Source: Macrostomum lignano (Eukaryota). Taken from it: a stretch of 41,760 bases of DNA. The stretch is from assembly GCA_002269645.1 (NCBI GenBank), contig NIVC01002834.1, positions 1 through 41,760 of the forward strand, read 5' to 3'. This document shows positions 1-41,760 of the stretch, one piece after another (position 1 is the first letter of the stretch; each line of letters opens with the position of its first letter). The position numbers and the translations under genes were made by a program. A model generated the notes under the pieces. The model was given only the letters and a program-made list of their open reading frames with translations. It ran no database searches and had not been told where the DNA came from.

Positions 1-81
1 ATCTGTTGCCAGATTGTCTGTTGCCAGATTGACAGTCGCCGGATTGTCTGTCGCTGGATCACCTTGTCCCAGATTGTCTGG
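1..81. repeat. Short degenerate ~15-bp tandem repeat (ctgttgccagattgt-like), cut by the window edge
   Basis: About 5 imperfect copies visible at the start of the window. Confidence 0.5.
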
Positions 82-380
82 AAGCCAGTCTATCTATACT
101 TCAGAAAAAGTTAGAGTCTAGATTATTGTCTAAAAATTTATTAATTATAAAACTACAAGTTGAAAAACCATTTTGACTATTATATTAGTGTCCTAAACTA
201 AGATTTCTTTTAGAAAGAATTTTTTGAGTTTTTTATTAGGCCCTATTCCTAAACTAGAAGACTAAATTTGAATTTAAAAAATTTAAAATAAAACATAAAA
301 AATGTCATGATATTGTTTGACAACAAAATCAATGATAATGACATGATAGTGTCCTATTGGCATTCATTGTCAATATTGTC

Positions 381-798
381 CAGTGGTGCAACCAAGGGGT
401 AGGGGCAAAGGTGGGACATGGCATGGGGGCAGGGGTAGGATGTGGGAGGCTGGGCAATCACCTACTCTTAGGTAGAAAGCTGGAAAAAATCAAAGGGGGG
501 ACCAAGCGAGTTTTCACCAAAACAAAGCCACCCCAGTAGCGCAACCAGAAATTTTTCAAGGGGGGGCGGATTCTGAGGGTAAAGTCCCGGGAGGGGGGGC
601 GGCAGAGGGGTAGCTCTGTTTTTGGCGAAAATTCGCTTGGTCCCCCCTTTGATTTTTTTTCGGTCCCCCGCCTAAGGGGGGGGCGACTGCCCCCGCCCCC
701 CCCTGGTTGCGCCACTGAGCCACCCCTCCGCCCCCCTCCCAGGTCTTTACCCTCCAGAATATGCCCCCTCCTCTCAAAAAATTATTGTTGCACTACTG
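381..798. mobile_element. Older hAT-type MITE (outer element of a nested pair)
   Basis: TIR cagtggtgcaacca (381-394) vs ttgttgcactactg (785-798), 12/14 complementary. Decayed 8-bp TSD atattgtc / atattatt. CAG...CTG termini are typical of hAT. Confidence 0.55.
534..717. mobile_element. hAT-type MITE, 184 bp, inserted in the outer MITE
   Basis: 15-bp TIR cagtagcgcaaccag (534-548) / ctggttgcgccactg (703-717) with 1 mismatch. Perfect 8-bp TSD agccaccc (526-533, 718-725). Confidence 0.82.
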
Positions 799-3700
799 AT
801 ATTATTGATAATTAAGAATTAGGATATTCTTAGAATTACAGAGAATTAGAATAATATAAAAACTTGACTCTGGCAAGCCTGAGCCATTAGCCAATCGTAA
901 CACGATGTATTACAGAAATTTTTTTTAAAATTCTTAGCCTATACTAGACTATCTACATTACATAAGCATGAGAGGTCAACAGTTTTCTATCACATTGCAC
1001 CAAAAAAAATTCTAAGTAAATAGTTTCAACATTTTCCTACATGCGATATAATATTTACTAGGGGCTTGGCCTACATCCAACGAATGAAAGATAGGCCTAA
1101 AATTAATTAAACGTAGTCCCTTTCGTCAAAACAATTAATCGAGATAAGACAGTTACAGTTTCAAATATAAATTGCTGAGATACACGTAAAAAATCCAAGA
1201 AAAAAGAGCAAGAAAGCTTATCATATCCGTTTGGTACTCCTATGAAGATCAGAAATATTTTTAATTTTTGCTGTCTTATACCCTTAGAAGTGTTGAAACA
1301 CTTAAATAAATGACACAAGCTTTAAGTTTTGTTTTTTCTTTTAAAGTCGATTCGAAATTATCGTGTAGACTGCTTTCCTAGAAGTAGAAATTTAAATGAT
1401 AATTTTTCTGAAATCAATCTCACAAAGAAATAGATACGGACAAACCGTTTTTAGTATTGTGGGATATACAGGGTGTAACTTGATTGTGCGATCCTTTAGA
1501 GCGCACTGAATCCAGACTCTGGCGCAGAAAATCTTAGCCGCCAGGCCCTAAAACTAATATAATTGCGATACGAATAATAAGTTTTAGTCTCTGACAAACC
1601 TACTAGGACTTGGAGTGGTTTAGAGATTTTAAAACTAGTACGGTAATACCATTTGCTTATCGCCGGTCGGAAAGTCCCACCAGACTTTCTTCAATAGTTG
1701 CGTCGGCTGGTGCATGGAGGACTACTTACTTGTACATGTAGACCAATGGCCATACCCGCACCAAGTGCAACTATAGACACCTGTTGCGAATTTCTCTAGT
1801 TTCGCTGATCAGGCCTCGACGGTGGGCAAACCCTATAACTGCTGGAAATCCTCAGCTATCTCTCAAGCATTCCGTCATCACACGCGCCGTCAGCATTTTC
1901 AACAGATGGCACCACTTGCTCTAAACCCGCAAAACTGCGTCTGTTTTTACTCTTTTTTATTGAAGAGACGGACGGTGGTTGTATAAATCATCTTGATAAA
2001 TCATCAAGCGTGCATGGGTGCCGCAGAGAGCGGCAAGGGCCGAAGCGAAGTGTCCCACGAGTCGACGAGATACGTCCCATGCGCTCGACCTTGAAGTGCC
2101 TTGATCGGCGTCTCCAAGCAACCGAATGACGTCACCTGCCTAGTCGTACCATGATTGGCTACTAAAAAGGGGTGGGTGCCCGCGGCTAAGGAGTGGGGAA
2201 AATCAGGATTTCATGTGACTTGGTAGAAATGGCTCGCGGGCGGGGAAATTTAATTGTTACGCGTTGCATTTTAGTGATTTCGAATAAAAGAGCGGAGGTT
2301 GAGGTAAGGAAAACGGAGGGAAGTGGTGGAAAACGAAAACATGCTTTTAAATTTCGACTGTATACTATTGTAAAAGTTTCATGTATTTATTTGATTAAAT
2401 CTGATGTTTAGTGATGAAAAAAAAATTACCTGACGGAACATTCAATAAAAATCATTAAAAATATTTACACTTCAAAAATGTCATTCTCAATGTGCTTTCT
2501 ATCTTACTGTTAGTAGCGCAATTGAGTAGTAATAGCTTATTGTTGCTTATGATATTTCATGCTAGCTCGGATACAGCCGAAAAGAAACGCGGTTTACAAA
2601 CTTCATCTACTCTCTTACAATATTAATGTCATGTTATACAATCAAAGCTTCATTATCCCATCAAAAAAGTACAAATACATTTTGAAAAGTGGAAACTTTA
2701 ACATGAATTCGATTTCTGCGGTTTTTATGTCCTGTGACTTAATTGCTTTATTTTAAATTCACCAGACATTGCCAGGGATTCGCCATTCATTTGTCTGACA
2801 GTTTGATCGGAGCAGCATTATTGTGAATTCTGGCACAGCTCAAGCAATAAAATAGAAGCAAATAACGACAAGTGGGCAGAGAGCAGCGCCCTGGTTAGAG
2901 ACGGTTTTGGATTCCGAGAGCTGCATGGCCACTCAAAAATTGCTTTTCCCGGGCGAATTGAATTACACAACTTGCTCACCCGTATCTCTCGGCTATCAAC
3001 ACTCCTGCCTGTCCTGCGCTTCCCTCGCTTCTCAAATACTGCAGCAGACCAGCAATGCAAGGGACAGGCTCTTGCCTGCGCCGGAAACACCCTTAATGGA
3101 GTAATCGTGTTTGAATTGACGCGCCTCAACTCAACCGTCTCGACCTTCGAAGCAGCAGATTCTGTCAGCCAGGCCGCTATAAGCATTTCAGTCCACACAC
3201 TCAGTATTGTATGAAGTAGTCAGTTTTTTCCCCAAAACCACTTCTCTCCCCTCTTGCTCCTACAATCAGAGCTCTCTCTATGAGCGCGGCCTGTGTAGGC
3301 CATCACGCACCGCTGCAGGCTGTGCTGTTGATGCTTCCGATTGGTGAGAGGCTGAGAGCGACAGCACGCACCGGTTGTGCTGACAATGTGTAAGACTTGT
3401 TGTGCTGAACAACCCCGCCAGGCTCTGTCCGTCTCTTCAATTCAAGGACAGGCCTCTCCCTGCAGCTATTTCAGTGTTGGACCGTTAATCACTCAGCAAT
3501 GCTTTACCTGCTGCAGCTCCGCCGTCAATTGAATCCATCACAGAGCCCTACTGGCTGCGTCAACTTGTAGCTCTGGCCGCAGCCACCCACTTCCTGCTCC
3601 TCTCTAACCCCCTTTCAACTTCCCAGGATTTGGACCCTTCAGGTCTTGCAGCATCCGGAACCACGGACCCAACCCCTCCCGCCCGCTCTTGTCCTCAGCG

Positions 3701-5128
3701 CGTTCCCCTGAATATCCCGCCGGAGAGGCACCGGCACCCCCTCCAGGACAAGCCACCTTCCGGTTGCCACCCCCTTCCTCTTTTATTCCTCAATAAACCC
3801 TCCGGAGCATGTTGAGCACTTGTGCTGCAGCCGGTCCCGACTGGCATGACTATAAACCGAATTAACTGAAGCGATTCTTGAGCCTTGGGCTGCCCGGTCT
3901 CTCGGCAATTCAACACGGGTTCCCCCCTGTTCCAGGCCTATTCTTCTTTGCTTGACGCGAACAGGAGGGAGGGAGGAGGGTAAAGAAAGAAAAAAACTGG
4001 GCCAGTTCGCGCTCTCTTCCAGGCGTGCCGCTGAATGGCCCCGCGATGCTCAACTCCCCCCCCCCATCCCCGATTGCCCCTGCGGGCTGTGAGCCGCACT
4101 CGCTCACAACAATTTTTGAAGGGATCAAGGAGGCAGGAAGTGCAGCTCCTCTGGTGCGCCGATGGGAAGCGATAATGCGGGACGCACAATGCATACAGCC
4201 CTGTAGAGTAGGCGCGGCTTCCTCATGTTGCTGATGACTTAAGACTGGCCTGTGTCCGTGTTGCTTTCAGTCTTCTGCTTTTTCTGATTTTTTGCACCAG
4301 CTTTTTCTATAGCACTAAATTTGCAGTGTCTCTCACTCTGGGCTTCTGAGACCAAACTTAAGCGCCTATCCAACTTCCATCTCGCCCAATGCATTTTGCA
4401 TCCTCCTAATTAAACAAACATTTGCCTTTTACATTTCTTTAAATTAATAGTAACAGCTTGATAGTAGATTTTTCACCGTAAAAGAATGACAGAAAGAACT
4501 CCTCGAGGGGCCTGGTGACCACGTGGGACCCCCCGGTGTGTCAGATTGCCCAGATACTATAATAATAATAATTCCTCATAATTCATTTTCTCTCTCTCTT
4601 ATCGTGCGAAATAATTCGAAAATTCAAATTGACCGAAAAACTGACCACTTAAAATGGAATAGAGTCCCAGATGGACTGGGCCTGATTGGCGTTTGAAAAC
4701 TCTTTTGAAGAATTTTGGTGCAAAGTGGCCGCGCAAATTTCACACCTCGCGTGGCAAGTGGAAACGAAAGAAGAAAAAACTTTAGAAGGCACTCAAGTGA
4801 GCACTGCCGCGAGTTCGAGAACTTGTGCTGGAGACTGCGACTTGGGATGAAGCCTCCAGAGTGGTCCCAGCAGGATCCACAGCGAGTGCTGCTCTGTCCT
4901 GTTGCCAGGGAAGTTAAGTGCTGTGCTTCTGAGAAATTTATCATAGGCAAAAAAATTCTTAGACACCTGGGGAGCTTGAATAATATTCATGATTATTGTG
5001 CATTAAGTTAATTATATGGTTTCGAAGGGAAAAAACCCGCTCGCATGGTGTGGCAGTCGCATCCGAGTTTTCATTCTGTCGTTCACCTTTGTGTCAGCAG
5101 TTGCACATCTCTGTATGAAGTTTGTGCA

Positions 5129-5500
5129 GCTGTCTGTAATTCCTCATTATTGCTGTCTGTAATTCCCCATTATTACTGCCTGTAATTCCCCATTATTGCT
5201 GTCTGTAATTCCCCATCATTGCTGTCTGTAATTCACCATCATTGCTGTCTGTAATTCCCCAATTATTGCTGTCTGTAATTCCCTAATTAATGCTGTCTGT
5301 AATTCCCATTATTGCTGTCTGTAATTCTCCATTATTCCTGTCTATAATTCACCATCATTGCTGTCTGTAATTCCCCATTATTGCTGTCTGTAATTCCAAA
5401 TTATTGCTATCTGTAATTCACCATCGTTGCTGTCTGTAATTCCCCATCATTGCTGTCTGTAATTCCTATTATTGCTGTCTGTAATTCTCATTACTGCTCT
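5129..5500. repeat. 23-bp minisatellite (gctgtctgtaattccccattatt), ~16 copies
   Basis: Direct inspection; decays toward ~5560. Confidence 0.9.
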
Positions 5501-6960
5501 GTCCATAATTTCCCCGTTTATCTCCGTCTGTAATTACTTTCCTCCTTTCCTGTAATTCGCCCCCACACCCACGCCAGTCCAGCCTCGCTCCCACCAATAT
5601 TTTGCTATCTGCCAGTTCCGCCTCACCCCCCCCGCCGCCACAGCTCCGTGTTGGCTGAAAACTTGCATTAGCAAAATTAAAGCAAAGTTCCAGCAGAAGG
5701 CAGCTCGGCTGTGCTCCCGGTGTGTTTGCCTCTCTCCCGCCCCCATGGCTGGCACGGGCTTCACCGCCAGAATCCCACAGGCCACACAGGCAGAGCTGCA
5801 GGCCAGAACTGTTTATTGCTTTCCCAACAACACAAAAAATCACCGCTAATTCTCCTCACTCGCCTGTCACAGTTAAGGGATTTTTTGCCCTCAGCTGGAC
5901 CCCGGCCTGGCCCTACCTGCATGATGACTATGATGGCATTGAAAGCAAAGAGCGGACTGCAGCTTAGGGGCTCCCGCATCCGCCTACACCCGACTCTATC
6001 AGCCTCTCTTGGCCGGAAACTGAGTTGGGAGACAGAGAGACAGAGATGGAGGAGGGGAGGGCCCAGCTAGCGAGTGAGCGAATTTTGTGTGTGTGGGGGG
6101 GAATCGCTGAGATTCTCTGAACTCATAAAATGACTGATGCTCTCCCGGTCTGAGCTGGGGGCAGCCAGGCAGGCAGACTGACTGAGAGAGAAAACTTGTA
6201 GAAATGAGCACCAGAAAGTGGAGCACCGCATGCGGGGTGGGGGGTGATGATCAACCTGAGCTGTGATTGCTGCAGGGGATTGTTGCCAGAGTCGGCCCCC
6301 AGCCTCCACTCCCCATCCAGCGCTAATAAGATAATGCACCGGCGGGATTAATTGGTGAATTGATGAGGCTGCTGCAGTCGCCAGGAATTTCTCATGACCC
6401 TGGGAAAAATATTATATGGAGGCCGTAATGCCCCCATCCCGACTTCCGGCTGGAATATAGATTTGTTGTCCAGCCTCAGGAATTAGCTTCATCAGTTTCT
6501 GCGTCCCAAAATCTCGTTTGGTTAAATACTGCAGGCTGGGCACCAGCGGACCAGCTTCATCATAATCAAACAATGAGCAGCTCAGAGTCTGGAACTCCCA
6601 TTGTCCCCCGAGCCATTGTTTCACTCGCTGATTTTTTTCTTGCTTAAGAGAAGCTGCACGGACCCGCTCGGACAATGGATGGAACCAGATGAAGCCGCTG
6701 GACCTGCAGGCTCGATGGAGGCTGCGATTGCATATTGAAGGCAGATTCATATCTCATCTCATTCTCCGATAATAATTATTAGTGACGGTTATTGAAGTCA
6801 GTCAATGAGTCATCAAGTCTGTCGGCGAGTTTCCTGTGGAAATTGGCTGGCTAAATTAAGTTTAGTATGAAGTTTTTTCCCAATAAAATGGATTTTAATA
6901 AAAAATGAAATTAGCTTCGTCCATACTTCTGTCTCAGTTTCTTAGTTCTGCATGGCCTAA

Positions 6961-7925
6961 GTGTCTGTCTATCTGTCTCAGTGTCCGTCTATCTGTCTCA
7001 GTGTCTGTCTATCTGTCTCAGTGTCCGTCTATCTGTCTCAGTGTCCGTCTATCTGTCTCAGTGTCTGTCTATCTGTCTCAGTGTCTGTCTATCTGTCTCA
7101 GTGTCTGTCTATCTGTCTCAGTGTCTGTCTATCTGTCTCAGTGTCTGTCTATCTGTCTCAGTGTCTGTCTATCTGTCTCAGTGTCTGTCTATCTGTCTCA
7201 GTGTCTGTCTATCTGTCTCAGTGTCCGTCTATCTGTCTCAGTGTCCGTCTATCTGTCTCAGTGTCTGTCTATCTGTCTCAGTGTCTGTCTATCTGTCTCA
7301 GTGTCTGTCTATCTGTCTCAGTGTCTGTCTATCTGTCTCAGTGTCTGTCTATCTGTCTCAGTGTCTGTCTATCTGTCTCAGTGTCTGTCTATCTGTCTCA
7401 GTGTCTGTCTATCTGTCTCAGTGTCCGTCTATCTGTCTCAGTGTCTGTCTATCTGTCTCAGTGTCCGTCTATCTGTCTCAGTGTCTGTCTATCTGTCTCA
7501 GTGTCTGTCTATCTGTCTCAGTGTCTGTCTATCTGTCTCAGTGTCTGTCTATCTGTCTCAGTGTCTGTCTATCTGTCTCAGTGTCCGTCTATCTGTCTCA
7601 GTGTCCGTCTATCTGTCTCAGTGTCCGTCTATCTGTCTCAGTGTCTGTCTATCTGTCTCAGTGTCCGTCTATCTGTCTCAGTGTCCGTCTATCTGTCTCA
7701 GTGTCCGTCTATCTGTCTCAGTGTCTGTCTATCTGTCTCAGTGTCCGTCTATCTGTCTCAGTGTCCGTCTATCTGTCTCAGTGTCCGTCTATCTGTCTCA
7801 GTGTCTGTCTATCTGTCTCAGTGTCCGTCTATCTGTCTCAGTGTCTGTCTATCTGTCTCAGTGTCTGTCTATCTATCTCAGTGTCTGTCTATCTGTCTCA
7901 GTGTCTGTCTATCTGTCTCAGTGTC
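6961..7925. repeat. 20-bp minisatellite (gtgtctgtctatctgtctca), ~48 copies
   Basis: Exact 20-bp periodicity with a t/c variant (gtgtccgtct...). Confidence 0.95.
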
Positions 7926-8011
7926 TGTGTCTGTGTTAGTTTCTATCTGTCTATCTGTTTTAGTGTCTGCCATAGGTGTCTGTCTCAGTGTCTGTCTTAG
8001 TACTACCCTAA

Positions 8012-8811
<800 letters not shown>

Positions 8812-9215
8812 GGAAGCCAGCTCATGTCAGGCCAGCTGCACAGCTCGCCATCAGCTCATTCAGTCCGAGCAAAGCTGCCATGCAGGCCAGCAGAGTCGCC
8901 CAGCTCAGGACGCAAGCAGCCCCATTAGCTGATTATTGACTTGGCGCAGTGACCAGAAAATTTCCACCTTCCTGAGTTCGCAAAGTCCTCCGCATAGCAG
9001 AAATGCGGAAATTTGATTGTCAAACAAAATCAAATCACTGCCAAGTCAAGCAACATGTAGAACAGTCTGCAACAACTTGTAGGTAATTTTGCTTGTGGTT
9101 CATCCTAGTAAATTGGATTAGATAAGCTGATGTGCTTGCAACAAAAGCTTAGTCCTTTAAAACGTTCCTAATGTGCTCTAGAAAGATTTACATGCTAGCT
9201 AGCTGTGTAAGTAAC

Positions 9216-10378
9216 GATGCCATGTCTCAATGGGGGAGTTGCTGCATGAGATGCCATGGCTCAAAGGGGGAGTTGCTGAGATGCCATGAGTCAAAGATTA
9301 AGAGTTGCTGAGATGCCATGGCTCAAAGGGGGAGTTGCTGAGATGCCATGGCTCAAAGGGGGAGTTGCTGAGATGCCATGTCTCAATGGGGGAGTTGCTG
9401 AGATGCCATGGCTCAAAGGGGGAGTTGCTGAGATGCCATGTCTCAATGGGGGGGTTGCTGAGATGCCATGGCTCAAAAGGTGGAGTTGCTGAGATGCCAT
9501 GGCTCAAAGGGGGAGTTGCTGAGATGCCATGTCTCAATGGGGGAGTTGCTGAGATGCCATGGCTCAATGGGGAGTTGCTGAGATGCCATGTCTCAATGGG
9601 GGAGTTGCTGAGATGCCATGGCTCAAAGGGGGAGTTGCTGAGATGCCATGGCTCAAAGGGGGAGTTGCTGAGATGCCATGGCTAAAAAGGGGGAGTTGCT
9701 GAGATGCCATGGCTCAATGGGGGAGTTGCTGAGATGCCATGTCTCAATGGGGGAGTTGCTGAGATGCCATGGCTCAAAGGGGGAGTTGCTGAGATGCCAT
9801 GTCTCAATGGGGGAGTTGCTGAGATGCCATGGCTCAAAAGGTGGAGTTGCTGAGATGCCATGGCTCAAAAGGTGGAGTTGCTGAGATGCCATGGCTCAAA
9901 GGGGGAGTTGCTGAGATGCCATGGCTCAAAAGGTGGAGTTGCTGAGATGCCATGGCTCAAAGGGGGAGTTGCTGAGATGCCATGTCTCAATGGGGGAGTT
10001 GCTGAGATGCCATGGCTCAAAGGGGGAGTTGCTGAGATGCCATGGCTCAAAGGGGGAGTTGCTGAGATGCCATGGCTCAAAGGGGGAGTTGCTGAGATGC
10101 CATGGCTCAAAGGGGGAGTTGCTGAGATGCCATGGCTCAAAGGGGGAGTTGCTGAGATGCCATGGCTCAAAGGGGGAGTTGCTGAGATGCCATGGCTCAA
10201 AGGGGGAGTTGCTGAGATGCCATGGCTCAAAGGGGGAGTTGCTGAGATGCCATGGCTCAAAGGGGAGTTACTGAGATGCCATGGCTCAAAGGGGGAGTTG
10301 CTGAGATGCCATGGCTCAAAGGGGGAGTTGCTGAGATGCCATGGCTCAAAAGGGGAGTTGCTGAGATGCCATGGCTCT
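9216..10378. repeat. 30-bp minisatellite (gggggagttgctgagatgccatggctcaaa), ~38 copies
   Basis: Two alternating variants (ggctcaaa / gtctcaat) and a homogeneous 3' part. Confidence 0.95.
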
Positions 10379-11088
10379 ATTGGGGAACCCTTGGCCCATA
10401 CGCACTTGAACTGCACACCAAGACTCTGATTTAAGCAACAATTCCCATTCAACACTACACAAGACGAAGGCCATTCCCAATAGAATGGACAGGCCCATTG
10501 GAATACAGGCCCGGCAGTGTGTAGCAATCAACAATTTTTACGATGTTCTCAATGCCTCCTGCAGGCGCTGATGTTGAGTCCCCGCAGACTCCTATAGAGC
10601 ACTCTCTACCGTCTTTATCTATCTGATGAAGAGGTCGCCCCCACCTGCGCGCCTCCTCAGCCTCATGAAAGTTTGATCAATCCTAGGGCAGACCAGTATA
10701 TGGCCTGTGTGAGCCTGAATTTTAAATCACAACAGGTGACCAAGCTTGAACAATTGCGCTGTCTCTTGGATGCTTATTCTCTCTCTCTGCCAGCTGCTGC
10801 GCCTCATCATCAGTTCTTCTCAATAGTATGGTCCCTCTGTCTCAGTCTTAGCTAAATAAACTCAGTCCGTTATAGAGTTGTATTAGGTTCTACTGTTGAA
10901 TTTGGTGCTCTGGCATTGTACAAGAGTTCTTTATTTTGTTCTCTAAAATAAAGGTTGATTGCTGCAGGCGTCCTTCGGCGCTATTGATGGGGCCACTGAT
11001 TTGGGTTGGCTGACCTCTTCTTCTTGGCGTTCTTTGTTGTCTAACCTGCTTTCCAGTGTATGGTACTCCTTCTTCTCGCACCCTTCTA

Positions 11089-11820
11089 AATGGCACTCTT
11101 AATGGCACTCCTAATGGCACTCCTCCTGGCACTCCTCCTGGCACTCCTCCTGGCACTCCTCCTGGCACTCCTCCTGGCACTCCTCCTGGCACTCCTAATG
11201 GCACTTCTCCTGGCACTCCTAATGGCACTTCTCCTGGCACTCCTCCTGGCACTCCTAATGGCACTTCTCCTGGCACTCCTAATGGCACTCCTAATGGCAC
11301 TCCTAATGGCACTCCTAATGGCACTACTCCTGGAACTACTAATGGCACTCCTAATGGCACTCCTCCTGGCACTCCTAATGGCACTTCTCCTGGCACTCCT
11401 AATGGCACTCCTAATGGCACTCCTAATGGCACTCCTAATGGCACTACTCCTGGAACTACTAATGGCACTCCTCCTGGCACTCCTCCTGGCACTCCTAATG
11501 GCACTCCTCCTGGCACTCCTAATGGCACTCCTAATGGCACTCCTCCTGACACTCCTAATGGCACTCCTAATGGCACTCCTCCTGGCACTCCTCCTGGCAC
11601 TCCTAATGGCACTTCTCCTGGCACTCCTAATGGCACTCCTAATGGCACTCCTAATGGCACTCCTAATGGCACTCCTAATGGCACTTCTAATGGCACTTCT
11701 AATGGCACTCCTCCTGGCACTCCTAATGGCACTCCTCCTGGCACTCCTAATGGCACTCCTCCTGGCACTCCTAATGGCACTCCTAATGGCACTCCTAATG
11801 GCACTCCTAATGGCACTGCT
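11089..11820. repeat. 12-bp minisatellite (aatggcactcct / cctggcactcct), ~61 copies
   Basis: Direct inspection; stop-free in several frames. Confidence 0.95.
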
Positions 11821-11962
11821 TACAGCAATGATCATTAATTTCGCAGACTCTAAAAAAATCGTTATTATAATAAATAAATATTAATAATTTCTAAATAATA
11901 ACGCTTCTGCTAAATAACTATAAGTTGATGATCATAGAAGCAAAAAACAGTGGTTCGAGTCA

Positions 11963-11974
11963 TTGCAGCAGCAC

Positions 11975-12008
<34 letters not shown>
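11963..12008 (+). repeat. (CAG)n trinucleotide tract
   Basis: gcagcagcaccaccagcagcagcag... run. Confidence 0.8.
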
Positions 12009-12012
<4 letters not shown>

Positions 12013-12447
12013 ACCCGTTGTAGAGCGCATCCGATAATCAGATGTCAATCAGAAGAATCGGCATTCTGCCTGCTCAAAGCTGACTGACTGAGAATCAGGC
12101 TCCGATAGCAAGCAGCTTTGCAGCTTACGGGGAAGTTAAATATCACATCTCTTAATCTGACTTCCACATCTGCCGCTTTGCCCTCTGTGCTTAGTTTCTA
12201 ATCCCTAGCCAGCTCTTAATATATCGATCAACTCTGACTTAGAAAAAATGTCGATATGCAGGAGCTCCTGAGTTCGGAAGGCTTTCAGAATTTCTCGGCT
12301 AGCCAAGGAGGCCGACAGACACAGCTTGGGATGGGTGTCAGATCAATCTAAGCTGCTATACGATGGAGACGCCTCTTTATTCCTGATCTGAGATTGTTGC
12401 CAATCTGAATCTCTGGACTGGGGTGTCGGTTCAGAAATAACTGAAAA

Positions 12448-12919
12448 TTTCTACATTCGGATACTAATTTGTACATTCGGATACTAATTTGTACATTCGG
12501 ATACTAATTTGTACATTCGGATACTAATTTGTACATTCGGATACTAATTTGTACATTCGGATACTAATTTGTACATTCGGATACTAATTTGTACATTCGG
12601 ATACTAATTTGTACATTCGGATACTAATTTGTACATTCGGATACTAATTTGTACATTCGGATACTAATTTGTACATTCGGATACTAATTTGTACATTCGG
12701 ATACTAATTTGTACATTCGGATACTAATTTGTACATTCGGATACTAATTTGTACATTCGGATACTAATTTGTACATTCGGATACTAATTTGTACATTCGG
12801 ATACTAATTTGTACATTCGGATACTAATTTGTACATTCGGATACTAATTTGTACATTCGGATACTAATTTGTACATTCGGATACTAATTTGTACATTCGG
12901 ATACTAATTTGTACATTCG
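12448..12919. repeat. Homogeneous 20-bp minisatellite (tttgtacattcggatactaa), ~23 copies
   Basis: Essentially identical copies. Confidence 0.95.
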
Positions 12920-12962
12920 AGCGTTTGTACATTGCAGACAGACTGTTGCACCTGCAGTGCAG

Positions 12963-13900
12963 ACATTCTGGCTCAAATTTGTACATTCTGGCGCCGATTA
13001 GTACATTCTGGCGTCGATTAGTACATTCTGGCGCCAACTTGTACATTCTGGTTCCAACAGTACAATAGGCGCCATTCTTACATTCAAGCGCTAATTTGGC
13101 AATATCAGCACCAATTTGTACATTCTGGCGCCAGATCTGTCCATTCTGGCGCCAATCTGTCCATTCTAGCGCCAATTTGTACATTCTAGCGCCGAGTTGA
13201 ACATTATGACGCCGATTTGTACATTTGGGGCGCCAATTTGTACATTCTGGCGTTAATTTGTCTATTCAGGCGCCGATCTGTACATTCTGGCGTCTATTTG
13301 TACATTCTGGAGCCGATTTGTACATTCTGGCGACAACTTGTACATTTTGGCACCGATCTGTCCATTCTAGCGTCAATTTGTACATTCTGGCTCCGACAGT
13401 ACAATCAGGCGCCATTCTTACATTCGAGCGCTAATTTGGCAATATCAGCACCAATTTGTACATTCTGACGCCGATCTGTCCATTCTGGCGCCAATCTGTC
13501 CATTCTAGCGTCAATCTGTCCATTCTGGCGCCGATTTGTACGTTTTAGCGCCGAGTTGAACATTCGGGGCGCCAATTTGTACATTCTGGCGTTAATTTGT
13601 CTATTCAGGCGCCGATTTGTACATTCTGGCGTCTATTTGTACATTCGGGTGCCAAGTTGTACATTTTAGAGCCTATTTGTACATTCTGGCAGCAAGTTGT
13701 ACATTCTAGAGCCAATTTGTACATTCGGGGCGCCAAGTTGTACATTCGGGTGCCAAGTTGTACAATCTAGAGCCAATTTGTTTGTACATTTTAAAGCATA
13801 TTTGTACATTCTGGCAGCAATTTGTACATTCGGGGCGCCAATTTGTACATTCTAGAGCCAATTTGTACATTCTAGAGCCAATTTGTACATTATAGCGCCA
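12963..13900. repeat. Degenerate 20-bp array (tttgtacattctggcgccra) with an internal ~340-bp higher-order duplication
   Basis: Shares the tttgtacattc core with the previous array. A block starting acagtacaat occurs at 13057 and 13396. Confidence 0.85.
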
Positions 13901-14626
13901 TTGAATGATAAGCGCTCCACAAGGTAATTACTGGACATAAACATGCTTAATCACATTGATTTATTAAAATCTCAAACTAGAATATACGCTCATAGCACAA
14001 ATCTTATTCAATTCGTGTCTGTCTTGGCACCTGCAGACATATTCTCAAGATTTTATCTAACTGTGTCATACTGTTATTCATCATAACGTTTCCTCAACGT
14101 GACGAGGCTAAATTGCCACCAAATCTGCGTGTTTAGTCAGCAACTGCGAACAGAGGTGCTAACACTACGGACCGTGTGTACAAGTATTGTGTCGAATTCT
14201 TAACATTAGGGTCAACGTTAGCGAAATCGTGCGAACGGATATCGCCCCTCACATCCTTCCAGCCGATGTGCTAATAGCGGTTTTCAGCCCATTAATAGGT
14301 AAACGAGAGATGCAAGCCGCTAACGGAAAAAGCTGATAGCGGACATCTTCACATCTTGAACCCTCTGCTCTGTTGGCACCTACTCCAAAATCTTAAACAG
14401 CTCAACTGAGACTCTGCCAACTCTGAGACCGGGTTTTATTCGCCTCAGTCTCCTATTGGCTGCAGCCCCACCCCAACCCCAACACCCCCATATCTCTTCG
14501 CTGCTCTCTCACGTGTTGAGCAGTGGATGGGGGGTTGGTGCGGACTCACAGAATCCTCGGTGGTTGGCCACCGCCTCTCCTTTCCCCAGACCCGCCTCCC
14601 CCCCACAGGTTGGAGCGCGGCTGCGG

Positions 14627-14634
14627 CATAAATA
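14627..14634 (+). promoter_or_regulatory. Possible TATA-like box (cataaata) of scratch
   Basis: About 90 nt upstream of the best start codon (14726) in GC-rich context; motif match only. Confidence 0.3.
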
Positions 14635-14725
14635 CCCGGCTGGCCGAACGGGAAGTTTCGCTTCAAAAAACTCCATTTGGACTCATCCGGTATCTCTCTT
14701 GCCTCCGCGCCTAGTTTATCCAGTC

Positions 14726-15184
14726 ATGGACATCCAGACTCTGCTTGCGGATGTGCGCGACCGTCGGCCTCATTGACCGCGGCCGCTGCCCAGCCTCCGC
14801 CTCCTTCTACTCCATTAGCTTCATCGTCATCGAATCGCAGTCAGCAGCAGCAGCAGCACCTCATCGTGGCTCCAGTGGCCTCATATCCAGCCAAGCAGAA
14901 CTTCTCAGCGCTGGCGGCAGCTCAGCATCCGCCCCATCCTGCCCTGCCATTCCTGCCCTACTCAGCCCTGCCAGCGGCTCAGCAGCACCAGTCAGGAGCT
15001 GATGTGTACTCGACGATGCTGTCCTACATGACCTGGTGGCAGCATCAGCAGCATCAGCAGCAGCAGCAGGCGGCAGCGGCAGCGGCGGCGGCAGCAGCGG
15101 CGAAGCTGCAGATGGCGTACGCAGCCGCCGCTCCCGGGCTTCTGTCAGCGTACGCGGCAGCCGAGCTGGAAGCCAGACGACTAG
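14726..15184 (+). CDS. scrt: scratch exon 1 (Gln/Ala/Pro-rich N-terminus); start uncertain
   Basis: Open frame 14677-15184 ends at donor CTAG|gtgagc (phase 1). ATG 14726 (gtcATGg) joins this frame only if one base is missing before 14774; otherwise the first in-frame ATG is 15016. Confidence 0.6.
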
Positions 15185-16143
15185 GTGAGCTGAGCGAATA
15201 TAATTGCGGTACTTTAATTAATTCAGTACGGTACTATAGAAAGTTTATAACCGCCTGTCTCGTCCCAGCAACACCGTCATCATTTTATAGTCTAATCTAA
15301 ACCTTAGCTTATAGATACTGTGGCCACGCGACCACCACTCTACAATCACTATTTATATTTGCCTAGCCAAACCCTTCACAATAGTCCGCTACGGGTGTGG
15401 TGGGAAGGGCCATAGACAGTCACTGATTGGATTGGGTCACTGCTGCCTGCAGACCGCAGAGGGGGAGACAGCTGACTCTAAAGCAGGGGGGCACCCGTTA
15501 CGGTTTGGCTTATAATAGTTAGGTCACAGGCCTCAAACTGTTGACCAGAGGGGGCACACTGGCCACTTGAGAATACCGGACGAGTCGGCACAGACGCAGG
15601 CGGTCGTGTGTGTGTGTGTGTGTGCGACTGTCTGTCTGTCCACCTTTTATAAATTTTTCAATCCGAAGACGCGCCGCGGACAAAAGCCGCCTTCATCCGC
15701 GCATACATTATTTGTGCGATTCTGAGCGTGTGTGTGGGGCAGGGTGTCAAAGCCTGGATATTCAATGCAGAGCGGCATAAAGTGGGGGCCGCGACAGGTG
15801 GCTGGGTTGCGAAATCTCAGCTATGGGGAGCAATTGGGTGGGAAGTGTAGGTGCGCTTGAGTCCATCTCCCATCTTAGCTCCAACACACGCGCAAGAGCA
15901 CCCATCTGTTGTCCGGGACCGTTGCCTCTAAGCATTAACCGACCGTGCAGGGACAATTTTAATCTAGGGAGAGAGGGACAGAAGATTCGCTCAAATCGCT
16001 GCACTTGAGCAGTAATTCGAGCGCGAACTTTGCTCTCTTCACGCACGACCTCGCGATCTATAGCGATGCTTGCGGAGTCTGCATTCTCTCTCAGCTAAAC
16101 TTCCTGATGCTCATGACTGCCCACCGTGCGCTGACCTTTGCAG

Positions 16144-17055
16144 AGTACCTGAAGCTGCTCCACAGTCAGCTGAGCCCGCCGACACCGCAGCAGCAGCAGC
16201 TGGGATCTCAGGCTCCCGCAGCTCTGCCGCTCGCAGCCGAACACCACAGGTCCTTCGACTTGGCAGACGAGGCCTCCTTGTCGATGTCGCTGCTGCCCGA
16301 GGACCTCAGCCTGAAGGACGCCAGCAGGGAGGTGCAGCAGCAGCAACGGCAGCGACTCAAGGCAGAGCCACCAGAGGAGGAGCTGCAGGACGCGGCTGAC
16401 TCGATGACAGCAGCAGCAGCAGTACCAGCAGCAGCGAACAGCGAACTTCTTGACGATGACTACATCGTTGACGATGTTGTAGACGACGATGGTGCATCGG
16501 CGATGGCTGATGACGGCATGAAGCTGGAGGTGACGGAGGAGCTGCAGCAGCTGCCGGACACCAGCGATGAGTCGCCACAGATGCAGCAGCCGCAGTCCAT
16601 CAAGACGACGCCAGTCAGGAAGTCACTGGGCAAGAACAGCGGCTTCCAGGATGGCGTGACAGTCGGGTACACCTTCGATGCATTCTTCGTCAGCGACGGC
16701 CGATCGCGGAAGCGCAACTCGGCGCTGCAGTCGGGCGCGTCGGCAGCCTCGGGCTCGGTTGTCGGCGATCCGACCGACTCCGCTGGCGCCGACGCCAAGT
16801 GTCGGACTCGGTACACCTGCAATGAGTGCGGCAAGGACTACGCCACCTCCAGCAACCTCAGCCGGCACAAACAGACCCACCGGAGCCTATACAGCCAGCT
16901 GGCCAAGAAGTGTCCGCACTGCAGCAAGACCTACGTGTCCATGCCGGCGCTGTCCATGCACATCCTGACGCACAGCTTGAAGCACAAATGCCACATCTGC
17001 GGCAAAGCATTCAGCCGGCCTTGGCTGCTCAACGGCCACCTCAGGGCGCATACAG
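16144..17055 (+). CDS. scrt: scratch exon 2: PEDLSLK motif, Scratch domain, C2H2 fingers 1-3
   Basis: Acceptor ctgacctttgcag| is phase-compatible with exon 1 (RRL-E-YLK). Scratch box GYTFDAFFVSDGRSRKR at 16665-16715. Fingers CNECGKDYATSSNLSRHKQTH, CPHCSKTYVSMPALSMHILTH, CHICGKAFSRPWLLNGHLRAH. Donor ACAG|gtgagt. Confidence 0.93.
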
Positions 17056-17079
17056 GTGAGTCAGATTTATCTATTTATT

Positions 17080-18467
17080 CACTCCTTCAGATGTCACTCC
17101 TTCAGATGTCACTCCTTCAGATGTCACTCCTTCAGATGTCACTCCTTCAGATGTCACTCCTTCAGATGTCACTCCTTCAGATGTCACTCCTTCAGATGTC
17201 ACTCCTTCAGATGTCACTCCTTCAGATGTCACTCCTTCAGATGTCACTCCTTCAGATGTCACTCCTTCAGATGTCACTCCTTCAGATGTCACTCCTTCAG
17301 ATGTCACTCCTTCAGATGTCACTCCTTCAGATGTCACTCCTTCAGATGTCACTCCTTCAGATGTCACTCCTTCAGATGTCACTCCTTCAGATGTCACTCC
17401 TTCAGATGTCACTCCTTCAGATGTCACTCCTTCAGATGTCACTCCTTCAGATGTCACTCCTTCAGATGTCACTCCTTCAGATGTCACTCCTTCAGATGTC
17501 ACTCCTTCAGATGTCACTCCTTCAGATGTCACTCCTTCAGATGTCACTCCTTCAGATGTCACTCCTTCAGATGTCACTCCTTCAGATGTCACTCCTTCAG
17601 ATGTCACTCCTTCAGATGTCACTCCTTCAGATGTCACTCCTTCAGATGTCACTCCTTCAGATGTCACTCCTTCAGATGTCACTCCTTCAGATGTCACTCC
17701 TTCAGATGTCACTCCTTCAGATGTCACTCCTTCAGATGTCACTCCTTCAGATGTCACTCCTTCAGATGTCACTCCTTCAGATGTCACTCCTTCAGATGTC
17801 ACTCCTTCAGATGTCACTCCTTCAGATGTCACTCCTTCAGATGTCACTCCTTCAGATGTCACTCCTTCAGATGTCACTCCTTCAGATGTCACTCCTTCAG
17901 ATGTCACTCCTTCAGATGTCACTCCTTCAGATGTCACTCCTTCAGATGTCACTCCTTCAGATGTCACTCCTTCAGATGTCACTCCTTCAGATGTCACTCC
18001 TTCAGATGTCACTCCTTCAGATGTCACTCCTTCAGATGTCACTCCTTCAGATGTCACTCCTTCAGATGTCACTCCTTCAGATGTCACTCCTTCAGATGTC
18101 ACTCCTTCAGATGTCACTCCTTCAGATGTCACTCCTTCAGATGTCACTCCTTCAGATGTCACTCCTTCAGATGTCACTCCTTCAGATGTCACTCCTTCAG
18201 ATGTCACTCCTTCAGATGTCACTCCTTCAGATGTCACTCCTTCAGATGTCACTCCTTCAGATGTCAATCCTTCAGATGTCACTCCTTCAGATGTCACTCC
18301 TTCAGATGTCACTCCTTCAGATGTCACTCCTTCAGATGTCACTCCTTCAGATGTCACTCCTTCAGATGTCACTCCTTCAGATGTCACTCCTTCAGATGTC
18401 ACTCCTTCAGATGTCACTCCTTCAGATGTCACTCCTTCAGATGTCACTCCTTCAGATGTCACTCCTT
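17080..18467. repeat. 15-bp satellite (cactccttcagatgt), 92 full copies, filling scratch intron 2 (17056-18497)
   Basis: Near-perfect array; the only variant I saw is c>a at 18267. Confidence 0.97.
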
Positions 18468-18497
18468 TCTAACCAGAGAATCGGAACCGTTCCGCAG

Positions 18498-18775
18498 GTG
18501 AAAAGCCGTTCGGCTGCGCTCACTGCGGCAAGGCGTTCGCAGACCGGTCGAACCTGCGCGCCCACATGCAGACTCACTCGGCCGAGAAGCAGTTCCGGTG
18601 CTCAAAGTGCGACAAGTCGTTCGCACTGAAGTCTTACCTGAACAAGCACCAGGAGTCGGCCTGCCAGACCTCTGCCGGTTCCATCTCAGCCGACGCCATG
18701 ATGGACGCGGACTCCAGGGCCGACTCAGCAGAGTGCATGACTCCATCAGCAGCTCAAGCCGACAACTCGCAATGA
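18498..18775 (+). CDS. scrt: scratch exon 3: C2H2 fingers 4-5 and stop
   Basis: Acceptor ttccgcag|GT restores TGEKPFGCAHCGKAFADRSNLRAHMQTHS...CSKCDKSFALKSYLNKHQESAC, the Scratch-type finger array. TGA at 18773-18775. Confidence 0.95.
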
Positions 18776-21022
18776 TTGACCATCACTGCGTGTGAATGTG
18801 AATGTTTGTTTGTATGAAGCAAGCAGTGAAATTCACTGTGATAACAGCACCATGACATTAAAATTATATTATTAAACCACAGTTGCACACAAGGCGTCAA
18901 GTTTTAATTTCAGCTTCTCTTGCTTGTATATCAGCAGATGTCATTGTAAACATGATTTGCTTTTAAAGACACTTTGTAACTTTTTATGTTTATAAAAATT
19001 ACCATATTATACACAATGAGCCACTTTTATGTAAGCCATTTTATAAGTAAGCCTATATATGCTTCATTCTGCTAGCTTTAAAAGTACAAAGCAATTGTTA
19101 CAGTTTTATCTGCAGCATATATTGGCGGTTTTATCATATTTACGTACTAATTTATAAACTAATAAATTATTCAATCAGCGATTTGTAAATTTGTTTTTCT
19201 TATGTGCTTCAGATGACAAATACAAATTAGTAAACGAATACGTGAAGGTTTTAACGATCCAGTCGAATTTTAAACTATCTGCAATCTGTCTAGTGTAAGA
19301 AATTTAAACTCGCGCTTAGTTTTTGTTTTACTAATGTGTCCCATTCGATAAGAGGGGAAAGAGAAGACGGAAGCCAGCAACAAATTGAAGTTGCAGCAAA
19401 GACCAGATGGATTAAGATTTCATTTGCATGCAATTTACAATTTATCCCAAAGAGATGCTAAGAAACAGATAAGTTTCCCACTTCTCCGGTGGGAAGGCGA
19501 ACCCACAGGACATGTTGCTCAGAAATCAACATTTAAATCCCAATGAATTGAAGGCCGCACAAGGTTTTCTATTTGACAACTTTAATGCATAAAAAACTTG
19601 GTTCTCTCACAGGATGAGTACAGGCAATGGGGAATAGGGGGGAAATGAGAGGGGAAATAATCCCCTGGAATGGGCAGGATTATCCCAGATGTGCCAAGGT
19701 GCGAAGAAATCCGAGGCCGCAGGGGAGCTGAGAGGCTGTGTTTTTCTTGATGACGAGAATCGAGCCAGCAGGGGGGTTGCCATCAGGTTTCCGACACACC
19801 TGAGGGCGCAGCGCAGACTTCATCAGCCTCCCAACAGGCAAGAGCCGCAGCCCCAGAGGCCAGATCCAGGCCATATTGGCAAAAGCAAATTGAGTGTTTC
19901 TCGGGCCAACATCACAGAAATCGATTGCAGGCAGAGCCACGGAGAGAGCAGTCAACAGACCTGCTTGGAGAGACACAATCCTCCCCACCTGATGCTTACA
20001 AAGAAAACAGTTTTGCTTGATGAGCGAGCGGTCAACTCTCTTTTATATAGACAAGATTGGCTCACAGCCGCCCAGATAAAAAACTTTCCATAGGCTGAGT
20101 CAACATGCTGAAATTGAGTTCAGGCGGGCATTCAGTAATGGCCTTGGCAAAGTTGATACTCATGCAGCCTGGCATTATCCTCTTCAAGTCTGCCCCAGCC
20201 TCCCATGGTCAGTGCTGCATCTCCAGGGGATTCTCAGATCCAAAGCCGCGACAAAAAGGAACCGAATTTGTGCAGCAACACTGCGGGTAGCTTTCGGACA
20301 ATATAAATATATACACAAGGAGACTCCGTCTGCTGGGGATTAACAGATCCTCTTTCTCCTAGTAGCAGAAGAGAACTGCTCAGCCAGGCCCCCCCCAATC
20401 TTCTTATCCCTCTTTGCCATTCCAATTCCCTCAAGGACTCACCTTCTGTTGCAGGCAGGGGCAGGTGACTGCGATCCTGACCAGTTGTAGTAGCATCCTC
20501 TCTGGCTTAAGCCCGAAATCGCTCGCGTGGCTCTCGCAAGAAGTGAAGAGAGAGAGAGAGAGTTTGTAGAAATTTGAGAACTATAGTGCTCATTCTTATG
20601 CTCATCTGCTCATTTAAATTTCAATGCCATATGCAACACTTTCTGACACGCTGCAAGGCACAGATAGCTAATGATGAAAAACCCAAGCATCCGAACTGTT
20701 TTGTTCGCCCGTGCGTGAAAATTTTTAGCGGCAAAAATTTTTGGGGGCTTGGCTAATCTGAAGCTCCGATGCCCGTTGATTGCAGGGGGGGGGCGTGTCT
20801 CGGAGTCTGAGAAGCGGCGATCTGCGGCGGGGCACGCATCCGTACCAGAGGGGATAAAATCCCCCACTCCCACTCACACACACCAGCTGTCTAACAGACT
20901 GACCCCGGCTTGTGCCCATTTAGTTTCGAGCCTCTCTTTCGCTAACTTTCCCTTTATGTGGAGAAAAGACGGGGCGTCATCAATTTCGCGAGCTAGGGGG
21001 GGGGATTCTGTCACACGTGGTC

Positions 21023-21270
21023 AGTAGTATATACGATACAAAATACCCAGCAAACCATTCTCACCATTGCAAACAATTTAACCCTTTATCAGTGTGAAAT
21101 GGCCTGTTTCCCTTCATTTTCGCTCGTCTTCACTTCGCTCAACTCGCTTCGCTCATCCTCGCTTCATTTCGGTCAAACAGGCCATTTCACACTTACAACG
21201 ATTAATTCTTTTTGAATGGTGAGAACACGCTCTCGTCGTTCGCTTTGGTTTGCTGGGTATTTTGTATCGT
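21023..21270. repeat. Left-terminal fold-back palindrome
   Basis: Perfect arms 21033-21056/21247-21270 (24 bp), 21058-21068/21215-21225 (11 bp), 21091-21109/21175-21193 (19 bp). Pyrimidine-rich loop with ttcgctc-type repeats. Confidence 0.9.
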
Positions 21271-21360
21271 CAACGCTTCCAACTCTCTCCAACACACACA
21301 AACTTTCTAGAACCCGTCGCACGCGCCGCAGGCGCTAAGGGTCTTTTTCTGTTACTAAAA

Positions 21361-21675
21361 ATGACCCGAGTTTACACCTTTTCTGTTAGTGATACTTTTG
21401 AGACTGTTGCTAAAAATGCAGAGATAATAAAACAACATATTTTGAATGGAATAATTGATGAAGTTTATTTAAAATATGACGACAAGCACGACCTAAAACT
21501 TTATCCATTAGAGCTAGATGAGATGTATGATTTAGAACAAGAGGGCGAGTTAATATTTCAACTTGGAGATTATTTAAATTCGGATGATTGGGAGGTTAGA
21601 TCAACAGATTCCGAATCAACAAATAGTTCATATGAAACCAGTGATTCAGAGAATGAAAGTGAAATTTTTATGTGA
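21361..21675 (+). CDS. Hypothetical viral protein, acidic C-terminus (~104 aa)
   Basis: ATG after taaaa; ORF track; no recognisable family. Confidence 0.65.
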   Translation: MTRVYTFSVSDTFETVAKNAEIIKQHILNGIIDEVYLKYDDKHDLKLYPLELDEMYDLEQEGELIFQLGDYLNSDDWEVRSTDSESTNSSYETSDSENESEIFM

Positions 21676-21691
21676 AAAAAATATTTAAAAA

Positions 21692-21916
21692 ATGAACTAT
21701 TATTCTATAACAGAAACGACATTTATTGTGAAAAATATATATAAAAAAATGAAGGTAAACTATTCCTACATCGGAAATGTGCCGATTAATGAACTTAATG
21801 AAAATTTAAGTTTGATAACAGTTGAACAAATGTCAATAATAATATTAGTAACAATTATAGTAATAATATTGTTTTTGTTTGTTATAAAAAATTTACTACC
21901 ATGTTGTCTCAAGTAA
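21692..21916 (+). CDS. Small single-pass membrane protein (74 aa)
   Basis: Hydrophobic stretch MSIIILVTIIVIILFLFVI followed by PCC; taaaaaATG start. Confidence 0.6.
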   Translation: MNYYSITETTFIVKNIYKKMKVNYSYIGNVPINELNENLSLITVEQMSIIILVTIIVIILFLFVIKNLLPCCLK

Positions 21917-21926
21917 TTGTTCGAAC

Positions 21927-23077
21927 TTAGTTCGCTGATATTAGTTGGTTCTCATAAAACGAACCCAATATTTCTTCACCGTCCTTATCAGCAATTATAT
22001 AGGTTGTAGGATTGGTATTTAAAACTTTACTGATAGTAAATTTCTCACTTATCTTCCAATATCCTTTTCTTCCTTTTTCAAACTTATCTTTCCATTTATA
22101 GATATAAACAGAATCACCAACTTTAAAATCTTTAGTTTTCTTTTTTTCAAATTTTCCAAAAGTAACCCTAACATTTTCAGGATTGTTATAAGCTTGTTGA
22201 GGAGTCATCTTTATAGCTGAATGATATGAATTGTTATAATCTTTCACTACGTCTGGTAATATTTTTACCCATTTTTGGTTACCATTAAGACTAAACTGAA
22301 ACCATAATTTCTTACCTAAAGTTCTATTAAATCTTTCTATTAATGCGTTTTTACTCTCTCCATAAATAGAATAAATTTTATTAATATACTCCCCATTCGC
22401 GTCCTTTTTCCTTTCTTGTCCTTTTTCAAAATGATATAATTTATACATATGAGGATTGTAAAATTCTTTTCCTTCGTCAACACACAAACGTTCGCTTTTT
22501 TCTCCAAGACTTCTAAAAGCAGCAGCAACATCCTCTCCTTTTTTGGATTTCAAAGGAACAGCCCACGCGTATCGAGTAAAACCATCTAATATGGTTAAGA
22601 TATATTTATATCCTCTTTCGTTCGGCATAGACATTAAATCAGCATACCAAATTTCGTTCTTTTTGAAGTTCATGATTTTTCTATAAAATTTAGGTTTTCG
22701 ATATTCTTTATGAAGAATCTTTGCCTCATCAGAACTTAACCCACCGCCACTTAACAACAAACACTCAACACAATTATTTCCATGTTGATTATAATTAATT
22801 CCCAAACCAAATTTAACTTTAGACTGCAAAATCTTTTTAACCATCCACCTAGTTAATCTCTGACCTACTGATAATCCCTGCAAGTTATCTAATCCTTGAA
22901 TCATTTTTTGATCGGCTTCATGTTTTAATCTTAATGCTTCCTCGGGTGAGTTCTTATCAGCATCTCTGTATGCTAAGTCATGATAGTATGCTAACCAATC
23001 AATACCGTTAATGGGAATTGAATCGGCTTTTGGAGTATTATCAGGATTTAATCGGAGATCGAGTCGAGTCAACCCGG
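21927..23077 (-). CDS. Exon 2 of PLA2X-integrase gene: PLA2 catalytic helix plus retroviral-type (rve) DDE integrase
   Basis: PINGIDWLAYYHDLAY (parvovirus-type PLA2 HD), KVKFGLG, then WYADL / CVDEGKEF / IERFNRT DDE triad and Polinton-type C-terminus FKVGDSV...GSFYENQL. One base appears missing just after the splice junction. Confidence 0.9.
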
Positions 23078-23403
23078 CCTTTATACCTTTGCTTTCACAA
23101 AGGAGTAGACTGTGTCTTAAGCTATCATAAGGATTGACTAAGTCCTTCAAGCCCACCAGCGTACAGTCGTTGCATCTCAACCATACTCAAGTCATATGAG
23201 GTTAGGTTTTCGATTCACTCTTGCCCATATATTTATCTTCAAGCTTGTTACCGTTGGGAAGAGGAGTTACCTCTGTTCCTTTGTAATCTTTCGAAAACAA
23301 AGTGGTACTTGAAGCTTTAGGGGATTGAGTGAGCGGCTGGTGTTGCCACTAATAGTGACTAGCAGTAGCTTTGCATCTACCACTCGGGCACAGCTCGAGC
23401 TCC
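23078..23403 (-). ncRNA. Group I self-splicing intron, IC1-like, 326 nt, no internal ORF
   Basis: P1 exon CGGGU with IGS GCCCG (U.G at the splice site). P3 CACCAGC/GCUGGUG. P4 UCACUC/GAGUGA. P5a CUUCAAG/CUUGAAG. P5b CUUUGU/ACAAAG with GAAA loop. P6 AUC/GAU. P7 ACGACUG/CAGUCU within AAGACACAGUCU. P9.0 CU/AG. P9 CCUUUGU-GAAA-GCAAAGG. Terminal G at 23078. Excision restores YNFAG|PG. Confidence 0.9.
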
Positions 23404-23529
23404 ACCCGCGAAGTTGTAAGATGGGATGTGTAATTCATTTGTATACCTTCCAGTAGTAAAGATTGGTGGTAAGCTTGTTAATCCTTTTTGAACATCTAAC
23501 AATCCTCCTTCAAACACTATTTGGCTCAT
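23404..23529 (-). CDS. Exon 1 of PLA2X-integrase gene (42 codons, ends ELHIPSYNFAG)
   Basis: taaaaATG at 23529. ELHIPSYNFAG matches the start of the viral PLA2 Ca-binding loop (cf. LPGYxYLGPG). Confidence 0.88.
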
Positions 23530-24127
23530 TTTTAATAGCCTTAAAAATACATGAAAGCACCAATTGTTTTGCAAATTCTTCTATGGTTGGTTGTTTATCA
23601 TTTTTTGAAATATTATCTACAGCAACTAAGTATCTTTTATTTCTCCAATTTTCAGACTTTTTAATTTGTTCTTCATCGCGATAATCAAAAGATGAAGCAG
23701 GAATAAAATGGTCAACATGCAAAACACCAATATAATCTTTTGGCACATAATAATGTTTTGTGAAATTTAACCAATCAGTAAAGAATTCAATTGAGCAACC
23801 AAGGTAATCAACAGTATGATTATTTTTTCGAGCATTATTAGATTTTAGAAGAGAATATATTCTATTTCGTGTGTTTAAAATAAGTTTGTAATTTTCATCA
23901 GTTAATCTTCTTTCATTTTGATATTTTCTGCGCCTTTCTATATTATTTTTATCATATTCTTTTTTCCATTGAAGCTTATATTCACGATTTTTCTCATACC
24001 ATTCTTTATCATACTTTCTCTCACAAGGTTTGCAAATACTATAATATCTATTTTGATCTCTACGAAATCTAAAATAATCCAAAATTTTCTCTTCTTTACA
24101 TTTATTACAAATTTTTGTTTCATCCAT
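23510..24127 (-). CDS. Free-standing HNH endonuclease with N-terminal CxxC/CxxC module
   Basis: CNKC...CKPC, charged helical linker, YLGCS, and LHVDHFIPASSF...WRN...DNISKNDK. Resembles HNH nucleases common in large DNA viruses (from memory of the motif). Confidence 0.82.
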   Translation of the reverse strand: MDETKICNKCKEEKILDYFRFRRDQNRYYSICKPCERKYDKEWYEKNREYKLQWKKEYDKNNIERRRKYQNERRLTDENYKLILNTRNRIYSLLKSNNARKNNHTVDYLGCSIEFFTDWLNFTKHYYVPKDYIGVLHVDHFIPASSFDYRDEEQIKKSENWRNKRYLVAVDNISKNDKQPTIEEFAKQLVLSCIFKAIKNEPNSV

Positions 24128-24155
24128 TTTATAAAAAAATAAATTTAACAATTAA

Positions 24156-24821
24156 TTAAACACCAGTATGTCCAGCAGCTTTCGCAGCAGCTAAAACAAG
24201 TTTTCGTGGTGTTTTAAATCCATCACCAACAGCTAGTTTGTTATTTATAGAATTAACAATCCTTTTATACAAGCTGGTATTTTTAACAGCTCCTCCTAAC
24301 TCATCATAAAAAATTCTAGCACTTATTAATTCATCCCTAGTATATAAATCAGGGTTAAATTTTACCCTAGGGTTCATAACAATATTATATGCTCCACCCA
24401 ATTCTCTATATAGTTCATTTCGATTTTTATCAACTCCACCAATTCGATAATTATTATTACCTAAATCTGTCGCAGCAATACTAGCTGGTACTCTTGGATA
24501 TTGTTCCCGATCGCCCCGCTCTGCACGTCTAATCTCTGCAATTCTCAATTGTGCTTGATCAACATCATAAGCAGGCGGCTCATCTAAAAGTTCATCCTCT
24601 TTTGGCTCAGTATTTTTAGCAATTTTTTCCAGAAGATCTTTATCTGTTTTTTCTAGTTCACTAATTTTCCCAGTAATAGGATTAACAAAAGGAGCAGCAA
24701 ATCTTTCACCCGCTAATTGTATTCCTAACTTTCTTTTTTGTAAATTTCTAACAAAATCAGAATATCTTTGCTTCTCTTTATAAATCGCTAACTCTCCATC
24801 AACGTCCATAAATTGACTCAT
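24156..24821 (-). CDS. Hypothetical viral protein (221 aa), possibly a protease-processed core protein
   Basis: taaaaaATG start; C-terminal AVGDG|F resembles an adenain site; function inferred. Confidence 0.7.
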   Translation of the reverse strand: MSQFMDVDGELAIYKEKQRYSDFVRNLQKRKLGIQLAGERFAAPFVNPITGKISELEKTDKDLLEKIAKNTEPKEDELLDEPPAYDVDQAQLRIAEIRRAERGDREQYPRVPASIAATDLGNNNYRIGGVDKNRNELYRELGGAYNIVMNPRVKFNPDLYTRDELISARIFYDELGGAVKNTSLYKRIVNSINNKLAVGDGFKTPRKLVLAAAKAAGHTGV

Positions 24822-24855
24822 TTTTTAACATAAAAAACTTTTTTAACTTAAAAAA

Positions 24856-26326
24856 ATGGCTGAAACAAAAACTATGTGGAGTGATAAATTTCATTTCAAA
24901 AAGCACCGACAGTATATTAATGAGGTCAGAGCAAAAGATTTAAATTATACCCTACCAACAAGTGATAATTCAAATAACTTTACTACTGGAACGGTAACTT
25001 TTGACATCGGCGCAACCAACACTATATTGGATATGAAAAATGCGTTTTTCCGCGTTAGATGGTTGTATACTAGAAATGATGGAACTGCTCTTGCAGCCGG
25101 AGATATCGCAGATCGATCCGGAATAATAATAGAAAATGATTGGTTTTATAAATGTTTTTCCCAAGCTCAACTAACTGTTAATGGTGCTGAGGTTGAGACA
25201 TCATCAAACCCCGCAGAGATTAATGGAGTTTTGAAACATTTAAATTATACTTATTTATCAAAACAAGTTGGTGCTAATGTTGGGTGGATGCCGGATAAAG
25301 GTAACGGTCAAGCAGTAGTTTTACCTAATGTACAAAACGCAGCCGGTGCAGATACTGCAGCGCTAATTGTTTACCTTAATACAAACATAGTTCCAGTTGT
25401 AACCACTATGACTAATACAAAAGATATTAATACTGGTTTTATAGATCGTCAGAATAAATTCCCAGTCGCGGTTTTAACCACAGCAACAGCATATGAGCAG
25501 GACTTTTCAATCTTTCCACTATTTGGGTTTTTCTCACCAAATCGGGTATGGAAAGGATTAAAATTTGGGATACAGTTGCAAATATCTGGTGGATATCAGC
25601 CTAGGATACTTTATGGAACCTCAATTTCAACCGATATAGCAGTTCGTATAGATTCAATTCAATTAGTCGTACCAACTATTGAGGTAACAGCCCGCTTTTA
25701 AAACACATCGATAATCAGTTAACGCATGATCAGGAAATATTTTATTTGAATCGTAGACACTTTATGCGAACCATTAATAACAATCAGGATTCATTCCAGT
25801 GGCAAATACTGACATCAAAACGTCGGGTGAGATATATTTTTGTTTGGTTTAAGATAACAAATAGAAGGAGTAAAAGAGCAAATGGGGATTTATATTGGCT
25901 TCAATCGGGTGACATAGCAGCACAAGCAGCTACCGCAACAGACAACGCAGTTGCTGCAATTAACGAGTTTAATGTTCAGAATATCCGCCTGCAGGTTGAT
26001 GATCAATATTATCCGGTTAAAGATCCTCTTAATCTAAATATTGCAAATAATAATGTTAATGATTTTATAAAATATTATCAAGATTATGCCAAAAATGAAG
26101 CGTATGCCGTCCCTCAGTACACACCCACAGAGTTTCTAAACATTCATCCAGTGGTTGTTTATGATCTAACGGCACAGAAAGAAAACGTAGCCAATATTGG
26201 ACTTAATTATATGTTAGAGATTAATAAAACGGTAATCAGGCACTTGACGCCCACGTATTGTTTCTAGAGGAATATATGTCAATTGCTAAAGCTGATGGCA
26301 CGATTGTTCGGGACGCGCCGCTGTAA
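24856..26326 (+). CDS. Major capsid protein (double jelly-roll), broken by two -1 frameshifts (~25695, ~26230)
   Basis: FSQAQLTVNGAEVETSSNP, VRYIFVWF, IRLQVDDQYYP...LNIANN, HPVVVYDLTAQKE match Polinton MCP motifs. Frames rejoin as ...PLLKHIDNQL... and ...GNQALDAHVLFLEEY...DAPL*. Confidence 0.8.
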
Positions 26327-26377
26327 AATGAGTGCAGGTCTCCGACCGTCGCGCCTATTTAAATTATTTCTTTAAAA

Positions 26378-27172
26378 ATGGTAAAGGCAAAACACGATAA
26401 GATATTTCCAAATGATCCTTTTCTTTGTTTAGTAATCGGAGGATCAGGTAAAGGAAAAACACACTTTGTTTACGATTTATTAACAACAGATGGAATGTTA
26501 GACTATAATAATTTAATAATTTATACTAATAAACCTAGAATAAAATATTATGAATTTCTTAAACATGGATTAAAAAACAAATTAAAAAAAGATGTCTTGT
26601 TTAGAATGTTAAGAGCATATGAGCAATATGAGGATGATGACGAACCGCGATTTAATCTAGCAGACATTGAGGATTTATGTAAAACAATGGCACAACAGCC
26701 AGAAAACATCACCGATCGCCCCGAAGGGTCGCGGACTTCGTCCGATCGCGCCCCAACTGTTAGAGTATCAACCCGATTAGCCTATGATCAAATTCCAAAA
26801 CATGATAAAACACTAATTATTTTTGATGATTGTATTAATGACGGTGATCAAGAATTACAAAAGGAAATTTTTGTTAGTGGTAGAGGAGATGGAATTGGAG
26901 CTTTTTATCTTACTCAATCCTTTAGAGAATTAGAATCGATTATAAAAAAGAATGCTAGCTGTTGTGTAATGTTTGATTTAGATAACTATGATCTACAAAA
27001 TATTCACGCTAGATTTAATCCCGGATTGGATGCAAAACCATTTAAAAGTATGTGTAAAAAAATTTGGGATGATAGCCAATACAAACATATTTATATCAAT
27101 CCGAGGTTAGAAAGGAAACATAGAATTTTAACAAATTTGATAAAAGAAGATAATGAGGAAGAAGAGACATAG
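26378..27172 (+). CDS. A32/FtsK-like DNA packaging ATPase
   Basis: Walker A GGSGKGKT, Walker B LIIFDD, SGRG and LTQS motifs. Confidence 0.92.
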   Translation: MVKAKHDKIFPNDPFLCLVIGGSGKGKTHFVYDLLTTDGMLDYNNLIIYTNKPRIKYYEFLKHGLKNKLKKDVLFRMLRAYEQYEDDDEPRFNLADIEDLCKTMAQQPENITDRPEGSRTSSDRAPTVRVSTRLAYDQIPKHDKTLIIFDDCINDGDQELQKEIFVSGRGDGIGAFYLTQSFRELESIIKKNASCCVMFDLDNYDLQNIHARFNPGLDAKPFKSMCKKIWDDSQYKHIYINPRLERKHRILTNLIKEDNEEEET

Positions 27173-27211
27173 CACGCGTACCTTCGGTACGATTAATTTC
27201 CCACTATAAAA

Positions 27212-27991
27212 ATGACTACAAATTTAAATACTATAAAACAATTGGTAGATCGAACTAATTCAAAATTTAGTACAACATTACAGTTTATAATGACAACCAG
27301 CGAGCAACGGATTCAATTGCGCGATCCATTACAACTTGATCAAAGCCTAAGTTATCAAATAGGTTTAATTCTATTTTCGGTTTTCAACATGCCTCAATTA
27401 ATTAATGCAACAAATAATCAATTTAGATATTCTAAAGATTCCGGAGCCAATTGGACAACATTTAGCGTTAACCCAGGAGCGTATAGCTATACTGATTTGA
27501 ATGCTTATATAGAAGGAGAATTAACAACTAATGGTGATTGGGTAGCAGGAGCAATTGTTATAGGTGTTGATTTACCGTCTGGCAGATTCACACTATCACT
27601 AGGATCCGGATATCAGGTTGATTTCACAATTGCAAATTCACTCAGAACCATACTTGGATTTAATTCCCGAATAGTTACCACATCAAGCACCGGTGATACA
27701 GTTGGAAATATAGAGGGTGGAGTAAATACAATTAATATAACAACCGACATTTCAAACGGTGGTTATATAACAGAATAACGGAGTTTTGGTTCAACGTGGA
27801 ATTATTTATTCAATCCCATTTCTTGCTGTTCCAATTGGAGAGAAAATGATTGTTGCACCCAAACCCCAATATATTATCCTTTAAATCAATATGTTCAATC
27901 AATTTATATTAGGATTGTAGATGAAAGCGATAGATTAATAAGTTTTGGTGGGCAGTCAATAACAATAATTTTACGTATAAAACAGGTTTAA
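27212..27991 (+). CDS. Minor capsid (penton) protein, two frameshifts near 27775 and 27868
   Basis: YQIGL..FSVFN...INATNNQFRY, PGAYSYTDLN, and C-terminal IYYPL...IRIVDESDRLISFGGQSITIILRIK after frame correction. Confidence 0.78.
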
Positions 27992-28004
27992 TCCTATAGT
28001 AAAA

Positions 28005-28187
28005 ATGGGTAATAATAATAATAATAATTTAATAAAAAAACAATCAGAAAAAGTTAAAAAAGCTGAAGATAATTACGAACTAGAACTAGCAAAATTAAGG
28101 CAGTTACAAGCTGATAAAATAAGAAAGGAATTGTTAAAACCCACACCTACGAAACTAACTAAAACCAAGAGTTTTTCAGGAACATAA
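28005..28187 (+). CDS. Small basic protein (60 aa) with N-terminal MG
   Basis: gtaaaaATG start; fills the gap between penton and protease. Confidence 0.55.
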   Translation: MGNNNNNNLIKKQSEKVKKAEDNYELELAKLRQLQADKIRKELLKPTPTKLTKTKSFSGT

Positions 28188-28188
28188 A

Positions 28189-28623
28189 ATGACCATGACG
28201 TGGGATGATTTTAAACAAAGATATGGAACGGACACAACAAGCAATATCGAATTAACAAATTGGGCGAGGCAGTTAAAAATAAAACCATTCAGATGTGTTA
28301 TGCGAGATGAGATCAAAGACTTACCACAATATGGATCTTACATTGTTAATATTGAAACAACAAAAGAAAATGGTGTTCATTGGTCAGCAGTTTATTCAAA
28401 ACCAAAACTTGTTTATTTTTTTGATTCATACGCGCTTCCTCCGTTACAGGAAATAAAAGACAAATTTAATCATACTAAAAATCGTTTATGTGGAGATCAT
28501 CACGAACAATTTCAAACATTTGATAAAAGTTATTGCGGGCAAGCGGCGTTGTATTTTTTATATCGACTTTCGAATGAAGCTCGTGTAAACCCCGAAGATC
28601 ATTTGCCGATGGCACGATTTTAG
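28189..28623 (+). CDS. Adenain/Ulp1-like cysteine protease
   Basis: Catalytic order GVHW, FFDSY, QFQ, YCG (His-Asp-Gln-Cys). Confidence 0.9.
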   Translation: MTMTWDDFKQRYGTDTTSNIELTNWARQLKIKPFRCVMRDEIKDLPQYGSYIVNIETTKENGVHWSAVYSKPKLVYFFDSYALPPLQEIKDKFNHTKNRLCGDHHEQFQTFDKSYCGQAALYFLYRLSNEARVNPEDHLPMARF

Positions 28624-28647
28624 ACTCTATAAAATAGACAGTAAAAA

Positions 28648-30630
28648 ATGTTATTTTCTGGAACACCCTCATGGAACGGAACAACAAGTAGTGGTGGTGG
28701 TGGCACATCTGGTGGAATAAGTGTTACATTTGGAGATAATCGATATATTAATGAAGATGAAGGTTATAAAAAAAGTGAAGTTGATACTAAACTAAATTTA
28801 AAAAGAAATGTTGCAGATTCCTATACCAAAACTCAAATAGATGATTCACTAAATCTGAAACGGAACGTAGCCGATTCCTATACCAAAACCGAAGTTGATA
28901 ATTCATTAAATTTAAAACGCAATACAGCCGATTCTTATACCAAAACAGAGGTTGATAATTCATTAAATTTAAAACGCAATACAGCCGATTCTTATACCAA
29001 AACCGAAGTTGATAATTCATTAAATTTGAAACGGAACGTAGCCGATTCTTATACCAAAACCGAAGTTGATAATGGATTAAATTTAAAAAGAGATGTAACT
29101 GATTCTTATTCTCGAACTGATTCTGATTCACGTTATGTTCAAACCACCGCAACCGGAAACCTAGATATGAGCAACAACCGAATTATAAATGTTTCAATTA
29201 CAACTAGTGATTCAGTGGTTGATAAGAACTATGTCGATAATCAAGTTGCCACTCGTAGTGGTAATATTAATATGAATAATTTTAAATTAACAAATTTATT
29301 ATTTGGAACAGATAACGCAGACTCGATAACTCTAGGCCAAGTAAACGAGCGAGCTAATGCAACCGACGCCGATATTTTTACCACGCCGCTTACATCAAAT
29401 ACTTCAAATCCTGATGTTGTTCTTACAGCATCTGAAAATGGCAACACAGCTTTTCGAGTTGGAGATGGAAGCCTTGCGACACAATGGTCACCAAATACCG
29501 GAACCACAACCAATATGGAAATTCAATTTGAATTTTTAGGTTATAATAGAAGAATATTTGAATTAAGAATTACAGGCAGTGAAACAATTGAGATACCCTC
29601 GGGTGGTCGGTTCGCGCAAAAAATGTTGCTACCGATTCATGGACGACATTAACTACGTCGGGATCACCAGTTCAAGCAACATCATTTGCTCTATCTAATT
29701 TAACGACTAATTTTTGGAAATATTATAGCGTATTCTTCCCAACTGGTGGTACCGGTACACAACCTATCGAGGTTCGTCAAATACAATTATTTGAACACCG
29801 TGTTGAAATTCAAGATCTTAATTGGCCAACTCAAATACTTTCTGCAGTTCCGCGAGCGTACGTAGATCAGCTAGCTACTCCAACATCAAATGGTAGAATG
29901 TCTGGAAGCGATAAAAATAAATTGGATGGAATACCTGCTATTGATGCGGCCTTGTTCGAACCAGTAATTTGCAATTGGTCTGGATATCAAAATCCAACAA
30001 CCGCCGGAGATATATATCCAGTCGGTTCTTTAATTGGTGACGCTTCTTATATCGATTATCAAAACGGCGCTAGAATTACTCGTGAAACTTCTGGAGTAAG
30101 TGGTGCTTTACAATTCAATTTCACACATTTTCAAAATATATCTGCGTCTTTCTTTTTCCGAGTTGCTAATGCTACAGGAGATGGTGCAGATGCGGTTTGG
30201 TTTTATGCATACTGTCACCAACGTCCAACATCGGAATTTGGATCTGGATTATCAACCGACGCCGGATTGATAGTTTTTGCTAGTGAGTGGCATGATAAAT
30301 TTGGACTTTGGAGTTAAAAAAAATCAGACGGATCAAGCGCGCGATGTTAATACTGACGCGGATCAAACTGTAGCCTATGCAAATATTGATAAATCGAATT
30401 CATACATACAATGTTGCTGGTGATTCTTATACCCTCATTGGCAGAACGTTTTCACATATGATAGTGGAACTTGGGGAACTTTGATAAATCTGGAACCTTA
30501 TGGGTTTTGGTGCTCGAACTGGAGGATCGGATGCTGCACATTTTATTCGTGGCGCAGTTTGTGGTAGTACGTCGTTTGGTTATGTTTTTCCTCTACTGCT
30601 TATTTGGAAAAACCTCCTACTCAAATATAA
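28648..30630 (+). CDS. Fiber/spike-like protein with 20-aa repeats and putative carbohydrate-binding modules; several frameshifts
   Basis: About 5 copies of KTEVDNSLNLKRNxADSYT (60-bp DNA repeat, ~28770-29110). NLDMSNNRIINV / NINMNNFKLTNL. GRMSGSDKNKLDGI. GDGADAVWF...GFGARTGG..H.I (L-lectin-like). Fragments 28648-29652, 29898-30317, 30500-30630. Confidence 0.7.
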
Positions 30631-30646
30631 AATATTTCTATATAAA

Positions 30647-30973
30647 ATGGCTTTTAGTAGAACTCCATCGATGCGGCAAAATAATGTTATTATTCCTATT
30701 CCTAAACAAGAATCAAATATAAAAACATTCAAATCTCATACCAAATTTTTATTTAGTACTGTAAATGTTCAGGATAATAAGAAGCTTCAAGAATTAATTA
30801 AGTTATTAAAAAATCATATTATACTTCAAGAGTTTTGGAAAATAGGATTTAAATGGGAGAAAAAAGAAAGAATAACTCCAATACAATACCTATTAAGCTC
30901 CGGGCAAATCCCCAAAGAGCGTGGGGAATTCATTTTGGTGCTATTAAAAATAGACGAGAATGTCGGTATCTGA
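30647..30973 (+). CDS. Hypothetical viral protein (~108 aa)
   Basis: taaaATG at 30647 within track ORF 30500..30973. Confidence 0.6.
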   Translation: MAFSRTPSMRQNNVIIPIPKQESNIKTFKSHTKFLFSTVNVQDNKKLQELIKLLKNHIILQEFWKIGFKWEKKERITPIQYLLSSGQIPKERGEFILVLLKIDENVGI

Positions 30974-31614
30974 AGCAGATAAATGGGAACGCGACCGGTT
31001 CAACCAACGTAAAGGTCAGATGTTAAGTAATGTTGATCGTATTAACTATGATTATGATTTATATGCTAAAAAAGTAAGAAGAGTTTCAAACCATATAAGA
31101 AATATGGACTTTTTCAATATTGGATTTGGAAGCTTATCAATGTTATGTGTAATCGTTTTAGGTATTTTACAATCTATTCCAACTCTTAATTTATCTCAAT
31201 TATTTTTAGGTATTTCAATTGGCTCAATATCAGGTTTTGAATTGATCAGGAACTTATCAATACTTTTAGCAATTAAATTATATCTTAAAAAAAGAAAGGA
31301 AAAATATAAATCTTTAAGAGATGTTGCAACAATATAAAAATCAATTATATTTATATGTGCAAAAAATATTGGATGACGGAGAGATAACGATTCATGAATT
31401 ATCAACCGCGGTTGAATTATATGAAAAATATTTAAAAGATAGAAATAGAATTTTAGATGTTGAAACTTTTACCGATATGGAATTAAAAGAGTTGAGACTC
31501 GATAAACCCAAAGCTCCACCGATAGAAACATTAGGCATTTACGAACCTGAAACTATTGCTACTGGGGCACAAAGCCCGCGGTCAGGAAGTGCTGTAGAAC
31601 TTCAGGTTGTTTAG
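30960..31614 (+). CDS. Two-TM membrane protein of a type common in Polintons (one frameshift ~31330)
   Basis: Basic run, two hydrophobic helices, KK-rich segment, then KILDDGEITIHEL...YEKY. ORFs 30960..31337 and 31321..31614 overlap. Confidence 0.62.
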
Positions 31615-32094
31615 TTTTTCTAATGCATATGTTATATATTCTTCCCAAAGTGGTAACTCTCTTCTGATCCTAGGTTTAAATTTTTTATCAATACATAAAA
31701 ATTCCAATGACTTTTTCAATAACATTTCGTTAGGTATGTTACCTATCCTTATAAACTTTGTATTCTCTCGAATAAGAAAATTGAAATAATATCCAACTAA
31801 AATTAAAATCCTTTCGGAGTCTTTCGAACTTAATCCCTTTCCTTTATTTAAATGGAAAAAGTTATTATATAAATAAACATTATTTCCGGGAATTAAAATT
31901 GGATCAGAAATGTCTCTTGTAAGATTTCTTAAAATTGTGTTTTTAAAATAGTAATATGAGTTTTCAATCTTTTTTGTTTTTTCAAATTGATATATTTTAG
32001 AACATGAATAACACATATGATATATATCTCCGTTTGCTGTTTGCCCTCTGTGCATAGTCACATTACATTTATTACAAACATAAATGTCTTTCAT
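31582..32094 (-). CDS. Hypothetical protein with N-terminal zinc ribbon (170 aa)
   Basis: CNKC-x17-CYSC; aaaaaATG start. Confidence 0.65.
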   Translation of the reverse strand: MKDIYVCNKCNVTMHRGQTANGDIYHMCYSCSKIYQFEKTKKIENSYYYFKNTILRNLTRDISDPILIPGNNVYLYNNFFHLNKGKGLSSKDSERILILVGYYFNFLIRENTKFIRIGNIPNEMLLKKSLEFLCIDKKFKPRIRRELPLWEEYITYALEKLNNLKFYSTS

Positions 32095-32120
32095 TTTTTT
32101 GTTATTTTTTTAGATTAAAA

Positions 32121-32453
32121 ATGGAGAGCTGGTTCAAAACCGATTCTAATGTGATTAATTATCTCACACCCAATATGTTGGAGAATAAAGAATATAATAT
32201 TGTATGTTTGAGACAGGTTAAATTTATTGGGCTTCAATCAATATTTTTACAATTAGATGGGCAAAAAATTTTATGTCTAAGCGGAGATGATGTTAAAAAT
32301 TTTCCTGTTTTAGTTATTAATAAACCTAAAGCGTTTGTTATGAAATACTGCAACGAGGGTGGATTGCAATTTAAACTAAAACAAACAAATAATAAAAAGA
32401 GTGATAGGACTGTAAAATTGGCGGCTGTTTGGGAGGATGACGACGAAGACTAA
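32121..32453 (+). CDS. Hypothetical viral protein (110 aa), acidic tail WEDDDED
   Basis: taaaaATG start; ORF track. Confidence 0.65.
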   Translation: MESWFKTDSNVINYLTPNMLENKEYNIVCLRQVKFIGLQSIFLQLDGQKILCLSGDDVKNFPVLVINKPKAFVMKYCNEGGLQFKLKQTNNKKSDRTVKLAAVWEDDDED

Positions 32454-32468
32454 ATTTTTTATAAGAAA

Positions 32469-32927
32469 ATGGATACGATAAAAATCCTTATCACTAAAGA
32501 GCGTGAACTTAATGATATTAATAAAAAAATAAATATAATTATATCTCAGAAATATCATGAGTATGGGGACGATATGTTTCCCATCCGATATGAGATAGAT
32601 AAAAGAAAACGTTTTTTAAGACAAGATATTGTTTATGCTGAAATAGTAATTGAAATTGAAATAGATAGATTGGTTAGAAAAATAAAAAAACTTAGGAAAA
32701 AAATAAAGGATTGTTTAAGTTACCCTGACGACTGCGAGGAAAATTGGCCTTCAATATTATATGAAATCGAAATGGATATTATGCTTAAACAATTACATGC
32801 TTTAGTTTTTTTCCGCCCGAAGGGTCGCGGATTTTATCCGATAAGTAATTTTTCTGTTAATCTCTTCCAGTTATTCAAGACTTTTTCCTTATTTAATTTT
32901 TTAAGTTCTTTTGGAAATGTTGAATAA
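32469..32927 (+). CDS. Hypothetical basic/coiled-coil protein; 3' end overlaps pPolB tail antisense
   Basis: ORF track; true end may be earlier (hairpin element at 32813-32840). Confidence 0.5.
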   Translation: MDTIKILITKERELNDINKKINIIISQKYHEYGDDMFPIRYEIDKRKRFLRQDIVYAEIVIEIEIDRLVRKIKKLRKKIKDCLSYPDDCEENWPSILYEIEMDIMLKQLHALVFFRPKGRGFYPISNFSVNLFQLFKTFSLFNFLSSFGNVE

Positions 32928-35900
32928 TAATTATCTATATCTTTTTCATATTCTAGAAATGTATTATATTCACAATCACATTCGGATTCACAATCACAAT
33001 CGTAATAATAATTATTTATTGCCGCTTTGTATTCATTATATTTACTTATTATATCTTCTTTTTGTTTTTTATCTTTTATCATATTTTTTATCTCTTCTTT
33101 TAAACCATATGGATATGTTTTAATTTTATCATCTAAATATCTTTTATCATCAAATGGACTTAATGTTTTTTTATCTGTCTCGATGACAAACATCTGATGC
33201 TTATCTGAATTTAATCGATATTGTGGAGCATGATAATTTTCAATTGTATTAAGGTAATCTAAAAGTACGTTTTTATAATCATCAAATGTTATCTTTTTTA
33301 CTGCTGCTCTTGATACCCCTTTTATTTTTTTTACCTCTCCCTCCTGTCCTAAAACCTTAAATGCATAGCATTTTGATCTTATTGCTATAAACTCGGTTAT
33401 GATTTTGCTATTTAATTCATCTTTCATTTTAAGTACAACTTTTTTATTTTGATCTGATTTTAAAGGATGGTTATCCGGATAGTCGGATGTGTCCAATGTA
33501 TCCTTAATTTTTTCCATATCTTTATAGACATCGAACCTTTGGTTCGCGGCTGCCCGATCTCTGTTTCAACCTTAAATACCAAACTGTCGGTGTCTGCATA
33601 TATTGGATAGTTATCTGGCCATGTTTTATTTATAACATCATAATAATATTCATACATTACCAGCTTTGCATAATCTAAAACAACCATTCCAATAAATATT
33701 GGTTTAAGAAATTTTGTTGTTTTATTTCTCATATGAATACCCATAAAGTTATCATCAAATTTTATAAAGTCTTTAAAGTTAGGTTTTGAGAAATATTTCT
33801 TTGCTTTATCAATATCCTTTTCTAAATGGAATTGGGTTCTATCTCTAATATTTTCAACCGTTTTTCCATAAAAAGCATTATTCATTAATTTCCAATAATC
33901 TTTCTCAAAATTTGTTTTTGACATCTGTCTCTGATTTGAATTAAAGTCAATATATTTAGCTAACCAATCTTCCTCAATAAACGATATTGTTCGATGTACT
34001 TTAGACACTTTTAATCCCTGCTTTTCATAAAATTGTAGAAGCTTATAATGCACTACATAGTTTTTCTTATCATGTAAATTTAATATTAATTTTTTTGTTG
34101 CTAGATGTTTTGCATTATCTACTTTAAGATAATCTTTTTGTGTTTGTGATAAATCATCTTCATTAACTGAACAATGCTCTGGAGCTAAAGGATATTTATA
34201 TGTTTTTGCTTTTGCTTCCCGAGTATATTGCAAATCCACCTCTACAATACAGCCCCTTCCTTCGGGAATATTTTTGTAATAATCGGGGTCATCTTCCCAT
34301 TGGAAATCAGCTATTGGTAATTTTTGTTTCATACAACCACCGTATAAATTGTTTGCATCTAGATATAATACATATGATGATTTTTCTTTTTTATTATAAT
34401 TTGGTAGATATTTATTATTTACTTTAGTATATCTATCTCCTAGTACACCCGAGAATCCGCCGCGAATTCCTCTCTCAATCATTAACAACATATCATGATC
34501 AGTTAGTAAATCAATCTTAACATCTGTATGTTTCAAACCACAAGCCCATGTTAATCCCGGTGCACTGAAACAATATGCGGGATCAATTTTAAAATTCTCA
34601 TATGTATGATTCCTAAAGTTTTCAAATGCATCAGCTAATAGGAGAACATCTGCTTTAAGATATAGATTATGATAATCTTTAAATGTTTTACAATTAAAGT
34701 ATTTCCATACTTTTTGAGCGTGTTCATAATCCGATTCACTTATGTTTGTTTGTGATAATGTTGAATAAAACTTTTCAATTGGGGGTAATTCGGTATGAAA
34801 AAATACGTCTTCAGATGTTACATATTCATATGGGTAGATGCCCTTACGAGTTAATAGCATTAGTTCTTCCTCGGATAGTTTTTCCTTTTTGAAACGATTC
34901 AATAGTATTGGAAAGTTTTTCTTTACTATTTCTAAATCCCATGGTTTTGGAACTAATGATGAAACAACATTTGCTAAAGATGTTGATAAGAATCTCAAGG
35001 AATCTAGAAAAACTAGATGGGAGTATTTCTTACCATATGTTATTGATATGTAATTTTCTGATGTTTTAGGTAATATATTTATTTCATATTCATCCTTTCC
35101 TAAATGAAGCAATTCTCGAACTAAGAAATGAAAATCATATCCGGAACCATTATGAAAAAATACTGGTATTTCCTTACATCCTTTTCCTTCTTTTGCATTA
35201 CATGATCTACATGCTGCCCCTCGATAATTTCCGTTAGATGACAATGTTCTCGTATCTTATTTTTCTTACTTAAATATCTTTTGCACATAAAACAATTTGT
35301 TGCATTTTTATAATTGTCTCTATCCTTATTTGTCATATTAATATTTTTTGATAATTTATCATATTGATTTTGAATATATTCAAATACATTTACTAATGAT
35401 TCTGCCATGTGCTTAGCTGCATCATTACCGTGGTAAGTAATCATCCTTGATTTAAATATATGATCAGCTACGGAGTGTACATATATACAATAACTATTCG
35501 GAAACTGTTGTGCAATTTTTTTGTGCATTCACCGTCCCGTAGGGTCGCATGCTTTGCATGACCGTCATCAGATGCCGTCTGTGATTCTTTTAAGGGAACA
35601 TTTGTTGCTTCAAAATCAGCATATATTACTATTGGTTTTTTAACTGCCATATAATGTTGTTGGAACTTTAGGGTTGCATCTTCAGATGCTGGCATTATAG
35701 CATTAGTAAATTTGTGATCTAAACAAAATCGTTGGTGGTTTTTAAGAGCTGTTTCATCCTTTTTAAATGTAAAACAATTTCTACATAGTGGATATCTATT
35801 TCTATTTTCTCTTAAAAAAGAACTAATATCTTTTATGTATATATAATGTGTTTCATTTTCGCGCTGCATGTACAAAAGATCGATTTGATCTGGTGCTGTT

Positions 35901-36568
35901 ATATCAGTTGCTGGCTTAACAAGATAACACCTTTTCTTATACCATTCTGGATCGACCTGCTGAATTTCTTCTAGATCTTTGGTTCTTCAATTGTAAAACA
36001 TTAATATTTAAACCATTCATTTTTTCAATCTTATATATATCATCTATTGCTACTGGGTATGATATGTTTTTCATTATTATTTCATCCTCATATTGTCTAT
36101 AATTATATATTTTATTAATGTGTGATTCTACTTGATTGTGATATTTATGAATTAATAAACACCATAATAAACATTTATTATCTTTATTGTCTGGATTTAT
36201 AATCATAGGTGATTTAAATTTGAGCTTCATATGTGATCGTCCTTTAAGAATTTCTATAGGTGCAATCTTTACTATTGCTGAATTACAGATACAAATATAA
36301 ACCCAGATCCGTTTTCTGTCATCTTATCTATCCATTCATCAAACTCAGCTTCTATTTGATCGAATTGATTGTTGTAATTTCCCATTGATAATAATGTTTT
36401 ATATGATTCTTGTGAAAAGTTATTTATTACTTCAATTTCTGAATTTGCATTAAGAATATTTGGTTTTTTAAATTCTGTTTCAACTTCTATTTTATACTTA
36501 ATTGGCTGTCGTTTGTTATTTGGCCTTATAGTATAATTGTTTAATATAGTCTTTAATTTATCTTTCAT
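32834..36568 (-). CDS. polB: Protein-primed family B DNA polymerase (pPolB) with EndoVII-like insertion; split by about 5 frameshifts
   Basis: Exo IYADFE, FHNGSGYDFHF, YLKADVLLLAD. Pol YLDANNLYG, KLMNNAFYGK, YADTDS, IRSKCY, KKIKGV, PFDDKRY. N-terminal GSGFIF...IINPDNKDNKCLLWC. Confidence 0.95.
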
Positions 36569-36618
36569 TTGTTTAAAATATTCTTTATAATTTGTATTTA
36601 TATCTATATCTATATATA

Positions 36619-36810
36619 TTACTTCAGCTCCATTTTGTCCTTGTGGTTGGGGTTATTAATATCATTTAATTGTCTTTCTAAACGTATCTCATTTTCTGCC
36701 CTAATTCTTGCTTCTATTTCAGCCCTATCGGCAATTCGTTGTGCATCGATTTGAGCTATTAATTGTGCTCTAAGTTCAGGGTTGTCGATTTGAGCTAAAA
36801 TTGCTTCCAT
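36619..36810 (-). CDS. Small coiled-coil protein (63 aa)
   Basis: taaaATG start; ORF track. Confidence 0.5.
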   Translation of the reverse strand: MEAILAQIDNPELRAQLIAQIDAQRIADRAEIEARIRAENEIRLERQLNDINNPNHKDKMELK

Positions 36811-36894
36811 TTTATAGAATAAAATTTATATAATGTTTGAATTATTGATTTTTTAATTTTGCGTTTTTGGTGTCTTGACCCACCCCCCAGGAGC

Positions 36895-37889
36895 CTATTC
36901 GAGATCTGCTTTTGGTAATAGCAATCCATTGCCCATAACATTTGAATTTAAGAAAATTCCTGAACCTGCTTTTGGTCGCATTTCGAGATATAATCCGCTT
37001 CCGTCGTGTTTTTCAATGATGTTAAAATCTTTTCCTAACTTAGTAAAAATCTTCTGAACTGCTGGCCTAAAATTGGATCCAATATTGTCAAAAAATCCTT
37101 TAGCTTTCTCACCCGTTTTTTCTAAAGTTTGGCCAAATTCATGTAGTTTATCTGCGACAACTCCACTTCCTTGGGTTGTTCCTTTTAGTACCAAACCATT
37201 CCCGTGATTTGTTCCTTGCAAGAGTAAACCTTTTCCGGCTGCTAACCTAGCTTCTGCATTTCTTTTTTGCTCTGCTGTTGCTGAACTACTATTAATGTAT
37301 CAATAAGTTTCTGTTTGAATTGTGCGTCCTGCGTTATTTGCTGTCTTTGAAATTCGGCCTCTCTTTTAGCTTTTTCGTCCGCAGCTTTTTTGTCATTTAC
37401 TGCTTTTGCAATTCCAGCTGCTCCGCCAGCAACTCCTCCAGCTGCTCCAATTCCTGCAAAAATTATTGGGAGCAAAGCTGCAAGGGGCAAGATTCCCCCC
37501 TGTTTCGCTCTTAACTCTCCTAGCTGTTTTACATTATCATGAATTCTTTTTCCGGCTAAACCGACTGCTCCAGCTGCGCCAAGTCCTAAAAGAAGCGGTA
37601 GAATGGGTAGTAATCCGCCGTCCTTTTTAGTGTGAGTCTCCATTAAAAATTTCACATCGGAGTCTGTCAACCTATAATTTCTGCCGCGATTCTTAAAGGA
37701 TATTGGCCTTCCTTCTTGTGCATATTTTGCTGCGAGTTTAAATGTATCGATGTCGTAGTCAAACTTTTTACCTAATCGATCCAATCTTTTTAACATTGTG
37801 TGGGTTTGCTTATTATCATCAAGATTTAAGGTATCTACAATTTCTCCTATAAAATATAACCGGTTTTCATCATCATTAACTGAGTCCAT
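36895..37889 (-). CDS. Gly-rich core/membrane-lytic precursor with adenovirus pX-like segments and serial GxG sites (one frameshift ~37290)
   Basis: DGG|LLPILPLLLGLGAAG and QGG|ILPLAALLPIIFAGIGAAGGVAGG. After +1 correction continues AAGKG, HGNG, QGSG, DGSG, AGSG, MGNG. Confidence 0.65.
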
Positions 37890-37899
37890 TTTTATATTG

Positions 37900-38298
37900 T
37901 TAAAATTTCTTTAATCCTTTTCCACCTTTAATAGTATTTAACATTTTATTAAAATCCTGAATATCTTTATTACTTATTGGCGTGGTTTTCGTGGGGGTTT
38001 CTGTTGGTTGTGCGGCTTGTGCCAGCTTTAAATCTTTTATTGCATTTATTTGTGAGAGGGTGTCGTTAAAATCTCTCAATTTCTTTAGTTCTTCTGCCGC
38101 TCTAGCTGCTTCAATTCCTCCTTTTACAGCATTTGTTATAGAGCCTGCTGCAGAGCCAGCTTGCCCTATAAGCCCCATATTGTCTTTAACAAAATTTGCT
38201 GCTGTTCCAACCAAATCAAAAAGTCCCTCACCTCGGTATTCAATTGGATCTCCTACCTGATACTCATTTATATTTTGCACATGTGTAACGTGTGTCAT
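37900..38298 (-). CDS. Putative core protein (132 aa) with RGEG|LF site and amphipathic helix
   Basis: aaaaaaATG at 38298; YRGEGLFDLVGTAANFV; C-terminal KGGKG. Confidence 0.65.
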   Translation of the reverse strand: MTHVTHVQNINEYQVGDPIEYRGEGLFDLVGTAANFVKDNMGLIGQAGSAAGSITNAVKGGIEAARAAEELKKLRDFNDTLSQINAIKDLKLAQAAQPTETPTKTTPISNKDIQDFNKMLNTIKGGKGLKKF

Positions 38299-38712
38299 TT
38301 TTTGTTCTATTTTTAGTAACAGAAAAAAAGAATACGAGAACACACAAAAGAATATTTTTCAACCCAAGATGGTGTATATACTGCATTGAGTCATTTTTTT
38401 CTGGACGTCCAGAATTTTTCTGGACGATTTGTTAAAAACTTATTCATTGATGGTGGGCACCCCATTTTACTTGTGACGCGCGGAGCCTGTCTTCTTCTTC
38501 CTGAGAGATGAGCTAGAACTGGGTTGATGGCTGTGGTTTTTATAGAGTTGGATGGCTGAGTGGGCGTTCAATTCCTGCTACGGCAAGATTTTGCAAGCTA
38601 GCCAATAGTGGCTATGAGAGTAATTTTTTGTTGAGTGTTACTATTACCATGACTCAGTTTAAACTCTTTTGTGACCCTTCGCGCCTGCGGCGCGGGCAAG
38701 GGGTTATAGAGT

Positions 38713-38979
38713 AGTAGTATAGAAAAAGACGCTTCTAGATCAGACCTTATTTTAATGACCGTTTGTAAGGTCTTAAGAGGGGGGACGCGAGGGGAGTGTT
38801 GGGGAGTGTTTGGAAGTGTTGGGAATGATTTTTATTGTCAGGGGTGATTATGGGTGATTAGATGTGTTAAGGGTGTTTAGATGTGTTTTTTTATTTACCC
38901 CCCGTGTCCCCCCTCTAGACCCTTAAAACGGTCATTAAAAAAGTGCTCTGGGTCTAGAAGCGTCTTTTTCTATACTACT
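38713..38979. repeat. Right-terminal fold-back palindrome
   Basis: Perfect 27-bp arms 38713-38739/38953-38979 extended by an imperfect ~50-bp stem; G/T-rich loop with gagtgtt-type repeats. Confidence 0.9.
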
Positions 38980-39302
38980 TTCGCCGATTTTTCCAGCTCG
39001 TCGATGGCGGCAAAGTCCAGCTCAGCCAATGCCGCGTCGTCGTTCCATTCGTCAACCGCAGCGGTTGCCTCTGTCACAGATGAGGCTGCCGACGGAGGTG
39101 CTGTCACTTGTATGGTCATTGTTGCCGGCACACGGATTTTAGGCTGCGAAACATTTGTGCCAGCTGCTGGTATCCTAGCTGCCGCCGCCGCCGCCGCCGC
39201 CGAAGTCAGTGTCTGCTGGCTCCCACCAGATGAGCCACTCCGGACCCGAGAGTTGACAGCGGCAGCAGAATCAAACCGTATGTAGGACGACATGATGGCC
39301 AA
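38980..39302 (-). pseudogene. GC-rich host or TE coding fragment truncated at the Polinton right end
   Basis: ORF with poly-Ala and acidic DEWNDDAALAELDFAAIDELE motif runs directly into the ACTACT terminus. Confidence 0.35.
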
Positions 39303-41760
39303 GAGTAGACGCTATAATGCGGCTTGTGCGGCCAAACATAGCAGGGAGCGAATGCGTTCAAGGACAGACTAACTGGCAGGCAGGGGGCTAGCTCGGGCAG
39401 AGGAGAATTGAGCAATGGCTATCAATGCTGCATGCATACATAACCATATACGAGAAGAGCTGCCACAAGTGTCTTTGCAGAGTATTATATTATTTTATTA
39501 CTAATATTATGGCTTTTTGCGTTCTACACATTTTCCATTCTATTTTGGCAATCGTGCAATCAAAGTAAAAATCTTTTCATTTAATTCAGACAGTTTATGG
39601 TAGTTCTTGGCCGGACGTGCATTCAATTGCAATCAATTCAAACAATTTGCAATCAATTCCGACAGTTGGCTATGAATTGGCTTTTTCTGTCCTCCTATCT
39701 ATGGCTCATACTGCGAAATTTCCAATCAATTCCGACAAATTTCAATCTATTTAGACGCGCACAGTGTGAACCTCCTTTTTTAATTTTCCGTTCAGTGTAA
39801 CCTTCCACCCGGGGTAAACCCCTCCTTCCAACCGTGGTAAGCTCATGAGAATCTAATAAACGAGTCTGGGCTCGCCCCGCCTTGGCCAGACTCGAGTGGA
39901 ATACTTACATGTAAAACAGCCTCGCAGAAAGGAAATACCTGCACGGGAATGTACTGTACATTTTTCTAAAATTTCAATACGACCCGAGGTCCATACTACT
40001 GAGTCCGAATTGCCCAAATCCAGAACTTCTCGACATACAAATAGTTGCGTTTAATTATTTAGCATTTTTTCTAATATTTAAAAATATTTTGCCATAGTAG
40101 TCAACGCCCTTGGACGAGCGTATTTTAATTAAGGCGCTGTTTAAAAAATCAAATTGTTCTCCAAGACTTCTGACCTCGGATTAGTGATCTAGAATCAAGA
40201 GTTCTTAAACTAAGTTCTAGCTATAATCAAGTCTCAGGGATTTGCTTCGTGAATTACCACGGTGTTGACAGCAATCCACTAAAATTAAAGTAATGTTAGA
40301 TAAATCTACTACCATTTGACTACAGTTTCCGTATCGGCCCATCCTGTCCTCCTAGCATTCTGAAGGACGAAAAAATCGACCGTGCAGCCACGATGACAGC
40401 TACCCTCCCCTGAGCCGGAGGTACTCAGCTGTTGGAGCTCCCACCGCACCATAGTTTTGTTAAATCGACTCGAATTCCCGGAAATTCCGGCGTCGATTTG
40501 AAAGCAGCCGAAAATTCACTGAGCTCGTAACTACTAAACTAACTACTGAATTCACCGGCACTTGGGTTCACCGGATTTTTAACTTTATTTTTAAGGCTTA
40601 AAAATATACATAATCGATAGCGCAAGTAAAACTAGAGATGCGCCTAGATTTTTGGCTCTGCGCGTTGCCCCTGGACATCAGGAGGGCGATTTTTGTTATT
40701 TTTTGGGGGGTGAAACCGGCGGTGAACCCAATAAATCCTTCCAGAGAGCTGAAAACCTGTCATGCAATATTTCAAAGCAAAATATAGGCAGATTTCGACG
40801 TGCGCATAAAATTTCAGCGTGCGCGTTGCTCCTGAACTGCAGGAGAACGTTTTTTTGTTAAATTCCGGTGTTGAATGACTGCCGCTGAACTCCGCGGTGA
40901 ACGAAATTAAGTGCGTTTCCCGAGTCAAAAAATAGTAAATTTTCCTATTAAAAAAGTTATCAAATTAAAGTTTTATCACTTTCATCAGCATTTTTGCACT
41001 CAATTTTGTGTTGACTGTTAAGCTATTTATTTTAATGCAAAGCGAAAACATTAAAAAATATTTCGAACTGCGAGTCTTTATTGCGCAACGTGGCAGCAGG
41101 CAGTTACAGCGCACTTGCGCATAAAAAATACATTATATTTATACGCCGTGTGGTATTTTTGTGGCCATACTTAATAATGAAGCCTTTTATGCTGTTTTAC
41201 TTCCTATATTTTTAGATTTATTTTTCAATTACGTCTTGAAACATGCAGTCAAAGTGTTAATATCAGTATAGGCAATAAAATAAAATTGGCATTTCTTGGC
41301 TTGATGCTTTTTACAACTTGTTAAAACCTCTATTTTAATATTTCTTCTCTTCTAATAAGTCAAATTATAAACATAATATCTATTTAAGATTCCATAGTGC
41401 TTTTCCATTAAGTATAAATTCAATTATATCAGGCAGGCACTTAGTATACTTTTATAAATAATAACTATAACATGCAATAAAAATATTGACTATACTAGCC
41501 TATTTAATTACTTGTAATTTTATGTAATATTACTAGCCAATAAATATTTTTATATTTGATTTCATTGTAATTATAAAAAATTTAAAAAATTCTGTATATT
41601 TATAACATTGTTGACTCATAAAATTCTTTCTTGTTTTTTCTCCTAACCATAATTATTATTTCAAAAAATATACATCAAGAATTATTAATTTTTCTTGATT
41701 TGTAAATAAAAATATTACCCTGCAATTTCAATATTTTTCATGTATTTTATATAAAATGCG

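Follow-up and report, generated by a model that had tools for sequence, protein, structure and literature searches.

Animal Polintons/Mavericks are elements of 13-25 kb that encode an integrase, pPolB, ATPase, protease and capsid, and are bounded by TIRs of a few hundred bp with (AGT)2 tips and a 6-bp TSD; in nematodes, two distant pPolB types occur in one family with common TIRs (PMC8097293; 10.1101/2023.08.22.554363). The Macrostomum lignano element described here resembles them in these respects, its capsid and protease being putative, but the available portions of the same sources describe neither a long fold-back of the TIR nor a pair of unrelated TIR classes with a common box, nor do they describe copies whose ends differ although the TSDs match. 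The present end structure was likewise not reported for animal Polintons in the literature searched.

Terminal palindromes have been described in endogenous virophages and PLVs of Halocafeteria, in which, as here, the palindrome lies inside the TIR and adjoins the TSD, the integrase is of the RVE type and a role in replication has been proposed (10.64898/2026.07.28.741278). According to the available part of that preprint, however, these palindromes measure 52 nt in the subtype shown, were screened with gaps of up to 10 nt, and mostly accompany non-pPolB replication genes, whereas the M. lignano element is an animal Polinton with pPolB and has imperfect stems of 240-310 nt with loops of 60-100 nt. 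The Galileo element of Drosophila mojavensis also shows TIR subfamilies, chimeric copies of two subfamilies, solo TIRs and variation of TIR length by internal repeats, but it belongs to the cut-and-paste P-element superfamily; its chimeras have, in the portion of the source available, non-matching TSDs, like the window but unlike the insertions at site X, in C926 and at the C164 site described below (PMC3573991). Adenovirus and phage PRD1 share protein-primed strand displacement, for which end-to-end pairing has been proposed to restore identical ends (PMC11886824). Unlike Polintons, they do not integrate. Their ITRs are not known to be long self-folding units. Some parvoviruses have dissimilar hairpin ends, with terminal fold-backs of 100-300 nt; the M. 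lignano element differs from them in having neither flip/flop nor a fixed left/right pair, and no Rep/NS1 nickase was found among the window ORFs scanned.

The window, which is the whole stretch of 41,760 nt analysed, was taken from contig NIVC01002834.1. On balance, we consider that it contains a Polinton with self-folding hairpin TIRs of two classes (A and B) and a shared box, that the window itself is likely misassembled, and that the insertion on its left side probably represents a natural hybrid of A and B.

Structure and gene content of the element

The features of the window were as follows.

21017-21022, plus strand: left target-site 6-mer GTGGTC of insertion site X, found once in the empty alleles C150 and C2833 and behind the class B end in C2322
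21023-21343, plus strand: left TIR, class A, 321 bp, comprising tip, fold-back, C/A-rich spacer and box; paired-copy matches stop at base 321, and the flank junction is present in a run X2 contig
21033-21270, plus strand: class A fold-back stem-loop with the terminal 10 nt unpaired, supported by fold z -10.65 and arm co-variation
21311-21343, plus strand: shared subterminal box at the inner TIR end, rare T allele, 29/33 to the right box
21361-21675, plus strand: 104-aa ORF directly inside the box, from the ORF list, with no Pfam match
21927-22904, minus strand: retroviral-like integrase (Pfam rve, E 6.7e-08)
24856-26267, plus strand: putative double-jelly-roll major capsid gene, split over two ORFs, the first assigned by atlas look-alikes and the second by position only
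26378-27172, plus strand: packaging ATPase (Pfam Pox_A32, E 9.5e-07)
28099-28977, no strand: mosaic zone in which the contig changes from insertion X to insertion Y, by diagnostic alleles
28189-28623, plus strand: probable adenain-like maturation protease, by atlas look-alikes
32834-36568, minus strand: protein-primed polymerase region with a 466-aa piece among its ORFs (ORF list), with homologues carrying PF03175
38673-38705, minus strand: right subterminal box, common G allele, by box comparison
38713-38979, minus strand: class B fold-back in which the terminus is paired to its own inverted copy further inward, supported by fold z -14.56 and arm co-variation
38673-38979, minus strand: right TIR, class B, 307 bp, part of insertion Y, with 307/307 identity to Y's other end in C4508
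38980-38985, plus strand: target-site 6-mer TTCGCC of insertion site Y, found in the empty alleles C1881 and C84 and also in C4508, where it precedes the integrase-side class B end

The Pfam matches of the integrase and the packaging ATPase are those expected of a Polinton/Maverick. The 466-aa polymerase piece of the window had no direct Pfam match, but 4067 homologues were retrieved at E <= 0.001, some with PF03175, which identified it as pPolB; the other polymerase type of the family, in C2322, matched DNA_pol_B_2 (E 1.9e-18). Neither the putative capsid nor the putative protease gave a Pfam or PDB sequence match. In a language-model atlas, the look-alikes of the first capsid piece (0.97) fell in clusters in which 39% of members carried DJR-like and 11% Sputnik MCP families. 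For the putative protease, look-alikes at 0.97 belonged to clusters whose members carried Peptidase_C5 in 13-19% of cases, and one at 0.95 to a cluster in which 62% did. The (AGT)2 tips were present, a 6-bp TSD was found in 38 distinct insertions of the family, and matching TIRs of 100-1500 bp characterised the family but not site X, C926 or the C164 site. The Pfam scan of 25 element ORFs (E <= 0.01), many of which remained without assignment, detected no HUH nickase family (Rep/NS1), and a search of viral_contigs for the box pattern and the ATPase gave no match.

The termini at 21023 and 38979 have AGTAGTATA (9 bp) in common and diverge from base 10. The boxes at 21311-21343 and 38673-38705 match at 29 of 33 positions, so that the claim of the earlier note that the ends share only these two elements held on re-measurement. 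The left fold-back (arms within 21033-21270, loop of about 64 nt, first 10 nt unpaired) had a predicted energy of -62.0 kcal/mol (z -10.65) and the right one (38713-38979) of -77.1 kcal/mol (z -14.56), with none of 100 shuffled sequences equally stable in either case. The right fold-back is a perfect inverted repeat over its outer 27 nt, terminus included, which agrees with the internal repeat of the terminal sequence noted before. From tip to box, the left and right ends show no relationship except for one C/A-rich stretch of 26 columns (local score 30, against a mean of 18.6 and a maximum of 27 in 300 shuffles); apart from this stretch, the description of each end as its own unrelated palindrome was confirmed. 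No TSD was found, the left 6-mer being GTGGTC and the right TTCGCC, a point that the earlier note had overlooked.

Two classes of hairpin ends in one family

Each TIR of the family begins with the tip AGTAGTA, which is followed by a fold-back some 240-310 nt long, a spacer that varies and the GC-rich box common to both classes. Nearly every end is a self-folding hairpin of one of two unrelated types: classes A and B are not related in sequence from tip to box, whereas one and the same subterminal body is found with either class. A 21-nt box pattern had 225 exact matches in the genome. The T-allele pattern had 6, forming three TSD-matched pairs. Among the TSD-matched insertions, a count that leaves aside about 35 cross-contig class B pairs matched by eye from their 6-mers, 33 of 38 had ends at least 96% identical and only one was A/B; 4 of 50 pairs were left unscored by the script. 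Most insertions are A/A or B/B. The earlier note had named, as a result against its reading, conventional TIRs in other copies together with palindromes belonging to separate MITEs or Polinton families. The first was found in most copies; the second was rejected, the palindromes being TIRs of one Polinton family in two classes. All of the top 60 loci were joined to Polinton inner sequence.

The long fold-back was present in at most 104 of 109 distinct TIRs. The proposal that each end anneals to itself therefore applies to nearly all ends but fails for 6 class A ends that have lost the long stem, including both ends of a TSD-matched 5.9-kb copy, which indicates that the stem is not needed for the persistence of every copy. 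Loops measured 60-100 nt and were G-poor in both classes. Changes in one arm were mirrored in the other in 30 of 36 cases in class A (15 arm types) and 99 of 120 in class B (29 arm types), and in both classes this co-variation exceeded all 2000 shuffles, which ignore kinship between types. In C1680 and C904/C1307, the inner arm was rewritten to fit the outer arm. These two observations speak for a fold-back in use, although the mirroring could come from template switching alone, without function. One solo class B unit with its own TSD was found among the termini listed, and no solo class A unit among 50 class A termini.

The window probably joins two insertions

The pair of ends in the window very probably derives from two insertions, X and Y, joined by assembly. 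On the left flank, two empty alleles (C150 and C2833) continue differently from the window; for the right flank, an empty allele and a class B partner end were found in C1881, C84 and C4508. Diagnostic sites carried the X allele at 10 of 10 positions before the mosaic zone and the Y allele at 43 of 45 after it, while within the zone the alleles were interleaved (12 X, 14 Y and 1 other). The suspicion of a chimera of two elements was thus correct for the window, whose flanks come from two loci and whose body changes copy at 28.1-29.0 kb. A real chromosome rearrangement by ectopic recombination between X and Y is quite unlikely. Any two near-identical 18-kb copies can recombine, and patchy heteroduplex repair could produce the mixed zone; but X and Y each have their true partner end elsewhere, the right junction or flank of Y recurs in three contigs, and joins of this kind, with non-matching TSDs, make up 8 of 35 scored in-contig pairs. 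Mosaic ends also occur in the assembly, C4508 carrying 98 nt of another copy's flank. The 8 joins among the 35 scored in-contig copies call for caution with this assembly.

Insertions with probable mismatched ends

A few insertions, including the left one of the window, likely carry two different ends, and the insertion at site X is probably a true A/B hybrid. In C2322, a class B end is followed by the GTGGTC 6-mer and then by empty-site sequence, and the class changes inside the box. Both ends at site X carry the rare T-allele box. The 1200 nt inside the C2322 box had 1 difference from a class A copy and at least 50 from all 7 class B copies compared. Where the window and C2322 overlap, they have the same allele at 10 of 10 diagnostic sites, which indicates that X is one element; a tandem of A/A and B/B copies was rejected on this ground. 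The hairpin of C2322 differed from every other end with which it was compared, and at two sites it has the minority allele. Mismatched class B subtypes were found in a TSD-matched insertion in C926 (80%) and at the C164 site with C4623/C4208 (252/352 columns); the latter lies inside a high-copy repeat, where two elements may have inserted independently at a single base. C1574 (class A) and C153 (class B) have matching 6-mers but were not counted as a hybrid, both being integrase-side ends with AT-rich flanks.

Contigs of 4 of 16 listed public runs were aligned to the empty site X. The left class A junction was seen in a contig of one run (X2), the other three giving the empty allele only, and the right class B junction was not seen in the contigs of these four. 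A short junction contig or a filter could account for the latter, which we take as evidence neither way. It would also be expected if the class B end were a consensus artefact, X being really A/A and the family having only matched ends apart from drift. The mosaic flank in C4508, the greater number of class B than class A ends among the termini listed and the many contigs that stop inside copies fit this explanation as well. We regard it as rather unlikely, since a majority consensus should have erased the rare T allele, which lies directly inward of the switch, as well as both minority alleles of the hairpin, whereas all of these were kept, and C926 and the C164 site independently have mismatched ends. 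Slightly less probable is a real hybrid made after integration, through a break in one hairpin for which a class B copy served as repair template from the box outwards, with the strands rejoined at the 9-bp tip. The switch does lie in the invariant box core adjoining kilobases of homology, and chimeric Galileo copies have been ascribed to ectopic recombination and conversion; yet the TSDs of those chimeras do not match (PMC3573991, as far as available), such repair would have had to rejoin cleanly on three occasions, each time on 7-9 bp of microhomology and without damage to the TSD, and alone it does not explain why one body occurs in both matched B/B and matched A/A copies. If the hybrid is real, it is reasonably likely to have formed before integration.

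Possible replication and end exchange

Polinton replication is not known to have been observed. A replication model is still cited in the available Polinton literature (PMC8097293; 10.1101/2023.08.22.554363), and panhandles are described as still without direct evidence even in PRD1 and adenovirus (PMC11886824, available part). We tentatively propose, at somewhat less than even confidence, that the hairpins are local snap-back origins. In protein-primed replication by strand displacement, each end of the displaced strand would fold back on itself without need of the far end, restoring duplex at the origin (class B) or beside it (class A). Co-replicating copies would switch templates in the box or body and yield genomes with two different ends, which the integrase would accept because it likely reads only the common tip. 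In most cases, identity of the ends would then be restored by end-to-end pairing and copying, which would transfer hairpin classes from one body to another. Such swapping followed by homogenisation is supported by TSD-matched A/A (C271, C2140) and B/B (C110, C326) copies, which have the start of the polymerase-side inner sequence in common. More doubtfully, the ends may be self-sufficient, interchangeable modules. Each hairpin would then rebuild its own origin on the displaced strand, free genomes whose ends are unrelated would replicate and integrate, ends would be exchanged at the box, and class B ends, serving as direct repeats, would allow a copy to be reduced to one solo hairpin, much as a solo LTR is formed.

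Hairpins without a role, arising as by-products of fold-back template switching and maintained by the same process, are not very likely; this concerns function only and is compatible with hybrids. Arm-to-arm rewriting and the loss of the stem in some ends would fit it, but two unrelated sequences converge on the same size, position and G-poor loop, and bulges stay imperfect in most lineages, with no collapse to perfect palindromes. Some parvoviruses have single-orientation ends; the absence of flip/flop here thus lowers the probability of parvovirus-like replication, in which hairpins self-prime from the 3' OH, nicking resolves them and left and right ends are fixed, without closing the matter. 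The class B 3' end, paired to the last base, would be a ready self-primer, and hairpin priming has been proposed for protist virophages and PLVs with terminal palindromes, although in the available part of that preprint these palindromes are mostly tied to non-pPolB elements (10.64898/2026.07.28.741278). Such replication appears highly unlikely, given the 10 unpaired nt at the class A terminus, the protein-primed polymerase gene of the element and the lack of any flipped loop in 109 distinct TIRs. A fixed left/right pair of the parvovirus kind was likewise not borne out, each class being found at both the integrase end and the polymerase end.

Two unrelated end classes provide natural genetic markers for Polinton replication. 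The insertions with mismatched ends resemble intermediates caught in the course of recombination and end correction. They also show that integration requires little identity between the ends, and TIR-based Polinton finders would miss them. Class A ends without a partner among the termini listed (C925, the minus end of C1680, both ends of C506 and C2957) suggest that more hybrids may exist.

Terminal hairpins of the Polinton family

The element at window positions 21023..38979 is a Polinton, its integrase and ATPase having been matched by Pfam and its polymerase identified through homologues, while a putative capsid and protease were assigned from look-alikes. The polymerase and capsid genes are fragmented in this contig. 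The earlier note had described unrelated fold-back ends, and its account was exact: the termini share 9 bp and the GC-rich box (29/33 identical), and the interval from tip to box has only a short C/A-rich stretch in common. The features at the two ends are as follows.

21033-21270, left fold-back (z -10.65)
38713-38979, right fold-back (z -14.56)
21344-21363 and 38299-38330, T-rich motif at each end, preceding the outermost ORF's start codon

The T-rich motif directly follows the box in many family copies, and the two together may form a candidate inward promoter.

Each window end was used as a query against its own genome and gave at least 40 full-length matches, the best 40 of 224 and the best 40 of 246 candidates being scored. 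All 60 loci returned run on into Polinton inner sequence; therefore, the palindromes are TIRs. The box forms the inner end of each TIR. A 21-nt box pattern had 225 exact matches in the genome, and its reversed control had none. The 109 distinct TIRs extracted comprised 37 of class A and 72 of class B, two unrelated self-folding types. Pairing starts at base 1 in all class B ends and at base 9-19 in class A stems; a long stem is absent from 6 class A ends.

Changes in the outer arm were mirrored in the inner arm in 30/36 cases for class A and 99/120 for class B, against averages of 16.5 and 44.7 for shuffled pairings. None of 2000 shuffles attained the observed values in either class, where class A types pairing at fewer than 19/24 had been removed beforehand and the shuffle ignores relatedness. 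In contigs C1680 and C904/C1307, a portion of the inner arm was rewritten to fit the outer arm. Both patterns suggest that the stems do pair. A search for flipped loops in the 109 TIRs gave none. The copy at G000:C904:21225-21430 (L124) carries a 185 bp tandem duplication that includes the box.

The window as a probable join of two insertions

The two window ends have unlike TSDs. At the left flank (insertion X, GTGGTC), empty alleles carry on into other sequence, and for the right flank (insertion Y, TTCGCC), empty alleles and the partner end, which is class B and 307/307 identical, were found in C1881, C84, and C4508. Insertions X (C2322) and Y (C4508, C380) are distinguished by 82 diagnostic sites. 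The window carries the X allele at 10/10 sites up to 27,880 and the Y allele at 43/45 sites beyond 28,977, with the alleles interleaved between 28,099 and 28,977 (12 X, 14 Y, 1 other). Such interleaving would be expected of a consensus built from two read piles, and the window is very probably an assembly join of X and Y; a real chromosome rearrangement between them is improbable. Coding repeats of 57 bp occupy 28764-29109 within a 334-aa ORF in this mosaic zone.

Insertion X itself probably has truly mismatched ends, class A on the left and class B on the right. Its right junction lies in C2322, where a class B end is followed by the identical 6-mer and then the empty-site sequence, and both ends bear a box allele whose 6 genome matches make up three TSD-matched pairs. 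The 1200 nt inside the box of C2322 differ at 1 position from the class A copy C4108, with near-identity extending over about 6 kb; against 7 class B copies, every comparison gave 50 or more differences. Since the body matches a class A copy and the hairpin is class B, the hairpin was swapped within the invariant box core. This hairpin has at least 3 differences from every other end compared and carries minority alleles, and is thus unlike a majority consensus. However, two points count against a hybrid X: C4508 shows a foreign flank spliced onto an end in this assembly, and contigs of four public runs contained only the left class A junction, in one 2015 run that may come from the assembly's own sample.

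Pairing of ends across insertions

Among 50 end pairs examined, 4 were not scorable, 8 in-contig pairs had mismatched TSDs, and 38 rows (37 insertions) had matched TSDs, the cross-contig rows having been picked by TSD match and so not forming a random sample. With one added site, the 38 TSD-matched insertions were 17 A/A, 20 B/B, and 1 A/B. The two ends were at least 96% identical in 33 of them and differed chiefly by spacer length in 2 (C1197, C1867), and the hairpins differed in 3. C926 (one contig, matched TSD, ends 80% identical) and C164 with C4623/C4208 (252/352 identical, empty sites located in a high-copy repeat) are mismatched class B subtypes.

In C151 and C926, a short stretch of inner sequence from the integrase side is repeated at the polymerase-side end, which extends the TIR to about 354 bp. 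A Polinton copy in C926 contains a ~9 kb insertion (L191-L192; G000:C926, about 145,200-154,600) with two copies of a segment starting like the class B tip; a search for ORFs of at least 150 aa from ATG found none in it.

Proposed replication and known systems

According to two sources (PMC11886824; 10.64898/2026.07.28.741278), protein-primed strand displacement yields a single strand that needs a duplex origin again, and the standing model for its recovery is end-to-end pairing. By local fold-back, a class B 3' end could re-form its duplex origin with sequence about 270 nt away; a class A end could re-form a duplex adjoining its 10-nt free tip. This would let genomes with mismatched ends replicate, and the integrase would require the tip alone. 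End-to-end copying would mostly bring back end identity; such a step would be needed because matched A/A and matched B/B copies were found on one and the same subterminal body.

The element is a Polinton by membership, and no description of this end structure for animal Polintons was found in searches of open-access literature. The nearest systems in print are protist virophages and PLVs with short terminal palindromes (10.64898/2026.07.28.741278), Galileo with chimeric and solo TIRs (PMC3573991), and nematode Polintons, which have two pPolB types (pPolB1/pPolB2), like the two polymerase types here. The latter alternate at one place (C2322, C2140, and C4108 versus window 32834-36568), and tblastn of the second type against the window's polymerase gave no match at E 1e-5.

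Solo and derivative copies

A solo class B unit of 335 bp with its own 6-bp TSD was found at G000:C12:947145-947479 (L170); both of its ends carry outer-arm sequence. Such a unit is what would remain if the two TIRs of a full copy recombined with each other. C1040, C393, C1052, and C349 contain shortened derivatives (about 3, 4, 6, and 8 kb) that have TSDs and the ends typical of the family. Copy-in-copy insertions occur in C2506 and C2140, one in a TIR spacer and one in a capsid gene.

Elsewhere in the window, a host C2H2 zinc-finger gene (16107-18629), which we take to resemble Scratch/Snail, is broken up by a 15-bp repeat present in about 100 copies, and a 39-bp inverted repeat at 484-658 (95% complementary, arms 97 nt apart) is possibly a small host transposon.

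Follow-up and report, generated by a model that had tools for sequence, protein, structure and literature searches.

Within the 41,760-nucleotide stretch of Macrostomum lignano DNA analysed here (contig NIVC01002834.1, hereafter the window), a 326-nt insert on the minus strand (23403-23078) interrupts a protein-coding gene of a Polinton lodged in the chromosomes of the animal, and we have hardly any doubt that this insert is a real group I intron. An intron of this class in a protein gene of an animal-nuclear virus-like element is unusual; group I introns of nuclear DNA are described as limited to the rRNA genes of microbial eukaryotes (PMC3679873). The sequence-only reading had already described the insert as a group I intron within a protein gene of a Polinton that is integrated in a chromosome, and both the pairing of the ribozyme core and the existence of empty alleles bear this out. 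The three intron types, the nuclease and the likely loss of its target that we describe below constitute a larger system, which lay beyond the view of that reading. Our full-text literature search, which covered few subscription papers, returned no report of group I introns in animal Polintons. The earlier statement that no description was known thus holds for animals, but RF00028 introns have been published from Polinton-like viruses of the protists Paulinella, Desmodesmus and Rhodomonas (PMC12220804), and a nematode Polinton study, in its accessible sections, refers to introns solely when considering where an HNH domain may have come from (bioRxiv 2023.08.22.554363).

The insert folds into the helices expected of a group I ribozyme. 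P1 forms between the exon sequence GCGGGU and the internal guide sequence (23389-23385), with a U.G pair where the 5' splice site lies, and the guide covaries with exon base -4 between intron type A, to which the window copy belongs, and types B and C. P2/P2.1 are present; P3 pairs 23342-23336 with 23160-23154, P4 pairs 23332-23327 with 23220-23215, and P7 pairs 23170-23164 with 23112-23107, such that P7 with its guanosine-binding G-C pair, the 3' strand of P3 and P8 together occupy 23170-23107. The P5abc extension (23314-23237) has an A-rich bulge, a GAAA L5b and a GUAA L5c, and 63-69 of its 82 bases are common to the other intron types. P9 is also found. The helices named in the sequence-only reading (P1, P2/P2.1, P3, P4, P5abc, P7 and P9) were therefore confirmed where it had put them. 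At the 3' end, G23078 makes two P9.0 pairs in a shifted register, as in related giant-virus introns; this register is common to six of the eight related introns listed, one of them with identical letters. Judged by this P9.0 covariation with six related introns, G23078 is the predicted homologous terminal G, in agreement with the earlier assignment of omega-G to this base.

Statistical support comes from several directions. The covariance-model check proposed earlier yields a match to the whole RF00028 model (E 1.4e-9, 701 bases searched), but its score, 42.9 bits, lies under the cut-off of 50 bits, and a scan of the whole window at the Rfam gathering score returned no match. The siblings are stronger, with 58-91 bits, and types B and C as well as a metagenome copy exceed the cut-off. 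An Rfam E-value scan of the 18-kb stretch missed the known intron and is thus silent on further introns in the element. The minimum free energy has a z-score of -2.5, equalled by 1 of 100 shuffles. In an alignment of 20 hand-chosen sequences from four intron types, in which P4 of type A was moved by hand by one column, pairing is kept in 675 of 680 cells of P3, P4, P5a, P5b, P6 and P7, and the guanosine-binding G-C pair is present in 18 of the 20 rows. Out of 34 pairs, 14-15 have both partners changed between type A and each other type, and the 22 core pairs of P3/P4/P6/P7 are all in register, as opposed to 5-10 of 22 after sliding by one or two columns.

Subgroup IC1 is marked by P2, P2.1, P5abc with an A-rich bulge and a GAAA loop, and a receptor in P6a/b, and it has a characteristic J3/4-P4-P6 sequence. 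All these peripheral features are found in the window intron, the P6a/b receptor as a variant, so that the label IC1-like fits the periphery. It does not fit the core: J3/4 of type A is 3 bases long and its P4/P6 is recoded, and type A lacks the IC1-type J3/4-P4-P6 sequence that its siblings, type C and the metagenome locus L091, retain.

The element that hosts the intron is a Polinton/Maverick of about 18 kb (21024-38979) with AGTAGT...ACTACT ends. The Polinton hallmark genes found are an rve integrase, which is part of the interrupted gene, a protein-primed-type family B DNA polymerase (32834-36568, minus strand, in several pieces here; an Atlas lead with a score of 0.95, with PF03175 on 24-39% of members), an A32-type packaging ATPase (26378-27172, plus strand) and a double-jelly-roll major capsid protein (24856-26267, plus strand, in two pieces here; an Atlas lead with a score of 0.97). 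A candidate cysteine protease (28189-28623) gave no useful family match, and a PDB sequence search with the PLA2X protein and with the polymerase likewise gave none. Nearly all ORFs of the element, and of the second subfamily too, start in an AAAATG context, possibly a viral initiator signal. The left terminal repeat (21024-21345, plus strand) is internally palindromic and unlike the right one (38673-38979, plus strand), which belongs to another variant of the family; both repeats are long internal palindromes (21033-21270 and 38713-38979). Two other copies have one right flank in common, which, with the mixed ends, hints at recombination or mis-assembly.

It is extremely improbable that the element stems from contaminating protist or giant-virus DNA, or that the insert is ordinary sequence. 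Its nearest outside relatives are indeed environmental and giant-virus contigs, and the window copy, with its unlike repeats, has no target duplication; yet a 6-bp target duplication is found at three of the eight full-length sister copies tested, more than 100 copies (sister-copy candidates partly scored) lie on contigs of up to at least 860 kb, the stretch is present in 20 sequencing runs from 8 studies of one organism, and the empty alleles prove insertion. The element is moreover flanked by a host C2H2 zinc-finger gene (16107-17066, plus strand) that we take to be of the Snail/Scratch family; to our knowledge, genes of this type are restricted to animals. In 16107-18629 and 6905-11884, the zinc-finger gene is broken by a 15-base tandem repeat, and several further tandem arrays produce spurious long ORFs.

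The interrupted gene encodes a PLA2X-integrase fusion on the minus strand. Exon 1 (23404-23529) encodes 42 aa ending in YNFAG, and its last base is the U of the P1 U.G pair. The insertion point lies in the PLA2 GPG motif, where the intron parts the Gly codon from the Pro codon; the intron is followed by the Pro-Gly codons (23077-23072), in which the five guide-pairing bases recur, then by two extra bases (23071-23070), and finally by exon 2 (21927-23069), which starts with TRLDLRL and holds the remaining PLA2 domain (HDxxY) fused to the rve integrase, with an in-frame ATG at 22904 in an AAAAATG context. The Pro-Gly codons and TRLDLRL are in different frames. The 326-nt insert reported earlier is real, but the ellipsis that it placed between PG and TRLDLRL conceals this change of frame, and the proposed exon junction fails to restore the frame: ligation at G23078 in a single round gives Pro-Gly followed by a stop codon. 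The two extra bases are absent from intron-less, type B and type C alleles, and intron removal restores the frame for types B and C, but not for the type in the window. A sequencing or assembly error is rejected as their origin, since every one of the 24 type A copies has them, as do contigs from each of the four runs examined. Spliceosomal removal was also discarded, there being no suitable GT-AG pair that restores the frame. Among 150 PLA2X relatives, Gly is kept in 147 and Pro in 136, and none has an indel in the PLA2 loop at the splice site. PLA2X has been described in adintoviruses, in the accessible text without mention of an intron (PMC8502044). The gene calls of two PLA2X relatives (P0086 and P0120) start precisely at Pro-Gly, which may point to introns at this site in other elements.

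Three intron types occupy this one Gly|Pro site in the genome. Type A is found at 24 places (25 of 25 candidates scored); one of these introns (L025, G000:C249) has an insertion of about 830 bases with inverted ends in P8. Type B has the 5' site and periphery of type A with a different core, scores 58-66 bits in three loci, and carries a terminal A in place of G at 16 of 19 loci (L024, L026, L028-L030 and L065-L078), with P9.0 intact; the remaining three end in G. Group I introns with a terminal A are rare, with precedents in Coxiella and coral mitochondria. Type C belongs to a second subfamily, where 28 of 29,353 candidates were scored; all 28 loci reach 72-91 bits, and the ends are canonical at each junction in 27 of the 28. 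Empty alleles, for which a search had been suggested earlier, are present in the same genome, and the segment is hence an insertion: they make up 6 of 20 stretches, chosen non-randomly by open-frame length, and one has an intact 424-aa ORF. In the window's subfamily, 133 of 136 exon pairs have an insert of 303-1167 bases and three have none; pairing used 137 of 150 exon-1 rows, leaving out 11 of the second subfamily and 2 without an exon-2 row, and the counts of intron-bearing copies may contain haplotype duplicates.

The type A cassette sits on several exon haplotypes that are also seen with type B or empty. Exon letters specific to type A are limited to base -4 and to 23066-23054, a pattern that a cassette spread through conversion and retained by P1 and P10 would leave. 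Nine of the ten bases at the 5' end of the intron (23403-23394) are complementary to exon positions 23063-23054, forming a long P10-like anchor. The idea that type A is native to a site six bases downstream is weakened, as P9.0 supports G23078 and none of the 25 candidates has that arrangement. Exon 2 changes among type A copies are mostly synonymous.

The type C intron also contains a gene. Its ORF begins in the P2.1 loop, reaches at least 200 aa in 15 of the 28 introns and matches Pfam RE_Eco47II over the cut-off. The structural model of its product (pLDDT 91.7) matches EcoO109I (TM 0.64-0.69) and AvaII; DdmD came top by E-value in the structure search, with a low TM. We identify the ORF as a PD-(D/E)XK nuclease gene of the Eco47II/EcoO109I/AvaII group. 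Eco47II recognises GGNCC. The sites of AvaII and EcoO109I are G^GWCC and RG^GNCCY, respectively (PMC7337904). A free-standing version, 66% identical to that of type C, lies directly upstream of exon 1 in some type A and type B copies, in the slot where the window copy has a free-standing HNH/endonuclease VII-like ORF (23510-24127, minus strand). This HNH-like ORF is unsupported as the driver of the window intron, for empty alleles carry it too. The free-standing nuclease was found in 36 paired copies, all of which have the intron, but the association is non-significant (Fisher p 0.57) with only three empty alleles in the table; the contigs of four verified empty alleles of the second subfamily were not among the contigs listed with the nuclease. 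Fifteen environmental nucleases (P0003-P0017) are 45-64% identical, and the C-termini of many run on into the same ribozyme core, which implies that more intron-borne copies exist.

GGNCC is depleted in the element. The window element has none in 17,956 bases against 11.2 expected under a Markov model, the lowest of 32 palindromes (the minimum in 200 shuffles is 8), and no Gly-Pro in 4686 residues against 7.5 expected, whereas the host flanks have 36 GGNCC against 35.8 expected. A type C stretch of 8190 bases is likewise free of GGNCC, against 4.8 expected. In an intron-less stretch of 9001 bases the single GGNCC is the insertion point, and the same is true of six shorter, partly overlapping empty stretches. 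Every possible coding of Gly-Pro contains GGNCC, and PLA2 depends on these two residues, which would prevent loss of the site at the insertion point. Two further motifs are scarce in the window element, namely CANTG (28 against 55.6 expected) and CCNGG (7 against 18.5 expected, though not low in two other elements); they may reflect another nuclease. GGNCC is not depleted in 79 metagenome loci. Ten viral contigs with distant nuclease relatives (L171-L180, 4 of 10 labelled as giant-virus bins) have 38 GGNCC against 79.7 expected.

Based on the above data, we propose that this animal Polinton family probably carries a nuclease-intron system that combines homing with immunity by way of GGNCC. The relationship to EcoO109I and AvaII, together with the GGNCC counts, leads us to infer that the nuclease cuts GGNCC. 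The family would have shed every GGNCC that could be shed; the intron would split the last one in the DNA, and splicing would rejoin it in the RNA. Empty alleles would be cut and then repaired from intron-bearing copies, a form of homing that would be collaborative where the nuclease is free-standing, while rival empty elements would be destroyed. The window copy, which has no nuclease, would be an immune passenger. GGNCC is as frequent in host DNA as expected, and the nuclease would therefore have to work apart from the host's chromatin or in a cell that is already lost; this weaker part of the proposal suggests a cytoplasmic, giant-virus-associated phase. Both intron and nuclease have giant-virus relatives.

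Several observations weigh against this scheme. Splicing and cleavage are both deduced from sequence, the link between nuclease and intron falls short of significance, and the low CCNGG count in the window element implies that further pressures are at work. Cutting at a five-base site would be toxic to the host's DNA, and the recognition sites of known PD-(D/E)XK homing enzymes are about 23 bp long (PMC3384342); the element-wide loss of GGNCC nevertheless points to a short recognition site. The contigs of four of the 24 runs listed, whose RNA nature is guessed, contained no joint skipping the intron among the matches listed; one run contig ends exactly at a type B 5' site, as an empty allele would also explain. 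The window copy scores under the Rfam cut-off and is frame-broken after one round, and most type B loci have a terminal A, which together mean that splicing may be poor in the window's subfamily. Taken to its limit, the introns could be fossils of a protist- or giant-virus-associated phase that do not splice in the animal and are kept as a block of the nuclease site or as hitch-hikers. The broken frame of all 24 type A copies, the A that ends 16 of the 19 type B loci, the missing spliced contig and the ATG at 22904, which could give integrase without splicing, are compatible with such fossils. We nonetheless consider fossils improbable, as diverged haplotypes retain complete core pairing, P1 and the exon covary, type C ends are canonical at each junction in 27 of 28 loci and the exon 2 changes of type A copies are mostly synonymous.

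The fate of the RNA from the window's own intron type can be described in four ways. A single round to G23078 would leave a message whose frame is broken; PLA2X would then come in trans, and integrase might be made from ATG 22904. We adopt this tentatively, at a little under an even chance. That the window's type is not spliced at all seems quite improbable. One round to a neighbouring G (23070, 23073 or 23079), each of which preserves the frame, would give integrase with an altered, probably inactive PLA2 loop. With 23073, pairs form at 7 of the P10 positions among the first 9, and 23070 combines the anchor with two Watson-Crick pairs at the site; but P9.0 covariation favours G23078, the loop spacing is invariant in 150 relatives, and this outcome is distinctly unlikely. 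The last possibility is removal in two rounds, with ligation at G23078 followed by excision of 23071-23070, yielding the junction of the intron-less alleles. After the first ligation, the message would stay bound through the long 5' anchor, P1 would slide six bases onto the Pro-Gly repeat, and the 3' G of the intron would attack; the two extra bases would leave and G23070 would become the new terminal G, a natural excision-splicing. The repeat of the five guide-pairing bases in the Pro-Gly codons favours this course, as do the extra bases themselves, which come after a U and end in G. The tail of the second round would pair with all three post-P7 bases in the register of types B and C, the type A-specific exon letters stop exactly at the last anchor pair, and the fixed length of the loop in the 150 relatives makes two rounds the only route to a normal PLA2. 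In vitro, such a reaction has been described for segments down to one base and depends on the 3' G, P10 and P9.0 (PMC2532722). Against it, the anchor is modest, since 1734 of 20,000 random synonymous codings pair equally well, and supporting reads are absent from the contigs of the four runs, whose RNA nature is guessed. The two bases are also the last two of type B and C introns and may be the relic of a second tandem intron; tandem introns with short exons occur in giant-virus relatives, and a relic needs no function. Free GTP inhibits the in vitro reaction (PMC2532722), and DNA-level immunity could spread a defective cassette. We regard two rounds as unlikely, if by no means far-fetched. 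To have more than 100 working introns in an animal nucleus, kept by a restriction-type five-base nuclease whose one surviving target they cover, and natural two-round excision-splicing all hold jointly is doubtful.

Relatives of the intron exist outside this genome. The unrelated metagenome element L091 (Ga0224502_10072777, 90-916) has the same gene, site and intron (80.6 bits) with an embedded nuclease; its protein is 39% identical to the Polinton family here, and it is the one such case in 80 metagenome loci. A motif scan of viral contigs gave nine stretches on eight contigs; seven contigs resemble the Polinton introns, two of them confirmed by Rfam. The introns of the giant-virus-type contigs (L197-L202, L204 and L205) lie in ubiquitin and VLTF3 genes, and some are tandem, with exons of about 18-20 bases between them. 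Ten IMG/VR PLA2 loci gave no intron match in an Rfam scan that also missed five intron-bearing loci, and a single-protein scan of viral contigs for the nuclease gave none in 31 stretches.

These features place the system among known ones. Protist Polinton-like viruses likewise have RF00028 introns (309-376 bases) in small integrating dsDNA viruses, near the capsid gene and, in the excerpts available, with no nuclease assigned (PMC12220804); here the host is an animal, the gene is PLA2X-integrase, and there are three types and a nuclease. Bodo saltans virus also has introns in viral protein genes, with nuclease-bearing parents, nuclease-less offspring and a proposed interference between viruses, but its nucleases are HNH and GIY-YIG and it is not integrated in the host nucleus (PMC5871332). 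Nuclear group I introns share the IC1-type periphery, the nuclear DNA and a nuclease in a peripheral loop, though in rRNA genes of microbial eukaryotes instead of an animal protein gene (PMC3679873). I-Ssp6803I is similarly a PD-(D/E)XK enzyme of restriction-enzyme fold within a group I intron; it reads about 23 bp (PMC3384342), whereas the putative site here has five bases and would be unique through loss elsewhere in the element. Phage collaborative homing pairs a free-standing nuclease with a target-protecting intron (PMC11296320), and in phage intron-nuclease interference the intron shields the nuclease target (PMC11620839); both concern bacteriophages and HNH-type enzymes, as opposed to a Polinton and an Eco47II-like nuclease, and here free-standing and embedded nuclease states are found within one genome. 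Trans excision-splicing offers a chemistry able to remove the two extra bases, but as a non-native, engineered reaction (PMC2532722).

This Polinton family thus puts group I introns into a protein gene in animal chromosomes, where their splicing in animal cells becomes testable. Empty, free-standing-nuclease and embedded-nuclease states, the proposed steps in the birth of mobile introns, coexist in it. The family also suggests another route to homing specificity, in which a short-site nuclease is combined with loss of the site from the element, and gives a hint of contact between animal Polintons and giant viruses, with a possible cytoplasmic phase. The odd 3' ends, with two extra bases or a terminal A, are natural tests of 3' splice-site choice, and removal of the two bases in a second round would, if true, be the first natural excision-splicing by a group I ribozyme.

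What the first reader, a model, noticed from the sequence alone, without database searches (positions are those of the whole stretch)
23174..23335. Non-canonical, compensated P4/P6 catalytic scaffold in the intron
Seen: where IC1 introns normally have P ~AAUUGCGGG and Q ~AAUCCGCAGC, this one has J3/4 CGC, P4 UCACUC paired with GAGUGA (23215-23220), P6 AUC (23212-23214) paired with GAU (23174-23176), and J6/7 GCA. The primary sequence of the most conserved helices is rewritten while pairing stays perfect, and the flanking P3, P5, P7 and P8 look standard. Inference: selection on structure (an active ribozyme) and possibly a distinct lineage with rewired base triples, which could make it evade standard models.
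Basis: partly seen in the sequence, partly recalled or inferred. Interest (0 to 1): 0.7.

Follow-up and report, generated by a model that had tools for sequence, protein, structure and literature searches.

The report
Mosaic viral ribozyme in animal genome
A group I (self-splicing type) intron sits in a gene of a virus-like Polinton element integrated many times in an animal genome; its odd-looking core is mostly the normal core of a widespread giant-virus intron family plus a few private, fully compensated changes, likely recombined with ordinary sister introns at the same site, and whether it splices is untested.

Summary
In detail: all listed segments are at the stated places (minus strand) and pair fully. 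The IC1 baseline was wrong. The intron (23403-23078) interrupts the phospholipase-integrase gene of an endogenous Polinton-type element in an animal; the genome holds 24 such copies, 3 decayed relatives and at least 79 more places with the shared P5a motif, canonical IC1-type in those examined. A P7 pattern search found a large viral family (many giant-virus contigs) with the same short P3-P4 link and central G in J3/4 (57 of 57) and a freely covarying P6. Two of the 'rewired' triples are natural covariations in that family. Private to this lineage: P4 pair 5 U-A and pair 6 C-G, and the third J3/4 base (each 0 of 57). P2/P2.1 and P5abc are shared with the IC1 sisters, so the intron is likely a mosaic. 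Rfam misses it (42.9 bits). Splicing is unshown: no junction in contig data, and two extra bases past the structural terminal G make the 3' site ambiguous. Main interest: group I introns in an animal nuclear protein gene, not found in my searches.

The parts
23078..23403 (-). Group I intron (type N1), 5' splice site after U23404, structural terminal G at 23078
   Evidence: RF00028 E 3.3e-9; exon positions from intronless alleles; P9.0 register shared with N2 and L410, where the next codon is in frame
23385..23408 (-). P1 (5 bp with U.G at the splice site) and 14-nt 5' guide extension 23403-23390
23345..23384 (-). P2 (8 bp) and short P2.1 (6 bp), shared with IC1-type sisters
   Evidence: 40 of 43 identical to a sister; best local score 77/80 to a sister, 42 to any other
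23327..23342 (-). P3 5' strand, J3/4 (CGC, 23335-23333) and P4 5' strand
   Evidence: aligns without gaps to the viral family, G invariant
23236..23316 (-). P5abc extension, shared with IC1-type sisters
   Evidence: 70 of 81 identical to C type, 65 of 81 to H type; one clade with sisters, support 100/100
23171..23220 (-). P4 3' strand, P6, P6a, P6b and J6/7 (GCA)
23107..23170 (-). P7 (G-site pair G23168-C23108), J7/3, P3 3' strand, P8, J8/7 (C23114 at position 305)
23079..23105 (-). P9.0 and a single P9 hairpin with GAAA loop; no P9.1 or P9.2
   Evidence: P9 nearly identical to that of viral intron L508
23070..23077 (-). Repeat of the P1 target (23077-23072) and two extra bases (23071-23070) ending in G, present in all 24 N1 copies
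23404..23529 (-). Exon 1 of the phospholipase-A2-like/integrase gene (42 codons)
   Evidence: translation matches intronless alleles
21927..23069 (-). Exon 2 reading frame: rest of the PLA2-like domain fused to a retroviral-type integrase
   Evidence: Pfam rve E 8.8e-8, Phospholip_A2_4 E 0.0094 below cut-off; PLA2-integrase fusions among 366 homologues
23510..24127 (-). Free-standing HNH/endonuclease-VII-like ORF just upstream of the host gene
   Evidence: PHROGs endonuclease VII E 1.7e-11, HNH E 5.3e-8
21023..38979 (.). Polinton/adintovirus-like element carrying the intron
   Evidence: AGTAGT-type ends and low GC; integrase and Pox_A32 ATPase
16107..18780 (+). Host Scratch-family zinc-finger gene next to the element (shows an animal host; approximate span)
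   Evidence: named hits are animal Scratch proteins, best a flatworm protein at 99% identity

Best explanation
This is a group I intron in the PLA2-integrase gene of an endogenous Polinton-type element of an animal; its core has the signature of a widespread viral intron family (three bases between P3 and P4 with a central G, variable P6, A-C-GACUG P7) rather than IC1, it likely exchanged P2/P2.1 and P5abc by recombination with IC1-type sisters at the same site, and it is predicted to fold into the normal group I core and splice by the usual two transesterifications. Shown: helices, family membership by sequence, covariation, shared periphery. Inferred: the triple helix is kept by matched changes (P4 pair 2 C-G with G259, pair 4 C-G with C305, both seen in relatives); the lineage added private compensated changes at P4 pairs 5 and 6 and the third J3/4 base; spread among element copies is by gene conversion or homing driven by the free-standing nuclease cassette upstream. 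Inferred and weakest: the product. Ligation at the structural G23078 meets a stop two codons later; the long guide pairs about as well with the exon beyond G23070, which is in frame but two codons shorter than intronless alleles. I put productive use of the downstream G slightly ahead of a null product.
For: 57 of 57 parsed relatives with three-base spacing have the central G; P6 takes many pair types. P4.2 C-G goes with G259 in 5 of 5, otherwise 0 of 56; P4.4 C-G with C305 in 3 of 3, otherwise 0 of 58 (related sequences, so few independent events). Covariation far above shuffles and slid controls. Domain-wise best matches alternate between sisters (P2-P2.1 77/80, P5abc 129/162) and viral family (P3-P4 40 against 22; P7'-P9 61 against 25). 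Trees: P5abc groups this lineage with the sisters (100/100); the core groups it with viral L531 and L490 (89/93) and rejects the sister grouping narrowly, p-AU 0.048. L410, a metagenome Polinton-like contig, has a family member at the same exon site with canonical P4. Six N1 copies carry the H-type P5b/c (77 of 81), showing exchange between types.
Against: The AU rejection is borderline and the core branch is not starred in the smaller tree. The family was collected with a P7 pattern, so P7-containing similarity is built in. P8 matches the H sister slightly better than any family member (52 against 47). P4 pair 5 is G-C in 57 of 57 relatives, so U-A may be damaging. Guide-exon duplexes are only modestly better than shuffles (p 0.07 and 0.04). 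Several single N1 copies carry pair-breaking changes, and L024 has an 825-base insertion. The direction of the P5abc exchange is unresolved.
Confidence: 0.62

Rival explanations
1. Same ancestry, but the N1 intron is now a non-productive passenger: the fold was selected in an active ancestor, the two extra bases make the spliced product null (or it no longer splices), and it spreads among element copies by conversion while other copies supply integrase.
For: P9.0 covariation fixes the structural terminal G at 23078, where ligation meets a stop. 12 N1 introns are identical, so conservation partly reflects recent copying. Private breaking changes occur in L017, L023 and L024. N2 relatives are truncated and decayed. 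The intron is found with several different upstream cassettes.
Against: The C-G/U-A change at the first P5 pair is two-sided within N1 (6 of 24 copies), and several one-sided changes keep pairing. Exon 2 is open for at least 379 codons in 18 of 24 copies. The guide is longer than in sisters and pairs best with the N1 exon among 22 exon variants listed.
Confidence: 0.27
2. One reading: an IC1 intron, sister to the C and H types, whose P3, P4, P6, P6a and P7 were rewritten in place by compensatory changes with new base triples.
For: Same insertion site, shared P2/P2.1, P5abc and partly P8. Against the H sister 12 of 26 core pairs differ on both sides and none is broken, p about 6e-6. AAU-type and N-G-N-type cores are not cleanly separated in the tree.
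Against: Needs independent gain of the three-base spacing, central G, P7 type, P9.0 register and a P9 nearly identical to a viral intron. L410 shows those traits at the same site with canonical P4. Core tree p-AU 0.048.
Confidence: 0.09
3. The helices are a chance or assembly artefact in a decayed repeat.
For: Rfam score is below the cut-off; several genes of this element copy are split.
Against: 27 genomic copies with 0 control hits; the same letters in contigs of 4 of 4 independent runs; covariation.
Confidence: 0.02

Closest known systems
Group I introns of giant viruses (Bodo saltans virus, PMC5871332, passages read) and the IMG/VR family found here (L473-L591)
   Same: Same three-base P3-P4 link with central G, P7, about 100-nt P5 extension, variable P6; protein-gene hosts; nearby or internal homing nucleases.
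   Different: Here in a Polinton PLA2 gene inside an animal genome; private P4 pairs 5 and 6 and third J3/4 base; periphery shared with IC1 sisters. BsV intron sequences were not compared.
RF00028 hits in Polinton-like viruses of protists (PMC12220804, section 16 and Table S11 rows read)
   Same: Group I introns in integrated Polinton-like elements, 44 in Rhodomonas, 2 in Desmodesmus, 5 rows for Paulinella (text says 53).
   Different: That survey found them restricted to protists and only above the Rfam cut-off; no core analysis; different host gene in the cryptophyte.
Subgroup IC1 (Tetrahymena type; sisters C and H in this genome)
   Same: P2, P2.1, P5abc with A-rich bulge, P6 internal-loop skeleton, tetraloop-receptor-like motifs (motif labels recalled).
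   Different: J3/4 not AAU, P3 one pair short, P6 and P7 differ, no P9.1/P9.2/P13.
Subgroup IE (label recalled; PMC8395846 and PMC2238919 passages read)
   Same: N-G-N J3/4 and this P7 type resemble IE cores as I recall them; GISSD notes IE is absent from the Rfam seed, which fits the low score.
   Different: No long P2.1, P9.1 or P13 here; no IE reference sequence was available to compare.
Collaborative homing (free-standing nuclease beside an ORF-less intron; described in PMC11296320, passages read)
   Same: ORF-less intron in a conserved motif with a nuclease gene directly upstream (HNH here, GIY-YIG-like in L410).
   Different: The cassette is swappable and not tied to one intron type; cleavage is untested.

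Membership tests
Group I intron | P1 with U.G at the 5' splice site | tested here: met
   5 of 5 pairs, at the codon boundary where sisters insert
Group I intron | P3-P9 core with G-C guanosine site in P7 | tested here: met
Group I intron | Terminal G preceded by P9.0 | tested here: inconclusive
   G23078 fits structurally but is out of frame; G23070 is an alternative
Group I intron | Rfam RF00028 above gathering score 50 | tested here: not met
   42.9 bits, E 3.3e-9; none
Group I intron | Self-splicing or in vivo exon ligation | not testable with these tools
   only contigs of runs guessed to be RNA; no N1 joint
Subgroup IC1 | P5abc extension and P2.1 | tested here: met
Subgroup IC1 | J3/4 AAU, eight-pair P3, P6 G.U then C-G (as in sisters and Rfam consensus) | tested here: not met
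Subgroup IC1 | P9 extensions and P13 (PMC9223047 passage) | tested here: not met
   single P9 hairpin, five bases to P9.0
Subgroup IE | IE core motifs in J3/4, P6, P7 (recalled) | tested here: inconclusive
   resemblance recalled; GISSD tables were unreadable
Subgroup IE | P13 between long P2.1 and P9.1 (recalled) | tested here: not met
   P2.1 is a 6-bp hairpin, no P9.1
Viral N-G-N family (defined here) | Three bases between P3 and P4 with central G | tested here: met
   57 of 57 relatives; ungapped alignment
Viral N-G-N family (defined here) | P4.2/259 and P4.4/305 covariation | tested here: met
   C-G with G, C-G with C, as in 5 of 5 and 3 of 3 relatives
Viral N-G-N family (defined here) | P4 pair 5 G-C and pair 6 G.U | tested here: not met
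   U-A and C-G here; G-C 57 of 57, G.U 55 of 57
Polinton/adintovirus element | Retroviral-type integrase and packaging ATPase | tested here: met
   Pfam rve and Pox_A32
Polinton/adintovirus element | Protein-primed PolB and capsid proteins | tested here: inconclusive
   candidate split ORFs gave no relevant Pfam or PHROGs hit; labels rest on recalled motifs

The most novel reading that the evidence does not exclude
An active group I ribozyme splices an mRNA from an animal nuclear locus, works without the otherwise invariant G-C at P4 pair 5, and uses its guide twice: after ligation at G23078 it re-docks on the repeat of its P1 target six bases downstream and finishes at G23070, a natural counterpart of laboratory trans-excision splicing (reaction recalled).
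Probability: 0.1. Interest if true: 0.92.

Novelty: new variant of a known kind. Interest (0 to 1): 0.66.

Why it matters
Reviews state that nuclear group I introns lie only in rRNA genes of microbial eukaryotes (PMC3679873, PMC8395846), a 2025 database lists animal group I introns as mostly mitochondrial and from three basal groups (PMC11835236), and Polinton-like-virus introns were reported only in protists (PMC12220804). Here at least 106 places in one animal genome carry a motif of such introns, in a protein gene wherever examined, so splicing of a group I intron from a polymerase II-type mRNA in an animal cell becomes directly testable. Three core types at one site with shared periphery are a natural module-swap series for asking which triple-helix contacts matter. 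The variant is missed by Rfam, so surveys undercount this family.

Tried and rejected
RNA evidence: no holder is on record as RNA. Three runs guessed to be RNA and one other, all contigs, gave no joint for this intron; the single joint carried letters of an intronless-type allele and may be DNA. This is no evidence either way. Searches for the N1 signature elsewhere: four viral-contig patterns gave only chance matches, one prokaryote pattern gave 0, blastn against phages gave 0, a single-protein locus search gave 0. An exon-2 motif search found no N1-type intronless allele: 28 hits, 24 N1, 1 C-type, 3 unrelated repeats; its control count was 25, so the motif is not rare. N2 copies were rejected as covariation evidence because most of their differences break pairs, though they keep CGC, AUC and P6a. 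A WC pair between the J3/4 G and position 271 was considered and dropped: 271 is A in 16 of 58 relatives. Spliceosomal removal was considered from the GT/AG letters at the ends and gives no in-frame product by inspection. Strict linkage of N1 to one nuclease was rejected. Three primary papers on triples, IE and chlorovirus introns were not held, so triple rules and IE features are recalled. Literature searches for prior report: (the last with the host genus name); none of the listed titles, abstract starts or passages read describes group I introns in animal Polintons; subscription papers are not covered.

Full report
1. What is there. The finding lies on the minus strand. Rfam finds nothing in the window at its cut-offs but matches RF00028 at 23387-23086 with 42.9 bits, E 3.3e-9, in a 1.6-kb scan. 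The P4-P6 domain folds better than 199 of 200 shuffles. The intron runs from 23403 to a structural terminal G at 23078. It has P1, P2, a short P2.1, P5abc, P6/P6a/P6b, P8 and one P9 hairpin.

2. Setting. The intron interrupts the glycine-rich motif of a phospholipase-A2-like domain fused to a retroviral-type integrase, in an element of about 18 kb (21023-38979) with a Pox_A32-type ATPase and AGTAGT-type ends. An HNH/endonuclease-VII-like ORF stands directly upstream. The next host gene, about 2 kb away on the same contig, is a Scratch zinc-finger gene whose named relatives are all animal, best a flatworm protein at 99%. So this is an integrated Polinton/adintovirus-like element in an animal nuclear genome.

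3. Three intron types at one site. In the own genome (764 Mb) the non-canonical core occurs 27 times, control 0: 24 N1 copies and 3 truncated, decayed N2 copies. The shared P5a motif occurs at 106 places, control 0 (an exact pattern, so a lower bound). Among 171 loci examined, which overlap and are not 171 places, the others were canonical: a C type, and six intronless alleles. An H type with an Eco47II-like nuclease ORF in the P2.1 loop sits at the same site in a related element. Against an H sister, N1 differs on both sides at 12 of 26 core pairs and breaks none.

4. The baseline was wrong. A model built from 16 copies found, among 75 metagenome and viral loci of this gene family, two more introns at the same exon site: L389, canonical, and L410, which has canonical P4 but N1's short P3-P4 link, P7 and P9.0 register. 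A pattern for that P7 then gave 119 viral stretches (22 of the 80 listed are labelled giant-virus MAGs) and 10 prokaryote stretches. Of 108 distinct matches 65 could be parsed; dropping the window copy and 3 mis-parses leaves 61, of which 57 have three bases between P3 and P4. All 57 have a central G there, and P6 takes many pair types (A-U at pair 1 in 2, U-A at pair 2 in 10). By translation their host genes look like giant-virus capsid and RNA polymerase genes (labels recalled). The window intron aligns to them without gaps across P3-J3/4-P4. I recall this signature as subgroup IE but could not test the label; N1 lacks the IE periphery.

5. Covariation. On 33 aligned sequences 99.2% of cells pair against 81.8% in shuffles (0 of 500 as high) and at most 45.5% when slid; all P4 and P6 pairs show two-sided changes (P7 is invariant by selection, and P4 pairs 5 and 6 vary only through N1). 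P4 pair 2 C-G goes with G259 in 5 of 5 relatives and never otherwise (0 of 56). Pair 4 C-G goes with C at J8/7 position 305 in 3 of 3 and never otherwise (0 of 58); these three come from two related contigs. N1 follows both. That J6/7-P4 and J3/4-P6 triples form the essential core triple helix is stated in PMC4705646 (passages read); the base-level rules are recalled. Private to N1: P4 pair 5 U-A (G-C in 57 of 57), pair 6 C-G (G.U in 55 of 57) and C as third J3/4 base (0 of 57). N2 keeps the same 5' P4 letters at pairs 5 and 6 and the same J3/4.

6. Mosaic. Best matches alternate by domain: P2-P2.1 and P5abc to the IC1 sisters, P3-P4, P6-P7 and P9 to viral family members, P8 ambiguous. In trees, P5abc joins N and sisters (100/98 in 53 rows; 100/100 in 30 rows), while the core puts N with L531, L490 and L410 (98/93) or L531 and L490 (89/93); holding N with the sisters costs 24 log units, p-AU 0.048. 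Six N1 copies carry the H-type P5b/c, so exchange between types does occur. The direction is not resolved. Earlier AI notes of this scan describe similar module swapping in phage and giant-virus introns; I did not test them.

7. Evasion of models. In one 34-kb scan 7 of 7 full-length canonical sisters scored 60-88 bits and 3 of 3 N1 copies were not reported. L410 was missed in a 64-kb scan and scored 52 in a 0.8-kb scan. In a 15-locus scan two family members scored 30-34 bits and several loci gave no hit, while others passed. GISSD notes that the Rfam seed holds no IE intron (PMC2238919, passages; its supplementary tables on J3/4 and P7 could not be read and bear on the subgroup call).

8. Does it work? 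Unshown. P9.0 covaries (C-G here and in N2, U-A in L410) and fixes the structural terminal G at 23078; in N2, L410 and the sisters the next codon is in the frame of exon 2. All 24 N1 copies carry two more bases at 23071-23070, so ligation at 23078 meets a stop two codons later. The 14-nt guide pairs with the exon after G23078 (-11.4 kcal/mol) and after G23070 (-10.8), each only modestly better than shuffles, and the P1 target is repeated at 23077-23072. Within N1, one P5 pair changes on both sides and five one-sided changes keep pairing in the corrected helix set, but L017, L023 and L024 carry breaking changes. Exon 2 is open for at least 379 codons in 18 of 24 copies. Contig data gave no N1 junction, which decides nothing.

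9. Spread. The slot upstream of the gene holds swappable nuclease cassettes: several HNH alleles, or a PD-(D/E)XK protein like the one inside the H intron; among 110 distinct loci the window-type HNH occurred only with N1 (10 of 10), but 9 of 19 N1 loci had something else. L410 has a GIY-YIG-like ORF there (label recalled). Homing or conversion driven by these is inferred.

10. Verdict. Real, compensated and missed by Rfam, but mostly explained as a member of a widespread viral intron family, with three private core changes and a mosaic periphery. The larger point is the host: I found no report of group I introns in animal Polintons or animal nuclear protein genes (searches; PMC3679873, PMC8395846, PMC11835236, PMC12220804, PMC8502044 read as passages, plus one section and supplement rows of PMC12220804). 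New variant of a known kind; interest 0.66.

Noticed in passing
C-type introns, e.g. L025, L030, L055, L075: 56 of 79 distinct C-type sequences end in A instead of the terminal G, at the position where others have G and with the exon in frame; the P7 G-C site is intact.
   Followed up: partly
L169:787-1473 and upstream slot of L001, L006, L022, L053: An Eco47II-like PD-(D/E)XK nuclease occurs both inside the P2.1 loop of the H-type intron and free-standing upstream of the PLA2 gene, a possible snapshot of a free nuclease moving into an intron.
   Followed up: partly
L410:2190-2500; L389:1-176; protein P0003: Introns at the same PLA2 site occur in unrelated metagenome contigs; P0003 starts with what looks like read-through of such an intron's P9.
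   Followed up: partly
L473-L601: A large viral and prokaryote group I family with N-G-N J3/4, often several per contig; some members have a bulged or mismatched P4 (L523, L541, L475).
   Followed up: partly
L460-L462 (G000:C45, C114, C2521): N2 introns lack their 5' end and lie with a decayed exon 2 inside a segment of about 5 kb present three times.
   Followed up: no
L024:1804-2628: An 825-base insertion interrupts one N1 copy near P3'/P8, with inverted-looking ends; not identified.
   Followed up: no
window 24856-26267 and 32834-36568: Capsid-like and polymerase-like frames of this element copy are split into several ORFs; decay or assembly error not distinguished.
   Followed up: no
window 38713-38979 and 21023-21270: Both element ends form long inverted repeats with perfect 25-27-base arms, and an AGTAGT motif recurs at 38713.
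   Followed up: no
window 12460-13900 and 17080-18470: Long host tandem repeats, one (17-base unit) filling an intron of the Scratch gene.
   Followed up: no
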